NCBI GenBank assembly: GCA_934098705.1
Contig: CAKOPC010000002.1
Span: 158,457-222,456, forward strand
Direction of reading: 5' to 3'
Origin: an uncultured Bacilli bacterium
GTDB taxonomy: Bacteria; Bacillota_I; Bacilli_A; RF39; UBA660
Length of the DNA stretch: 64,000 nt
The notes beneath the pieces are model-generated. The model searched no databases, was not told where the DNA came from, and saw only the letters and a program-made list of their open reading frames with translations. Every line of letters begins with the position of its first letter. The stretch's first letter is position 1. The position numbers and the translations under genes were made by a program. Of this stretch, positions 1 to 64,000 are shown in pieces.

Positions 1-1000
1 CTACTGATTTATATAATCCACTTGCATCTCCAACACTTGAATATGTATCAGTAAGTGTTGCAGTAGCACTTAATACATTACTATTATTAGTACCTAATAT
101 TAACGTACTAAGTGATTTTGAATTTGATTTTATACTTAAACTTTCTGTTGTACCATAACCCTTTATTTTAAATGTAAATGTTTCACTATTTGTATCTGCG
201 ACATGTTCCACATTTGTACTTGTTCTTTTCTTTATTATATTATTTGTAAGCATATATTTAATCATATTATTATCTTCTGCAGCACCATCTAAAAATTCTA
301 GTGTTTGTCCTTCTATAGAACCAGTACCATTACAAAATGCTGTTGCAACATCAGTACTAACTGATACAGCATTTGCAACAAATGTAGCACATGCTGAAAC
401 ACTTACTACTTCATACTTTTCACTTCTTGCAATTATTGGAAGTTTATAATTTTCATCTATCCATGCTTTTAATGTGTATGTATGTACTTCACTTCCACTT
501 ATTACATCTGTTAATAAAACATGACTATCCATAATGTTTTCTATATAAAGTGGTTTAAAACTAGATATTAATTCTCCTTTATTTTCTGTAAAGCCTGCCC
601 CTACCTCATTTCCCTTTTTCAAATATATTTTTATGTAGTCTTGTGTTAAAGTATTTCCTTCTTGTATATCTGTTATACCTAAGGCATAATTTACTTTAGT
701 ATCTCCTGTTATATCACTTGTAACAGTAAATGTCATTTGTGAATTTGTATCAGTATTTGCTAAGCCTTCACTATCTGTTTCAGGATACCTATTTTGAATA
801 CTAATATTATTCACATCATTAAATGTAATTACTATATGTCCTGTTTGTATTACATTTTCTTTTGTTCCACTGCCTGTAAATGTATACATAGCATATGAAA
901 GTCCAACCGTTATTACTAAAAGAAGTATTACAAATATTACTGGTATTATATACCTTTTAGTTTGTGATACCCCCCCCCCAGTTGTAAACATTTGTTTCAT
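1..1000 (-). CDS. Secreted TasA/camelysin-like protein with a SipW-cognate-type signal peptide. Partial: the C-terminus runs off the window start.
   Basis: The minus-strand frame is open from an ATG at 1000..998 to position 1 (checked by hand). The N-terminus reads MKQMFTTGGGVSQTKRYIIPVIFVILLLVITVGLSYA|MYTFTGSGTKENVIQTG, which is a signal anchor with S-x-A before a predicted cleavage site. The same architecture and motifs (NALP-like segment, Y-x-L-K-A-W near the C-terminus) occur in the paralogs at 13758, 38014, 39466, 40222, 40992 and 41779. The ORF track does not list it because it is truncated by the window edge. Confidence 0.6.
   Translation of the reverse strand, partial: MKQMFTTGGGVSQTKRYIIPVIFVILLLVITVGLSYAMYTFTGSGTKENVIQTGHIVITFNDVNNISIQNRYPETDSEGLANTDTNSQMTFTVTSDITGDTKVNYALGITDIQEGNTLTQDYIKIYLKKGNEVGAGFTENKGELISSFKPLYIENIMDSHVLLTDVISGSEVHTYTLKAWIDENYKLPIIARSEKYEVVSVSACATFVANAVSVSTDVATAFCNGTGSIEGQTLEFLDGAAEDNNMIKYMLTNNIIKKRTSTNVEHVADTNSETFTFKIKGYGTTESLSIKSNSKSLSTLILGTNNSNVLSATATLTDTYSSVGDASGLYKSV
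970..979 (-). repeat. Homopolymeric tract of 10 C on the plus strand, that is G10 on the coding strand, inside codons 8-11 of the TasA-like paralog.
   Basis: Read directly from the sequence: tgataCCCCCCCCCCagttg. On the minus strand it encodes GGG GGG GGG G and is in frame as sequenced. A 10-bp G/C homopolymer is far outside expectation for a genome of about 25% GC. Confidence 0.8.
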
Positions 1001-1139
1001 AAAACATCCTTCTTTCTTATCTTTTTCATATTTATTTTAACAAAAAAATTTGTTAATTACAAGTAATTTAAAAAAATAGTTTTATGTATAATTTTTAAAT
1101 CATTTTTCATAATAAAAATAGATAAAAAGGAGAAAGTTT

Positions 1140-3104
1140 ATGAAGATTATAAAAAATATATTAAGAGTGTTAGTAATTATATTTTTATTATTTAGTAGTT
1201 TTAATCTTTTTGGCAATATATATGCTAAATTTTCTCCTAAAATAAATATAAAAAGTGCTAATAGTTTTTACATGTATGATAAAGATAAAACTCTTATATA
1301 TCATGGTAGTAGTATTGGTAATAATACTTGGGTTAATTTAGAAGATATGGGAGATTATGCTGTTAAAGCAACTCTTTCAGTTGAAGATAAAGATTTTTTT
1401 AATCATAATGGTTTTAACTATTTAAGAATAATAAAAGCAATTTATGAAAATATAAAACATAGAGAAATAGTTCAAGGTGCCTCAACTATTACTCAGCAAT
1501 ATGCTAAAAACTTATTTTTATCTTTTGATAAAACATGGCAAAGGAAATGGAAAGAAATGTGGCTTACCTTTACTCTTGAGGGCAATTATAATAAAGATGA
1601 AATATTAGAAGGTTATTTAAACACAATAAATTATGGTAATGGCTGTTATGGTATTGCAAGTGCTTCTAAATATTATTTTAATAAAGATGTAAAAGATTTA
1701 AATCTAGCACAAATATCAATACTTGTTGGTATTCCTAATTCTCCAAGTAACTATTCTCCTAATTATAATTATGACTTATCAAAAGAAAGACAGGAAGTTG
1801 TATTAAATAGAATGGTTGATAATGGTTATATAACAGAAAATGAAAAGGATATAGCATATAATACAAAATTAGAGTTTTATAATAAGCATGATACTTATAA
1901 CTTAACAACTCTTTCTTATTATAAAGATGCTGTTATAAAAGAACTTGAAACTATATCAAGTGTACCTGATAATTATATTGAAACAAATGGTCTTAAAATA
2001 TACACAAATCTTGATATGTTAGCGCAAACATCTCTTGAAGATGGTTTAAAGGAAAATAAAAAGGTAAAAAATTCTCAAAGTGCAAAAGTTATGATAAGAA
2101 ATAAAGATGGTGCTATAATCGCTCTTGTTGGAGGTATAAATTATGAAGAATCATCATTTAATAGAGCAACTGATTCTATAAGACAACCTGGTTCTTTAGT
2201 TAAACCGTTTTTATATTATAAAGCTTTAGAGCAAGGTTTTACTGCAAGTAGTAGTTTTGAAAGTGCTAAAACGACTTTTAATTTTAGTGATAAAGATAGT
2301 TATACTCCAACCAACATAAATGGAACATATGCTAATAAAAAAATTACTATGGCCCAAGCATTAGCCTACTCAGACAATATCTATGCAGTTAAAACTCATC
2401 TTTTTTTAGGAGAAGAAAAATTAGTTGAAATTTTAAAAAAATTAAATATTACAACACCTTTAAGCCCTTCCCCATCTCTTGCTCTTGGAACATATGAGGT
2501 AAATATAATTGAACTTGCAAGTGCTTATGCAACTTTAGCAAATGAAGGTATGATGATAAAACCTCATCTAATAAATGAAGTTTATGATATGAATGATAAT
2601 TTATTATATAAATATGAAAATAAAGATGAAGTAAAACTACTTGATGCAAAATTAACCTTTATAATAAGTGAACTTTTAACTGGTACATATGACACTAACT
2701 TAATTGACTATACTTATCCAACCTGCATCAATTTGCTTGATAATATAACTCATAAATACGCCATTAAAAGTGGTAGTACCGATACTGATGCTTGGGTTAT
2801 TGGCTACAACAAAGATTATGTTCTTGCTTCTTGGTCTGGATATGATGACAATAAAAAAATTGAAAATAGTATTGTTTCAAATAATAAAACATCTTGGATA
2901 AAATCAATGGAAATGTACTTAAAAGATAAAAAAGACTCTTGGTATAAAATACCTGAAGGTGTTGTAGGTGTATTAACTGATCCAACAACAGGAGAAGTTG
3001 CAACAGAAGATAGTAAGCATAAAAAAATTCTTTATTATGTAAAAGGTACAGAACCTAATAGTAATAAAGAAATTGATGATTTAATCAAAGATATGGTAAA
3101 CTAA
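1140..3104 (+). CDS. Class A penicillin-binding protein (bifunctional glycosyltransferase/transpeptidase, PBP1A family)
   Basis: It has an N-terminal signal anchor. The GT51 motifs are present: SVEDKDFFNHNGFN, GASTITQQYAKN, RKWKEM and LEGYLN. The transpeptidase motifs are present: SLVK (SxxK), YSDN (SxN) and KSGST (KTG-like). Confidence 0.85.
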   Translation: MKIIKNILRVLVIIFLLFSSFNLFGNIYAKFSPKINIKSANSFYMYDKDKTLIYHGSSIGNNTWVNLEDMGDYAVKATLSVEDKDFFNHNGFNYLRIIKAIYENIKHREIVQGASTITQQYAKNLFLSFDKTWQRKWKEMWLTFTLEGNYNKDEILEGYLNTINYGNGCYGIASASKYYFNKDVKDLNLAQISILVGIPNSPSNYSPNYNYDLSKERQEVVLNRMVDNGYITENEKDIAYNTKLEFYNKHDTYNLTTLSYYKDAVIKELETISSVPDNYIETNGLKIYTNLDMLAQTSLEDGLKENKKVKNSQSAKVMIRNKDGAIIALVGGINYEESSFNRATDSIRQPGSLVKPFLYYKALEQGFTASSSFESAKTTFNFSDKDSYTPTNINGTYANKKITMAQALAYSDNIYAVKTHLFLGEEKLVEILKKLNITTPLSPSPSLALGTYEVNIIELASAYATLANEGMMIKPHLINEVYDMNDNLLYKYENKDEVKLLDAKLTFIISELLTGTYDTNLIDYTYPTCINLLDNITHKYAIKSGSTDTDAWVIGYNKDYVLASWSGYDDNKKIENSIVSNNKTSWIKSMEMYLKDKKDSWYKIPEGVVGVLTDPTTGEVATEDSKHKKILYYVKGTEPNSNKEIDDLIKDMVN

Positions 3105-4168
3105 TAATTAATGTTATTAGTTTTTATTTTATTTAACTCTTTCTCTAACATATTAACAAATATTGATGGTGTTACAATATAGGAGTCAAAACCAAAATCT
3201 CTTAAATAACTTTTTATAATTTTATTAACATCTTGATTAGTAATGTTACAGTTAGATAAAAGTTCTCTACTATTACCATCTCTTGTAAAACATTTATAAT
3301 CAATATTATTATTTGATAAAGCTTTTATTAAGTGTGTTTTACCATATTTTTCTAAAGTATTAAAACATGCATTTAAAAAGACATCTTGTTTATATTTAAA
3401 CATAGCCTCTTCTTTTTTTATATTACTAGGGCTACCTATAATATCATAAATACTTCTATTTTGATTACATGATAAAGCAACTATTTTATATATCTTTTTA
3501 AGTGTTTTATCATCTACTATATTAGCACTATTATTAGCATAATTTTTAAAATCATTAACAGAACTTAAACCTGTTTGTAAAAAACTATGTATAAGTGTTG
3601 CTGTTTCATAATTATATGATTTATTAGCATCATGTGATAATCCTACATTTCCTTCTTTTATAACAAAAGGATTAGTATCTATAGCACCTTCTTTTAAATA
3701 TTTATTATTGTTAACAAATTCTATAACTTTTAAAGCCTCTTCCCTGTTTGATACTCTAATTACTATATCATCACTTCTTACAGTACTTGCTACTTTACTT
3801 TGATGTTTTATATTATTATCATCTAAAAATCTAAATATAGAAACTGCTCCATTATATATATGTTCTTTATCAAGTGGTACATATAGTTTTATTTCAGTGT
3901 CATTGCATGGAAAATAATCTTTACTTTTAAAAAGACAAAACGAACTAGCTCTTTCATTTCTATATGAATACATATTTTTAAATTTTAAATCTAAAAAATC
4001 TTTAAAATAAAAACTAATATCTTCTGGTCTATTAAAATTTGAAATGCCATGACAAAGACGTGAATAAATAAAGTTAGCATCAATACGACCTGGGTTTTCC
4101 ATCATAAATTTCTTTATAACTTGCAAAAAATTATTTATTTTGTCTATATTATTCATAAAATTCCTCAT
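3101..4168 (-). CDS. Hypothetical protein, 355 aa, with no recognisable motifs. It is translationally coupled to pduL.
   Basis: A long ORF with coding-like composition. Its start overlaps the upstream pduL stop by 20 nt. Confidence 0.5.
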   Translation of the reverse strand: MRNFMNNIDKINNFLQVIKKFMMENPGRIDANFIYSRLCHGISNFNRPEDISFYFKDFLDLKFKNMYSYRNERASSFCLFKSKDYFPCNDTEIKLYVPLDKEHIYNGAVSIFRFLDDNNIKHQSKVASTVRSDDIVIRVSNREEALKVIEFVNNNKYLKEGAIDTNPFVIKEGNVGLSHDANKSYNYETATLIHSFLQTGLSSVNDFKNYANNSANIVDDKTLKKIYKIVALSCNQNRSIYDIIGSPSNIKKEEAMFKYKQDVFLNACFNTLEKYGKTHLIKALSNNNIDYKCFTRDGNSRELLSNCNITNQDVNKIIKSYLRDFGFDSYIVTPSIFVNMLEKELNKIKTNNINY

Positions 4169-4790
4169 TTTCTATTTTATCTTGGCTTATGTTATATACA
4201 TAAACTTCTTGATTATTATATTTATAAATATCAGTATTTATAATATCTACCATATCTCCATTTTTAAGAAGACAACAATTTGCATCATCTGTATCTAAAT
4301 GAAGTTCAAATTTAAAGTTATCATTTACTTTTAAATGGACATTTTCTAGAATAACCCCTTTTACTCCGCCAACTCTTATTTCATAAACATCTTTAAAAAG
4401 TTTATATTTTAACTGTTCCTCTTTATTTAAATGAATATGTCTATTTTGAATTATACAGCACTTTCTCTCTATCATGTTTGGACCATTTATAATAGTTATA
4501 TTACTTGCATCTTCTAAATTGCCAGATGATGTAACTGGAGGAGTTATTCCTAATTTATATGCATCTGTTTGTGATACTTCAACCTGTGTATAACTTCTTA
4601 AAGGTCCTAAAACTCTAACATTTGGAATTTCTCCCTTCGGTCCTTTAATCGTAACTGTTAATGTACTTGCAAATTCCATCCCTTGATTTAAATCATTTCT
4701 TTTTGTAAAATTTGTATCGTTAAATAAAGCTTTATAATCATCAAAACTTAAATGAACATGTCTATTTGATATTCCAACTGAAATCTTCAT
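4149..4790 (-). CDS. pduL: Phosphate propanoyltransferase / phosphotransacetylase, PduL family
   Basis: There are two PduL repeats: ISNRHVHLSFDDYKALF and IQNRHIHL. RVLGPLRSYTQVEVSQTDAYKLGI and LHLDTDDANCC also match the Salmonella PduL signatures (VSNRHIHLS, RLLGPLRSVSQVEISRTDA, MHIDTDEANAA). Confidence 0.85.
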   Translation of the reverse strand: MKISVGISNRHVHLSFDDYKALFNDTNFTKRNDLNQGMEFASTLTVTIKGPKGEIPNVRVLGPLRSYTQVEVSQTDAYKLGITPPVTSSGNLEDASNITIINGPNMIERKCCIIQNRHIHLNKEEQLKYKLFKDVYEIRVGGVKGVILENVHLKVNDNFKFELHLDTDDANCCLLKNGDMVDIINTDIYKYNNQEVYVYNISQDKIENEEFYE

Positions 4791-4934
4791 ATAATACCCT
4801 CCATTATATAAATTATACCACGTATAATAGTTAAACTTTAAATTTTTTTTAAATATTATTTTTTTTGACGTTAAGAACTTATATTTTTATTATTATATAC
4901 ATATATTTAATTAGTAATATGGAAAGGAGAATTT

Positions 4935-5285
4935 ATGAATAACGGATATTATAACCCAAATTATAATAGTATGATGCCAAATAACAACATGACACCAAGT
5001 AGTAGTAACATGATCCCAAATAGTGATTATAGTAGTGAATTACCATTAGAGCAGTCTTATGTTGAAAATATTTTAAGATTAAATAAAGGTAAAATAGCTA
5101 GTTTTTACATGTCTTACCCTGATTCTAATGAGTGGCGTGATAAAATTTTTACTGGAATTGTTGAACAAGCTGCAAGAGATCATGTTGTAATAAGTGATCC
5201 TAAAACAGGAAAATGGTATATATTACTTTCAATTTATATGAACTTTATAGTATTTGATGAAGAAATAAATTATAAAGTTATTTAA
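4935..5285 (+). CDS. gerQ: Spore coat protein GerQ family
   Basis: The C-terminal domain SYVENILRLNKGKIASFYMSYPDSNEWRDKIFTGIVEQAARDHVVISDPKTGKWYILLSIYMNFIVFDEEI matches the GerQ core (YIENILRLNRGK, AGRDHIILSDPKTG, ITFEEEI). The N-terminus is N/P/S-rich and low in complexity, as in GerQ. An RBS (ggaaaggaga) lies upstream. Confidence 0.7.
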   Translation: MNNGYYNPNYNSMMPNNNMTPSSSNMIPNSDYSSELPLEQSYVENILRLNKGKIASFYMSYPDSNEWRDKIFTGIVEQAARDHVVISDPKTGKWYILLSIYMNFIVFDEEINYKVI

Positions 5286-5340
5286 CACATCTTGAAGTAA
5301 TTTAACTTTTTTGTTATAATTTTTATTGTAAATTAGGAAG

Positions 5341-5859
5341 GTGATTATTTTGTTTAAAATAATACTTATGATAGTTATTTTAATACTTATTTTTATTGGA
5401 CTATATATATATAATGCTTATCAAAAAATGAAAGATTTAAGTGATAATATAAATACTTCCAAAAATAAAATAAAAGAATTACTTGATAAAAAACTTGATT
5501 TAATGGAAAAACTTGCTAAAAATTCTAAAGACAAAGATTTAAAAGTTATGTTAAAAAAGGAAACTGATACTATTTTTGAAATGGAAGATATGTTATATAA
5601 TGCTAGATGGAAACTTGAAAATTTAATAAATAATGATAAGTATGAACCAAAAGATGAATTTAAAACTTATTTTGATACTTTAAAAGGTATCGAAGAAGAA
5701 ATCGAAGGATTAAAAGACTATTATAATAGTAAAGTTGTTATTTATAATGAGTTATTTAATGTTAAAGTTTTAAATAATATCTACAAATTATTGAAGTTAG
5801 AAAATCAAAAGAAATTTAAACTTAGAAAAATAGAAAGTTATGAAATATTAAAAGATTAG
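5341..5859 (+). CDS. LemA family membrane protein
   Basis: An N-terminal transmembrane helix is followed by a coiled-coil. The LemA-like motifs are YNAYQK, MEDMLYNAR and a C-terminal YNSKVVIYNELFN, which resembles YNEAVQNYN. Confidence 0.55.
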   Translation: MIILFKIILMIVILILIFIGLYIYNAYQKMKDLSDNINTSKNKIKELLDKKLDLMEKLAKNSKDKDLKVMLKKETDTIFEMEDMLYNARWKLENLINNDKYEPKDEFKTYFDTLKGIEEEIEGLKDYYNSKVVIYNELFNVKVLNNIYKLLKLENQKKFKLRKIESYEILKD

Positions 5860-6518
5860 TCAAGATGAAAATCTACTGGACTAATCTTTTTTGATATTAA
5901 AAAGTTATTTGTTTTAGAAAATGGTTTACTTCCAAAGAAGCCATAATTACAAGAAAATGGCGAAGGATGAGAACTTGTAAGTACAAGATGTCTTTTATTT
6001 GTAATAAGCTTAGCTTTACTTTTGGCATAATTACCCCAAAGTATAAAGACAACTGGTGTTTCCTTTTCGTTTATTTTTTCTATAATAGCATCTGTAAATG
6101 TTTCCCAGTTATATTTTTTATGAGATAAAGGCTTATCTTTTTCAACTGTTAAAATACTGTTTAACAAAAGCACCCCTTCTTTTGCCCATTTTACAAGACA
6201 ACCAGATGATGGCATATCATATCCTAAATCATCATGAAGTTCTTTAAAAATGTTAACAAGTGAAGGAGGCATTTTAACACTTGGTAAAACAGAAAAAGAA
6301 AGTCCATGTGCCTCACCTTCACCATGATATGGATCTTGTCCTATTATAACTACCTTTATTTTAGAATATGGCGTGTATTTCATAGAATTAAAAACATCAT
6401 TTGCTTTTGGGTAACAAGTATGTGTTTGATATTCATATCTAATATCTTTAACTAATTTTTTAAAGTAATCTTTTTTATATTCATCCCCTAAAATACTATC
6501 CCATTCTTTTGTTATCAT
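5856..6518 (-). CDS. ung: Uracil-DNA glycosylase
   Basis: The motifs GQDPYHGEGEAHGLSFSV, HPSPFS and LLLN are present. Length is 220 aa. Confidence 0.9.
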   Translation of the reverse strand: MITKEWDSILGDEYKKDYFKKLVKDIRYEYQTHTCYPKANDVFNSMKYTPYSKIKVVIIGQDPYHGEGEAHGLSFSVLPSVKMPPSLVNIFKELHDDLGYDMPSSGCLVKWAKEGVLLLNSILTVEKDKPLSHKKYNWETFTDAIIEKINEKETPVVFILWGNYAKSKAKLITNKRHLVLTSSHPSPFSCNYGFFGSKPFSKTNNFLISKKISPVDFHLD

Positions 6519-6869
6519 AAATCAATCATCCTAACCTTTTTATCTATTATATTTTTACTAATATTATAAAATTTATTTTTTTCTTTAGTTGTTAATATTT
6601 TAACACTAAAACAAGTAGCTAGTAAATCTTTTTTACGTAAAATATTGTAAACGTATTTACCTTAACATTTACTACTTGATATTAATTAAAATGTTTAGTT
6701 ATGATTTTCCTTAAAAGTTATTAAGTGGTACACCTAAGTAAAATAGTGCAAAGTTTTGATATATTTTTAAGGCATTATAAACAATATCTTCCAATTTTTG
6801 ACTATTATTTTCAATATTTAGAACAAATGATGGAGTGTCAAATTCAAATAGTTCTATATTTTTATAATA

Positions 6870-8168
6870 TTATTCCTTTATTTTATTTTTTAATTTTACT
6901 ATAGCATAAATATTAATAACTGATAAAATCAAAATAAATATATCAATAATATTCCAAATAAAACTTGATGATAAAATACCCCCTAAGAAAATAACAATAA
7001 CTGTTAATAACTTAAGTAAAAAGATTAATATCTTTTTTGAAGTAAAAAGCTTAAGCCCATTTTCACAGTAATAATACCCCGTTATAATACTTGATACCGC
7101 AAACATAACAACAATTATTAAAAGCATAACATCCCCAAAATGACCCAATAAATTGTTAAAAGCATATCTTGTTATTTCAATACCATTTATATTAGAAATA
7201 TTTAATGCTTTATAATTACTAAAGTAAACAATTATACCTGTTAAAAAAGTTATAAATATATTAATAAAATAGGTTGATATAACTCCTAAATAGCCATCCT
7301 TTTTAGGGTTTTTACTGCTACTACAAGCACATAGTATAGCACCACTTCCAAGCCCCGCTTCACTACTAAAAATACCTCTTTTAATACCCAAAATTAAAGA
7401 CGTTAAAAATCCAGCATTTAAAGATTTTGTACTACTAAAAGCACTAGTTACTATATCACTTAAAAATCTTGGTACATTATTTATATTAAGCGTAAACACA
7501 ACTATTCCAACAATTAAATAAATAATACACATAACAGGAACCAATGAAGAACATAATGAAGATATTGATTTTATACCCTTAAAAATAAAGTAGCATGAAA
7601 ATAAAGCAACTATTAAAGACACAATATAAGTATTAGTATTATAAGTTACATAAAAAAATTTAGTAATCGTATTATTTTGAATAGTTATAAAACCAAAAAG
7701 ATAAGTAAAAATAAGCAAAATAGAATAAATATTACTAAGTATCTTTTTATTCATACCGTACTTTATATAATAAGAAGGTCCACCTTTATAATACTTTCCA
7801 TCTTTTATTTTATATAGTGATGCCAAATAATTTTCTAAATAGCTATTAATTGATATGAAAAATGAAAAAATAATTATCCAAAAAATAACTCCAATTCCAG
7901 CATAATATATAGCAAAAGATATACCAGATAAAGAACCTACCCCAATTTTAGAGGCTAAAGACATGAAAAGTGTTTCAAAAGATGTAATACCCATTTCTTT
8001 AGAGGTACCTTCCCTTAAATTTTTTATCATATCTTTTATATTTAACTGAGGAAACTTAAGTTTTAATGAAAAATATAAAGAATTTATAAGTATTACAATG
8101 ACAAATATTATCCAAAGAAAGTTTTCTATAGTAATCCCCCTTTTAATTATATGAAAAAGACACATCAT
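6870..8168 (-). CDS. Sodium:alanine (amino acid:cation) symporter, AGCS family
   Basis: A polytopic membrane protein. The N-terminal segment FETLFMSLASKIGVGSLSGISFAIYYAGIGVIFWI resembles the AGCS signature (ALxTAL..TVGTGNI.GVA.AI..GGPGA.FWMW). Confidence 0.55.
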   Translation of the reverse strand: MMCLFHIIKRGITIENFLWIIFVIVILINSLYFSLKLKFPQLNIKDMIKNLREGTSKEMGITSFETLFMSLASKIGVGSLSGISFAIYYAGIGVIFWIIIFSFFISINSYLENYLASLYKIKDGKYYKGGPSYYIKYGMNKKILSNIYSILLIFTYLFGFITIQNNTITKFFYVTYNTNTYIVSLIVALFSCYFIFKGIKSISSLCSSLVPVMCIIYLIVGIVVFTLNINNVPRFLSDIVTSAFSSTKSLNAGFLTSLILGIKRGIFSSEAGLGSGAILCACSSSKNPKKDGYLGVISTYFINIFITFLTGIIVYFSNYKALNISNINGIEITRYAFNNLLGHFGDVMLLIIVVMFAVSSIITGYYYCENGLKLFTSKKILIFLLKLLTVIVIFLGGILSSSFIWNIIDIFILILSVINIYAIVKLKNKIKE

Positions 8169-8623
8169 TATTTATGATATGTTTCATTATTTAATATTTT
8201 AAAACTACGATAAATTTGTTCAAGTAGCATTGCTCTAAATAATCCATGTGGAAATGTCATTTTAGAAAAAGATATTCTTTTATTTGCCATATTTAAAATA
8301 TCAGGACTTAATCCATTTGAAGAACCAATTATAAAAGTAATATTACTATTTATTGTAAGTTCTTTTTCAATAAATTTAGCAAAAGATACACTATCAAATG
8401 TTTCTCCATTAATATCTAAGACAACTAAATTATCTTTAGGGGTAATTTGCTTTAATATTAATTGTTTTTCCTTCAAAAGACATGTACTAACTTCAGTATC
8501 TTTATAATCTAAAAGTTCAATAATACTAAATTTTGTATACTTTTCTATTCTTTTTTTATAATCATCTATTAAATCTTTTAAATATTGTTCTTTTATTTTA
8601 CCTAAAACTATTACTTTTATCAT
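8168..8623 (-). CDS. rlmH: 23S rRNA (pseudouridine1915-N3)-methyltransferase RlmH (SPOUT)
   Basis: The protein is 151 aa. MIKVIVLGKIKEQYLKDLIDDYKKRIEKY matches the RlmH N-terminus. It lies downstream of the yycJ-like MBL gene, as in B. subtilis (yycJ...yydA). Confidence 0.85.
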   Translation of the reverse strand: MIKVIVLGKIKEQYLKDLIDDYKKRIEKYTKFSIIELLDYKDTEVSTCLLKEKQLILKQITPKDNLVVLDINGETFDSVSFAKFIEKELTINSNITFIIGSSNGLSPDILNMANKRISFSKMTFPHGLFRAMLLEQIYRSFKILNNETYHK

Positions 8624-9364
8624 TTAAACCTCTATTTTTTCAAGAACCTCTTTTTGTTTAGCTATTAAAACTTTATCTAACTTTATATTATTTTTAACAA
8701 GCATATTATTTAACTCTTCATATGCAACAGAAGGAGTATTATTATGTTCACTTAAATGAGCTAAAATAACTGTTTTAGTTAAAGGCCCAATTAAATTTTT
8801 TAAATACTTACATACATCTTTATTTGAAAGGTGCCCTGTATCACTTATTATCCTTTGTTTTAAATAAAAAGGATAAGGACCATTCATAAGAAGTTCTGTA
8901 TCATGATTACTTTCAATGATATAAGTATTTTTATTTTTTATAATATTAAGTACTTTTTGACTTATATAACCAGTATCTGTAATATAAACAAGTTCATTAT
9001 TATCCAAAGTATCTTTTATTAAAAAACCTATACAAAAACTATCATGAGATAAATTAAAACTTTTAATATTCAAAGTATCAAGTATTAACTCTTCCTCTAA
9101 ATAAATAGATTTATATAATGCGCTATTTAATACTTCTTCATTTCTTGTATAAATAAGCGGTTTAAATTCTTTATATAAAAGTTTTAACCCACTTGTATGA
9201 TCACTATGGCTATGAGTTATTAAAATAACATCAATATTTATATTGCTATTATAATTTTTAAGTTCTTTTAAGGTAATTCCAGCATCAATTAATATATTTA
9301 AGTTATTTGTTTCAATTAATGTAGAATTACCTTTAGAACCACTTTTTAACACTGTTACTTTCAT
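8624..9364 (-). CDS. MBL-fold metallo-hydrolase (YycJ/WalJ-like)
   Basis: The HxHxDH motif is present (ITHSHSDHTSGL). Length is 246 aa. Synteny with rlmH and dnaB matches the B. subtilis yycJ neighbourhood. Confidence 0.7.
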   Translation of the reverse strand: MKVTVLKSGSKGNSTLIETNNLNILIDAGITLKELKNYNSNINIDVILITHSHSDHTSGLKLLYKEFKPLIYTRNEEVLNSALYKSIYLEEELILDTLNIKSFNLSHDSFCIGFLIKDTLDNNELVYITDTGYISQKVLNIIKNKNTYIIESNHDTELLMNGPYPFYLKQRIISDTGHLSNKDVCKYLKNLIGPLTKTVILAHLSEHNNTPSVAYEELNNMLVKNNIKLDKVLIAKQKEVLEKIEV

Positions 9365-10870
9365 CTATGTATATAACTGGAATGGATCAAAATTATTACC
9401 ATTATAACTTGTTCCAAAGTGTAAGTGGCAACCAGTTGAATAACCAGTTGAACCCATCCTTCCTATCTGCTGTCCCATTTCAACAGCTTGTCCAACAGAC
9501 ACATTACCACTATCAGCCATATGAGCATATAAAGTCTTATATCCATTATTATGATTTATCTCAACATAGTAACCTAAACTATCATTATATCTTACTGTTA
9601 TAACAGTTCCATCATTTGCAGCATAAATTGGAGAACCGCATCCAGTACCTGTTATATCAAGAGCAGCATGCCATCTACTGTAACCAAGTCCAGAGTCCCA
9701 GCCATAATATGTACTTATGTAATATCCAGAACGTGTTGGCCATGCCCAAACACCAGTATTACCAACAACATACTGAGTTCTACTACCAGTCTTAACAATT
9801 CTGTTAATCGCAGGTTTTGTTTCAATAGAGTTAGTAACAAGTGCTGTTTGTACCTTACCATTTTCCCTTAAAACCTTTGTTGTTACAAGTTCCTCACCAT
9901 TTGAACCAGACTGAATAACTTCACTATAACCAACATATATTGAAGAATCCTCAATAATTTCTGTTTTAAATTTTTTTTCTTTAAATTCAACCTCAGTTGT
10001 CTCTTCTGTAATAGTAAGAACAGGATTTATTAAATCAACTATTACCTCTTGTCCTTGAAATAATAAAGTATCAACACTTGAAATATTTTTATTAGCAATT
10101 AAAAACTCTCTTGTATTAAGCTCATTATCATAAGCAATGGAAGATACCGTATCTCCCTGTTTCACAGAGTAAGTTTTTAAATTATCTAAAGAACTATAAA
10201 GTAAATACTGAGCAAGTGTTTTACTATCTGTAAATATTTCCTCATTAACAGAAATATAATCTTGCTTTATATAAACATCCTCTTTTAAATAGACATTATC
10301 TATAACTTGTCCTTCTTCCATATCTTTTATCTTTGGTTGTTCCTCATTTACATAATTTTGATAGTCCTCTTCATCAATAAAAGCTAGAATTGTTTCATCC
10401 ATTGCATCAATAAATATTTGTTTATTCAAAACATTTATTGTATTTTTTAAAACACGTTCTGTTTTTTCTTTATTATCTTTATCATCATCAGTTTTTCCTT
10501 TTTCATATATCTTTATAACATAACCTTTAATAGTAAAAGGTTCATTATCTTTAATTTCTTCATAAATATCTTTAGCTTCCTTTAAACTTTCATTATATGT
10601 AAGCTCTTTATTTATTGTAAGACCATTAGGAGCATAAACTGTATCAATATTATACTGTTCTTTTATTTTTACCTGTTCCTTATTTATATAACTTTCTAAC
10701 TTTTTAGGATCTTTTATAAGTCCAATAGAGTTACCATTAAGATATACCCTGTAAATACTTTGAGCTCCATAATAAATTTTTTTAGTATTTGTTAACATTG
10801 CAAACAACAAACTAATAAATAAAGCTAAAATTGTTAAAATTATCGTCCCTTTCTTACTCAAGTTTTTCAC
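9365..10870 (-). CDS. Membrane-anchored M23 (LytM) family metallopeptidase with a LysM-like domain
   Basis: It has an N-terminal transmembrane helix. The C-terminal M23 motifs are HAALDITG (HxxxD), YAHM and GCHLHFG (HxH). A LysM-like segment, VKQGDTVSSIAYDNELNTREFLIANK, is present. Confidence 0.75.
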   Translation of the reverse strand: MKNLSKKGTIILTILALFISLLFAMLTNTKKIYYGAQSIYRVYLNGNSIGLIKDPKKLESYINKEQVKIKEQYNIDTVYAPNGLTINKELTYNESLKEAKDIYEEIKDNEPFTIKGYVIKIYEKGKTDDDKDNKEKTERVLKNTINVLNKQIFIDAMDETILAFIDEEDYQNYVNEEQPKIKDMEEGQVIDNVYLKEDVYIKQDYISVNEEIFTDSKTLAQYLLYSSLDNLKTYSVKQGDTVSSIAYDNELNTREFLIANKNISSVDTLLFQGQEVIVDLINPVLTITEETTEVEFKEKKFKTEIIEDSSIYVGYSEVIQSGSNGEELVTTKVLRENGKVQTALVTNSIETKPAINRIVKTGSRTQYVVGNTGVWAWPTRSGYYISTYYGWDSGLGYSRWHAALDITGTGCGSPIYAANDGTVITVRYNDSLGYYVEINHNNGYKTLYAHMADSGNVSVGQAVEMGQQIGRMGSTGYSTGCHLHFGTSYNGNNFDPFQLYT

Positions 10871-12209
10871 CTTCTTTATTATCCTTTTTATAATTTAAAA
10901 ATGACACTGTATTTTTCTTAAATAAAACCTCAGCAGTTCCAATATTACCACTTCTGTTTTTTCTTACTATAACCTCAGTTTTACTCATATTATCATCTAA
11001 CTTGTTTTCAGGATGGTAATAATCATCTCTATATATAAAAGCAACAATATCAGCATCCTGTTCTATTGAACCAGACTCTCTTAAATCACTTAAAATAGGT
11101 CTTTTATCTTCACGAAGTTCTGGTGTTCTTGAAAGTTGTGCCAAACATATAACAGGTATTTTAAGTTCAAGTGCTAATGTTTTTAAAGCTCTTGAAATTT
11201 CAGATACTTCTTGTTGTCTATTACCAGCATACTTATTAGTTGTTGATATTAAAGTTAAATAATCTATAAATATAGCACCCAAATTAGGATCAATACTTGA
11301 TACTCTTCTTGATTTTGCTTTAATATCACCGATAGTAACACCAGGAGAATCATCTATATATATATTTGCCTCTCCAAGCTGGCTCATAGCCTCATTTACC
11401 CTTTTCCAATCATCATTTAATAAATTGCCATTTTGAAGCTTATTTGCCTCTATTTGACCCGTTGCAGAGATCATACGAGAAACAAGTTGTTCAGCTCTCA
11501 TCTCTAACGTAAAAATAATAACTGATTTTTTCTCATTTAAAGCAATATTTGTTGCCATATTAAGAGCAAGTGCTGTTTTACCCATCGCAGGACGGGCAGC
11601 TAAAATAATAAGTTCATTTTCATGAAAACCATTAGTTATCTTATCAAGATCAAAAAGTCCTGTTGAAAGACCACTTATCTTACCCTTATTATTAGCTAAC
11701 ATCTCAAGATTAGCTTGCACATCAGTTAAAACTTCTGGCATCATCTTAAACTCACTTGATTTTCTATTTTTAACAACATCAAGTATTCTACTTTCAGCCT
11801 TATCAAGTGTTTCCGCAACTGGAGATGTAACATCATATCCTAAAGATACAATATCAGTTGCAGTTGTAATTAAATTTCTTAAAATACTCTTATCATTTAC
11901 TATATCAATGTAATATTCAACATTAGCAGCAGTAGGAGTTTCATCAAGTATCTCAGTTAAGTATTCAACTCCTCCTATCTCATTTAATATCTTTTTATTT
12001 TTAAGTTCATCAACAACTGTTGTTAAATCAACTTCTACCCCTTTATTATATAAATCTTTTAAACAATCAAATAATTTACCATGTTTATCTAAAAAGAAAC
12101 TATCATTATTTAATGATTCTATAGCTTTTTGAAGAGCAACTTTTGATAAAAACATTGCCCCTATAACAGATTTTTCAGCTTCTATATTATTTGGTATTTC
12201 TCTATTCAT
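10854..12209 (-). CDS. dnaB: Replicative DNA helicase (DnaB family; DnaC in B. subtilis nomenclature)
   Basis: The protein has the Walker A motif ARPAMGKTALALN, the sequence IFIDYLTL and a RecA-like C-terminal domain. Its position next to rplI is conserved. Confidence 0.92.
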   Translation of the reverse strand: MNREIPNNIEAEKSVIGAMFLSKVALQKAIESLNNDSFFLDKHGKLFDCLKDLYNKGVEVDLTTVVDELKNKKILNEIGGVEYLTEILDETPTAANVEYYIDIVNDKSILRNLITTATDIVSLGYDVTSPVAETLDKAESRILDVVKNRKSSEFKMMPEVLTDVQANLEMLANNKGKISGLSTGLFDLDKITNGFHENELIILAARPAMGKTALALNMATNIALNEKKSVIIFTLEMRAEQLVSRMISATGQIEANKLQNGNLLNDDWKRVNEAMSQLGEANIYIDDSPGVTIGDIKAKSRRVSSIDPNLGAIFIDYLTLISTTNKYAGNRQQEVSEISRALKTLALELKIPVICLAQLSRTPELREDKRPILSDLRESGSIEQDADIVAFIYRDDYYHPENKLDDNMSKTEVIVRKNRSGNIGTAEVLFKKNTVSFLNYKKDNKEGEKLE

Positions 12210-12217
12210 ATAAACCT

Positions 12218-12652
12218 CTACTTAAAAAGCAATACTTTAACATTAGCTTTTATGTCTTTATATAAATTAATAGAAACATTATGATAACCTAAAGAAGATA
12301 AGGGAGTCTTCATATCTATCATATTTTTATCTATATTATAATCTTCTAACTTTTGCTTTATTTGTTTTACAGATATACTACCAAAAACTCTATCGTGTTC
12401 CCCAGTTTTAACTTTAAATTCTAAAGTTAATCCTTCCAAAGTTTTTTTAATATCCTCTGCCTTTTTTCTGTTTTCTAAATCCTTTGCCATCTCTTGTTTT
12501 TTAGCAATTTCTAAATTATGTAAATTAGTACTTGTTTTAGCAACAGCTATACCATTTTTTATTAAAAAATTTGTAGCATAACCATCTTTAACTAATTTTA
12601 TATCACCTTTTTTGCCTTGACCTTTTAAATCTTTTACAAATATAACTTCCAT
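12218..12652 (-). CDS. rplI: 50S ribosomal protein L9
   Basis: [40 protein letters not shown] is the canonical L9 N-terminus. Confidence 0.92.
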
Positions 12653-12736
12653 AATTTACACCTCCATAAATAAATGTACCTATTATTTTAATACATTTTA
12701 TTAATTTTGAAAAGTATTTTATAACAAAAGATAATA

Positions 12737-13696
12737 TTATTTTTTAATTAAAATACCTTTAAGCTTATTAACAGCATCAGTAATAGAAATATCATAAATA
12801 ATTGTTGCACCCTCACTATTATTACCTCCGCCACCTAATTTTTTCATTATATTAGAAATATTTATATTACCATAACTTCTACCACTTATACCAACCACTC
12901 TTTTATCTAAGTAACCAATAGTAAATGATGCCTCTATTTTTTCAAATAAAAGCAGGCTTTGTGATGTACGTGCTAAATCATCCCTTTTATAAATATCAAA
13001 TGATTTACCAACAGAAATAGCTATTTTTTTATTTATAATTTCTATATTACTTAATAGTTTTTGCCTTTTTATAAATTTTTTTATATCTTGCTTTAATAAA
13101 TATTGCACTTTAACAGTATCTGCACCATTACTAAGTAAATAAGTAGCACATCTAAAAGTATTGGCAGTAGTTCTTAAAGTAAAATTATTCGTATCAATAA
13201 CTATTCCCGCTAAAATAATATTAGCACATACTGCATCTATTTTTATACCAAGCCTATATAAAATACAAGTCATAACTTCACTTGCACTAGAAAAAGTAGT
13301 ATCAATATATTTAGTACCAATATTTATTGTATTTTTAGATATATCATGATGATCTATAACTATAACATCAAAAAATTGATTTAAGTTATCTAAACATATT
13401 AAATCATATTTATTAGTGTCAACAACAACTAAAAGAGAAGATGAAAAGTCATTAATATCTTCTTTTTTAACAATTTTAACACCTGATGAAATACTATCTA
13501 TTGCTTTACTTACACTATCTTCTAAAATATCATCATTTATTATAATATAGCACTCTCTTTTATACTTATTAGCTATTTTAAAAACTGCTATACTAGCTCC
13601 TAAAACATCTAAATCTATAAAATTATGTCCTACAACATATACTTTATCAGCTTTTTTTATTTTCTTTTTTAAATCTTTTTTTAATTTTTCTAACAT
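12737..13696 (-). CDS. DHH/DHHA1 family phosphoesterase (NrnA-like or a short GdpP-like catalytic core)
   Basis: The DHH motif IVIDHHD and a DHHA1 region with GGGG are present. It lies upstream of rplI, where Bacillus has gdpP, but there are no transmembrane, PAS or GGDEF regions and it is only 319 aa. Confidence 0.7.
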   Translation of the reverse strand: MLEKLKKDLKKKIKKADKVYVVGHNFIDLDVLGASIAVFKIANKYKRECYIIINDDILEDSVSKAIDSISSGVKIVKKEDINDFSSSLLVVVDTNKYDLICLDNLNQFFDVIVIDHHDISKNTINIGTKYIDTTFSSASEVMTCILYRLGIKIDAVCANIILAGIVIDTNNFTLRTTANTFRCATYLLSNGADTVKVQYLLKQDIKKFIKRQKLLSNIEIINKKIAISVGKSFDIYKRDDLARTSQSLLLFEKIEASFTIGYLDKRVVGISGRSYGNINISNIMKKLGGGGNNSEGATIIYDISITDAVNKLKGILIKK

Positions 13697-13757
13697 ATTA
13701 ACTCCTAAATTTTTAAAAATTCATAAATATATAACTTATGAATTTCATATTTTAAGA

Positions 13758-14429
13758 TTAAGCTATTGTTTCAACATTTACCTTAAATTTATAACTATAA
13801 TTTTCTAAAACAATATGTTGTTCTCCATTATCTTCTTTTGTATTTGTAAATAATGAATTTATATCATATCCATCTTTAATCCATAAACGAAGTCTAAAAG
13901 TTTGAGAAAGTTCTCCCCCATCTTCATTTTCAAAAGTAAATATTCCTTGAGTTAAATACTTATAACTTCCTAAATAATCATCAAGATTACTTACTAAAGT
14001 TGGAAAAATATTTTGTACTTCAGTCCCACTACTAAGAGTTGTAAGATAAGCTTTTATAGCATCATCTGGATAATCATAATCTGTTTCTATTCTTTGTAAG
14101 TAAACAACATAATTTATAACTGTTGGTCCATCTGCTGTTGCCTTAACAGTAAACTCATAATAATCATCCATTATTTTACCATCATCATCAGTTAAAGAAC
14201 CATATGCTAAAAAGTTATAATTATCTACTTGTTCTTTGTATGAAAATGAAATTTTAGAAGTTGTAATACTATGTTCTTTATTACCTTCCAAAACTATATT
14301 ATAAGCTGCAAAAGAAAAACCAATTATAAAGACTAACCCAACAAGTATTAAAATAAAAAGCTTTTTTGCATTTTTATTTTCCATATTCATAAAATCACCT
14401 TCGTCTATCATATATATAAATTTTATCAT
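13758..14429 (-). CDS. Secreted TasA/camelysin-like protein with a SipW-cognate-type signal peptide (scattered paralog)
   Basis: It has the signal anchor LFILILVGLVFIIGFSFA|AYNIV. Shared family motifs are ITTSKISFSY and FRLRLWIKDGY (compare LRIWVDANAD and LKAWIDENY in the paralogs). Confidence 0.55.
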   Translation of the reverse strand: MIKFIYMIDEGDFMNMENKNAKKLFILILVGLVFIIGFSFAAYNIVLEGNKEHSITTSKISFSYKEQVDNYNFLAYGSLTDDDGKIMDDYYEFTVKATADGPTVINYVVYLQRIETDYDYPDDAIKAYLTTLSSGTEVQNIFPTLVSNLDDYLGSYKYLTQGIFTFENEDGGELSQTFRLRLWIKDGYDINSLFTNTKEDNGEQHIVLENYSYKFKVNVETIA

Positions 14430-14676
14430 AAAAGATATAAAAAATAAATAGTAAATTAAAAGGAATAGAAATTAATTCTATTCAAAAAAAGAAAAATTAA
14501 AGTTATATAATAGATAAATTATTTATTAAAATTAAACAAATTATTTTATTAAATAAAAAATCATTAAATCATATATTATTAATAACAAATTCTACTTTTA
14601 ATCATAATAAAAAAGTATATATTTTATCTTTTGTATGTTATAATTTATTTATAATATAAAAAAGGAGTAATAAAAA

Positions 14677-15690
14677 ATGAATAATTTTAAAAAATGGATA
14701 ATTAATAATATTAAAGTTATAATACTTACCATACTATCTATTGTAATTATAACTACATTTATAATGATGCTACTTAATAAACAAAATAATAATATGACTA
14801 AAAATAGCAATAATACAGAATCAAATACAAATGTTAAAGTAAATGAAGATACTTCTAATAATATGGAAAATAAAGCGGATAATAATAGTAATAATGATAA
14901 TAATGATAATGATGATAAACAAGATGAAACAAATAATAATAAACAAAATAATATAAATACTGATTTTAATACCAACAATGACAATAACAAAGGAAACAAT
15001 GAATCAAAAGAAAATATACAAGAATATCCCTCTTACGTTTCTTTTGAACAAGCTGAAGACTTACATTTAACCGTTGGTGATACCTACCAATTAAAACTCA
15101 AAACAGACCCAGTAAATGTAAAAAATAATAATGGTACTTATAGTTCTACTGATGAATCTATAGCAACTGTTGATTCAAATGGTAAAATAACAGCATTAAG
15201 AAATGGTTTTTGCAATATAACATTTACTACAGAAAATGGTTTAAAAGCATCAATATATTTAGGAGTTTTTTATACAATTTTAGGCACAAAAAATTTTAAC
15301 AAAGTAATATATAATCAAAATGGCATAACAATAACGGTCGAGAATTTTATATATGATATGGAAGCAGACTCAAGTCCAATGTATTTTAGAGTAATTAACA
15401 ATAGCGGAAGCACAATTGGAATATTTGTATCAAACAAACCAAACTATGCATCTGCTTCTGATTTTGGGGTTACCATCAATGGAAAGCAAATAAATAACCA
15501 ACAAATGAGCTATGTAATAGTAAGCGACGTTGTAGATGATTCCGCAAAAAATGGCTATATTTCATTTAAACAAGATTATTTAAGAATTAACCAAATAAAA
15601 CAAATAAATACTTTAAGTTTCTACTTAATATTTATCGATGATAAATATACGCAAAAATTCTCTTCAGATTTAATAACAATAGATTTTTAA
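14677..15690 (+). CDS. Membrane-anchored protein with an N/D-rich low-complexity linker and a bacterial Ig-like (Big_2) domain
   Basis: It has an N-terminal transmembrane helix and an N/D/K-rich repeat region. The Big_2 signature is LTVGDTYQLKLKTDPVNV...STDESIATVDSNGKITALRNGFCNITFTTENGLKASIYLGV. Confidence 0.6.
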   Translation: MNNFKKWIINNIKVIILTILSIVIITTFIMMLLNKQNNNMTKNSNNTESNTNVKVNEDTSNNMENKADNNSNNDNNDNDDKQDETNNNKQNNINTDFNTNNDNNKGNNESKENIQEYPSYVSFEQAEDLHLTVGDTYQLKLKTDPVNVKNNNGTYSSTDESIATVDSNGKITALRNGFCNITFTTENGLKASIYLGVFYTILGTKNFNKVIYNQNGITITVENFIYDMEADSSPMYFRVINNSGSTIGIFVSNKPNYASASDFGVTINGKQINNQQMSYVIVSDVVDDSAKNGYISFKQDYLRINQIKQINTLSFYLIFIDDKYTQKFSSDLITIDF

Positions 15691-15717
15691 AAACAAGTTT
15701 ACTACTTGTTTTTTTAT
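15691..15717 (+). terminator. Intrinsic terminator hairpin plus T-tract after the Big_2 gene
   Basis: The hairpin is aaacaagt-ttact-acttgttt (8-bp stem) followed by ttttt, immediately after the stop codon at 15690. Confidence 0.6.
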
Positions 15718-15889
15718 ATTAAAAAAGCCATATTATAACCTTAAAATAAAATTATTAAAAATTTAACAACTTTGAAAATCATAATTATTACAGTACATAA
15801 TATACCAAGTTTGATAATCCAGTATAACTATTTTTAAGATGTCCTAAAAATTGCTTATATAAACAAATTACTTTGATTTTTATTTCAAA

Positions 15890-15935
15890 AAAAGACTACT
15901 GACAAAGCAAAATCTTGTCAATAGCCTGAAAATAG
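15890..15935 (-). terminator. Probable rpoC terminator (imperfect hairpin plus U-tract on the minus strand)
   Basis: The arms gactactgacaa and ttgtcaatagc are complementary with mismatches. On the minus strand they are followed by a T7 run (plus-strand aaaaaaa at 15889-15895). Confidence 0.35.
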
Positions 15936-15944
15936 AAATTAATT

Positions 15945-18900
15945 CTATTCCATAAATTCTTCTTCCAATACTTCCATTGGTTCATCTGTTAAAAATTGTT
16001 TTTCAAGTTCATATGATACATCTCTATATTGTTTAGCCCCTGTTCCTGCTGGAATAAGTTTACCAATAATTACGTTTTCTTTTAATCCTTGTAATGTATC
16101 TACTTTACCTTTTATAGCAGCATCTGTTAATACTCTTGTTGTCTCTTGGAATGATGCAGCTGATAAGAATGATTCAGTTTCAAGAGATGCTTTTGTAATA
16201 CCAAGTAATATTGGTTTTCCTAAAGCTGGTTTTTTACCCTTTAAGATAACTTCCTTATTAGCTTCAGTAAATCTTCTCATACTTATTAATTCTCCAACAA
16301 GAAGTTCTGTATCTCCACCATCAATAATTCTAATTTTAGAAATCATTCTACTTACAACAACTTCAATATGTTTATCAGAAATATCAACACCTTGTGCACG
16401 GTATGCTTTTTGAATTTCTTTTAAGATATATTGTTCTGTTGTAATTGGATCAGTTACAGCAAGTAATTCTTTTGGAGCAATATTACCTTCTGTTAATTTA
16501 TCACCAGGTTCTACCATATCACCTTTACTAACACGAAGTTTTGCACCATAATTTGTAACATGCTCTATTTCTTCTAATTTATTTTTAACATAAATTTTAT
16601 ATTTACTATGATCTTCAACAATTTTTGAAATAATTCCTGCTGTTGTTGCTATTGTTGATTGTCCTTTTGGATTTCTTGCTTCAAATAATTCTTCAACACG
16701 AGGAAGACCTTGAGTGATATCTTCACCACCAGCAACTCCTCCTGTATGGAATGTTCTCATTGTAAGTTGTGTTCCTGGTTCTCCAATAGATTGTGCAGCC
16801 ATAATACCAATAGCTTCTCCTACTTCAACTAAATTACCAGTTGCTAAGTTTCTACCATAACATTTTTGACATACACCATTTACTGTAGAACATGTAAGAA
16901 CACTTCTTATTTCAACTTTAGTAATTCCTGCATTAACAATTTTTTCAGCTAATTTTTCAGTAATCATTTCATTTTTATCGACAATTACTTCTTTAGTTTC
17001 AGGATTAATAATCTTCTTACTTGAATATCTACCAACAATACGGTCATATAATCCTTCAATTACTGTATTATCTTTATCATTTATAAATGTTGAAACAGTA
17101 ACACCAAAATCAGTTCCACAATCTTCTTCTTTAATAATTACATCTTGTGATACATCAACAAGTCTTCTTGTTAAATATCCAGATGATGCAGTATTTAACG
17201 CAGTATCGGCACTACCTTTTCTAGCACTATGTGTAGATAAGAAAAATTCTGATACTGATAATCCCTCTTTAAATGATGAAATAACTGGGATTTCGATTAC
17301 TTTTCCACCTGGTTTAGTCATAAGACCTCTCATACCAGACATTTGAACGAATTGTGAAATTTTACCACGAGCTCCTGAATTCATCATACAAACTATTGGA
17401 TTATCAACAGCTTCATCTGCAATTTTCTTAAGGTCAGTTTGAACCTCATCCTTAGCTTTTTCCCAAACTTTTACAACACTTTCAAATCTTTCTTCATCAG
17501 TTATTAAACCTCTTGCATATTGTTTATTGATTTTATCAACCATCTTTTTAGCTGCTGCAATAATCTCTCCCTTTTCTGGAACAGATATAACATCATCTAT
17601 AGATACTGTTGTACCAGAAATAGTTGAATAATTAAATCCTAAATCTTTTAATCTATCTAGCATAACTGATGTTTCAGTTGTCTTATATAATTTAAATATT
17701 TGAGCTATTATATCTTTTAAAGTCTTAACAGGGAAAGGATTAACTAAAGGCATTTCCTTTATAGCAGCCTTTATATCAGTTCCTTTTGGTAAGAAATACT
17801 TATTAGGAGTTATTGTTGTAATATTTTCTTTTGTAGGTTCATTAATAAATGGAAAACTATCAGGCAAAATTTCATTAAATATAAGTTTACCAACAGTTGT
17901 TACCAAATATTTATCTTTTTGCTCATCTGTAAATATTTTATGGTTAAATGATGAAACTGGTAAAACTATTCTTGTATGAAGTGGAAGATCTCCTCTTTCA
18001 TATTCCATTAATGCTTCATTTGCATTTTTAAATACTCTACCTTCGTTTAACTCATCATGTTTTTCTTTTGTTAAATAATAATTACCAATAACCATATCTT
18101 GTGCTGGTGTAACAACTGGTTCTCCTGATTTTGGATGTAAAATGTTATTTGCACCAAGCATTAAAAGTCTAGCTTCAGCTTGAGCTTCTTCAGATAATGG
18201 TACGTGAACTGCCATTTGGTCTCCATCGAAATCCGCATTAAATGCAGGACAAACAAGTGGATGTAATCTTATAGCTTTACCACCAATAAGTTTAGGTTCA
18301 AATGCTTGAATACCTAATCTATGAAGAGTTGGTGCTCTATTTAACATAACTGGATGTTCTTTAATAACTTCTTCAACAACATCCCAAACTCTTGGATCTT
18401 GATTATCAATTAACTTTTTAGCAGCTTTTATATTATGAGCTATATCTTTTTCAACAAGGCCATGTATAACATGGGGTTTAAATAACTCAAGTGCCATACC
18501 TTTTGGTAAACCACATTGATACATTTTAAGACTTGGTCCAACAACGATAACACTACGTCCTGAATAGTCAACTCTTTTACCAAGTAAATTTTGTCTAAAT
18601 CTACCTTGTTTACCTTTTAACATACTAGAAAGTGATTTTAAAGCACGATTTCCAGCACCAGTTACACTCTTACCACGTCTTCCGTTGTCAAATAAAGCGT
18701 CAACTGCCTCTTGTAACATTCTTTTTTCATTTTGAATGATAATAGTTGGAGCACCAAGTTCAATAAGTCTTTTTAAACGATTATTACGATTTATTACTCT
18801 TCTATATAAATCATTTAAATCACTAGTTGCAAATCTACCACCATCTAACTGAATCATTGGTCTAAGTTCTGGAGGTATAACTGGAATAACATCCATAATC

Positions 18901-19577
18901 ATCCATTCAGGTTTATTACCTGATTTATAAAAAGCATCTAATATATCAAGTCTTTTAAGTAAACTTGCTCTTTTTTGACCTTGAGCATTTTCAAGTTTTG
19001 CTCTTATATCTTCTATTTCTTTACCTAAATCTACTTTTTTAAGTAATTCTTTTATAGCTTCAGCACCCATTCCTACTTTAAAGCCATCGCCGTATTTTTC
19101 ATAATATGCACGATATTCTTTTTCGGATAAAGTTTGCTTATCTTCAAGTGGTGTTATTCCCTTATCAATAACAACATATGATACAAAATATAATACCTCT
19201 TCAAGATCTCTTTGGCTCATATCAAGTACAGTTCCCATACGTGATGGAACACCTTTAAAGAACCAAATATGAGATACTGGAGTAGCAAGCTCAATATGTC
19301 CCATTCTCTCACGTCTAACTTTTGATCTTGTTACTTCTACTCCACATCTATCACATACAATATTTTTATATTTTACTCTTTTATATTTACCACATGCACA
19401 CTCAAAATCTTTAGTAGGACCAAATATTTTTTCACAATATAATCCATCTCTTTCAGGTTTTAGTGTTCTATAATTTATTGTCTCTGGTTTTTTTACTTCT
19501 CCATAAGACCATTCTCTTATTTTATCAGGAGAGGCAATTCCAATTTTTAGAGCTTCAATTTTATTAACATCTATCAT
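15945..19577 (-). CDS. rpoC: DNA-directed RNA polymerase subunit beta-prime
   Basis: The protein is 1210 aa. The motifs [12 protein letters not shown], the zinc-finger cysteines [21 protein letters not shown] and the trigger loop are present. The start overlaps the rpoB stop. Confidence 0.97.
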
Positions 19578-22500
19578 TAGAAATCCTCCTTCTCATAATC
19601 ATCATCAAATTCATCAAAATCATTATCTTCTAAATTTTCTTCGTCTAAACTGGATAAGTTTTCTTCATTTTCCATATCTTCTTCTTGTTCTTTATCCATC
19701 GTATCTTCATTTATTTCTTTAGCAAGTTTACTGATTTCAACATCATCAAGTGATAAATTCATTGTTTCATTTGTTTCTTCTTTTTCTATTTGTTTTAAAT
19801 CTAAAACTTCATTTTTATCATTAATTATTTGGATATCAAGTCCTAAAGCTTGGAATTCCTTAATTAATACTCTAAAGCTTTCTGGAACACCTGCTTGATC
19901 TACTTTTTGTCCTTTAACTAATGCTTCATATACTTTAACACGTCCCACAACATCATCTGATTTTACAGTTAAGATTTCTTGTAATGTATGAGCTGCACCA
20001 TATGCATATAATGCCCAAACTTCCATTTCTCCAAATCTTTGTCCACCAAACTGTGCTTTTCCTCCTAAAGGTTGTTGTGTAACAAGTGAATAAGGTCCAG
20101 TTGCTCTTGCATGCATCTTATCTTCAACCATGTGACATAGTTTAATCATATACATAACTCCAACTGATACACGGTTATCAAAAGGACGTCCTGTTCTACC
20201 ATCATATAAAACAGTCTTTCCATCTGGATCCATCTTTGCTTCTGCCATCATATCTCTTACATCTTGTTCTGTTGCACCATCAAATACTGGTGTTGCAAAA
20301 TGTACGCCTAATTTTTTACCAGCCATACCAAGATGTAACTCTAATACTTGACCTAAGTTCATACGTGATGGAATACCAAGTGGATTTAACATTACATCAA
20401 CTGGAGTACCATCTGGTAAATATGGCATATCTTCTTCAGGTAAAATAAGTGAAATAACACCTTTATTACCATGACGACCAGACATCTTATCTCCAACTTG
20501 AATTTTTCTTTTTTGAACTATATATACACGAATTAATTTAATAACTCCTGCAGCAAGTTCATCACTATCTTTCCTTGTAAAGATCTTAACATCATGTACT
20601 ATACCTTCTCCACCATGTGGAACACGAAGTGATGTATCCCTAACTTCTCTTGTTTTTTCACCAAATATAGCATGAAGTAATTTTTCTTCACTTGTAAGTT
20701 CAGCCATACCTTTTGGTGTTACTTTACCAACTAAAATATCGCCTTCTTTTACTTCAGTACCAATTCTTATAATACCATTTGCATCAAGATTCTTTCTTGC
20801 ATCTTCACTAACATTTGGAATATCTCTTGTAATTTCTTCCGGTCCAAGTTTAGTTTCACGACAAGGCATTTCATAATCTTCAATATGAACTGATGTTAAA
20901 GCATCTTCTTTTACTAATCTTTCATTTAAGATAACAGCATCCTCATAGTTATAACCATGGAACATTGTAAAGGCAACAACTAAGTTTTTACCAAGAGCAA
21001 GCTCTCCATTATTAGTTGATGGTCCATCTGCAATTACTGTATTTCTTAAAACTTTATCTCCAACTCTTACAATAGGTCTATGATGGAAACAAGTATTTTG
21101 GTTAGAAGCCATAAAATCTGATAAATAATATGTATCTTCTCCGCCTTTATTTTTTACAACAATTTTTCTTGCATCAACATATGTTACAACACCATCTGCT
21201 TTAGCAACTATTGTTGAACCAGAATCTCTTGCAGCAATCCATTCAACACCAGTTCCAACATATGGAGCTTCTGTTGTTAAAAGTGGTACTGCTTGACGTT
21301 GCATGTTAGAGCCCATTAAAGCACGAGTTGCATCATCATGTTCCAAGAAAGGAATACAACTTGTTGTAATTGATACAACTTGTTGTGGTGAAACATCTAT
21401 ATAATCAACTTTATCTGGAGTTGTCATAATAGTTTCTCCTCTATAACGAGCAGCAACTTGATCTTGAATTATCTTATTGTTTTCATCTGTTTTAACAGTT
21501 GATTCAGAAATTATTAAGTCAGTTTCTTCATCAGCTCTAAAGTATTTCACTTCATCTGTTATAACACAATTAGTAACCTTACGATAAGGTGTTAAAATAA
21601 ATCCATAATCATCAATTTTAGCATAACTTGCAAGTGCAGTAATAAGTCCAATGTTAGGTCCTTCTGGAGATTCAATAGGACAAATTCTACCATAGTGAGA
21701 TTCATTAACATCTCTAACTTCCATACCAGCTCTATCACGAGATAATCCACCAGGTCCTAATGCTGATAAACGTCTTTTATGAGTAAGTTCTGCAATAGGG
21801 TTTGTTTGATCCATGAATTGTGATAATTGTGATGAACCAAAGAACTCCTTAAGTATTGCAGTAACAGGTCTTATATTAATTAAAGTTTTTGGAGTAACTT
21901 CATCTATTTCCTGAGTTGTCATTCTCTCTCTTATTACTCTTTCCATTCTTGTAACACCAACTCTAAATTGATTTTGTAAAAGTTCTCCAACTTGTCTTAC
22001 TCTTCTGTTTCCTAAATGATCTATTTCATCAAAATTACCAATACCATCAAGTAAATTTAAATAATAAGAACATGCAGCATAAAAATCTGAAATAGTTAAA
22101 CGTTTAGATTCTATTGTATAATCATTACCAATAATTCTAATCTTTTTCTTTTTATTAGATGGATCATATATAGTAATAGTTTGAACTTTATTATAAGAAT
22201 CTAAATCTTCATTTATTTTAGTTTCTTTTAAATTATAACCATTATTAAATACTTCTTTTAACTGTGCTAAAATATCTTTAGTTATTACTGTACCTTTAGC
22301 AAATAAAACTTCTCCATCAACTTTTATATCTTCGGCAAGGGTTTGATTTAAAACTCTTTCTAAAACATTAAGCTTTAAGTTAAATTTATATCTTCCTACC
22401 TTTGCTAAATCATATCTAAATTCATCAAAGAATCTAGTTATAATTTGGTTTTTACTACTATCTAAAGTAGCAGGCTCTCCAGGTCTTAACTTTTCATATA

Positions 22501-23206
22501 TTTCAATTAATGCTTCATCAGTATTTCTTGTTGAATCTTTTGCTATAGTATTTTTAATGTAATCATTATCACCAAAAAGGTTAATAATATCATCATCACT
22601 AGATAGACCAAATGCTCTTAAAAGAGTTGTTAGTGGTACCTTTCTAGTACGATCAATTCTAACATATAAAATATCTCTTGCATCAGTTTCAAACTCAAGC
22701 CAAGTTCCTCTTGTTGGTATAATTTGAGAAGTTATAAGAAGTCTACCATTTTTATCTATTTCACGGTTAAAATAAACACTTGGACTTCTTACAAGTTGAG
22801 ATACAATTACACGCTCTGCTCCATTTATAACAAAAGTTCCACTATCTGTCATAAGTGGCATATCACCCATAAATATTTCTTGTTCTTTTACTTCTCCTGT
22901 TTCATTATTAAATAATCTCACATCAACTTTTAAAGGTGCAGAATAAGTTGCATATCTTTCCTTACACTCTTTAATAGAATATCTAGGTTCTTCAAAACGA
23001 TAATCGCCAAACTCAAGTGATAAAGTTCCTGCAAAATTCTCGATTGGAGATAAATCAGTAAGTACCTCTTCTATTCCTTTTTCAACAAACCAGTTGTATG
23101 ATTTTTTTTGGATTTCCAATAAGTCCATCAATGGATATGTATTTTTTATCCCTGAAAAACTTCTTCTTTGACGGTGGTTTCCACAATTAATTACTTTGTA
23201 CGCCAC
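19577..23206 (-). CDS. rpoB: DNA-directed RNA polymerase subunit beta. It carries an acidic C-terminal tail.
   Basis: The protein is 1209 aa. The rif-cluster region is [32 protein letters not shown]. The C-terminal approximately 40 aa are D/E-rich. Confidence 0.97.
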
Positions 23207-23305
23207 TAAAAGTCACCCCTACTTTCAAAAATTTAAATTATATGAACATGTTTCAAAAAAAGAAACATCGCCAACTTATATTAATAGCACAAGTAAAGCA
23301 ATTTG

Positions 23306-23896
23306 TCAATTAAATTTTACCTTAAAAACATAAAAACCTTTATTTTTATCTATTAGCTTAACATCTGCTATTTTTTCTAAATCTTTTTTTGTTGTTAAAG
23401 CTCCCTGATTCTTATTTACAACATAATAAAGAGTACCATTATTCTTCAAGTGTTCTTTAGCATCAAATAATATTTTATAGACTATATTTTTACCTGCTCT
23501 TATTGGGGGATTAGTAACAATATAATCATATTTTTTAGTTACTTTATCGTAAATGTTACTTTCAAATGCCATAACTTTATCACTTACTTTATTTTCTTTA
23601 ATATTCATACAAGATAAATGAACCGCTCTTTTATTAACATCTACCATATCACAATTTAAAGAAAAAAAGGTTGATAAAATAATTCCGATAACACCATATC
23701 CACAACCAACATCAAGTAAATTTCCAGTTAAGTTTTCTTTAAGTAAAGCATTAATTAATGTTCTACTTCCAAAATCTAATCCTTTCTTTGAAAATACTCC
23801 TAAGTCAGTATTAAATGTAAATGTCTTATCTTCAATTTTTATCAACACTTTTTTAATTTTACTTTCTAACCTTTCATTTGTAAAATAATGATTCAT
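23306..23896 (-). CDS. ybxB: Class I SAM-dependent methyltransferase, small-domain (MTS) type, YbxB-like
   Basis: The SAM motif LLDVGCGYGVIGIIL and the NPPI motif (IVTNPPIRAG) are present. Its position between rplL and rpoB is exactly that of B. subtilis ybxB. Confidence 0.75.
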   Translation of the reverse strand: MNHYFTNERLESKIKKVLIKIEDKTFTFNTDLGVFSKKGLDFGSRTLINALLKENLTGNLLDVGCGYGVIGIILSTFFSLNCDMVDVNKRAVHLSCMNIKENKVSDKVMAFESNIYDKVTKKYDYIVTNPPIRAGKNIVYKILFDAKEHLKNNGTLYYVVNKNQGALTTKKDLEKIADVKLIDKNKGFYVFKVKFN

Positions 23897-23967
23897 AAGT
23901 ATAACCCCCTTTTAAACAAGAAAAACCCAAATGCATAAAATAATGCTATTTAGGTTAGATAAAATTA

Positions 23968-24336
23968 CTATTGTAATTCTATTTCAGCGCCAGCTTCTTC
24001 AAACTTAGCTTTTAATTCATTAGCTTCATCAACTGAAATATTTTCTTTAATATTTCCACCATTATCAGCAACTTCTTTTGCTTCTTTTAAACCTAAACCT
24101 GTAACTTCTCTAATTAATTTAATTACATTAATTTTAGCAGCTCCAGCATTTTTTAATACTACAGTTTTAGTTGTAGGTCCTTCGTTTACATCAGCTTGAG
24201 CTGGCATAGCAGCAACTGCTACTGCAGATGGATCAACACCAAACTCTTCCTTCATTGCGTCAACTAATTCCTTTACTTCTAATAATGTCATTTCTTTTAA
24301 TGAACTAATAAAATCTTCTTTTGTTATTTTTGCCAT
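23968..24336 (-). CDS. rplL: 50S ribosomal protein L7/L12
   Basis: MAKITKEDFISSLKEMTLLEVKELVDAMKEEFGV; the hinge is AAMPAQA; the C-terminus is KAKFEEAGAEIEL. Confidence 0.95.
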   Translation of the reverse strand: MAKITKEDFISSLKEMTLLEVKELVDAMKEEFGVDPSAVAVAAMPAQADVNEGPTTKTVVLKNAGAAKINVIKLIREVTGLGLKEAKEVADNGGNIKENISVDEANELKAKFEEAGAEIELQ

Positions 24337-24368
24337 AATATATTCCTCCTTAATTTTTTATATTATTA

Positions 24369-24860
24369 TTAATTTTCTTTTTGTTCTGCTAAAAGATTTA
24401 AAGCGATACTTAAATCTTTTACAATAGCTATCATACCACAAGATAACATTGCATATAATCCATCTCTTCCAGGAATACTTGCGAATTCTTTTATCTTTGC
24501 AGTATCACATGTACTACCTTCAACCATACCAGCTTTTAATTCTAGTACTTTGTGGCCTTTAGCATAATCACTTAAAACTTTAATTGCTGCTATATCATCA
24601 CTTGAAAATGCGATAGCAGTAGGTCCTTCAAGATAACTATCTAAATTAATATTTTCATCATTTAAAGCAAGCTTTAATAATGTATTCTTATAAATTTTAT
24701 AATCTGAGTTATTGTCTTTTAATTTAGCTCTTAACTCTTTTGACTCGTTATCTGTAAGACCACGATAATTAAATAAAACTATAGATTTAGAATTATTTAA
24801 CTTATCCTTAATTTCATTAACTACTTTTTTCTTTTCTTCTAATGCTTTAACACTTGGCAT
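24369..24860 (-). CDS. rplJ: 50S ribosomal protein L10
   Basis: The protein is 163 aa and lies between rplA and rplL. The N-terminal region is L10-like (NYRGLTDNESKELRAKLK). Confidence 0.9.
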   Translation of the reverse strand: MPSVKALEEKKKVVNEIKDKLNNSKSIVLFNYRGLTDNESKELRAKLKDNNSDYKIYKNTLLKLALNDENINLDSYLEGPTAIAFSSDDIAAIKVLSDYAKGHKVLELKAGMVEGSTCDTAKIKEFASIPGRDGLYAMLSCGMIAIVKDLSIALNLLAEQKEN

Positions 24861-25040
24861 AAGACACCTCCTTATAAAATATATTTTAATCGTGCCTTTA
24901 TAAAAAGTCTTTGTAAGACACTACAAAGACTTTAATATACTTAATTTTAAAGTCCTCGGTAGGATTTACTTTTACAACCTACTGTCTACGGCACAAATAA
25001 ATTTCAAATGTATTATATAATACTTTTATTAATTTGTAAA
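24861..25040 (-). promoter_or_regulatory. Putative L10 (rplJL) leader / autoregulatory 5-prime UTR
   Basis: A 190-nt untranslated gap lies between rplA and rplJ. It contains a perfect 11-bp hairpin (aagtctttgta-agacac-tacaaagactt at about 24907-24934) and further GC-containing stems (cctcggtaggattt...cctactg). This location carries the L10 leader in Firmicutes. Confidence 0.4.
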
Positions 25041-25048
25041 CAACTTTT

Positions 25049-25741
25049 TTAGAAATTGTTTATATCTAATTTTATAGATGGACTCATAGTTGATGAAATA
25101 GAAATTGATTTAACATATGTTCCCTTTACAGTTGCAGGTTTAATTCTTAAAATTGTTTTAACAAATGCTTCTAAGTTTTCTTTTAAATCTTCATCTGTAA
25201 ATGATATCTTACCAACAACTCCATGGATATTACCATAAGAATCTGTACGATATTCAACTCTACCTGCCTTAGCATCTAATACTGCTTTTTCAATATTAGT
25301 TGTAACAGTACCTGTTTTAGGATTTGGCATTAAACCTTTTGGTCCTAAAATTTTACCAAGTTTTCCTAAAGCTGGCATCATATCAGGTGTTGCAATCATC
25401 ATATCAAAATCAAACCAGTTTTCTTTTTCTATTTTTTCTAAAATATCTAAATCTCCAACATAATCAGCGCCAGCTTTTTTAGCAGTTGTTGCATAATCTC
25501 CTTTAGCAACTACTAAAACTTTAACACTTTTACCAGTTCCTTTTGGTAATACTAAGGCACCTCTTAATTGTTGATCTGCTTTTTTAACATCTAAGTTTAA
25601 ATTCATAGAAACTTCAACAGTTTCATCAAATTTTGTATTTGCAATACTCTTTAATAAAGTAATTGCAGAAGATGTATCATATAATCTATTTTTTTCTATT
25701 TTTTCTTTTACAGATCTATAATTTTTTCCTCTATATTTCAT
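25049..25741 (-). CDS. rplA: 50S ribosomal protein L1
   Basis: The protein is 230 aa. MKYRGKNYRSVKEKIEKNRLYD is followed by the L1 fold motifs. Confidence 0.93.
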   Translation of the reverse strand: MKYRGKNYRSVKEKIEKNRLYDTSSAITLLKSIANTKFDETVEVSMNLNLDVKKADQQLRGALVLPKGTGKSVKVLVVAKGDYATTAKKAGADYVGDLDILEKIEKENWFDFDMMIATPDMMPALGKLGKILGPKGLMPNPKTGTVTTNIEKAVLDAKAGRVEYRTDSYGNIHGVVGKISFTDEDLKENLEAFVKTILRIKPATVKGTYVKSISISSTMSPSIKLDINNF

Positions 25742-25816
25742 TTTTTATTCCTCCTTATGTGGTATTTTTTTTATAAGCGATATTTCTATCTCCCACGTAA
25801 GTAACTTTAATAGTTA

Positions 25817-26410
25817 CTATTCTTCAGTAGTTGTTTCTTCTGTATTTTCAGCTACTGTTTGTTCTTTATTTTCTAATACTTCTTTTTCAAGTTCTGCTAA
25901 CTCTTCTTTACGTTCTTCAAGTTCTTTTTCCTTTTCTTTTGCTTCTTCTGCTTGTTCTTGAAGTTCTTTATCGTTAAGTCCTTTTACAGCAACACCCATA
26001 TTACGTGCAGTACCTTCAACAATTTTCATTGCTTCTTCTACTGTATATGCATTTAAATCAGGTAATTTTATTTCAGCTATTTCTTTTAATTGCTCTTTTG
26101 TTAATGTTGCAACAACATCATTAGCACCTTTTGCTGAACCCTTATTAATTTTTGCATATTTCTTAATTAAAAATGCAGCTGGTGGAGTTTTAATTACAAA
26201 ATCAAATGATCTATCATCATAAATTGAAATTTCAACAGGTAAAATATCACCCATTTTATCTCTTGTAGCTTCATTATATTTTGTACAAAATTCTCCTAAA
26301 TTGATTCCTGCTGGACCTAATACAGTTCCTACTGGAGGAGCTGGTGTTGCTTTTCCAGCAGCAATTTGTAATTTGATTTTTTTAACAACTTCTTTTGCCA
26401 CGAAAAACAC
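25817..26410 (-). CDS. rplK: 50S ribosomal protein L11 with an approximately 55-aa acidic/coiled-coil C-terminal extension. The true start is probably the second GTG, at 26401.
   Basis: [34 protein letters not shown] is the canonical L11 N-terminus. The RBS aaggagag lies 8 nt upstream of the GTG at 26401. After [10 protein letters not shown] the ORF continues in frame for about 55 residues that are rich in E/K. Confidence 0.9.
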
Positions 26411-26536
26411 TCTCCTTTTTTATATTTTTTTTCGTGAGTGGTCATAATGACTATTTGCCTCCCACTAAATTTATATCAATAAACATTGATAAACGTAACA
26501 ATAATAACATTATTTTTAAATATTTGCAAGCAATTT

Positions 26537-26899
26537 TTATATTTTTTTGGTTTTTTTAATTATTTTAGGATTATTATAATTTAATGTTTCACTTTTAAGA
26601 TTATAAATACGTTGCATATTAAAATCACTTATCTTACATTTAGAAGCATTAATATCCATAAAAAGATCATTCCATCTATTATATAAATCTTCATCAAATA
26701 TTTCTATCATATTTAAAAGTTCATGTGATTTTTTTCCTAAAAGTGCCCCATTATCTATATCTTCTAAACCTTTCATACATCTTTTAGTAATATGATGAAA
26801 AGTCAAAAAATTCCTTTTTGAAATCTTAAATCCCATCCAGTCTTTTTCATAAGTACAGTAAACCTTTTGCATTTCAAGTAAAATATTTTTATCTCTCAA
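26537..26899 (-). CDS. Small HNH (His-Me finger) endonuclease-like protein
   Basis: LTFHHITKRCMKGLEDIDNGALLGKKSH matches the HNH core pattern (hDHIiP..GG.d..DNlqLL...CH). The protein is 120 aa. It is inserted between nusG and rplK, which are normally adjacent. Confidence 0.5.
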   Translation of the reverse strand: MRDKNILLEMQKVYCTYEKDWMGFKISKRNFLTFHHITKRCMKGLEDIDNGALLGKKSHELLNMIEIFDEDLYNRWNDLFMDINASKCKISDFNMQRIYNLKSETLNYNNPKIIKKTKKI

Positions 26900-26921
26900 A
26901 ATAAAAACCCCCTAAATAATA

Positions 26922-27467
26922 TTATGCTCTTTCTATCTCTGAAATCATAACCTCAACACTTGTTTCTTGTCCAAATAAATCAAGTAATATCATAACTTTA
27001 TTATTGGCTAAATCAAGAGAATCAATCTTTCCTTCCATGCCATTAAATGGTCCCGCAATAACTTTAACTTTATTACCAGGTTGTAAATCAGTACCAGCCT
27101 CAAGTCTTGTCATACCCATACTACCAAGAATCTTATCAACTTCATATGGTTGTAAAGGAGTAGGTTTTGCACCCTTTCCAGAGGAACCAATAAATCCAGT
27201 AACACCTGGAGTATTTCTAACAATAAACCAAGCCTCATCTGTCATAATCATTTCAACTAAAATATAACCAGGGAAAAGTTTTTTAACTCTTTCTTTTACC
27301 TTTCCATCCTTTTCTACTTCCTCTTTTGTTTCTGGTACAATAACTCTAAAAATATAGTTTTCCATACCCATAGAATTTGTACGCATTTCAAGCTTTTCTT
27401 TTACCTTATTCTCATGTCCTGAATAAGTATTAACAACATACCATTTCTTATCCATTACGCAACCCAC
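26922..27467 (-). CDS. nusG: Transcription termination/antitermination factor NusG
   Basis: The NGN domain is KWYVVNTYSGHENKVKEKLE. The KOW motif is GPFNGMEGKIDSLD. Confidence 0.93.
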   Translation of the reverse strand: MGCVMDKKWYVVNTYSGHENKVKEKLEMRTNSMGMENYIFRVIVPETKEEVEKDGKVKERVKKLFPGYILVEMIMTDEAWFIVRNTPGVTGFIGSSGKGAKPTPLQPYEVDKILGSMGMTRLEAGTDLQPGNKVKVIAGPFNGMEGKIDSLDLANNKVMILLDLFGQETSVEVMISEIERA

Positions 27468-27691
27468 ACCTTCACAAATGACATTAAAGCACTAATTAAA
27501 TAAAAGAATACTGCAAGTAAGATAACAAATACTAAGGTAACTATTGTATACTTTAAAATGTATTTTTTATCAGGCCAATGTACCTTTTTCATCTCTTCAA
27601 TAACATTTTTTAAAAAACTATTTTTCTTTACTTTTTTACTTTTTTCTTTTGTTTTTATTTTTTTTTCTTTTTCTTTAACCATTTTATCCAC
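27455..27691 (-). CDS. secE: Preprotein translocase subunit SecE
   Basis: The protein is 78 aa with a K-rich N-terminus. It has a single C-terminal transmembrane helix preceded by the conserved VHWPDKK motif. It overlaps the nusG start. Confidence 0.8.
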   Translation of the reverse strand: MDKMVKEKEKKIKTKEKSKKVKKNSFLKNVIEEMKKVHWPDKKYILKYTIVTLVFVILLAVFFYLISALMSFVKVWVA

Positions 27692-27696
27692 CTCTA

Positions 27697-27730
27697 TTTT
27701 TTTTCAAAATAAAAACACGTCTTCGTGTTT
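27697..27730 (-). other. Terminator-like hairpin plus U-tract located between a TTGACA element and the secE RBS. It may be a leader element or a residual terminator.
   Basis: On the minus strand the hairpin aaacacg-aaga-cgtgttt is followed by tttttattttg and then gaggtgg-N5-ATG (secE). A TTGACA sits about 30 nt upstream of the hairpin. Confidence 0.3.
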
Positions 27731-27926
27731 ACATATATAAAGTAACACAAAAAGTATTAAATGTCAATAATAAAGGATAATGTTAATTTAAAATGTATTT
27801 TTTACTATTTTTAGTATAAATATTATTTTTTTATATCTTTATTTTCTGGAGTGTTTATTATATTATTTTGTTTTATAATATTATTTTTTCTTTTCTAATA
27901 CTACATTTACTTTAAAATTAATTTAT

Positions 27927-27959
27927 AAAAAAAGTAGATATTATTTTTAATGTATCTAC
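27927..27959 (-). terminator. Intrinsic terminator downstream of the dus gene
   Basis: On the minus strand the hairpin gtagata-N12-tatctac is followed by a T7 run, starting about 35 nt after the dus stop. Confidence 0.45.
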
Positions 27960-27996
27960 AATTTATTACTTTTAAACTGTTATTTATGTATTTTAT

Positions 27997-28989
27997 TTAA
28001 GCATTTAAATCACTTATTTTTTCTTTAAAATCAAGTAATATTTTTAAAACTTCATCTTTATCCTTAGTTTTAAAAATAACATCTCTCACTTCTTTATAAC
28101 CATCTATTCCCTTTAAATACCATAAAACATGATTTCTAATTTCTAATACTGCAACTTTTTCATTATGATATTTTAATAAATAATTAAAATGTTTAATAAG
28201 CATATCTACTTTTTCTATATCAGTTGGTTTATCTATAACTTTTCCATTTTTAATATACTCATTTATTTCTTTAAATATCCAAGGATTTCCAAATGAAGCA
28301 CGTCCTACCATTACTAAATCACAGCCTGTTTCATCCATCATTTTTTTAGCATCATATATTGTTTTAATATCACCATTACCTATAACAGGAATTTTTACAC
28401 TTTGCTTCACTTCTTTTATAATATCAAGATTAACTTTACCACTATAACCTTGACTTCTTGTTCTACCATGTACAAATATAGCACTTACTTTAGCTTCCTC
28501 TAAAACTTTAGCAACTTTAGCAGCATTAATACTATCATCATCCCATCCTATCCTTATTTTACAAGTTACAGGGCAATTAACATTTTTTATAACTTCTGTT
28601 ACTAAATTTTTTATTTTTGTTACATCTTTTAAAAGATAACTACCAGCTTTAGATCTTAAGGCAACCTTTGGAACAGGACATCCCATATTTATATCAATTA
28701 TAGCATTGTGATACATATTATTTAGTATTTTAGCAGCTTCTGCCATATTAACAATATTAGAACCAAAAATTTGAATAGCAACTGGTATTTTTATATCTTC
28801 AATTCCCTTTAACATATCAAATGTCTTTTTGTTACCTCTTATAATAGCTTCACAACTTATAAGTTCAGTAACAGCATAGCCAAGGCCTAATTCCTCACAA
28901 ATTTTTATATAAGCAGAATTTGATATGCCCGCCATTGGAGCAAGACATGAAAAACCCTCTATTTTTTTATTTCCAATATAAACGCTCAA
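27997..28989 (-). CDS. dusB: tRNA-dihydrouridine synthase (DusB family)
   Basis: The motifs LAPMAGISNSAYIKICEELG and NMGCPVPKV (active-site Cys) are present in a TIM-barrel flavoenzyme architecture. Confidence 0.88.
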   Translation of the reverse strand: MSVYIGNKKIEGFSCLAPMAGISNSAYIKICEELGLGYAVTELISCEAIIRGNKKTFDMLKGIEDIKIPVAIQIFGSNIVNMAEAAKILNNMYHNAIIDINMGCPVPKVALRSKAGSYLLKDVTKIKNLVTEVIKNVNCPVTCKIRIGWDDDSINAAKVAKVLEEAKVSAIFVHGRTRSQGYSGKVNLDIIKEVKQSVKIPVIGNGDIKTIYDAKKMMDETGCDLVMVGRASFGNPWIFKEINEYIKNGKVIDKPTDIEKVDMLIKHFNYLLKYHNEKVAVLEIRNHVLWYLKGIDGYKEVRDVIFKTKDKDEVLKILLDFKEKISDLNA

Positions 28990-29003
28990 AAAACATCACC
29001 TAC

Positions 29004-29909
29004 CTAAAACATACTATTTATCGCATCTTTATATATTTCTTTTGCAATAGCATATCCATTGTCTATGAAATTAACAACCTTTTCTATAGAAACACCACTA
29101 TTAATTTCAAGTACTTTATATTTGTTATCTACTGTTTTTACTATATCAATTGATACAAAATTACAATCAATGTTATTAACAATTTTGTTAACAACTTTTA
29201 TAAGTTCTTTCTTTATTTCTTCATCTGTAACAATAAATGCCCTGGAACCTTTTGATAAATTAAATTTAAAATCATAATTATATACTTCATTCTTTTTTAA
29301 TATATAATTTTTTATTTTTTTATTTTTAAAATATGGTTCATTAAATTTTACTAGTAAATCCTTTAAACTTGACATGCCATCTCCAACAACAACAGGATTT
29401 TTCTTACCATACATAAGTTTTATTTCTTTATTTAAGACAATAACTCTATACTCGTTTATAATTTTTTCATATGGAGTTACACTTAATGATCTATTAGATA
29501 AAAAAAGTTTATTACTTGTTAACAAAAATGATGAAAAACTATTAATATGATACACTCCAAAACCTTTGGAACCATTATTAACTTTTAATACAATATCTTT
29601 ATTATATTTATTAAATATCTCTTTCATATAAGAAATACCACTTTTATTTTTAGCATATCTACTTTTATTTTTACTACTATATAAAATACTATGTTCTATA
29701 ACAGGAACATCTATATTTTTAAGCACCTCATAAGTTGCATATTTATCATCAAATGCTATACCTAAGCCATGGTTATTTAAATCAAATTTGTTACCCCAAA
29801 TAAATTTAGTTTTCCCATTTTTCTTAAGACATATTAAATAGTTATTGGATATTATCTTATACTCTATATCAAGTTCTTGACATATATCATCTAAAAGTTC
29901 TTTAAGCAA
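29004..29909 (-). CDS. ATP-grasp domain protein of unknown substrate
   Basis: The central segment is YEKIINEYRVIVLNKEIKLMYGKK. The C-terminal segment DCNFVSIDIVKTVDNKYKVLEINSGVSIEK matches the ATP-grasp consensus (E.R..V..G.; VLE.N..PG). Confidence 0.55.
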   Translation of the reverse strand: MLKELLDDICQELDIEYKIISNNYLICLKKNGKTKFIWGNKFDLNNHGLGIAFDDKYATYEVLKNIDVPVIEHSILYSSKNKSRYAKNKSGISYMKEIFNKYNKDIVLKVNNGSKGFGVYHINSFSSFLLTSNKLFLSNRSLSVTPYEKIINEYRVIVLNKEIKLMYGKKNPVVVGDGMSSLKDLLVKFNEPYFKNKKIKNYILKKNEVYNYDFKFNLSKGSRAFIVTDEEIKKELIKVVNKIVNNIDCNFVSIDIVKTVDNKYKVLEINSGVSIEKVVNFIDNGYAIAKEIYKDAINSMF

Positions 29910-29959
29910 TATAAAAGCCTCCTTAAAACAAAAGTATGACTAAATCATACTTTTACTTT

Positions 29960-31981
29960 TTAATTATTAGTTTTATTTTCCTCTTGTTCTTCTTTTGCTT
30001 CCTCTTTTTGTTCTTCTTTTATCTCTTTATTTTCTGCTTTTTTTAAAGATTCTCTTAATTCTTCTTCAGTAAGTTTAGTATAACCTTTTATTTCCTTTTC
30101 TTTAGCAGCACGTTTTAAATCTTCATATTCCATTTTGTCATAATCTTCATCTGGTAATACTTTATGTTCTATTAAATAATCAATTTGTTCTTTTGTTAAT
30201 GTTTCTCTCTCTACTAAAGTATTAGCAATTAAAGTTACTAAATCCATATTTTCTTTTATAATTTTTTCAGTTGTTTTATAACAACCATCTATTATTTTTC
30301 TTATTTCTTGATCTACCATAAAAGCAACTTGATCTGAAGAATTTCTTGATTTATTGTAATCTCTTCCTAGGAAAACACTAGAGTTATTTTCTTCAAGCTG
30401 AATAGGTCCCAAATCACTCATACCATATTCAGTTACCATAGAACGAGCTATTTTTGTTGCACGTTCTATATCATTAGATGCTCCAGTTGTTATTTCATTA
30501 AATACAAGTTGTTCTGCAACACGACCAGCAAGAAGAGTTGATATAGTTTCAAGTAATTCTGTTTTAGTTGTATGCATCTTTTCTTGTTCTTCTTGAATAT
30601 TAGTATAGCCACCAGCCATTCCTCTTGGTATTATTGTAACCTTTTGAACGATACTTGAACTTTCTAATTTTAATCCTGCAACAACATGTCCTGCTTCATG
30701 GAAAGCAGTAATTTTTTTATCTTTAACACTTGGCTTTCTACTAACCTTAGCAGGTCCCATTAAAACTCTATCATGAGCTTCATCAATTTCAGCCATAGTT
30801 ATTTCATCCTTACCTCTTCTAACAGCAAGAAGTGCAGCTTCATTAAGTAAATTTTCAAGATCAGCTCCTGAAAAACCTGATGTTCTTTGTGCTAAATATT
30901 TTAAAGTTACATTTTTAGCAAGAATTTTATTTTTTGAGTGAACCTTTAATATAGCTTCACGTTCTTTAGTATCAGGAAGTGATACAGTAACTTGTCTATC
31001 AAATCTACCTGGTCTTAAAAGAGCTGGATCAAGTACATCTGGACGGTTTGTTGCAGCAATTATTATAATACCCTCATTAGCACCAAATCCATCCATTTCA
31101 GTAAGTAACTGATTTAATGTTTGTTCTCTTTCATCATGTCCACCGCCAAGACCTGTTCCTCTTTGACGACCAACGGCATCAATTTCATCTATAAATATTA
31201 AGCAAGGTGCATTTTGTTTTGCTTGTTTAAACATATCACGAACTCTACTTGCTCCAATACCAACAAAAAGTTCAACAAAATCAGAACCACTTATAAAATA
31301 AAATGGCACATTAGCTTCCCCAGCAACAGCTTTTGCAAGTAATGTTTTACCAGTTCCTGGAGGACCAACAAGTAATACTCCTTTAGGAATTCTAGCACCT
31401 AATTTTTGGAATTTTTTAGGGTTCTTTAAAAAGTCTATAATTTCTTTCACTTCTTCTTTTTCCTCAACAAGACCTGCAACATCACTAAATTTTTTCTTAT
31501 CATTATCAGAATTTAATCTTGCTCTACTTTTACCAAAATCAAATGATTTACCAGCACCACCAATTTGTTTATTTAAGAAAAACATAGCAACACCACATAA
31601 AAGAACCATAGGTAAAAAGTTTGCTAAAAATACAACAACTGTTGATGTCCCAGGATCCTGCTTTACAACAAGTTTTAAATCATTAGTCTTGCCAACATTT
31701 ACAATATCCTCAATTATAACATCAGATATTGGAGCAATAAGCTTAAATGATTCATTTTTATTATATCCTTCCATCTTACCCTTTAACTCGTAAACAGAAG
31801 AATTAGTACGAGGAGTAATAACAAGTTCAGTAATCTTACCTTCCTCTAAATATTTAGAAAACTCATTATAACTAAATTCATGAGTTACAACATTAAACAT
31901 ATTAAATAATATGTAAACAATTACTAAAAATAATATAAGTCCCCCATAAGATATAAAATTTCTGCTATTTCTTTGTTTCAT
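29960..31981 (-). CDS. ftsH: ATP-dependent zinc metalloprotease FtsH
   Basis: The motifs are Walker A GPPGTGKT, the second region of homology and zinc-binding HEAGH. There are two N-terminal transmembrane helices and a K/E-rich C-terminal tail. Confidence 0.97.
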
Positions 31982-31994
31982 AAAAAACCTCCTT

Positions 31995-33314
31995 TTAATA
32001 ATACCTTAATAGTATATCACATTTTTTTGATTTTGGAATATCAAATTTAGACTTTTTAATTCCTGGTATCCATACTATTTTATCCTTTGAATCAACAACA
32101 ATAGGCCACTTATCTCTTTCATCTTTTGGTATTTTACTATTTATAAATATATCTTTTACCTTTTTTGGAGATTCCATACCCTTAACAATCATTTTATCTC
32201 CACTTTGTCTTGTTCTAACTCTAAGTGGCATAGCAATATCACTTTCATTTAATCTACAATAATAATTAGAATTGCAATCACTCTCTTCTATTTTTTCGAT
32301 AACCTTACCATTTGGTAAACTTGCAAAATTAGATATTTCAATTTCATAACTATCTATTTCTTTTGTTACAAGTCCAAATGATACATTATTATAACTCTTA
32401 ACAATTTTAACATTATTAGGTAAATATATATAAGCTGATGCTCTATTAGAATAAATTATCTTTTTTATTAAATTAACATGGCAATCATTTATAAGTATTA
32501 AATCATCCTGATAATAATCTTTTAAAATCTTATAAATTATTTTATTTTGTATTAGCTCATCTAAAGTTTTAAACTTTACTGTATCAAGTACATTATCTTT
32601 ATATACCATATTATAATTTTTCAATACTTCTTCATTTATATATTTATCATACATTAAAAGTTCATTACTAAATTTCAAAAACTTTTCATGTACATTTTTA
32701 TCTTCATTTTTTAAAAATGGTAAAACATATTTTCTATATCTATTTCTTGTATATTTAGTTTTAAAGTTTGATTTATCAATAACATATGGAATCTTATTTT
32801 TCTTATCGTAATCCTCTATTTCTTTTTTAGTATGATTAATAAGTGGTCTTATAAGTTTATAATGTGGGTAATTAACAACTTTAGAAAATCCAGCATAACC
32901 ATTAAGTGTTGAACCCCTTACAATTCTCATAAGAATTGTTTCCATAAGATCATCTCCATGATGAGCTGTAAAAAGATAACTTGCTTTATATTTATCAATT
33001 AAACTATTAAAGAAATTATATCTTATACTTCTTGCTTCATTATGAAAATTGTCATCTCCATACTTTTCAATAAGCATATATTCAAATAAAACATCATATT
33101 TCTTACAATAATCTTCCATAAATATTTTTTCTTTAAAAGAAGCCTTTCTTACATTATGATTTACATGAGCACATACGATTTTTATTGGTACATCCCCTCT
33201 TACCTTAATAAGAAGATCAAGTAAACACATTGAATCAGGTCCTCCAGAACAACCTAAAACAACAACATCATCCTTTTTTAATAGTCCTTTTAAATAATCA
33301 TAAACATCTTTCAT
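31995..33314 (-). CDS. tilS: tRNA(Ile)-lysidine synthetase
   Basis: The PP-loop SGGPDS (LGCSGGPDSMCLLDLL) is present. Length is 439 aa. It is adjacent to ftsH, as in Bacillus. Confidence 0.9.
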   Translation of the reverse strand: MKDVYDYLKGLLKKDDVVVLGCSGGPDSMCLLDLLIKVRGDVPIKIVCAHVNHNVRKASFKEKIFMEDYCKKYDVLFEYMLIEKYGDDNFHNEARSIRYNFFNSLIDKYKASYLFTAHHGDDLMETILMRIVRGSTLNGYAGFSKVVNYPHYKLIRPLINHTKKEIEDYDKKNKIPYVIDKSNFKTKYTRNRYRKYVLPFLKNEDKNVHEKFLKFSNELLMYDKYINEEVLKNYNMVYKDNVLDTVKFKTLDELIQNKIIYKILKDYYQDDLILINDCHVNLIKKIIYSNRASAYIYLPNNVKIVKSYNNVSFGLVTKEIDSYEIEISNFASLPNGKVIEKIEESDCNSNYYCRLNESDIAMPLRVRTRQSGDKMIVKGMESPKKVKDIFINSKIPKDERDKWPIVVDSKDKIVWIPGIKKSKFDIPKSKKCDILLRYY

Positions 33315-33428
33315 TAAGACAACATCTCCTAAAAATATATAGTAATTTATTTTAAGAAAAAAAACAAGTATTAATTATAATTTTAAGTAAATAATTAAAA
33401 ACTCGAAAAAAAATAATAACAAAAGTTA

Positions 33429-33719
33429 TTACTTTATTTTTATTATGTATTCATCATTACCTGAATAAAATAATTTCTCTCTTGCATATTTTGCAACATA
33501 TGAAGAATCTTTTAACTTATTAAGTTCACCCTTTAAACTTTCCTCTTCCTCTTTTAATGCTACAACCTCACTACTAAGTGTCTCTTTTTCTTTTCTTTTA
33601 GCAAGTATTTCACTCCAAGTATTATATAAAGAGTAGATAACATATAAATTTACAACAAGACAGATAACACCAAAAAGAAGAAAATTATTTAATGACTTCT
33701 TACTTTTTTTTCTTGCCAC
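33429..33719 (-). CDS. divIC: Septum formation initiator DivIC/FtsB family protein
   Basis: It has an N-terminal transmembrane helix plus a coiled-coil (LKEEEESLKGELNKLK), and a YAREKL motif. Its position after yabQ is conserved. Confidence 0.7.
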   Translation of the reverse strand: MARKKSKKSLNNFLLFGVICLVVNLYVIYSLYNTWSEILAKRKEKETLSSEVVALKEEEESLKGELNKLKDSSYVAKYAREKLFYSGNDEYIIKIK

Positions 33720-33794
33720 AAATTATTCACCTACCTACTACCTATAATTTTAGCAAAAGTAAATAAATAATTCAAGCACTATGACAAAAGATTA

Positions 33795-34073
33795 CTAAAG
33801 TTTACACCTTAAATGTTTAAAAATTAAATTACCAAGTATAAATGATATTAAAAATATCACTAAAAAATAAATATGTATAATTCCAAAACTTATTAAATTA
33901 TTTGTAATACAAAATATAAAGGTTGCCATTAACATAAATATAATATTTGCTACCACTTTAACTATTTTTGTACTTAAAAAAAGATATTTATAAAAAAGAT
34001 TAAAAAACAAAGAATATAAAAGTCCAAATATAAAATAATAAAATATAGATATTATTTGTATATCAAGTTTCAT
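33795..34073 (-). CDS. yabQ: Spore cortex biosynthesis membrane protein YabQ
   Basis: A small polytopic membrane protein immediately downstream of, and overlapping, yabP. The yabP-yabQ-divIC order is conserved. Confidence 0.6.
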   Translation of the reverse strand: MKLDIQIISIFYYFIFGLLYSLFFNLFYKYLFLSTKIVKVVANIIFMLMATFIFCITNNLISFGIIHIYFLVIFLISFILGNLIFKHLRCKL

Positions 34074-34360
34074 TTAAATAACTTATTAAATATACTATTT
34101 TCTTTATTTGCTTTTTTTTCATCTTCAATATAACTTAAACTTATAAAAGTACCCTTTATTGATACTATACCATCTTTAGTATCAAGTCTTACAATTTCAA
34201 GTCCTAATCCTTTTATAACAAGATAACCCATTGTTGTTTCAATTAAAAATTCTTCTTCATCAAAACTATCAATTTTTAAAACCCCTGTTATATACATACT
34301 TTTTCTTTCATTAACACTGATACCATGATTTTGACTTATACTATTTAAATTTTTATCCAT
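34070..34360 (-). CDS. yabP: Sporulation protein YabP
   Basis: ISVNERKSMYITGVLKIDSFDEEEFLIETTMGYLVIKGLGLEIVRLDTKDGIVSIKGTFISLSY aligns with B. subtilis YabP (VTIRERKHLSVSGVDHIDSFDEEYLLLETNMGKLVIEG...). Confidence 0.85.
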   Translation of the reverse strand: MDKNLNSISQNHGISVNERKSMYITGVLKIDSFDEEEFLIETTMGYLVIKGLGLEIVRLDTKDGIVSIKGTFISLSYIEDEKKANKENSIFNKLFK

Positions 34361-34404
34361 AATATATTCCTCCGTTATAAATATATGTAAAAATTTTTAT
34401 TAAA

Positions 34405-34430
34405 GTACAAAAAAATCCCCTAAGGGATTT
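34405..34430 (-). terminator. Intrinsic terminator of spoVG
   Basis: On the minus strand the hairpin aaatccc-ttag-gggattt is followed by a T8 run, 30 nt after the spoVG stop. Confidence 0.7.
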
Positions 34431-34459
34431 AATTACTAGTTTTAAAGCTTATCCTGCTC

Positions 34460-34717
34460 TTATTCTGCAGTTTTATATGCTTCTAAAATAGCATTTTCAA
34501 ACATTGTACGAGTTTCAGGATTAATTGGATGAGCTATATCACGATATCCTCCAGTTGCTGTTTTTCTACTTGGCATAGCTATAAATAAACCATTATCGCC
34601 CTCAATTATTCTAATATCATGAACTGCGAAGCTATCATCAATTAGAACTGATGCTATTCCTTTCATACGAGATCCTTCTTTTTCAATTTTACGTACATTG
34701 ACTGATGTTATTTTCAT
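34460..34717 (-). CDS. spoVG: Septation protein SpoVG
   Basis: [52 protein letters not shown] is the canonical SpoVG. Confidence 0.93.
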
Positions 34718-34825
34718 CTAACGTTCCTCCTTTTAAAAAGCAAGATGCTTCCTAACTTTAATTTTAGATAAAAGTAAGTAAAAAGTCAAGTAATCTTATA
34801 AAGTTTACAAAATATTTGCAAACCT

Positions 34826-35041
34826 TTACTTAATAATTTCTAAACTACCTATAAAAATATCTGCATATGAAAAAGATTTTATAACATCATCATCATTTAT
34901 TTTTATTAAAAATACTGATTTATAACATTTTACTATTTTACCTTCAAAAGTATAAATTAAATTTCTACTACCATTATATCTAAAAGTTAAATTTTTACCC
35001 TGCATACTATTTATATAGTTTCTAATTTTTTCAAGTTGCAT
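34826..35041 (-). CDS. veg: Veg (biofilm-stimulating small protein, DUF1021)
   Basis: The protein is 71 aa. KSVFLIKINDDDVIKSFSYADIFIGSLEI resembles B. subtilis Veg ([28 protein letters not shown]). It is adjacent to yabG. Confidence 0.8.
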   Translation of the reverse strand: MQLEKIRNYINSMQGKNLTFRYNGSRNLIYTFEGKIVKCYKSVFLIKINDDDVIKSFSYADIFIGSLEIIK

Positions 35042-35835
35042 TATCTAGGATACCCAATATACATTGTACCATTTGTTATAATTCCTCCCATACCATCGGT
35101 ACCATATTTTGTCTTTCCAAGTATTTTAATTAAATCAATATCTTTATTTTTACTAGATAAACTAACTGATGCTGCAATTATTGCTGGATCAAGGGCATGA
35201 ATATTAATTCTTTTAGGGCTTGATGCAAAATTAGAACCAGCCTTTATTAATTCTTCATAATTAGACTGACAAGCTCCTGCTATAACAATCAATTTATCAT
35301 GATCTTTTTCATAACTTCTTGCAACCTTTACAGCTTGTATAAAATTATCACTATTTTTATAGTTAGACATGTTAGTATAATCACCATCTTTATTATAGTA
35401 AGCATCATGTCCTGTTATAACTAAAATATCAGGTTTTATTCTCTCTAAAATTTCATTTAAAGATGATGCAACATCTTTTTCCTTTAAAGTAACTCCATAT
35501 GATAATACATTCATTTCTTTATAAAACTTCATGCACCTATCTAAGTAATCTTTATCAGCATCAATATGCAAAATTTTGCCAGGTAAATAAAAGTATTCAT
35601 CACGATTTAAATTAATAAGATCATTCATTCTATTTATAATACTTCGATCATCTTTTATTAAATCTTGTTCTAAAGACTTATCAACATGTACTAAATCACT
35701 TATACTACTATCTGCAATAAGTCTTATATTTACTCCCTTTAAAATAGCTATTTCATTTTCTATATTAATTATTTTAAAAACAGTATCGTTATTATGAGAC
35801 TTTCTAGTAACTAAATCACCTATATTAAAAAGCAT
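35041..35835 (-). CDS. yabG: Sporulation-specific protease YabG
   Basis: The N-terminus MLFNIGDLVTRKSHNNDTVFKIINIENEIAILKGVNIRLIADSSISDLV aligns with B. subtilis YabG (MQFQIGDMVARKSYQMDVLFRIIGIE...AILHGDEVRLIADSDFSDLV). Confidence 0.85.
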   Translation of the reverse strand: MLFNIGDLVTRKSHNNDTVFKIINIENEIAILKGVNIRLIADSSISDLVHVDKSLEQDLIKDDRSIINRMNDLINLNRDEYFYLPGKILHIDADKDYLDRCMKFYKEMNVLSYGVTLKEKDVASSLNEILERIKPDILVITGHDAYYNKDGDYTNMSNYKNSDNFIQAVKVARSYEKDHDKLIVIAGACQSNYEELIKAGSNFASSPKRINIHALDPAIIAASVSLSSKNKDIDLIKILGKTKYGTDGMGGIITNGTMYIGYPR

Positions 35836-35945
35836 ATAATCCCTCCCAAAAAATTATATGAAACAAGGCCCAAAAAAAGAATATAAAAAAAGTAACCGTC
35901 CTAAAAAACTGCACTTATTACGTTTACTTTATCATTTTCAATTAT

Positions 35946-36761
35946 TTATAAGTTATTAGAAATATCAACAAATACATCAAGAGGTAAATCTTCTGCTCTA
36001 ACAGATAAGTCATAACCATATTTAGATAAAACATTTGAAATCTTATCTAAATCATACCCTTCCAAATTATTTCTAATAGTTTTTCTTTTAAATCTAAAGC
36101 TATCCTTTACTAGCTTAAAGAACAATTTTTCATCTTTTAACTTTAAACTTTCCTTTTTAGTAAATGATATAACAATACTATCAACATTTGGTACAGGAAC
36201 AAAGTTACCTCTGCCAACTTCGAATTCCTTTTTTATGTCAAAATAATAATTCAAGTATACAGTTAAAGAACCATATTCTTTAGTTTTTGGACTAGCACAA
36301 AATCTATCCCCTACTTCTTTTTGAACCATAAATACCATTTTTGATATATCAATATCACTTGTTATTAATTTTTCAATAATAGGAGTTGTAATATAATATG
36401 GTAAGTTACCAAAAACATAAAGATTATCATACTTATATGACTTTAAATCATCCTTTAGATTTCTTTTTAAAAAGTCATCACATATTACTTTACAATTATT
36501 AAAATCTTTTAAATTTTCATATAAATAAGGTATTACTTCCTTATCAATTTCATAGCCTAGTACTCTTTCATAGTCATTACATAATTCTTTAGTTAATCTA
36601 CCATCACCACAACCTATTTCAATAACTAAACTACCTTTTTTTTCTCCAATCACACTAGATATTTTTTTTACAATATTTTCCTGTTTTATAAAATTTTGCC
36701 CGAATCTTTTTTTAAATTTGAAATTCATCTTACACTCTACACCCTTCTTCCATATTAACAT
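35946..36761 (-). CDS. rsmA: 16S rRNA (adenine1518/1519-N6)-dimethyltransferase
   Basis: The motifs FGQNFI, EIGCGDGRLT and GNLPYYITTPII are present. Confidence 0.92.
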   Translation of the reverse strand: MLIWKKGVECKMNFKFKKRFGQNFIKQENIVKKISSVIGEKKGSLVIEIGCGDGRLTKELCNDYERVLGYEIDKEVIPYLYENLKDFNNCKVICDDFLKRNLKDDLKSYKYDNLYVFGNLPYYITTPIIEKLITSDIDISKMVFMVQKEVGDRFCASPKTKEYGSLTVYLNYYFDIKKEFEVGRGNFVPVPNVDSIVISFTKKESLKLKDEKLFFKLVKDSFRFKRKTIRNNLEGYDLDKISNVLSKYGYDLSVRAEDLPLDVFVDISNNL

Positions 36762-36803
36762 TTACTACACATAACACATTATAGCATAAGAAGAGTTATA
36801 TTA

Positions 36804-37328
36804 CTATAACTCTTCCATATTTTGTTCTTTTACGGGCATATTTGTACTATTTTGTCGTAAATTGTCGGTACTTGCTTCTACATAACTTATCATATTTTCA
36901 TCCTTGGATTTTAATAAAGATGAAATAATAAGAAATATATTAGAAGCACTAAGGCAGTATAAAAGTGCCTTAACTGATGATAAATTATCTGCTAAATAAC
37001 TAGGATTATAATTTATCTTATATTTATAATATAAAAGCATATTAGTATCAAATTTAGCTCTTAAACCAATTATTATAATAACTACATATACTAAAACACT
37101 AGCAAAATTAAATAATAAGTTTTCAGCAGATTTTGACTTTTTATAAATTATATTAACAACTGTTAAAATAAATACTAAAGCAAATGGAATAAATATATTA
37201 ATTGCATCAGTTAAACTCTTATCAAGTCTTTTATAAGTAAATAAAATTCCAATAAATATAAGAGCAAATGCAATAAACATTAAAATAAATTTTAAAAAAT
37301 TAAACATCTTAGAAATTATCTTTTTCAT
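36804..37328 (-). CDS. Small polytopic membrane protein; the last gene of the sipW-containing operon
   Basis: The protein is 174 aa with 4 predicted transmembrane helices. It follows the 37331 gene at a 2-nt spacing. Confidence 0.5.
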   Translation of the reverse strand: MKKIISKMFNFLKFILMFIAFALIFIGILFTYKRLDKSLTDAINIFIPFALVFILTVVNIIYKKSKSAENLLFNFASVLVYVVIIIIGLRAKFDTNMLLYYKYKINYNPSYLADNLSSVKALLYCLSASNIFLIISSLLKSKDENMISYVEASTDNLRQNSTNMPVKEQNMEEL

Positions 37329-37330
37329 AC

Positions 37331-38017
37331 TTAATTACCTCCTGCATTATCTAAATACCAATTAGCAATTAAAGTAACATCATTAAGTAATATATCATAA
37401 TTAGTAGTAGTTAAATTAAAATAATTTAGTAAATCATTATAAATAGAAACCTTACTATTAACAGTTGTAAAATAATAACTACTATTATTAAGTAAATGAT
37501 TTTTCATATCTTCTCCATAACTTGATAACATATTTTTATCATTTTCTATTCTGTCATAATAATCATATTTAAGATTACTATTATAATCTTCTATACCCTT
37601 TTTTATAAAGTAATTAGTTTTAAATAAACAGTTATACTGTAATTTACCAATTAACTCATTATTATAATCATAAATGTCCTTATATTTTATATATTCTTTA
37701 TTTAAATTATAATAGCCACCTTTTTCTATTTCTTCTAAACAGGAAATTAAATCAAGCTGTGCAGTTGATAATACAAGTTTATTATCTAAAGATTTAGTAC
37801 TAGTATTTTTAATTTTTTCTTTCATAGATGTTATCTTTTCTTTATACTCCTTAAACCTATCACTATTTGCATAATCAGTATAATATTCATATTTTATTTC
37901 ATTATAATGATATAAATTAATAAATATTAAAAATCCAGATAACATAACTGTTATAATACATAAAAAATCAGTAAAAATACTTGAAAACTCATATAAAACC
38001 TCTTTTAATTCTTTCAT
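37331..38017 (-). CDS. Single-pass membrane protein of unknown function in the sipW operon
   Basis: An N-terminal transmembrane helix is followed by a 180-aa Y/N-rich domain. It overlaps the 38014 gene by 4 nt. Confidence 0.5.
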   Translation of the reverse strand: MKELKEVLYEFSSIFTDFLCIITVMLSGFLIFINLYHYNEIKYEYYTDYANSDRFKEYKEKITSMKEKIKNTSTKSLDNKLVLSTAQLDLISCLEEIEKGGYYNLNKEYIKYKDIYDYNNELIGKLQYNCLFKTNYFIKKGIEDYNSNLKYDYYDRIENDKNMLSSYGEDMKNHLLNNSSYYFTTVNSKVSIYNDLLNYFNLTTTNYDILLNDVTLIANWYLDNAGGN

Positions 38018-38631
38018 GGTAACACCTCTATTCTATATTTATAACCTTTATTAGCACCACTATTACTCCATAATTTTAATACGTAAGTATCTTTATTATT
38101 ATCTTTAGTAACTTCTTTTACTAAATGATTAGAAGTTATATCTTTTAAAGTACCACTTGCAACTTTTTTATTATTTTTATATAAAGCATAAGATATCATT
38201 GTTTTATCTATCATAGGTATATTAACTTCATTTAAAACTTCAGTTGTTATATAAATATTATAATTTAGTTCATGATTATTATCATTCATTATATAAAATT
38301 TATACTCATTAGCTTTATTTTCACTTGTATATTTAGAAAAGGAATTTATTGTAGTACCAAAATCAATTTTAGAATGAATAACAGCAATATCACCATCTTT
38401 TATAGTTTTATAATTTATATATTTTTTAGGCATGAAAAACGCATAATAAATTGAAAATAAAAGTAATAATAAAGATATAATAAATAAAATTATTATAATT
38501 ATATTAATCTTTCTTTTTTCCTTTAATGTAGGGTCTTTTCTATTTTCAACATCATTTGCAGGAATTTCATCATAAAACTCATCATTAAGATTAAATACAC
38601 CTTTTTTATAAGATTTCACAGTCATCATCAC
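38014..38631 (-). CDS. TasA-like paralog with an N-terminal cytoplasmic extension plus a signal anchor
   Basis: It has a 45-aa charged N-terminus, then IIIIILFIISLLLLLFSIYYA|FFMPKKY, which is a transmembrane segment followed by an AFF motif like the CalY AFFSD. The C-terminus LKLWSNSGANKGYKY carries the family W motif. Confidence 0.45.
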   Translation of the reverse strand: MMMTVKSYKKGVFNLNDEFYDEIPANDVENRKDPTLKEKRKINIIIIILFIISLLLLLFSIYYAFFMPKKYINYKTIKDGDIAVIHSKIDFGTTINSFSKYTSENKANEYKFYIMNDNNHELNYNIYITTEVLNEVNIPMIDKTMISYALYKNNKKVASGTLKDITSNHLVKEVTKDNNKDTYVLKLWSNSGANKGYKYRIEVLP

Positions 38632-39451
38632 CCTTTACATCATTGTTAATATCAGTAACATTATTATTAGCGTTATTAGCATTATTAATATCAGTAGTAT
38701 TAACATTGACATTAACATTATTATTATTGTTATCATAATCATCAAGTATTTCTACCTGTCTATTATCAATTCCCATATTATCATATACTTCATCAAGTTT
38801 TTCTTGTAAATCTGGTGAAACATACTTATTGTCTAATATTTTATTTAAATCTTCTCTTTTTGCTTTTGTTTTAGAATCTTTTAAACTTTCCTTAAAAAAT
38901 TTACCTTTCATCATTTTTTCAAAGATTTTAACAATATCATAAACAATAATAGCAAGACAAGGAAGCACAACAACAACAAGCCATCCAAATTTACTAACAA
39001 CAAACTGTTGTATAAACCCAGCCTTTGGTATTTTTAAAATTACTTTTCCAATTACATTAGTTGCAGATACTGGAGATCCATCTGCAGTATTATTAGCATC
39101 TCCTTTAGTATAATAAAAGTAACTACCGTTAACAATTTTTGTATCAATAATTCTATGGGTTATAATAACACCCTTTGAAATATTACCTTCGGATACAAAA
39201 GTAATGGGATCACCTGTTTTATAAATATTATTTTTATCCTTTAACGTAATAACTATATCTCCAGCTTTAATAGTGGGAGTCATACTAGTTGTTAGAATTG
39301 TATAAAAGTTTATTGGAATATCTCCTAATTTATCCTGCTTTTTATAAACATTAATTAATATAATATATCCAATAAGTAAAATTATAACAAGAAGTAAAAT
39401 ATAAAATATAATATTAGATATTATTTTAGCAACCTTTTTTACATTTTTCAT
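38606..39451 (-). CDS. sipW: Signal peptidase I, SipW (archaeal/ER type). It has an approximately 90-aa low-complexity C-terminal tail.
   Basis: An N-terminal transmembrane helix is present. The catalytic Ser is in ILTTSMTPTIKAGDIV and the catalytic His in VIITHRII. GDANNTADG is present, then a C-terminal transmembrane helix (WLVVVVLPCLAIIVY). The extra tail is rich in N/V/D repeats. Confidence 0.8.
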   Translation of the reverse strand: MKNVKKVAKIISNIIFYILLLVIILLIGYIILINVYKKQDKLGDIPINFYTILTTSMTPTIKAGDIVITLKDKNNIYKTGDPITFVSEGNISKGVIITHRIIDTKIVNGSYFYYTKGDANNTADGSPVSATNVIGKVILKIPKAGFIQQFVVSKFGWLVVVVLPCLAIIVYDIVKIFEKMMKGKFFKESLKDSKTKAKREDLNKILDNKYVSPDLQEKLDEVYDNMGIDNRQVEILDDYDNNNNNVNVNVNTTDINNANNANNNVTDINNDVKGDDDCEIL

Positions 39452-39465
39452 AATTTTTCCCCTTT

Positions 39466-40107
39466 TTAATATGCATCAACATTTACATAACAACTAAAAG
39501 TTTTTTTAATTTCATCAAGTTCATAATCCTTAGATAGCCACATTTTAAATGTATATGCCTTTCTTGAATCACTAAGTACTGTTGTTTTATAAAGAACCTT
39601 AGAATTTGGTCTTATACTACTATTAGGTAAGTCAGCATAATTATTTACACTTCTATTATTAATAAGTATTTCCTTGCCATCTTCAAGAAGATATATTCTA
39701 ACATACTTTGAATCAAGTGTTGTAATATTTGGTGTTAATGATATTTCATATGTTATTTTACTCTGTTTTTTAGATTTTATAGATGTTGCAACTCCAAATG
39801 TGAAATATTCTCCCTCTTTAAAATTTTGTTTACCTATATCATCACTTGTTGGAAGAGCATTATCAATATTAATAGCTCTGTTTCCCTCTTCAAAAGAAAA
39901 CAAAATACTTCCTGTTTGAATATAATTATCAACATAAGGGTCATGAATTGAAAAGTTTGAAAATATTAGTAGTGAAAAGAAAGAAACAAGTAAAACAAGT
40001 AATATTAAAAGAACCCAAAGAAAAACATTAGTATCTTTTTTCCTTATTAATATTTCATCTGCTACTTTATCCGCTACCTTTAAATCCTTTTTATTAAATT
40101 CTTCCAT
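39466..40107 (-). CDS. TasA-like paralog. By position it occupies a TapA-like slot upstream of sipW.
   Basis: It has an N-terminal charged segment plus a transmembrane helix. It shares NALPTSDDIGKQ with 40992/41779 (NALPISDDAGKK) and has YTFKMWLSKDYELD. Confidence 0.5.
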   Translation of the reverse strand: MEEFNKKDLKVADKVADEILIRKKDTNVFLWVLLILLVLLVSFFSLLIFSNFSIHDPYVDNYIQTGSILFSFEEGNRAINIDNALPTSDDIGKQNFKEGEYFTFGVATSIKSKKQSKITYEISLTPNITTLDSKYVRIYLLEDGKEILINNRSVNNYADLPNSSIRPNSKVLYKTTVLSDSRKAYTFKMWLSKDYELDEIKKTFSCYVNVDAY

Positions 40108-40170
40108 AGTATCCCTACCTTATTATCTATATATATATTAACACATATTTTTAGTAAAAAAAAGTAAAAT

Positions 40171-40206
40171 ATAAAAAAAACATTACTATTTTTGTATAGT
40201 AATGTT
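40171..40206 (-). terminator. Strong intrinsic terminator after the gene at 40222..40944
   Basis: On the minus strand the perfect 11-bp hairpin aacattactat-N6-atagtaatgtt is followed by a T8 run. Confidence 0.75.
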
Positions 40207-40221
40207 AATGTATATTCTCTA

Positions 40222-40944
40222 TTAAGCTTGTTGTTCAGCGTAAAGTTTAATTTTGAATTCATACTTTTCAGATAAAGATTCATTAGAATGAGTGTTACCA
40301 GTTGAAGTATCTTTAGTAGGTAATACATATTTATCATTTACCCAAGCACGTAGTTCATAAGATTTAAGACCTGAAGCTGTAAATGAATCAGCATCAAGTA
40401 AATAATTAGCTATTCTACCTTCAGCATTATTTGCTTTACCTAAAGTACCTTCAGCTTCAGCTATTGTATTAAATCCAACTCCAGTTGTAGCAGTACCTTT
40501 TAAATATTCAGTACCTTTCTTTAAATTGAAGTTAACTTCACTATCTTGTAAGCATCCATAAGTTACAGCACCATCAGTTGTTTCAGTACAAGCATTTTTT
40601 GTAATTCCTACTTCATAATTAATAGTAGTATTACCACTTAAAGTTGCTGCAACATAAAATTTTAATAATGCAGATTCTCCTGTTGCAGGAGTAATTGCAG
40701 AACCTTTGCCATCTGTCATTGCATATTGATTAGTTAATTTTATTTGTGTTTGATCTGTCAACGCATCTCCAGTTTCTGGGTCTGTTGTTGGATCAACAAC
40801 AACTGAAATACTACCTGTTGTGATTACGTTTTCTTTTGTACCAGTTCCAGTGAAACTATACATAGCATAAGAAACGCCAACAACAACTACGATTAGTACT
40901 AAAACACCAATAACAGAAAGCATTAATGTTTTTTTATTATCCAT
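40222..40944 (-). CDS. Secreted TasA/camelysin-like protein (SipW-cognate signal peptide)
   Basis: LMLSVIGVLVLIVVVVGVSYA|MYSFTGTGTKENVITTGSISV parallels the CalY sequence GGGTFA|FFSDKEVSNNTFAAGTLDL. The protein is T/G/A-rich and beta-type. The C-terminal motif is YELRAWVNDKY. Confidence 0.6.
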   Translation of the reverse strand: MDNKKTLMLSVIGVLVLIVVVVGVSYAMYSFTGTGTKENVITTGSISVVVDPTTDPETGDALTDQTQIKLTNQYAMTDGKGSAITPATGESALLKFYVAATLSGNTTINYEVGITKNACTETTDGAVTYGCLQDSEVNFNLKKGTEYLKGTATTGVGFNTIAEAEGTLGKANNAEGRIANYLLDADSFTASGLKSYELRAWVNDKYVLPTKDTSTGNTHSNESLSEKYEFKIKLYAEQQA

Positions 40945-40991
40945 AATTATTATTCCTTTCTATAAATTAAATTTTATTTGTCAATTATTTA

Positions 40992-41621
40992 TTATTGTCC
41001 TATTGCGTTTACTTTAGAATCAACGTTTACTTTAATTTTGTATTCTTGTTCTTTAATTGTATTAGCATCAGCATTTGCATCAACCCAAATTCTTAAATTA
41101 TAAGTTGTTGTTGCTTCACCTGTTTTTACAGTACCATTTTCATATGCAACACTTGTTTCATAAAGTTTGTATGCATCAGTTCTTAATGCTGATTTGTTAG
41201 AATCAAGTACAACTGCTGACATTAATTGTTTTGGAACTACTTCAGTTTCAGTTGTTGTACCTTTTGTTAAGTAAACTGCAACTGCAGAATCTGCAAGTGT
41301 TGAAGTTTCTTTAGTAATATTGATTTCATATGGTACAGTAACTGTTCCACTTGCTGTTGTTGCAACTGTAAATGTAAATACATTTTTATCACCAGTTAAT
41401 TTCTTTCCAGCATCATCAGAAATTGGTAATGCATTCTCAAGTAAAATACCGTTAGTTGGTTCAGTATAACTCATTGTAATAGTACCTGTTGAAATTGAGT
41501 TATCTTTTCCAGTTGCTCCTGTTGAATAAAGTGCAAAAGATACACCTACTACTGCAACAAGTAATATTGCTACTCCTAATACTGATAAGAATACTTTTCT
41601 TGAATTGTCTTCTTCCATCAT
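40992..41621 (-). CDS. Secreted TasA/camelysin-like protein, candidate major subunit (tandem duplicate A)
   Basis: GVAILLVAVVGVSFA|LYSTGATGKDNSISTGTITMSYTEP. It is about 80% identical to 41779..42408. The C-terminal motif is YNLRIWVDANADA. Confidence 0.6.
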   Translation of the reverse strand: MMEEDNSRKVFLSVLGVAILLVAVVGVSFALYSTGATGKDNSISTGTITMSYTEPTNGILLENALPISDDAGKKLTGDKNVFTFTVATTASGTVTVPYEINITKETSTLADSAVAVYLTKGTTTETEVVPKQLMSAVVLDSNKSALRTDAYKLYETSVAYENGTVKTGEATTTYNLRIWVDANADANTIKEQEYKIKVNVDSKVNAIGQ

Positions 41622-41778
41622 TTTTTTCTATCCTCCTTATATTATGATAATACTATATTTTTTGGGGAATTGCAATATTTTTTTGTTCTATTTTTTTATA
41701 ATTTTTAAAAATTAAATGTTTTATGTAAAGTATAAAAAAGGTATTACCCAAAAGGCAACACCTAAGTATTTAATTCTT

Positions 41779-42408
41779 TTATTTTCCTATTGCGTTTACT
41801 TTAGAATCAACATTTACAAATAGCTTATATGTTTGATCTTTAATAGCGTCAGCATCAGCATTTGCATCAACCCAAATTCTTAAATTATAAGTTGTTGTTG
41901 CTTCACCTGTTTTTACAGTACCATTTTGATATACAACATTTGTACTGTAAAGTTTATAAGAGTCAGTTCTATAAGTAGATTTATTAGCAGTTGTTACAAC
42001 TTGAGACATTAATTTTTTTGCAACAACCTCAGTTTCAGTTGTTGTACCTTTTGTTAAATAAACTGCAACTGCTCCATCAGCAAGAGTTGTTGAAGAATCT
42101 TTAGTTATATTTATTTCATATGGTACAGTAACTGTTCCACTTGCTGTTGCAGAAACTGTAAATGTAAATACATTACCTTCACCCTTCAAACTCTTTCCTT
42201 CTGCATCAGATATTGGTAAAGCATTTGTTAAGTTAATACCATTTGATGGTTCAGTATAACTCATTGTAATAGTACCTGTTGAAATTGAGTTGACTTTTCC
42301 AGTTGAACTAGTTGAATAAAGTGCAAATGATACACCTATTACTGCAACAACTAGAATTGCTACTCCTAACACTGATAAAAGTACCTTTCTTGAACTATTT
42401 TCTTCCAT
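41779..42408 (-). CDS. Secreted TasA/camelysin-like protein, candidate major subunit (tandem duplicate B)
   Basis: GVAILVVAVIGVSFA|LYSTSSTGKVNSISTGTITMSYTEP. The rest is near-identical to 40992..41621. Confidence 0.6.
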   Translation of the reverse strand: MEENSSRKVLLSVLGVAILVVAVIGVSFALYSTSSTGKVNSISTGTITMSYTEPSNGINLTNALPISDAEGKSLKGEGNVFTFTVSATASGTVTVPYEINITKDSSTTLADGAVAVYLTKGTTTETEVVAKKLMSQVVTTANKSTYRTDSYKLYSTNVVYQNGTVKTGEATTTYNLRIWVDANADADAIKDQTYKLFVNVDSKVNAIGK

Positions 42409-42468
42409 GAATCTATCCTCCTTATATTATGATAATACTATAAATTATAGGTTTAAGCAAGATGTTTT

Positions 42469-43227
42469 TTATATTTTCAAATTAAATACCTCTTTAACAT
42501 TATTTGTTGTATCAGTTTGTACTTTTTCTATACTAACACCTCTTACACTACTTATCACCTCAGCAATTAAAGGTATATTTTTAGGTTCATTTTTCTCTCC
42601 CCTAATAGGAGAAAGATAAGGACTATCAGTTTCTAAAATAAAATCTTTACTAGACAGTTCTTTTACAACTTCAAAAAGTTTACTATTTTTAAAAGTTACA
42701 ACCCCACCAATTCCTAGTTTAAATCCAAGTTTAATATACATTTTAGCAACCTCTAAACTTCCTGAAAAACAATGTATTACTCCCTTTACTTTATATTCTT
42801 TTAAAATATTATAAGTATCAAGTGTTGCATCTCTTGAATGAATAACAACAGGCAAATTATACTTTTCAGCAAGTTTTATTTGCCTTATAAATAAATTTTT
42901 TTGTTTCTCTTTTATATAATCACTATTATCATAATGATAATCAAGTCCTATTTCTCCAATACCTACTACTTTTTCTCTATTATTAATTATTACATTTTCT
43001 AAAACGTTAAAATCATCTTCTTGTATATTTAATACTTCTTCTGGATGATACCCTATAGTTATATAAACTTCCTTATATTTTTTACTAAGCTCTACATCCA
43101 TTTTAGTTATTTCCTTGTTTATACCACCAAGTATGAAGTATAAAACACCGACCCTTTCAGCATTTTTTATAACTTCATCAATATTATAATCTTCATTACT
43201 TAAATGTAAATGTGAATCTATATACAT
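42469..43227 (-). CDS. tatD: TatD family hydrolase (YabD)
   Basis: MYIDSHLHL and the TatD metal-binding histidines are present. It lies directly downstream of metS, as does B. subtilis yabD. Confidence 0.85.
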   Translation of the reverse strand: MYIDSHLHLSNEDYNIDEVIKNAERVGVLYFILGGINKEITKMDVELSKKYKEVYITIGYHPEEVLNIQEDDFNVLENVIINNREKVVGIGEIGLDYHYDNSDYIKEKQKNLFIRQIKLAEKYNLPVVIHSRDATLDTYNILKEYKVKGVIHCFSGSLEVAKMYIKLGFKLGIGGVVTFKNSKLFEVVKELSSKDFILETDSPYLSPIRGEKNEPKNIPLIAEVISSVRGVSIEKVQTDTTNNVKEVFNLKI

Positions 43228-43524
43228 AAAATCCTCCCTTATTAAATTTAAAAAAGTCTAAATAAAAGACTTTTTCTTTAAAAGTACCACAAAAATTAAA
43301 ATACTTAAAACTACATCAATTATATCTATTATATTATTTAATATTAAGGGTACTACAATAGATAAAAAAAATACAATAAATATAGATACTACCATACAAA
43401 AACTTATTTTCATATTATCTCCCTATATCTATATAACTGCAACCTCATTATAATATTTTTGACTATTAAAACAAACAAAAAACAATGCATACTTATTAAC
43501 TTTACATTGTTTTTTACACTTTTA

Positions 43525-45045
43525 TTAAATTCTTTCAAATAAAATACTAGCTTCACCAAGTTTATGATTATCTTCCAAATATCCAAATTTAGATGTTGTA
43601 TCATAAGTTGTTTTATCTGTATTTAACTGTTTAAATATAGCTTTTGATGTATCAGGAATAAAAGCACTTAAATAGATACTACAAATCCTAATACTTTCTA
43701 AAATATTATATAAAACAGTTTGTAATCTATCATAATTAGAAAGTTTAGCAAGATTCCAAGGCATTGTGTCATCTATATATTTATTACATGCCTTTAGTAC
43801 ATTAAATATATCCTCAAGGGCTAAACTTACATTGTATTTAGACATATCATTTTCTACGATTTCTTTTAAAGATGTAACAGAATCTATTAAATCTTTATCA
43901 ATATCTTCATTTACTTTAGTATTTGTTATAACACCATCAAAATATTTATAAGTCATAGCTATTGTTCTATTTAATAAATTTCCTAAAGTATTACATAAAT
44001 CAGTATTTCTTCTTTGTTTTAAATATTCTTCATCAAATGAACCATCATTTCCAAATGGAACTTCTCTTAAAGCAAAGTATCTTACAGCATCAACACCATA
44101 ACTTTTAATATATTCTCTAGGATCTTTATAATTACCAAGTGATTTTGATATTTTTTCCCCATTTATTTTAAGCCAACCATGTGCAAATATTTGTTTTGGA
44201 AATGGAAGGTCAAGTGCCATTAATATCGCAGGCCATATAATAGCGTGAAATCTTACAATTTCTTTACCAACAAGATGAAGATCACAAGGCCAGTACTTTT
44301 TAAATAAACTATCACCATCCCCTGTTTCATAACCTAGTGCTGTTAAATAATTTGTCAAGGCATCAAGCCATACATAAACAACATGACTTTTATCAAACGA
44401 TACTGGTATACCCCAAGTAAAACTTGTTCTTGAAACACATAAATCATCAAGTCCTTTGTCTAAAAAGTTATTAATCATTTCATTTTTTCTTGATTCTGGT
44501 AATAAAAAGTCTTTATTATCTAATAACTTTCTTATTCTATCTTCATATTTTGATAATTTGAAAAAGTATGCTTCCTCTTTTACTTTTTTAACTTCCCTAT
44601 GACAATCAGGACAACAACCATCAATTAAATCTTTAGAAGTCCAAAAAGATTCACAAGGAGTACAATATAAACCTTCATAATAACCTTTATAAATATCTCC
44701 TTTTTCATATAACCTATTAAAAATATTACTTACTGCCCTTACATGATAATCATCTGTTGTTCTTATAAATTTATCATAACTTATCCCTAAAGATTTCCAT
44801 AAATCTTTAGCATTTAAAACAATCTCATCAACATACTCTTTTGGAGTTTTATTAACCTCTTTTGCCTTATTTTCTATCTTTAAACCATGCTCATCAGTTC
44901 CAGTTAAAAAGAAAACATCATATCCTTGTAATCTTTTAAAACGTGCTATTGCATCTGCAATTATAGTAGTGTAACAATGCCCTATATGAAAATTAGCACT
45001 TGGATAATATATAGGGGTTGTTATATAAAATTTATTATTTTCCAT
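43525..45045 (-). CDS. metS: Methionine--tRNA ligase (core enzyme, no C-terminal EMAP/tRNA-binding domain)
   Basis: The HIGH motif is ANFHIGH and the KMSKS motif is KISKS. The zinc-knuckle cysteines are CTPCESFW...CCPDC. Length is 506 aa. Confidence 0.95.
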   Translation of the reverse strand: MENNKFYITTPIYYPSANFHIGHCYTTIIADAIARFKRLQGYDVFFLTGTDEHGLKIENKAKEVNKTPKEYVDEIVLNAKDLWKSLGISYDKFIRTTDDYHVRAVSNIFNRLYEKGDIYKGYYEGLYCTPCESFWTSKDLIDGCCPDCHREVKKVKEEAYFFKLSKYEDRIRKLLDNKDFLLPESRKNEMINNFLDKGLDDLCVSRTSFTWGIPVSFDKSHVVYVWLDALTNYLTALGYETGDGDSLFKKYWPCDLHLVGKEIVRFHAIIWPAILMALDLPFPKQIFAHGWLKINGEKISKSLGNYKDPREYIKSYGVDAVRYFALREVPFGNDGSFDEEYLKQRRNTDLCNTLGNLLNRTIAMTYKYFDGVITNTKVNEDIDKDLIDSVTSLKEIVENDMSKYNVSLALEDIFNVLKACNKYIDDTMPWNLAKLSNYDRLQTVLYNILESIRICSIYLSAFIPDTSKAIFKQLNTDKTTYDTTSKFGYLEDNHKLGEASILFERI

Positions 45046-45526
45046 TATTTTCCTCCTTTGATGTACTACCTATACCTCCGCATCTTTTATTAAGTATTAC
45101 ATCCTCATCATCTACTTTTAAATATTTTATAAAAATTCCCTGACATATTTTATCACCCTTATTTATAATAAATGGTTTATCACCCTCATTTTGTAAACAA
45201 ATAAAAATATGTCCCTCGTTTGAATTATTATTAAAATAATCCTTATCTATTACACCAATTTGATTACACATTCGTACATTATACTTAAAACCCATACTGC
45301 TTCTTACAATAAGTAGTAATACTTCATCCTCTTCCATATCAGCTTTAATACCAGTTGGAATCTTTTTTATTTCCTTGGGATTTATTACACAATCATAAAG
45401 TGAAACAAAATCATATCCCGCACTAAATAAAGTACTTCTTTCTGGTAATTTATAAGTATCATACAACTCATCACCTAAATTAAGCTTTAAAAATTCATCT
45501 TTACTTATTTTATAAAATTTTCTCAT
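45035..45526 (-). CDS. dut: dUTP diphosphatase (Bacillus YncF/YosS-type trimeric dUTPase)
   Basis: LLLIVRSSMGFKYNVRMCNQIGVIDKDY, KGDKICQGIF and GGIGSTS align with YncF (PRSSTYKNFGV...GVIDESYKGDND...KGDRICQF...GGLGSTG). Confidence 0.8.
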   Translation of the reverse strand: MRKFYKISKDEFLKLNLGDELYDTYKLPERSTLFSAGYDFVSLYDCVINPKEIKKIPTGIKADMEEDEVLLLIVRSSMGFKYNVRMCNQIGVIDKDYFNNNSNEGHIFICLQNEGDKPFIINKGDKICQGIFIKYLKVDDEDVILNKRCGGIGSTSKEENNGK

Positions 45527-45542
45527 AAAATCCTCCTTACAT

Positions 45543-45775
45543 AAAAAAAATTTTCATCCCAAAGGACGAAAATATCGTGGTACCACCTTATTTTATAAGT
45601 ATAACAAAATAACAATGTTAAAACTTATCTCAATCTTTTAACGCAAGATAAACGTATTTACTTACATATCAGTAAATCTGTTCCAAAACCATGTTCAGTT
45701 TTATCTACTACTTATTTACACCGACCATAAGCTCTCTATTAATAAATATAAACCTACTCTTTTCTTCACAACATT
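45543..45775 (-). promoter_or_regulatory. Putative T-box riboswitch leader (specifier probably AUG/Met) ahead of dut-metS
   Basis: The minus strand carries AGAGAG followed by cttATGg (a candidate specifier). Further on is AAGGTGGTACCACGA, which matches the T-box sequence AGGGTGGTACCGCG. Then comes the terminator hairpin ttttcgtcc-tttg-ggatgaaaa plus a T8 run, then the RBS aaggagga and the ATG. Confidence 0.55.
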
Positions 45776-45807
45776 TTTTTAATGCATAAATTATAACATA
45801 TATTTTT

Positions 45808-46338
45808 TTATTCTTCAATATATTTTCCTAAAAATTTAGCAGCTATAGATATAGTTTTTACATCAAAATCATCTAATCTTCTTGTTGTTGACATCATAAT
45901 AACAGCTCCAATAGCATCTCCATTACCTATAATTGGTGCAATAATATAACTTGATAGTTCTAAAACATTTGGTATAAGTGAAAATTCTTTAAAAGAAGGC
46001 TCAAAAACAACATTTCTCTTTTGTATTATTTTATCTATTTCATCTGATATAGACATATTTAAATACTTTTTCTTTAAACTACCCGCTATAGCAACAATAT
46101 TATTTCTATCAACAATTATTATATTTTCATTAACATATAAATTTATACTATCTGCATAATTTTTATAAAAATCTACTAAATCGCCTAAATCTGAATATTT
46201 TTTTAAAATAATATTATCACTATCTAAAAATATTTCAAGAGATTCACCATCTTTTATACGCATACTCTTTCTAATCTCTTTGGGAATTACAATTCGTCCT
46301 AAATCATCTATCCTTCTTACAACTCCTGTTGTTTTCAT
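45808..46338 (-). CDS. spoVT: Stage V sporulation protein T (AbrB-N domain plus GAF)
   Basis: MKTTGVVRRIDDLGRIVIPKEIRKSMRIKDGESLEIF is an AbrB/SpoVT swapped-hairpin N-terminus. The C-terminal 120 aa are GAF-like. It follows mfd, as in Bacillus. Confidence 0.85.
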   Translation of the reverse strand: MKTTGVVRRIDDLGRIVIPKEIRKSMRIKDGESLEIFLDSDNIILKKYSDLGDLVDFYKNYADSINLYVNENIIIVDRNNIVAIAGSLKKKYLNMSISDEIDKIIQKRNVVFEPSFKEFSLIPNVLELSSYIIAPIIGNGDAIGAVIMMSTTRRLDDFDVKTISIAAKFLGKYIEE

Positions 46339-46488
46339 TTATATCACAATCCTTTCATCTATACTTATTCTTCCAAAATAAAAACAATTTATACCAGATA
46401 TTAACATATATTATTATAATATTTTTAAGTATACTTTTTTGCTGGTAAAATTTGGCAATTTTTACCAATATTTATTAAACTTTTATGT

Positions 46489-46517
46489 AACAAAAAAAGA
46501 TGCCCTAAAACATCTTT
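46489..46517 (-). terminator. Intrinsic terminator of mfd
   Basis: On the minus strand aaagatg-ttttaggg-catcttt is followed by a T7 run immediately after the mfd stop. Confidence 0.6.
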
Positions 46518-46524
46518 AAAACTA

Positions 46525-49500
46525 CTACATTATATCTAATAAATAATTTAAAAAAGTAAGTGGATCATCCTTTAAATTTGCCTTTAAAATCTTAACATAA
46601 AATAAATTATTTCTATAACTAAATTTAAAATTATTAAATATTTTAAGTGATTTTATAAATAAATCCTGATAATCTATAAACTTTGACTTTTCAATATTAA
46701 ATTCAAGTTCTATATAATTATTATTCGTTATAACTTTAGAAACACCTTTATTTTTACATAAATTTTCAAATAATTGTTTATTCATATAACTTAACATATC
46801 ATTATCAACAACACCAAATCTATCTTCTATCTCTAAACGAACTTCTTCATATTTTTTAAAACTATCTATTGATGTTATAAGTTTATGTAACTCTATTTTT
46901 AACTCATCTTCTTTAACTAAAGTATCTTTTATATGATTATTTACAACTATTGTATCTTTATCATTTTCTAAAGTCTCATCATCATCTTTTACTTCTATAC
47001 CTTGTAATTTTTTTATTTCATCCTCAAGTAATTTCATATATAAATCAATTCCAACTGCATTTATAAAACCAGCTTGCTCTGCTCCTAATATATCTCCAGC
47101 ACCTCTTATTGATAAATCCCTTGATGCAATTCTAAAGCCACTACCAAGTTCAGTAAACTCCTTTATAACTTTAAGCCTTTTAACAGCTATTTCATTTAAT
47201 TGCTTATGTTTATCATATAAAAGATATGCATAACTTGTTCTATCACTTCTACCTACTCTTCCTCTTATTTGGTAAAGCTGTGATAAACCAAATCTATCAG
47301 CATCATATATTATTAAACTATTAGCTCTTGGAATATCAATACCAGTTTCAATTATAGTAGTACAAACAAGCACATTATACTCTCCATTAATAAAACTTGT
47401 CATTCTATCTTCAAGTTCTTGCTTACTCATCTTACCATGAGCAAATATTACTTTAGCATCAGGAACTAATTTTTTTATTTCTAATGCCTTAAGTTCTATA
47501 TCCATAACTTTATTATATAGAACAAATACTTGTCCATCTCTTGATATTTCTTTATAAATAATATCCCTTACTATATTTTTATCTTCATGTATAACATAAG
47601 TTTGAACTGATTTTCTATTTTGAGGAGGAGTTTCAATAAGTGATAAGTTTTTAATACCTAAAATAGCCATTTGTAATGTCCTTGGTATTGGTGTTGCCGT
47701 AAGTGTTAAAACATCAACATTACTTTTCATTTCCTTTATTTTTTCCTTATGTGAAACACCAAAACGTTGTTCTTCATCTACTACCAAAAGTCCTAAATCA
47801 TGTGGTATAACATCCTTACTTAAAATTCTATGTGTTCCAAATAAAATATCAATTTTACCATCTTTAAAATCTTTTAGTATTTCATTTTTTTCCTTATCTT
47901 TCGTAAATCTATTTAATAAAGCAATATTAACAGGAAATGATGCAAATCTTTCTTTACAGCTTTCATACTGCTGTTTTGATAATAGTGTTGTGGGACATAA
48001 ATACATAACTTGTTTTGAATCTTGAACTGCTTTAAACATACATCTAAAAGCAACTTCTGTCTTTCCATACCCAACATCCCCACATAAAATATGATCCATT
48101 GGTACTTCACTTTCCATATCTTTTTTTATGTTTTCAGTTGTTATTAGTTGATCTTTTGTCATATCATATTTAAATTCACTCTCAAATAATTCCTGAAGAG
48201 GAGTATCTTTTGAAAAGGCAAAGCCCTTCTTCATCTTTCTTTCAGCTTGCACCTTTAAAAGCCTTTCAGCCTCATATCTTATCTTTTTCTTTACTTGTTC
48301 CTTAGTCTTTTCCCAAGCTGTTCCCCCTAAAGTATTAACTTTTGGTGCATATCCTTCCTTAGCAGAATACTTTGATAAATAATCAATTTTTGAAGCAGGA
48401 ATATATAATTTATCGCCTTTTGCATATAAAACTTCAATATAATCATTTAAATAACCATTTTTTGACAAAGTCTTAATACCATTATAAATACCAACACCAT
48501 GAAGGTTATGAACAACATAATCACCAACCTCTATTTTGGAAATATCTTTTATTTTACTACCACCAAAATTAATCCTTTTTACTTTTTTTATAGTTTTTCT
48601 ATTAAATAACTCATACTCAGTTAAAAAAACATAATTATCTTTTATAAAACCAGATAAAAGCGGATATTTTATTATATTTAAGGTGCCATCTATTATATTA
48701 TTTTCATCTGTTATAACATATTTAGCAGTTAAAGTATCTAAAAAACCATTTAAATTATTAAGTTGTAAACATAAAATAACTGTTTTACCACTACTTAATA
48801 AACCATTTATATACTTATTTATTTTTGATATATCGCCACCCATTACATCTGGTGTTGTAACAGCATAATTAGTGATAGATTTTACATCTAAACTTTTATA
48901 ATCTTCATCAAGGTCTAAATAATATATTTTATTTTCAACATTTATATCTTCCAAAGGAACTATATAATCTTTATAATCATTAGTATGATAAGAAAAAATT
49001 TCATCTACTAATCTTTCGTAAGAAACTTTTATTAAATTATAATCCTTATAAACAAGAGTAGGATTATCAAAAAATGATAAAATATTACTATTATCTTTCT
49101 TTTCATCAAAAGAATAAATTGTAACATCATTTATAGTATCAATAGTTCTTTGGGTATCAACATCAAATACCTTTATTTCTTCAATTTCATCCCCAAAAAA
49201 TTCTATTCTAATTGGATTATCCATAAAAATAGGAAAAATATCAACAACAAAACCACGAACTGCTACATCGCCAGGTTTACCAACAATGGTTTCTCTATTA
49301 TAATTAAATTCCACTAAATTTTCTATTAAATTTTGTTGATTTATAGTTTGACCTTTTCTTAATTTTATAACGTTACTAATAATATCTTTCTTACTTTCAA
49401 TATGACCCAAATACCCAGAAACATCAGTCAAAACAATACGATTAGAATCAGTTGCAAGTTCTTTTAAAGTATTAAGTCTTTCTAACTTTAACTCTTTTGA

Positions 49501-49740
49501 AGAAGCATAAGACATCTCTTCTATTAAATTATCAACTTGATAAAGTAAGGGGCTTGTAATATTTAAAAGCTCATTATATATTTTATTTGCTTCATACATA
49601 TTAGAAAAGACAACAACAACTGCTTGTTTTGTTTCATCATGTAATTTTTTTAAGTAACACGCAAAAAAAGAGGGATTTAAATTTGATACCCCTATATCCT
49701 TATAAGAATCAATATTTATTAATTTAGAAAAAATATTCAT
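46525..49740 (-). CDS. mfd: Transcription-repair coupling factor
   Basis: The protein is 1071 aa. It has the helicase motifs (GDVGYGKTEVA, DEEQRFGV), the TRG motif and a UvrB-homology N-terminus. Confidence 0.95.
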   Translation of the reverse strand: MNIFSKLINIDSYKDIGVSNLNPSFFACYLKKLHDETKQAVVVVFSNMYEANKIYNELLNITSPLLYQVDNLIEEMSYASSKELKLERLNTLKELATDSNRIVLTDVSGYLGHIESKKDIISNVIKLRKGQTINQQNLIENLVEFNYNRETIVGKPGDVAVRGFVVDIFPIFMDNPIRIEFFGDEIEEIKVFDVDTQRTIDTINDVTIYSFDEKKDNSNILSFFDNPTLVYKDYNLIKVSYERLVDEIFSYHTNDYKDYIVPLEDINVENKIYYLDLDEDYKSLDVKSITNYAVTTPDVMGGDISKINKYINGLLSSGKTVILCLQLNNLNGFLDTLTAKYVITDENNIIDGTLNIIKYPLLSGFIKDNYVFLTEYELFNRKTIKKVKRINFGGSKIKDISKIEVGDYVVHNLHGVGIYNGIKTLSKNGYLNDYIEVLYAKGDKLYIPASKIDYLSKYSAKEGYAPKVNTLGGTAWEKTKEQVKKKIRYEAERLLKVQAERKMKKGFAFSKDTPLQELFESEFKYDMTKDQLITTENIKKDMESEVPMDHILCGDVGYGKTEVAFRCMFKAVQDSKQVMYLCPTTLLSKQQYESCKERFASFPVNIALLNRFTKDKEKNEILKDFKDGKIDILFGTHRILSKDVIPHDLGLLVVDEEQRFGVSHKEKIKEMKSNVDVLTLTATPIPRTLQMAILGIKNLSLIETPPQNRKSVQTYVIHEDKNIVRDIIYKEISRDGQVFVLYNKVMDIELKALEIKKLVPDAKVIFAHGKMSKQELEDRMTSFINGEYNVLVCTTIIETGIDIPRANSLIIYDADRFGLSQLYQIRGRVGRSDRTSYAYLLYDKHKQLNEIAVKRLKVIKEFTELGSGFRIASRDLSIRGAGDILGAEQAGFINAVGIDLYMKLLEDEIKKLQGIEVKDDDETLENDKDTIVVNNHIKDTLVKEDELKIELHKLITSIDSFKKYEEVRLEIEDRFGVVDNDMLSYMNKQLFENLCKNKGVSKVITNNNYIELEFNIEKSKFIDYQDLFIKSLKIFNNFKFSYRNNLFYVKILKANLKDDPLTFLNYLLDIM

Positions 49741-50309
49741 TAAATACCCCTCCTATCATTATATTTACTCATCACTTTATTAAAATCAAGTTGCAAAAAA
49801 GCATCAATTATACAATTTGTAGTATCAAGTATACCATCAACAATATTAAGCTCTTCCTTACTCAATTTACCCAAAACATAATCTTTAACATCTATAGATT
49901 TTTCCTTTGAAATACCCACCTTTAATCTTTTAAAATCATATGTACCAAGATGCAAAGCAATATTTTTCAAGCCATTATGTCCTCCACTTGACCCACTTTC
50001 CTTAAGTTTTATTTTACCTGTTGGCATATCAAGGTCATCACTTATTATTAAAATATCACTAGGTGAAATATGAAAATAAGAAGCAAATTTTGAAACAACT
50101 TCACCAGATAAATTCATATATGATAAAGGTTTAAGTAATATAACATCAACCCCATCTTCATTAAAATTTACATAACTACCATTAAATTTTTGCTTATCTA
50201 TAGATAAATTTTTGCTTTTAGCATAATTATCTATTACCTTAAAACCTATATTATGTCTTGTATTTGTATACTCATCACCAGGATTTCCAAGCCCTACAAC
50301 TAATTTCAT
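49740..50309 (-). CDS. pth: Peptidyl-tRNA hydrolase
   Basis: MKLVVGLGNPGDEYTNTRHNIGF and GGHNGLKNI are present. Length is 189 aa. Confidence 0.95.
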   Translation of the reverse strand: MKLVVGLGNPGDEYTNTRHNIGFKVIDNYAKSKNLSIDKQKFNGSYVNFNEDGVDVILLKPLSYMNLSGEVVSKFASYFHISPSDILIISDDLDMPTGKIKLKESGSSGGHNGLKNIALHLGTYDFKRLKVGISKEKSIDVKDYVLGKLSKEELNIVDGILDTTNCIIDAFLQLDFNKVMSKYNDRRGI

Positions 50310-50319
50310 AATGCACCTC

Positions 50320-51108
50320 TTATAATTTTATTTCAACAACTGTACCATTGTCTTTTTCTACCTTGTAACTTCTCTTTAAAATATCAACATCTGTTACTTT
50401 ACCAGTTACATCACTAGTATTTATATTATCCCCAACACTTGGAAGACCATTCCTACATTCTTTATAAAAATCATTTTCATACGCTAAACAACACATAAGT
50501 CTCCCACAAGCACCATTAATTTTGGTAGGATTAAGTGCCAAATTTTGATTTTTTGCCATATTAATTGATACTGACGACATATCCTTTAAAAAACTATAAC
50601 AGCAAAGAGTTCTACCACACTGTCCTATACCACCAACTTCTTTTGCTTTATCTCTAACTCCAATTTGCCTTAATTCTATTCTTGTTTTATAAACTGAAGC
50701 AAGTTTTTTAGCAAGTTCTCTAAAATCAACCCTATCATCCGCTAAAAAGTTAAAAAGTAATTGATTTCTATCAAAAGTAAAACTAGCATTTAAAATTTTC
50801 ATATCAATACCAAGTTCTTTAATAAATTTATTAGCACTTTTTATAGCACGTTCATTATCCTTTACATTTTTTTCATTTATTTTAGCATCTTCTAAAGTAG
50901 CAATCCTTAATATATTTTTAACAGGTATTAAAATTTTTGTTTCATCAACCTCTATTAATTTTGTTGAAACCTTACCATATTGTAAACCTCTTTCAGTTTC
51001 AACAATAACAAAATCATTTAAATTACATATATTATCATTTGGCAAAAAATAATATATTTTATTTGACTTTTCAAAACAAACACCAACAACTTTAATCATT
51101 ATAATCAC
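50320..51108 (-). CDS. ricT: PSP1 domain protein YaaT/RicT (stage 0 sporulation / RNase Y regulator complex)
   Basis: The Cys cluster CGRTLCCYSFL...CGRLMCCLAYE typical of YaaT is present. It is adjacent to holB. Confidence 0.8.
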   Translation of the reverse strand: MIIMIKVVGVCFEKSNKIYYFLPNDNICNLNDFVIVETERGLQYGKVSTKLIEVDETKILIPVKNILRIATLEDAKINEKNVKDNERAIKSANKFIKELGIDMKILNASFTFDRNQLLFNFLADDRVDFRELAKKLASVYKTRIELRQIGVRDKAKEVGGIGQCGRTLCCYSFLKDMSSVSINMAKNQNLALNPTKINGACGRLMCCLAYENDFYKECRNGLPSVGDNINTSDVTGKVTDVDILKRSYKVEKDNGTVVEIKL

Positions 51109-52033
51109 CCATACTTATAATAAAATTGTCAATAAATAAATCCCTATTTAAATTTAATTTGTTTAAGAAAATAAATTTGTTAACAATTTCAATTTTTCTT
51201 ATTATATCACAAATTTTATTTTTATTTGCCACTTTTTTTATTTCAGCTTCATAATCTTTCATATAACATATCGTTTTTTCAAGTAAAACATTTAAAACTT
51301 CTATATAAAAATATAAAAAAATAGTAAAAATAAGTTCTAATTTATCCTTGTAATCATATAAATTTTGATATGCAATAACTTGTTCTTTATAATTTTCTAA
51401 GTCAACTAAAAAAAACACTGCAAAATTATTAATATTTTTCTTAAATTCCTCTATATTATCCAAATCATTATATTTTTGGTACAATTCTTCTTTTATTTTT
51501 GTATTATTATTCTTTAAAGATAAAATTTGACATCTTGATACTATTGTATCTATGCAATTATAAACATTATCAGTAATTAAAATAGCTATTATATTTTCAT
51601 GTGGTTCCTCTAAAAATTTAAGTATAGTATTAGCGGAAGCTTTATTTAAAAGATTAGCCTGTTTTATTATATAAATAAGATATTTTCCATATAAATTTTT
51701 AAATTTAAATTCTTCTTGCAACTCTAATAATTGTTCCTTTTTTATATTTTTACCATCAGTTTCTATTATTTTTAAATCAGGATAATTACCTTTATCAATA
51801 TTACTACAAATATTACATGAAACACATTTACTACTATTTGTATAATTTTTAGGACACAAAAAAGTTTTTGCTAAAGCAAGTGCTATACCAAATCCTTCAT
51901 CACATCCATTTGTTTCAATTAAATATGCATGACTAATTTTACCATTTTGTATTATTTTAGAAACATATTTTAGAAACAAAGGTTGAGTATCTTTAAAATC
52001 ATCTAACATAAATATCACCACCCTAAAAGGCAA
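51092..52033 (-). CDS. holB: DNA polymerase III subunit delta-prime
   Basis: ISHAYLIETNGCDEGFGIALALAKTFLC (a degenerate Walker A) and a zinc module CPKNYTNSSKCVSCNIC are present. It lies between yaaT and bofA. Confidence 0.75.
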   Translation of the reverse strand: MPFRVVIFMLDDFKDTQPLFLKYVSKIIQNGKISHAYLIETNGCDEGFGIALALAKTFLCPKNYTNSSKCVSCNICSNIDKGNYPDLKIIETDGKNIKKEQLLELQEEFKFKNLYGKYLIYIIKQANLLNKASANTILKFLEEPHENIIAILITDNVYNCIDTIVSRCQILSLKNNNTKIKEELYQKYNDLDNIEEFKKNINNFAVFFLVDLENYKEQVIAYQNLYDYKDKLELIFTIFLYFYIEVLNVLLEKTICYMKDYEAEIKKVANKNKICDIIRKIEIVNKFIFLNKLNLNRDLFIDNFIISMGDYND

Positions 52034-52208
52034 TTAATTTAAAAACAACTAACAAAATTAATCCTGGTATTCCTAAAAAACCAACAATTACTGTATTAAA
52101 TAAATTAATTGGAACTATAACATTAAGTGGAACTGCTATAACATTATATAAATATAAAATAAACGGAGCAAGCAAAAAACCTCTTAAGAAAACTAAGACT
52201 TTTTTCAT
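52023..52208 (-). CDS. bofA: Sigma-K processing regulatory protein BofA-like membrane protein
   Basis: VPINLFNTVIVGFLGIPGLILLVVFK aligns with B. subtilis BofA (VPINLVTTAISGILGIPGIAALVVIK). Its position after recR is conserved. Confidence 0.6.
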   Translation of the reverse strand: MKKVLVFLRGFLLAPFILYLYNVIAVPLNVIVPINLFNTVIVGFLGIPGLILLVVFKLIAF

Positions 52209-52243
52209 ATAAATATATCACCATGATATTATATGAAAAACTT

Positions 52244-52849
52244 TTATTTTTTATTGTTTAACTCAAGTCTATTTTTTAAAGCTTGTTCCAAAGTCAATGC
52301 ATCAACATAATCCATTTCTGCTCCTATTGGAATACCACTTGCAATTTTTGTTATTTTAACATTCTTGCCTTCTAACATCTTTTTAATATATAAAGAAGTT
52401 GTATCTGCTTCAATACTAGATTTTATTGCCAATATTATTTCTTTTACGCCATTTTCATCTACTCTTTTTACCAATGACTTTAAGTTTATATCATCAGGAA
52501 GTATACCATCAATAGGAGAAATAAAGCCCCCTAGTACATGATAATACCCCTTAAAATTACCTAGTTTTTCAAATAAAAAAGCATCTTTAGAGTCTTCAAC
52601 TACAATAAGTTCTTCTTTATCTCTTGTAACATCTCTGCATACAAAACAAGTATCACTATCAGTTAACATACCACAATTTTTACACGGTTTTATAATTTTT
52701 TTTAAATTTGATATGCTGTCACTAAATAAATCAATGTCTTCATCTGCAAAAGATAATAAAGAAAATGATAACCTTTCTGCTGTTTTCTCACCTATCCCAG
52801 GTAACTTTTTAAAAGATTCTATTAAATCATTTAATACTTTAGGATACAT
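52244..52849 (-). CDS. recR: Recombination protein RecR
   Basis: The HhH motif LPGIGEKTAERL, the C4 zinc finger CKNCGMLTDSDTCFVC and a Toprim domain are present. Confidence 0.95.
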   Translation of the reverse strand: MYPKVLNDLIESFKKLPGIGEKTAERLSFSLLSFADEDIDLFSDSISNLKKIIKPCKNCGMLTDSDTCFVCRDVTRDKEELIVVEDSKDAFLFEKLGNFKGYYHVLGGFISPIDGILPDDINLKSLVKRVDENGVKEIILAIKSSIEADTTSLYIKKMLEGKNVKITKIASGIPIGAEMDYVDALTLEQALKNRLELNNKK

Positions 52850-52852
52850 AAA

Positions 52853-53149
52853 CTACATAATACCTTGCATCATACTAGCATATTTACCAAGTTTAGATTC
52901 TTTAAACTTATCAACTTGAGAAAAAGCATCATTTAAAGCTAACATAATCATATCTTCTAACATTGATAAATCATCTTTTAAATCCTCTAAACCATCTATT
53001 GAAACATCCTTTACTTCTTTTGTACCCATTACTTTTACTGTAACCACTCCATTTTTGCCAACAAATTCTGTTTCATTAATTGTTTTTTGAGCTTGAGTTA
53101 TCTCTTTTTGCATCATTTGTGCTTGTCTCATTAAAGCTTGCATATTCAT
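52853..53149 (-). CDS. ybaB: Nucleoid-associated protein YbaB/EbfC
   Basis: The protein is 98 aa. MNMQALMRQAQMMQKEI...GVVTVKVMGTKEV...MLEDMIMLALNDA is the canonical YbaB. Confidence 0.93.
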   Translation of the reverse strand: MNMQALMRQAQMMQKEITQAQKTINETEFVGKNGVVTVKVMGTKEVKDVSIDGLEDLKDDLSMLEDMIMLALNDAFSQVDKFKESKLGKYASMMQGIM

Positions 53150-53166
53150 AATTTTTTATCTCCTTT

Positions 53167-54882
53167 TCACTTTAATTCTATTAATTCATCACCAAATAGA
53201 TCTTTTGCCTCATCTAACATTTCATTAGAATCTAAATTTTTAGATGATTCATCACTTATTTTTTCATCATCTAAATTTTTTTCCTGTTGTATCTCATATT
53301 TTATACCATTTTTTAAATCTTGTATATACTTTTGTTTTAAATCCTTCCACTCGTCTTCTAAAATAAAAGCAATTTTATAATGATGTTTCATGGCATCTTC
53401 AAGTAACTCCTCTATTTTAGATATATTAATTAAAGCATTTTTCAAAATTGAACTATATTTTACAGAAACTATTATGTAGTTGTTAGAAGCAACCTTTAAA
53501 ACTCCATCATTCAAATAAGAGCATACTTTACTATATTTTTCAGTAAAAGAATATTCATTTATAGTAGGCCAATTTAACCTTAATTTTTCTAAAATATTCT
53601 TATCAGCCTCTGCAAAAGCATTATTTATTCTAATTAACCTATTTTCTTCAATAACAGAAGACAATTTTGAAATTTTATCATTTAATTCTTTAGATTCTTC
53701 AAATTTTACCTTACCATCTTCAACATAAATACTTTTTTCCTTTATTAAATTAATAGGTGTTACTAAATCTTCTTTAGTATTTTCTTTTTCTTTTTGTAAA
53801 TTTTCAGGTACAAAATTACCAAAATTTTCCTTTTTTTGATTTTTTTCTAATATTTTTAATAATCCAACTTGTAAAATTATTTTAGGAAAGCTACTATTTT
53901 TCATGTTAATAGAAACATCATTTAATATATCAATAGCATCATATATCACTTTTGCATCTAATATACTATTTTTATTATTTTCTATTGCATCAACTAACAT
54001 ATCTTTTAAAAATATCATTAATTCTTGTGCTAATAAGACAAGATTCTTGCCTTTACTATCTTCATCATCAATTTTATCAAACATTTGTTTGATATTGTCG
54101 TTATTAATGCAATCAACAATTATCTTTAAATCCTCTTGCTTAGTAAGCCCCCTTATCTCATAAAAATCATCTTCAGTTACTTTATTATTACAAGAAATAA
54201 GTTTATCAAGCATATTAATAGCATCTCTTAATCCACCATCACTATATTTTGCAATTAATTCCAATGTTCCACGTGGAACATCTAAATTTTCACGTTCTAC
54301 TATCTCATTTAATTTCTTTACTATATCTTTTTCACTTATTTTTTCAAAATTAAAGCATTGGCATCTTGAAACAATAGTTTCTGGAACTTTATAAAATTCG
54401 GTTGTTGCTAATATAAATATTACATGTTGAGGAGGCTCTTCCAAAGTTTTTAGTAAAGCATTAAACGCTCCTATAGACAACATATGTACCTCATCTATAA
54501 TATAAACTTTATATTTTGAAATTGAAGGCATTAAATCTACTTTTTCTTTTATTTCTCTAATTTCATCAACACCATTATTTGAAGCAGCATCAATTTCAAT
54601 AATATCAGGGTTATTCTTATTATTATAAGCTATACAACTATCACATTTATCACAAGCTACTAAACCAGTTCTATTAGAACAATTAACTAATTTAGCAATT
54701 AATTTGGCTGTAGTAGTCTTACCAGTACCCCTAGGACCTGAAAACAAATAAGCATGAGATATTTTATTATTATTAATTGAATTTTCAAGTATTTTTACTA
54801 TTTTATTTTGTCCCACAACTTCTTCAAATTTTTGTGGTCTATATTTTCTATATAAAGCTAAATAACTCATATTCCCACTCAC
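53167..54882 (-). CDS. dnaX: DNA polymerase III subunits gamma/tau
   Basis: YRPQKFEEVVGQ, GPRGTGKTT (Walker A), the zinc module CDKCDSC and DEVHML are present. Confidence 0.95.
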   Translation of the reverse strand: MSGNMSYLALYRKYRPQKFEEVVGQNKIVKILENSINNNKISHAYLFSGPRGTGKTTTAKLIAKLVNCSNRTGLVACDKCDSCIAYNNKNNPDIIEIDAASNNGVDEIREIKEKVDLMPSISKYKVYIIDEVHMLSIGAFNALLKTLEEPPQHVIFILATTEFYKVPETIVSRCQCFNFEKISEKDIVKKLNEIVERENLDVPRGTLELIAKYSDGGLRDAINMLDKLISCNNKVTEDDFYEIRGLTKQEDLKIIVDCINNDNIKQMFDKIDDEDSKGKNLVLLAQELMIFLKDMLVDAIENNKNSILDAKVIYDAIDILNDVSINMKNSSFPKIILQVGLLKILEKNQKKENFGNFVPENLQKEKENTKEDLVTPINLIKEKSIYVEDGKVKFEESKELNDKISKLSSVIEENRLIRINNAFAEADKNILEKLRLNWPTINEYSFTEKYSKVCSYLNDGVLKVASNNYIIVSVKYSSILKNALINISKIEELLEDAMKHHYKIAFILEDEWKDLKQKYIQDLKNGIKYEIQQEKNLDDEKISDESSKNLDSNEMLDEAKDLFGDELIELK

Positions 54883-54984
54883 TTTCTTAAAATATACATT
54901 AATATTATACCTTATAACCCATTTTATTTAAAGATTTTTGTCATTTTAAAGAAAAATATTTAATAATTTTTGTTAATATCTCAA

Positions 54985-55000
54985 TGTTCCACGTGGAACA
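54985..55000. repeat. parS-type palindrome TGTTCCACGTGGAACA (copy 1)
   Basis: An exact 16-bp palindrome with one symmetric substitution relative to the ParB/Spo0J consensus TGTTTCACGTGAAACA. It sits within the 20-bp perfect palindrome AATGTTCCACGTGGAACATT. Confidence 0.75.
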
Positions 55001-55151
55001 TTATAAAAATAATATAAAAATAACTGAAAATTGATAATTTTAGCCTTTTTTAGCTTAAATTAACATTATTTTTATATTTTATATCAAATTTATAAAGTAT
55101 ATTGCATATAATTTTTTTTATAAACATCACTTTTATTGTTAATAACTCCAA

Positions 55152-55167
55152 TGTTCCACGTGGAACA
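55152..55167. repeat. parS-type palindrome (copy 2)
   Basis: TGTTCCACGTGGAACA, preceded by the conserved flank ttattgttaata. Confidence 0.75.
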
Positions 55168-55253
55168 TTGGGCATTTTTATATTAAATAACCAAAATTAT
55201 TATTTTTTATATTTACAAAATAATTATATTTAAAATATAATATCTTTAAAAAT

Positions 55254-55269
55254 TATTTCCCGGGAAATA
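55254..55269. repeat. Noc-binding-site (NBS) palindrome TATTTCCCGGGAAATA (copy a)
   Basis: An exact match to the published B. subtilis Noc-binding consensus. It sits within the 20-bp palindrome ATTATTTCCCGGGAAATAAT. Confidence 0.7.
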
Positions 55270-55374
55270 ATTTTTTATTTGTTAAATTATAACATTATCG
55301 TTTTAATTTATTAATATATCAAAACTATATTAAATATAGTTTTGATATTGTACTTTTTATTGTTAATAAATCAA

Positions 55375-55390
55375 TGTTCCACGTGAAACA
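55375..55390. repeat. parS site TGTTCCACGTGAAACA (copy 3, variant)
   Basis: Identical to the B. subtilis spo0J-internal parS sequence. Confidence 0.8.
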
Positions 55391-55569
55391 TTAAAATTAA
55401 TTTAAATAATGGTATTTAGAATAACATTTAATTAAATATCAAGACATTATTAAATCATATATATAAATATAGTTTTATTTTTTATAATATAAAATTAATT
55501 ACTAATAAATATGTATAATTTTATAATTAAATTTAAAAATTATATTTTATATTTTGTTAATATTTATAA

Positions 55570-55585
55570 TGTTCCACGTGGAACA
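55570..55585. repeat. parS-type palindrome (copy 4)
   Basis: TGTTCCACGTGGAACA with the flank tttgttaatatttata. Confidence 0.75.
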
Positions 55586-55696
55586 TAGTAATCATTAATT
55601 AAAACCATTCCAATCATAATTAATAAAAAGTAATTAAAAAATATATATTATTACTTTTTATTATAATCTATGTTTTTTTTATTGTTAATATCTTAA

Positions 55697-55712
55697 TGTT
55701 CCACGTGGAACA
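55697..55712. repeat. parS-type palindrome (copy 5)
   Basis: TGTTCCACGTGGAACA. Confidence 0.75.
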
Positions 55713-55825
55713 TTATATATGTTATATATAAAATAGTAAAAAAAATGCACATTTTAATATATTTAATATATAGTAATATATTTATAATTTGTTATATTTA
55801 AATTTGTTAAAAATATTAAAAAAAT

Positions 55826-55841
55826 TATTTCCCGGGAAATA
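55826..55841. repeat. NBS palindrome TATTTCCCGGGAAATA (copy b)
   Basis: An exact NBS consensus with a conserved flank (aaaattatttcccgggaaataattttttattt). Confidence 0.7.
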
Positions 55842-55915
55842 ATTTTTTATTTATTGATTAAAATATATAATTATTTTTATATAAATATTGAAAAATATTA
55901 TTGTTAATAAATCAA

Positions 55916-55931
55916 TGTTCCACGTGGAACA
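55916..55931. repeat. parS-type palindrome (copy 6), abutting or overlapping the tadA stop codon
   Basis: TGTTCCACGTGGAACA. The 20-bp palindrome ends at 55933, which is the tadA stop. Confidence 0.75.
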
Positions 55932-55932
55932 T

Positions 55933-56340
55933 TTACCTTAATTTATCAAAAAAAGTATTTAAAAGCTTACTATAACTGATTTTATCCGCTATTTTATAAT
56001 AATTTATATTGTTTACAAAATTTTTATGATAGTTAGAGTCCAAAATATAATATACTTTAGAAATTCTCGATTCATTTATCGCACCCTCACACATTTTACA
56101 TGGTTTTAACGTTGTATATAATATACAATCACTTAATATCCATGTTTTTAATTTTTTACAAGCCCTTTTTATAGCAATTATTTCAGCATGAGCTATAGAA
56201 ATATTAGTTGAATTTTTCATATTATGAGCTTTTGCAATTACTTTGCCATCTTTTACAATAATTGCACTTACTGGTACATTATTGTTTTTATATGCTTTCT
56301 TTGCTTCCTTAAAAAGAATTTCCTCATACTTATCATTCAT
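55933..56340 (-). CDS. tadA: tRNA-specific adenosine(34) deaminase TadA. The start is reassigned to the internal ATG at 56340; the ORF track extends it to 56460.
   Basis: HAEIIAIKRA and PCKMCEGAI (the CDA zinc motifs H-A-E and PC-x-x-C) are present. MNDKYEEILFKEAKKAY aligns with the TadA N-terminus. The RBS ggtgg lies 7 nt upstream of the ATG at 56340. The first 40 aa of the longer ORF have no homology. Confidence 0.85.
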   Translation of the reverse strand: MNDKYEEILFKEAKKAYKNNNVPVSAIIVKDGKVIAKAHNMKNSTNISIAHAEIIAIKRACKKLKTWILSDCILYTTLKPCKMCEGAINESRISKVYYILDSNYHKNFVNNINYYKIADKISYSKLLNTFFDKLR

Positions 56341-56512
56341 AAATACCACCATTTTTTTAATATTAATAAAAAAGTGCACACACATAGAGGTTATTAAGGC
56401 TGCTACTTTCCAATCCTGACCTATTTCTAACATTTGTGTTGCACATATAAATACTAACAAAAATATTATTACTTTGTCAATAAATATTTATTTTTTTATT
56501 ATTAATATTTAA

Positions 56513-56528
56513 TGTTCCACGTGGAACA
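56513..56528. repeat. parS-type palindrome (copy 7)
   Basis: TGTTCCACGTGGAACA. Confidence 0.75.
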
Positions 56529-56631
56529 TTAATAAAGATGATAAATAATTTTTGCAAATATAGTATAATTTATTTAAAAAAATGCTATTATTATTATTTA
56601 TAATGGTTTTTTACTATTGTTAATAAATCAA

Positions 56632-56647
56632 TGTTCCACGTGGAACA
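56632..56647. repeat. parS-type palindrome (copy 8)
   Basis: TGTTCCACGTGGAACA with the flank ctattgttaataaatc. Confidence 0.75.
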
Positions 56648-56743
56648 TTGTACGTTTTTATATAAAATAACTAAAGTTATCATTTTTTTATATCAATAAA
56701 ATAATTATATTTAAATTTTTAAAATATAATATCTTTCAAAAAT

Positions 56744-56759
56744 TATTTCCCGGGAAATA
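56744..56759. repeat. NBS palindrome TATTTCCCGGGAAATA (copy c)
   Basis: An exact NBS consensus. Its flanks are about 90% identical to those of copy a. Confidence 0.7.
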
Positions 56760-56880
56760 ATTTTTTTATTTATTAATTACATTGTTAATGCTTAAAATTA
56801 TTAATAATTTGATTTATCAATATATAATAACAATATCAAATATATTTTTAATATTGTATTTTTTATTGTTAATAAATCAA

Positions 56881-56896
56881 TGTTCCACGTGGAACA
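56881..56896. repeat. parS-type palindrome (copy 9)
   Basis: TGTTCCACGTGGAACA with the flank ttttattgttaataaatc. Confidence 0.75.
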
Positions 56897-57078
56897 TTGA
56901 AATTAAATTAAATAATGAAGTATAAAAAATAGTTGATTAGATAATAAAATATTAGTAATTGATATATAAACTATTACATTGGTATTTTTTTGTTTATAAT
57001 ATTAAAATTATTGATACTATCACAATTAAATTAAAATATTAGTAAATAATATATTTTAAAATTTGTTAATATTTATAA

Positions 57079-57094
57079 TGTTCCACGTGGAACA
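57079..57094. repeat. parS-type palindrome (copy 10)
   Basis: TGTTCCACGTGGAACA with the flank tttgttaatatttata (the same as copy 4). Confidence 0.75.
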
Positions 57095-57258
57095 TTGACT
57101 AACAATACATATTACTTAATACATATTTCAAATATTAATATCTAAATTAAAAGTATAATAAAATATACATATATATTAATTGTTTATCTTTTACTTTAAA
57201 ATGTTATTATTTTTGTAAAATATTATTAGTTAATGAATAATATTTTACAAAAATGCAA

Positions 57259-57274
57259 TGTTCCACGTGGAACA
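57259..57274. repeat. parS-type palindrome (copy 11), embedded in a 28-bp perfect palindrome that ends at the gyrA stop
   Basis: ATGCAATGTTCCACGTGGAACATTGCAT at 57253..57280. The gyrA stop codon is at 57280..57282. Confidence 0.75.
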
Positions 57275-57279
57275 TTGCA

Positions 57280-59733
57280 TTAATTATTATTTTCTTCAGT
57301 ATTATCAAATACCTCTTCTTCTTCTTTTTCAGTAATAGTAACTGATGTAACAGTTTGATTTTCCTTTAGTGAAATTAATCTAACACCTTGAGTATTTCTC
57401 TTTAATGTAGAAATTTTATTAATATCAAGTCTTATAACAATACCATTATTTGTTGTTATAATTGCATCTTCATCACCATCTATTGATTTAAATGCTACCA
57501 AATGTCCATTTTTATCAGTAATGTTTAATCCTTTAACACCCTTACTACCTCTATGTGTTAAACGATATTCTAAAACATTTGTTCGCTTTCCGTAACCCTT
57601 TTCTGTAATGATTAAAATCATTTTATCTTTATTAACAATTTCAGCTCCTACAACAACTTCATCTTCTTTTATATCAATTCCTTTAACACCAGAAGCACTT
57701 CTACCCATTAAACGAACTTCATCTTCAGTAAATCTTACCATTCTACCATTATTTGAAGCCATTATTACTTCATCAATACCAGAAGTCTTACAAACACTTA
57801 TTAATTCATCATCATCTTTTAAAGTTATAGCTATTTTACCAGTTTTTCTTATTAAATCAAATTCTTCTGTTGGAGTACGTTTTACAAGACCTTTTTTAGT
57901 AAAGAATATTAAACTTAAAGGTTTATCCTCATTTTTATCACTATAATTAATAATTGACCTAATACTTTCACCCTTATCTAACTGTAAAAGATTAATTATA
58001 GGTATTCCCTTAGATTGTCTACTAAATTCTGGAATTTCATAACCCTTAATTCTATAAACTCTACCATAATTACTAAAGAATAAAATATAATCATGTGAAC
58101 TACATGTTATAAGTTGTTCTACATAGTCCTCTTCATTTGTTGTCATACCTTTTATTCCAACACCACCACGGTTTTGTGATTTATAAGTATTTACAAGCAA
58201 ACGTTTTATATATCCCTTACTTGTAAGAGAAATCATTATTTTTTCTTCAGGAATTAATGACTCATCCTCTATATAATCAATAGCTGTCATATCAATATTA
58301 GTACGACGTTCATCTGCATATTTTTCTTTTATTTCAAGTAATTCACTCTTAATTATACCAAGTACCTTTTCATCACTTGCTAATATTGAATTTAATTCAT
58401 CTATTAATTTTAACAATTCTTGTAATTCATTTTCAACTTTATCACGTTCAAGACCTGTTAAACGACGTAATTTCATTTCCAAAATAGCATCAGCTTGAAT
58501 TTCTGTTAAACCAAAATTACTAATTAATCCTTGTTTTGCAATTTCATCAGTTTTTGATTCACGAATAAGTTTAATTACGGCATCAATATGATCAAGTGCT
58601 ATTTTTAAGCCTTCTAAAATATGAACTCTAGCTTGAGCTTTACTTAAATCAAACCTTGTCCTACGAATTATTACTTCTCTTTGGAAATCAATATACTTTG
58701 AGATTATATCCTTTAAACATAAAGTTTTAGGAGTACCATTATCAAGCATTAAGAATATAATTCCATATGTTGTTTGAAAAGCAGTATGCTTATATAATTT
58801 ATTTAAAATAACCTGTGGATTAGCATCTTTTTTCAAAGTAATTGTTATTTTAATACCATTTTTTAAATCACTATGATAATCAGTTATACCATCTATTGTT
58901 TTGTTATGAACTAACTCTGCAACCTTATTTTTTAATTCTGATGTATTAACACCATATGGTACTTCATCTATTATAATATAATGTTTTCCATTTTTTTCCT
59001 CTATTGTAGCTTTACTTCTTATAGTAATACTACCTCTTCCTGTTTCATATGCCTTTTTAATACCACTATTACCTAAAATAGTTGCTCCGGTTGGAAAATC
59101 AGGTCCTTTTATAAACTTCATTAAACCATCTGTATCTATATCAGGATTGTCTATATAAGCTACACAACCATCAATTACTTCACCTAAATTATGAGGTGGT
59201 ATATTAGTTGCCATACCAACTGCTATTCCCATTGTTCCATTTACTAATATATTAGGAAACCTTGATGGTAAAACAGAAGGTTCTTTTTCTGAATCATCAA
59301 AGTTTGGAACAAAATCAACCGTATCCTTATTTATATTTCTTAAAAGTTCAAGTGATATTTTTGATAAACGAGATTCTGTATAACGCATTGCAGCAGCTCC
59401 ATAACCTTCTATATTACCAAAATTACCATGTCCATCAACTAACATATGTCTGTAAGAAAAATCCTGTGCCATTCTTACCATAGCTTCATAAATTGAACTA
59501 TCACCATGTGGATGATATTTACCCATTACATCTCCAACTATTCTTGCACTTTTTTTATGAGGTTTATCAGGTGTATATCCAGATTCATACATAGAATATA
59601 AAATTCTTCTATGTACTGGCTTTAAACCATCTCTTAAATCAGGTAAAGCACGAGCAATGATAACACTCATTGAATAGTCCAAAAATGAATCTTTTACTTC
59701 TTTTACTATATTATTTTTTTCTAAACGATCCAT
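57280..59733 (-). CDS. gyrA: DNA gyrase subunit A
   Basis: The active-site region is AAMRYTE. The QRDR region [16 protein letters not shown], the GyrA-box and an acidic C-terminal tail are present. Confidence 0.97.
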
Positions 59734-59748
59734 AAACTTACCTCCCTA

Positions 59749-62767
<3,019 letters not shown>

Positions 62768-62878
62768 GTAATTTTCCTAAAAAGCCCTCATTTTGCTCCA
62801 TCTCCCCTAAACTAGTACTCCACTACTTACATAATAATTATACCACAAAAACGGCAAAAAGAAGCAATAAAATGTATT

Positions 62879-63346
62879 TTATTCTTCTTTTTTTAGACTT
62901 GTTCTAACATTTAATACAGAATTTAAAAGTGATGCTTTAACCATTTGATTATATATTTGATTATATGGTATTCTTATAATAAATTTTTTACCAGTTTTAA
63001 AAAGTATAAGCGTATTTTTATCCTTTTTTTTAAGTTCTAAAATATTATTAAAAGCAATCCACATATTATTAGATAATCTAGGAGATGTTGTTGGAAAAAA
63101 CGTTATATTATTTCTTTCATCTATTATAATTGGTGTTTTATATATTTTTCCAAGCAAATTTTTACTACCTTCTATCCTCCCATTATAAGAACTACCATAA
63201 AATTTACAACTATCATTAACTATTGTATAAATATCACAGTTTACTCTGTATTCTTTATTATTTTCAATAACTTTTGTCACTGTTTGCTTTAATGGCACTA
63301 AAGCACAAGTATTTTCATTAATCAAATAACCCATAAAATCCCCCAA
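62879..63346 (-). CDS. comK: ComK-family competence transcription factor homolog
   Basis: CKFYGSSYNGRIEGS is close to B. subtilis ComK CRFFGSSYAGRKAGT. KTPIIIDERNNITFFPTTSP is close to KPPIMVDPSNQIFLFPTLSS. IRIPYNQIYNQMVKASLL is close to LPISYNSFENQVYRTAWL. Confidence 0.65.
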   Translation of the reverse strand: MGDFMGYLINENTCALVPLKQTVTKVIENNKEYRVNCDIYTIVNDSCKFYGSSYNGRIEGSKNLLGKIYKTPIIIDERNNITFFPTTSPRLSNNMWIAFNNILELKKKDKNTLILFKTGKKFIIRIPYNQIYNQMVKASLLNSVLNVRTSLKKEE

Positions 63347-63415
63347 TATAAGTAAAAAATTGTAATAAAAAAGTATTACGAAATAATCATAATACTTTAA
63401 TTTGTAAAAATTTGT

Positions 63416-64000
63416 CTAATTATCTTTATTTTTGCCAATTATTTGAATTATTCTTAAAAATAAATTTATATAATCAAGGTATATTTGAAAAGCTGCATAT
63501 ATAGCTCCTTTACTATCACCATACATATAATTCGAATTAGGTAATACATGATTAACATCATACGCTGTAAACATTAGAAATACTATAATTCCTACTATGT
63601 TAATAACAAAGTCTATATTTTGACTTCCAATAAATATATTAACAATAGTTGTTATTATAATTCCTAAAAGTGCAAAGAGTAAATAAATACCCCATTTTGT
63701 TAAATCTCTTTTAGTAAAATAACCATATAATGCAAGTAATAAAAATAATATTGAAGTTATTAAAAATACAAATATTATTGATGACATATTATATAGTAAA
63801 AATATTGATGATAATGTAAATCCTGTTGTAAACGAATAAAGTATATAACATGCATAAGCAAGAAATGTTGGCATCTTAGAAAGCAGAAAATTAAAGACAA
63901 TAACTATTCCTATTTCTAATAATAATATAAACAAAAGTGAAGTACTTGAAAACATTTTTATTATAAGTTCTGGATTTAATGATACACAGTAACCTGTTAA
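63416..64000 (-). CDS. Bax-inhibitor-1/YccA family membrane protein. Partial: the ORF stays open upstream of the annotated Met to the window end.
   Basis: It has multiple transmembrane helices and a basic C-terminus (IIGKNKDN). The frame stays open (LTGYCVSLNPELIIK) from 64000 down to the Met at 63955. Confidence 0.5.
   Translation of the reverse strand, partial: LTGYCVSLNPELIIKMFSSTSLLFILLLEIGIVIVFNFLLSKMPTFLAYACYILYSFTTGFTLSSIFLLYNMSSIIFVFLITSILFLLLALYGYFTKRDLTKWGIYLLFALLGIIITTIVNIFIGSQNIDFVINIVGIIVFLMFTAYDVNHVLPNSNYMYGDSKGAIYAAFQIYLDYINLFLRIIQIIGKNKDN

Follow-up and report, generated by a model that had tools for sequence, protein, structure and literature searches.

Interleaved parS and Noc-binding sites form a conserved origin-proximal array in uncultured gut Bacilli and suggest a shared loading zone for two paralogous CTP clamps

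Why would the recognition sites of two paralogous DNA-binding proteins lie interleaved in a single intergenic region next to the replication origin? ParB with parS and Noc with its binding site (NBS) are the standard example of how a DNA-binding protein, once duplicated, acquired a new specificity and a new job. We are interested in a 64-kb stretch of DNA from an uncultured Bacilli bacterium (hereafter the window), in which three palindromes resembling NBS are found among closely spaced parS sites. A preliminary description had proposed that they belong to a composite element recruiting both ParB and a Noc-like clamp or, alternatively, that they are a relic of the evolution of NBS from parS.

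The window contains twelve parS sites, eleven with the sequence TGTTCCACGTGGAACA and one with TGTTCCACGTGAAACA. They match the consensus TGTTNCACGTGAAACA and lie near oriC, 9.5–12.5 kb from the start of dnaA. No parS was found elsewhere in the 64-kb window outside the group at 54265–57274, and all 12 CACGTG hexamers of the window fall within parS sites. Eleven of the twelve sites share one intergenic region with the NBS, whose spacers have a GC content of 12–20%. The features are as follows.

53167–54870, minus strand: dnaX, the downstream boundary of the array.
54265–54280, no strand assigned: the twelfth parS, within the dnaX coding sequence.
54985–57274, no strand assigned: the intergenic array with 11 parS and 3 NBS, supported by parS matches, repeat families and composition.
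Starts of the parS 16-mers in the array: 54985, 55152, 55375, 55570, 55697, 55916, 56513, 56632, 56881, 57079, 57259.
55252–55271, no strand assigned: NBS copy 1, ATTATTTCCCGGGAAATAAT (16-mer 55254–55269; extended palindrome 55248–55276), exact match and inverted repeat.
55824–55843, no strand assigned: NBS copy 2, ATTATTTCCCGGGAAATAAT (16-mer 55826–55841; extended palindrome 55817–55847), exact match and inverted repeat.
56742–56761, no strand assigned: NBS copy 3, ATTATTTCCCGGGAAATAAT (16-mer 56744–56759; extended palindrome 56738–56768), exact match and inverted repeat.
55933–56340, minus strand: tadA-like deaminase gene (135 aa) within the array; its identical counterpart in locus L001 matches Pfam dCMP_cyt_deam_1.
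56358–56453, minus strand: gene for the small SRP RNA, likewise within the array (Rfam RF00169, 58.7 bits).
57280–59733, minus strand: gyrA, which bounds the array on its upstream side in every related species.

Tandem Repeats Finder detected no long-period tandem array in the window. The array of this species is a degenerate mosaic of repeat families, whereas relatives carry clean tandem arrays (see below). We rejected a DnaA-box cluster as a candidate feature, as TTATCCACA at up to one mismatch gave 25 matches against 25.9 expected, none of them in the array. The window also encodes the sporulation genes YabP, SpoVG, YabG, and SpoVT.

The 20-mer ATTATTTCCCGGGAAATAAT occurs in three exact copies, starting at 55252, 55824, and 56742, and no further match was found at up to three mismatches in the 64-kb window. 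Its 14-mer core ATTTCCCGGGAAAT is restricted to the same three places at up to two mismatches in the window, and the only three CCCGGG hexamers of the entire 64 kb are those within the NBS. By chance, 0.02–0.10 occurrences would be expected (0.02 for the 20-mer in shuffled sequences). All three copies match the published 16-bp NBS TATTTCCCGGGAAATA exactly. The starts given in the preliminary description (55254, 55826, and 56744) are correct for this inner 16-mer, the 20-mer beginning 2 bp earlier. The palindrome reported there is indeed present but is longer than described, extending to 28–31 bp (AAAAATTATTTCCCGGGAAATAATTTTT). Paralogous copies in the window agree at 100% of the palindrome positions, compared with 63–79% identity in the flanks. 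Each copy sits between two parS sites, as originally noted. Measured from start to start, the upstream parS is 102, 129, and 112 bp away and the downstream parS 121, 90, and 137 bp away for copies 1, 2, and 3, respectively. These three NBS are the only copies in the roughly 84 kb of this species that we inspected.

The two types of sites in the window genome differ at six positions, including the published specificity positions 2, 7, 10, and 15. In the NBS half-site, A at position 2 and C at position 7 are read by Q173 and R201 of Noc, whereas parS has G and A at these positions (PMC7383237). The assignment of the four specificity positions in the preliminary description holds: every NBS copy carries the A/C state in both halves and every neighbouring site the G/A state. 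Half-sites are strictly bimodal throughout the clade, with no chimeric site and nine intermediates among 728 sites. Among the NBS variants, single transitions at the central CpG predominate.

This bimodality bears on the notion that the array is a relic of evolution, with NBS derived from duplicated parS copies and no longer serving any role. Tandem duplication of parS would provide redundancy and leave some copies free to drift, and noc itself originated from a duplication of parB (PMC7383237). The near absence of intermediates lends no support to such drift. Because the NBS match those of Bacillus and Staphylococcus in every base, their specificity was already complete, and the copies are conserved exactly despite diverged spacers. 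Single transitions at the central CpG are what one would expect of occasional decay. We consider a relic highly improbable.

To place the array in a wider context, we compared it within the species and among its relatives. The same array, with two to three NBS, is present in ten further assemblies of this species that derive from other samples, and all 27 copies are exact. The related species have DnaA proteins 53–83% identical to that of the window; the best DnaA matches in the genome-contig scan were 80–83% identical, and the window's own species was not among them. The spacer from gyrA over tadA to dnaX contains parS and NBS together in 39 of the 40 related species whose loci extend past gyrA. 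We counted 132 exact NBS in 1.26 Mb of origin-proximal DNA (80 related species), and 103 of them have a parS no more than 300 bp away. The palindromes are thus not randomly placed, and they have been kept together with parS in the relatives, two points on which the preliminary description had made its proposal depend.

Several species carry the two sites in strict tandem units of about 125 bp, each with one parS and one NBS, in up to 10.7 copies. A 125-bp unit of this kind is repeated 10.7 times at locus L055 and a 127-bp unit 8.8 times at locus L079, and the units of the relatives' tandem arrays range from 36 to 127 bp. From species to species, the distance between NBS and parS ranges from 21 bp to above 130 bp, which argues against a fixed geometry of a ParB–Noc co-complex.

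Not all NBS of the clade are found in such arrays. About half to three quarters of the sampled NBS have a parS within 300 bp, and isolated copies exist too. Of 219 NBS in a metagenome sample, 92 lacked a parS, either within 3 kb or anywhere in the fetched stretch, and ORFs contain half of these 92. Isolated NBS recur in the mnmG–mnmE and mnmE–jag spacers of the clade. Such sites would fit ordinary nucleoid occlusion, in which the NBS of the array are the origin-proximal share of a scattered set and their co-location with parS is functionless. They would then gather in the gyrA–dnaX spacer as a rare long non-coding stretch of a compact genome. Coding DNA is no barrier to NBS, as the isolated copies within ORFs indicate, and neither the presence of both site types in one spacer in 39 of 40 species nor the one-to-one alternation in the tandem units of several species agrees with functionless co-location. 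The density of sites also speaks against a scattered set. B. subtilis has about 70 NBS in 4.2 Mb, or one per 60 kb. Using a pattern that included the AT flanks of NBS, we found at least 18 site-bearing stretches on 17 contigs longer than 100 kb (about 3.3 Mb) among the matches listed, which is sparser than in B. subtilis. The isolated NBS of the clade would be compatible with a conventional scattered role for Noc; as an account of the array, we regard ordinary occlusion as unlikely.

Instead of binding a protein, the palindromes could form hairpins in RNA or DNA, serving as intrinsic terminators in both directions or belonging to a repeat element. They are flanked by runs of A and T, and a 12-bp stem with a CCGG loop can be folded. 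The stem contains a single G-C pair and folds weakly, at −7.6 to −9.2 kcal/mol (z-scores −1.4 to −2.2). Covariation is not seen, the sequence being invariant even in the would-be loop, and tandem copies are repeated up to 10 times in relatives with no genes between them. The isolated copies within ORFs do not fit this reading either. A consensus scan for intrinsic terminators flagged hairpins at parS and not at NBS, and no copy directly abuts a gene end. We find hairpins an extremely improbable explanation.

If the palindromes are genuine NBS, a Noc protein would be expected to read them. We reached the noc region of the species by a search with RsmG and subsequently through members of the RsmG cluster. 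The resulting locus (L091) shares its contig with L002, a locus bearing the array together with a RecR identical to that of the window. Its gene order is rsmG, an RNase R-like gene, noc-like, parA, and parB, located on the opposite side of oriC from the array. A noc homologue distinct from spo0J, which the preliminary description had presupposed, is therefore present in the same species. The gene in the noc position encodes a protein of 411 aa, and the ParB encoded beside ParA consists of 293 aa.

Compared with solved structures, the Noc-like protein scores 213, 212, and 189.5 bits to Noc and 174.5 bits to Spo0J, whereas ParB scores 220.6 bits to Spo0J and 162 to Noc. The best matches are reciprocal, pairing the Noc-like protein with Noc and ParB with Spo0J. 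The N-terminal domain of the Noc-like protein matches Pfam ParB_N and HTH_ParB. Aligned with the Noc structures (GERRxR, ENLQR), the CTP motifs GERRFRA and ENLQRKNL are intact. The C-terminal 65 residues match positions 201–255 of the 255-position Noc profile (E = 3.9e-7), to which the C-terminus of ParB shows no match. The whole Noc-like protein scores 300.8 bits against TIGR04285, below the curated NCBIfam cut-off of 315, and ParB scores 237.4 bits. None of the thousands of Noc-like relatives in the protein collection bears a name given by its source. For the predicted domain assignment, we regard the matches to the solved Noc structures as decisive.

The recognition regions of the two paralogs correspond to the two states of the sites. 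The Noc-like protein has GKSQ..ANK..LRLLN..SERHAR, that is, Q, K, N, and R (Q173, K179, and R201, with N at 184). Among clade members, 45 of 46 Noc-like proteins have Q-K-x-R and the remaining one Q-K-x-K; at position 184, K is replaced by N, T, A, or S. Q173 and R201 together with one lysine at either 179 or 184 are sufficient for NBS specificity (Jalal 2020, PMC7383237). The corresponding region of ParB, NKSR..TNI..LGILT..MGHAR, has R, I, T, and G (R173 and G201). R173 is present in each of the 29 ParB sequences scored, and their residue 201 is G, S, or A. ParB also contains the N-terminal ParA-contact motif LGRGLEELF. One related locus (L064) has an array with parS only, yet its Noc carries Q-K-N-R.

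CCCGGG-centred palindromes could in principle be read by other dimeric regulators, and the match to NBS might be coincidental or convergent if another helix-turn-helix protein or a ParB of relaxed specificity bound them. We judge this very unlikely. All 16 bases of the NBS are matched in more than 50 species, and a paralog with the exact NBS-reading residues is always encoded nearby. The ParB of every species is in the parS state, with R173 and a small residue at 201, and the nine intermediates among the 728 sites make targets for a relaxed reader scarce. In B. subtilis, nucleation and spreading of Noc start strictly at NBS, and parS DNA elicits no response (PMC8429893).

The Noc-like protein differs from known Noc proteins at the N-terminus. 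Residue 5 of the Noc-like protein aligns with residue 26 of Geobacillus thermoleovorans Noc (7NFU). The Geobacillus Noc NΔ26 construct, which lacks α1 and α2, begins at residue 26 (PMC8429893). The Noc-like protein starts where this deletion construct starts and is accordingly without the membrane-targeting amphipathic helix. The ATG is preceded by a ribosome-binding site, with an in-frame stop two codons upstream. The Noc-like proteins of the clade share this start, and the upstream stop precedes the NRFQPR motif by at most 30 codons in 41 of 49 noc-like genes. Before the C-terminal domain, the protein contains an unconserved, Glu/Lys-rich, and disordered-looking linker of about 160 aa. Neither a Noc without the membrane helix nor interleaved parS/NBS arrays were found described in our search of largely open-access literature.

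The Noc–NBS systems of Bacillus subtilis, Geobacillus, and Staphylococcus aureus use the same 16-bp site TATTTCCCGGGAAATA. They also share the CTP-binding domain, the helix-turn-helix with Q173, K179, and R201, the Noc-type C-terminal domain, and the rsmG-noc-parA-parB neighbourhood. Their sites are scattered, whereas those described here are concentrated in one parS-interleaved array. The known proteins have α1 and α2, which include the membrane-targeting amphipathic helix and are both absent from the clade Noc. The clade Noc has the long Glu/Lys-rich linker, a residue other than K at 184, and a score just below the cut-off. Chromosomal ParABS systems resemble the present one in the canonical parS, a ParB with R173, G201, and LGRGLEELF, an adjacent ParA, and sites about 10 kb from dnaA. 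Bacillus has a handful of parS spread over hundreds of kilobases. The array described here packs 11 intergenic parS into 2.3 kb, with tandem arrays in relatives, and the sites of a second protein are built into the same repeat unit.

Iterated centromeres are familiar from plasmids. F sopC consists of tandem short repeat units, each with a palindromic site for the centromere protein. Our array shares this organization but is chromosomal, lies beside oriC without plasmid genes, and combines the sites of two paralogs in each unit. In sporulating B. subtilis, RacA anchors the origin through ram sites, which are distributed across hundreds of kilobases and do not alternate with parS. Both cases involve palindromic non-ParB sites near oriC in spore-forming Bacillota, with different protein families and site sequences; no anchoring partner is known for the array described here. 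ParB–parS and Noc–NBS have been placed side by side in mParSpot, an engineered two-colour system for labelling pairs of loci (PMC11109969), which requires that the two protein–site pairs stay distinct. Whereas mParSpot is artificial and used in heterologous cells, the array reported here is natural, conserved, and chromosomal.

Taken together, we favour the view that NBS and parS probably form a composite origin-proximal loading zone for two paralogous CTP clamps. The composite element suggested in the preliminary description thus gains support from the pair of paralogs, their matching residues, and the conservation of the array, while recruitment itself is deduced from sequence. ParB, with its parS-type residues and ParA-contact motif, would nucleate at parS. 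The Noc ortholog, with NBS-type residues and intact CTP motifs, would nucleate at the interleaved NBS. Both proteins would slide off their own sites as clamps. With sites 20–140 bp apart, sliding clamps would come to share the occupancy of an AT-rich stretch of about 2.3 kb, approximately 10 kb from oriC. [quoted passage not shown] The clade-wide conservation of the array and a Noc without the usual membrane anchor suggest that Noc of this clade probably acts at the centromere and not chromosome-wide. Noc may add a second activity to the origin partition complex, for instance by bridging or condensing DNA, by positioning the origin, or by controlling division or initiation locally.

A more far-reaching version, which we consider possible but doubtful, is that the clade Noc is a second centromere clamp and not a nucleoid-occlusion factor, forming a mixed partition complex of two paralogs on the array. 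The disordered linker might then serve for bridging, condensation, or docking of a polar, division, or initiation partner. If the helix-less form is ancestral, Noc would have begun as a centromere-associated duplicate of ParB, with membrane binding and dispersed sites acquired later.

The array is a natural co-array, with both types of sites in one repeat unit by oriC, in a large clade of uncultured gut Bacilli. It raises the question of how two orthogonal CTP clamps loaded 20–140 bp apart affect each other, whether as roadblocks, by co-condensation, or by mutual confinement. For annotation, the Noc orthologs of the clade fall just under the curated NCBIfam threshold. The membrane helix that accounts for the function of Bacillus Noc is absent from the Noc of the clade, whether through loss or from the beginning. 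The clade therefore offers a natural system for the role of Noc without membrane binding and a concrete lineage for tracing how Noc and NBS diverged from ParB and parS.

The predicted Noc-binding sites (NBS) of the window are three exact copies of the 20-mer ATTATTTCCCGGGAAATAAT, starting at 55252, 55824 and 56742, against a chance expectation of 0.02 from shuffles. This bears out the three exact palindromes of the preliminary description, which gave the start coordinates of the inner 16-mer TATTTCCCGGGAAATA. No further match to the 20-mer was found in the 64-kb window when up to three mismatches were allowed, and the 14-bp core ATTTCCCGGGAAAT is absent outside the same three places with up to two mismatches. 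Twelve parS sites lie within 54265–57274, eleven reading TGTTCCACGTGGAACA and one TGTTCCACGTGAAACA, and none was found elsewhere in the window. All CCCGGG hexamers of the 64 kb fall within the three NBS palindromes, and all CACGTG hexamers within parS sites. As had been described, every NBS is flanked by parS on both sides, at start-to-start distances of 90–137 bp.

The following features of the window define the setting of the array.

57280–59733, minus strand: gyrA
56358–56453, minus strand: small SRP RNA (Rfam, 58.7 bits)
55933–56340, minus strand: tadA-like deaminase gene
53167–54870, minus strand: dnaX
33795–35835 and 45808–46338: sporulation-associated YabP, SpoVG, YabG and SpoVT genes

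The real genes across the array region are on the minus strand, where the order is recF, gyrB, gyrA, array DNA, the SRP RNA, the tadA-like gene, more array DNA, dnaX, ybaB and recR. The GC content is 25.8% for the window and 12–20% for the array spacers. Because the window encodes the four sporulation-associated proteins and a LysM/M23 peptidase, the organism is a walled member of the Bacilli and probably forms spores; the “Mycoplasma” and “Tenericutes” labels of related MAGs are misleading. Its RecR and ComK proteins were found on many human-gut metagenome contigs (Hadza and other cohorts). In ten loci of the window species (L001–L010), dnaA lies 9.5 kb upstream of the first parS, and the number of array modules differs between strains, with 2–3 NBS and 13–16 parS per 20-kb locus; all NBS copies are exact (27/27).

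Several other features of the window were recorded. A ComK-family gene (62879–63334) and a Bax1-I family membrane protein gene (beyond 63416) lie between dnaN and recF, a position occupied by a small S4-like gene in Bacillus. Three tandem paralogous genes at 40222–42408 (minus strand) encode proteins of 209–240 residues, each with a single N-terminal transmembrane segment and the common motif LSVLGVAIL..VGVSFALYS; the three had no Pfam match, and a partial ORF at the start of the window resembles them in its N-terminus. A T-box leader (45559–45778, minus strand) precedes the dUTPase-like and metG genes, and rplJ has an L10 leader (24892–25009, minus strand) upstream; both are ordinary.

The window array is made up of diverged repeat families in a mosaic, without a clean tandem repeat. 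In the NBS-bearing family, the palindrome, which extends to 28–31 bp (AAAAATTATTTCCCGGGAAATAATTTTT), is identical in all copies, whereas the flanks are only 63–79% identical. We rejected a terminator or hairpin as the explanation of the NBS: the stem of the fold has one G-C pair, its free energy lies between −7.6 and −9.2 kcal/mol (z-scores −1.4 to −2.2), and a terminator scan did not call it. In relatives, moreover, copies are repeated in tandem without genes, others lie inside ORFs, and the would-be loop is invariant. A DnaA-box cluster was likewise discarded, as the boxes are not enriched.

As for the parS sites, the coding sequence of dnaX contains one (54265–54280). It is separated by 720 bp from the closest intergenic parS, and most other strains have it too, equally spaced. 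The sites directly after the gyrA and tadA stop codons (57252–57281 and 55914–55933) form an extended hairpin followed by a T-rich tail and may double as terminators; all seven terminator-like flags near the array (0.2 expected) are parS sites. The motif TTATTGTTAATA stands 5–7 nt upstream of most parS copies in the window species (54957–57287, families D2, D3 and D5). It is not conserved in the clade-wide logo and may therefore reflect merely shared repeat ancestry.

A DnaA-based scan with one genome per species gave 80 loci; they come from uncultured gut Bacilli whose DnaA is 53–83% identical. Forty of them extend at least 500 bp past gyrA, and we checked the 3.5 kb after gyrA, allowing one mismatch for NBS. 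Related species retain the NBS together with parS: both occur in 39 of the 40 loci, and one has parS only. The sites fall in the gyrA-tadA-dnaX spacers throughout. Several species show strict parS/NBS alternation. One relative (L055) has a 125-bp tandem unit in 10.7 copies (91% match) with one parS and one NBS per unit, and another (L079) a 127-bp unit in 8.8 copies; the site maps of L061, L078, L051, L060 and L070, to which TRF was not applied, display the same alternation. Distances between an NBS and its closest parS vary from 21 to more than 130 bp (median 58 bp), with no fixed geometry conserved across the clade loci. Random placement of the NBS is not what we observed, since 103 of 132 exact copies in the 80 loci (1.26 Mb) have a parS no more than 300 bp away. 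The array next to oriC interleaves two orthogonal site types, an arrangement conserved across the clade. The clade-wide NBS consensus is AAAATTATTTCCCGGGAAATAATTTT, sharing AAT/ATT shoulders with parS, and most variants differ from it by a single transition at the central CpG. Among 728 scaffold-fitting sites, there were nine intermediates and no chimeras that pair a parS half-site with an NBS half-site. The suggestion that the array is a relic of the origin of NBS from parS found no positive evidence, the half-sites being bimodal.

Two relatives differ in their arrangement. L022 carries a pure parS tandem array (18885–19260; 36-bp unit, 10.4 copies, 91% match) with a single NBS 600 bp off. 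L064 has a parS-only array after gyrA (18844–19491); an exact NBS at 9682 precedes its dnaA start by 320 bp, within the presumed oriC region. The specificity positions of the L064 Noc are nonetheless Q, K, N and R.

The loci reached from the window proteins end at rsmG. A further locus of the window species, L091, was reached via an RsmG search and cluster members; it shares contig ERZ28614928 scaffold_227 with L002, which has the array and a RecR identical to that of the window. There, across oriC from the array, rsmG is followed by an RNase R-like gene and then by genes for a 411-residue ParB-family protein, ParA (263 residues) and a 293-residue ParB. Apart from one inserted gene, this matches the Bacillus order gidB-noc-soj-spo0J. 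The inserted RNase R-like gene (10760–12889 of L091) encodes 709 residues with an RNB domain; at least in the relative L019, rsmG directly adjoins the noc-like gene. A noc homolog distinct from spo0J, which the preliminary description proposed to look for, is therefore encoded by the window species. The 411-residue protein scored 300.8 bits against the nucleoid occlusion family TIGR04285, under the cut-off of 315, and the 293-residue ParB 237.4 bits. Against solved structures, the former ranks Geobacillus Noc (213 and 212 bits) and B. subtilis Noc (189.5) above Spo0J (174.5), and the latter ranks them oppositely (Spo0J 220.6, Noc 162). The last 65 residues of the Noc-like protein match Noc profile positions 201–255 (E = 3.9e-7); the ParB C-terminus had no match. 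GERRxR and ENLQR motifs are retained in both proteins. In B. subtilis Noc, the substitutions R89A and N121S each abolish CTP binding (PMC8429893), and we take R89 and N121 as lying in these motifs.

The choice between parS and NBS is set by four positions (Jalal et al. 2020, PMC7383237), with R173, T179, A184 and G201 in ParB and Q173, K179, K184 and R201 in Noc. Q173 reads adenine 1 of the half-site and R201 cytosine 6, and a single lysine at 179 or 184 suffices as the permissive residue (PMC7383237). The 411-residue protein reads Q, K, N, R (GKSQ-SAVAN-K-LRLL-N...SE-R-HAR) and the 293-residue protein R, I, T, G (NKSR-SHITN-I-LGIL-T...M-G-HAR), so one predicted reader is encoded for each site type of the array. 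The Noc-like proteins of the clade are all Q-K-x-R, except for one Q-K-x-K, and the ParBs all combine R173 with a G, S or A at position 201. Judged by their sequences, the two paralogs have recognition residues matching the sites and intact CTP motifs. Another binding protein or a relaxed ParB is very unlikely, given the exact NBS match, the cognate reader that is always present and the practical absence of intermediate sites.

The Noc paralog of the clade lacks the membrane helix. When the Noc-like protein is aligned to G. thermoleovorans Noc (7NFU), its residue 5 falls on residue 26, at which the crystallised NΔ26 construct, devoid of the membrane-targeting amphipathic helix α1 and of helix α2, starts (PMC8429893). 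The start codon of the noc-like gene is secure because of an in-frame stop two codons upstream and the ribosome-binding site aaagaggg before the ATG. The NRFQPR motif lies 15–20 residues from the start in 46/46 complete clade proteins, and its counterpart in B. subtilis Noc is near residue 40 in the alignment; 41 of 49 clade noc-like genes have an upstream in-frame stop at most 30 codons before NRFQPR. Residues ~200–360 form an unconserved Glu/Lys-rich linker of variable length, the clade proteins having 351–519 residues.

A metagenome scan with AATTATTTCCCGGGAAATAATT returned at least 120 stretches, nearly all of 22–31% GC. Of the 219 exact NBS among the matches listed, 102 have a parS no farther than 300 bp away, 25 have one at 0.3–3 kb, and 92 have none within 3 kb or in the fetched stretch, about half of these 92 being inside ORFs; isolated NBS therefore exist. 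In a sub-clade (L025, L026, L028, L029, L031, L036, L046 and L067), isolated exact NBS recur at equivalent positions upstream of dnaA. Checked in L026 alone, the copies at 6114 and 7575 occupy the mnmG-mnmE and mnmE-jag spacers, on the opposite side of oriC from the array. Since isolated sites exist, ordinary scattered nucleoid occlusion stays the main rival reading, albeit an unlikely one, as it leaves both the one-to-one tandem units and the missing membrane helix unexplained. The NBS density looks low, with the caveat that the pattern included the AT shoulders: among the matches listed, 17 contigs above 100 kb (~3.3 Mb) gave 18 NBS stretches. In the ~84 kb inspected for the window species, the only NBS are the three of the array.

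NBS have been described as scattered around the chromosome (PMC8429893, PMC4331003), with 41 dispersed loci in S. aureus (PMC5540599). The full-text literature searched, of incomplete coverage, described neither arrays in which parS and NBS are interleaved nor a natural Noc that lacks the membrane helix, in keeping with the earlier view that such co-clustering was undescribed. The parts are all known; the arrangement and the Noc variant are new.

The N-terminus of the ParB carries the peptide KRKALGRGLEELF, which we take to be its ParA-contact motif, and ParB presumably drives ParA-dependent segregation. ParB and Noc are CTP-gated sliding clamps (PMC8429893; PMC7053999). By analogy, each protein of an interleaved array would nucleate on its own sites, close around DNA and slide, so that both populations would share the same 2–3 kb of AT-rich DNA, including the tadA and SRP RNA genes. 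The known route of membrane tethering would be closed to the Noc paralog, which presumably supplies another origin activity via its linker and C-terminal domain. Candidate activities are bridging or condensation, mutual roadblocking that would confine ParB spreading, origin anchoring in sporulation by analogy with RacA-ram, and local control of initiation, which has been reported for S. aureus Noc (PMC5540599).
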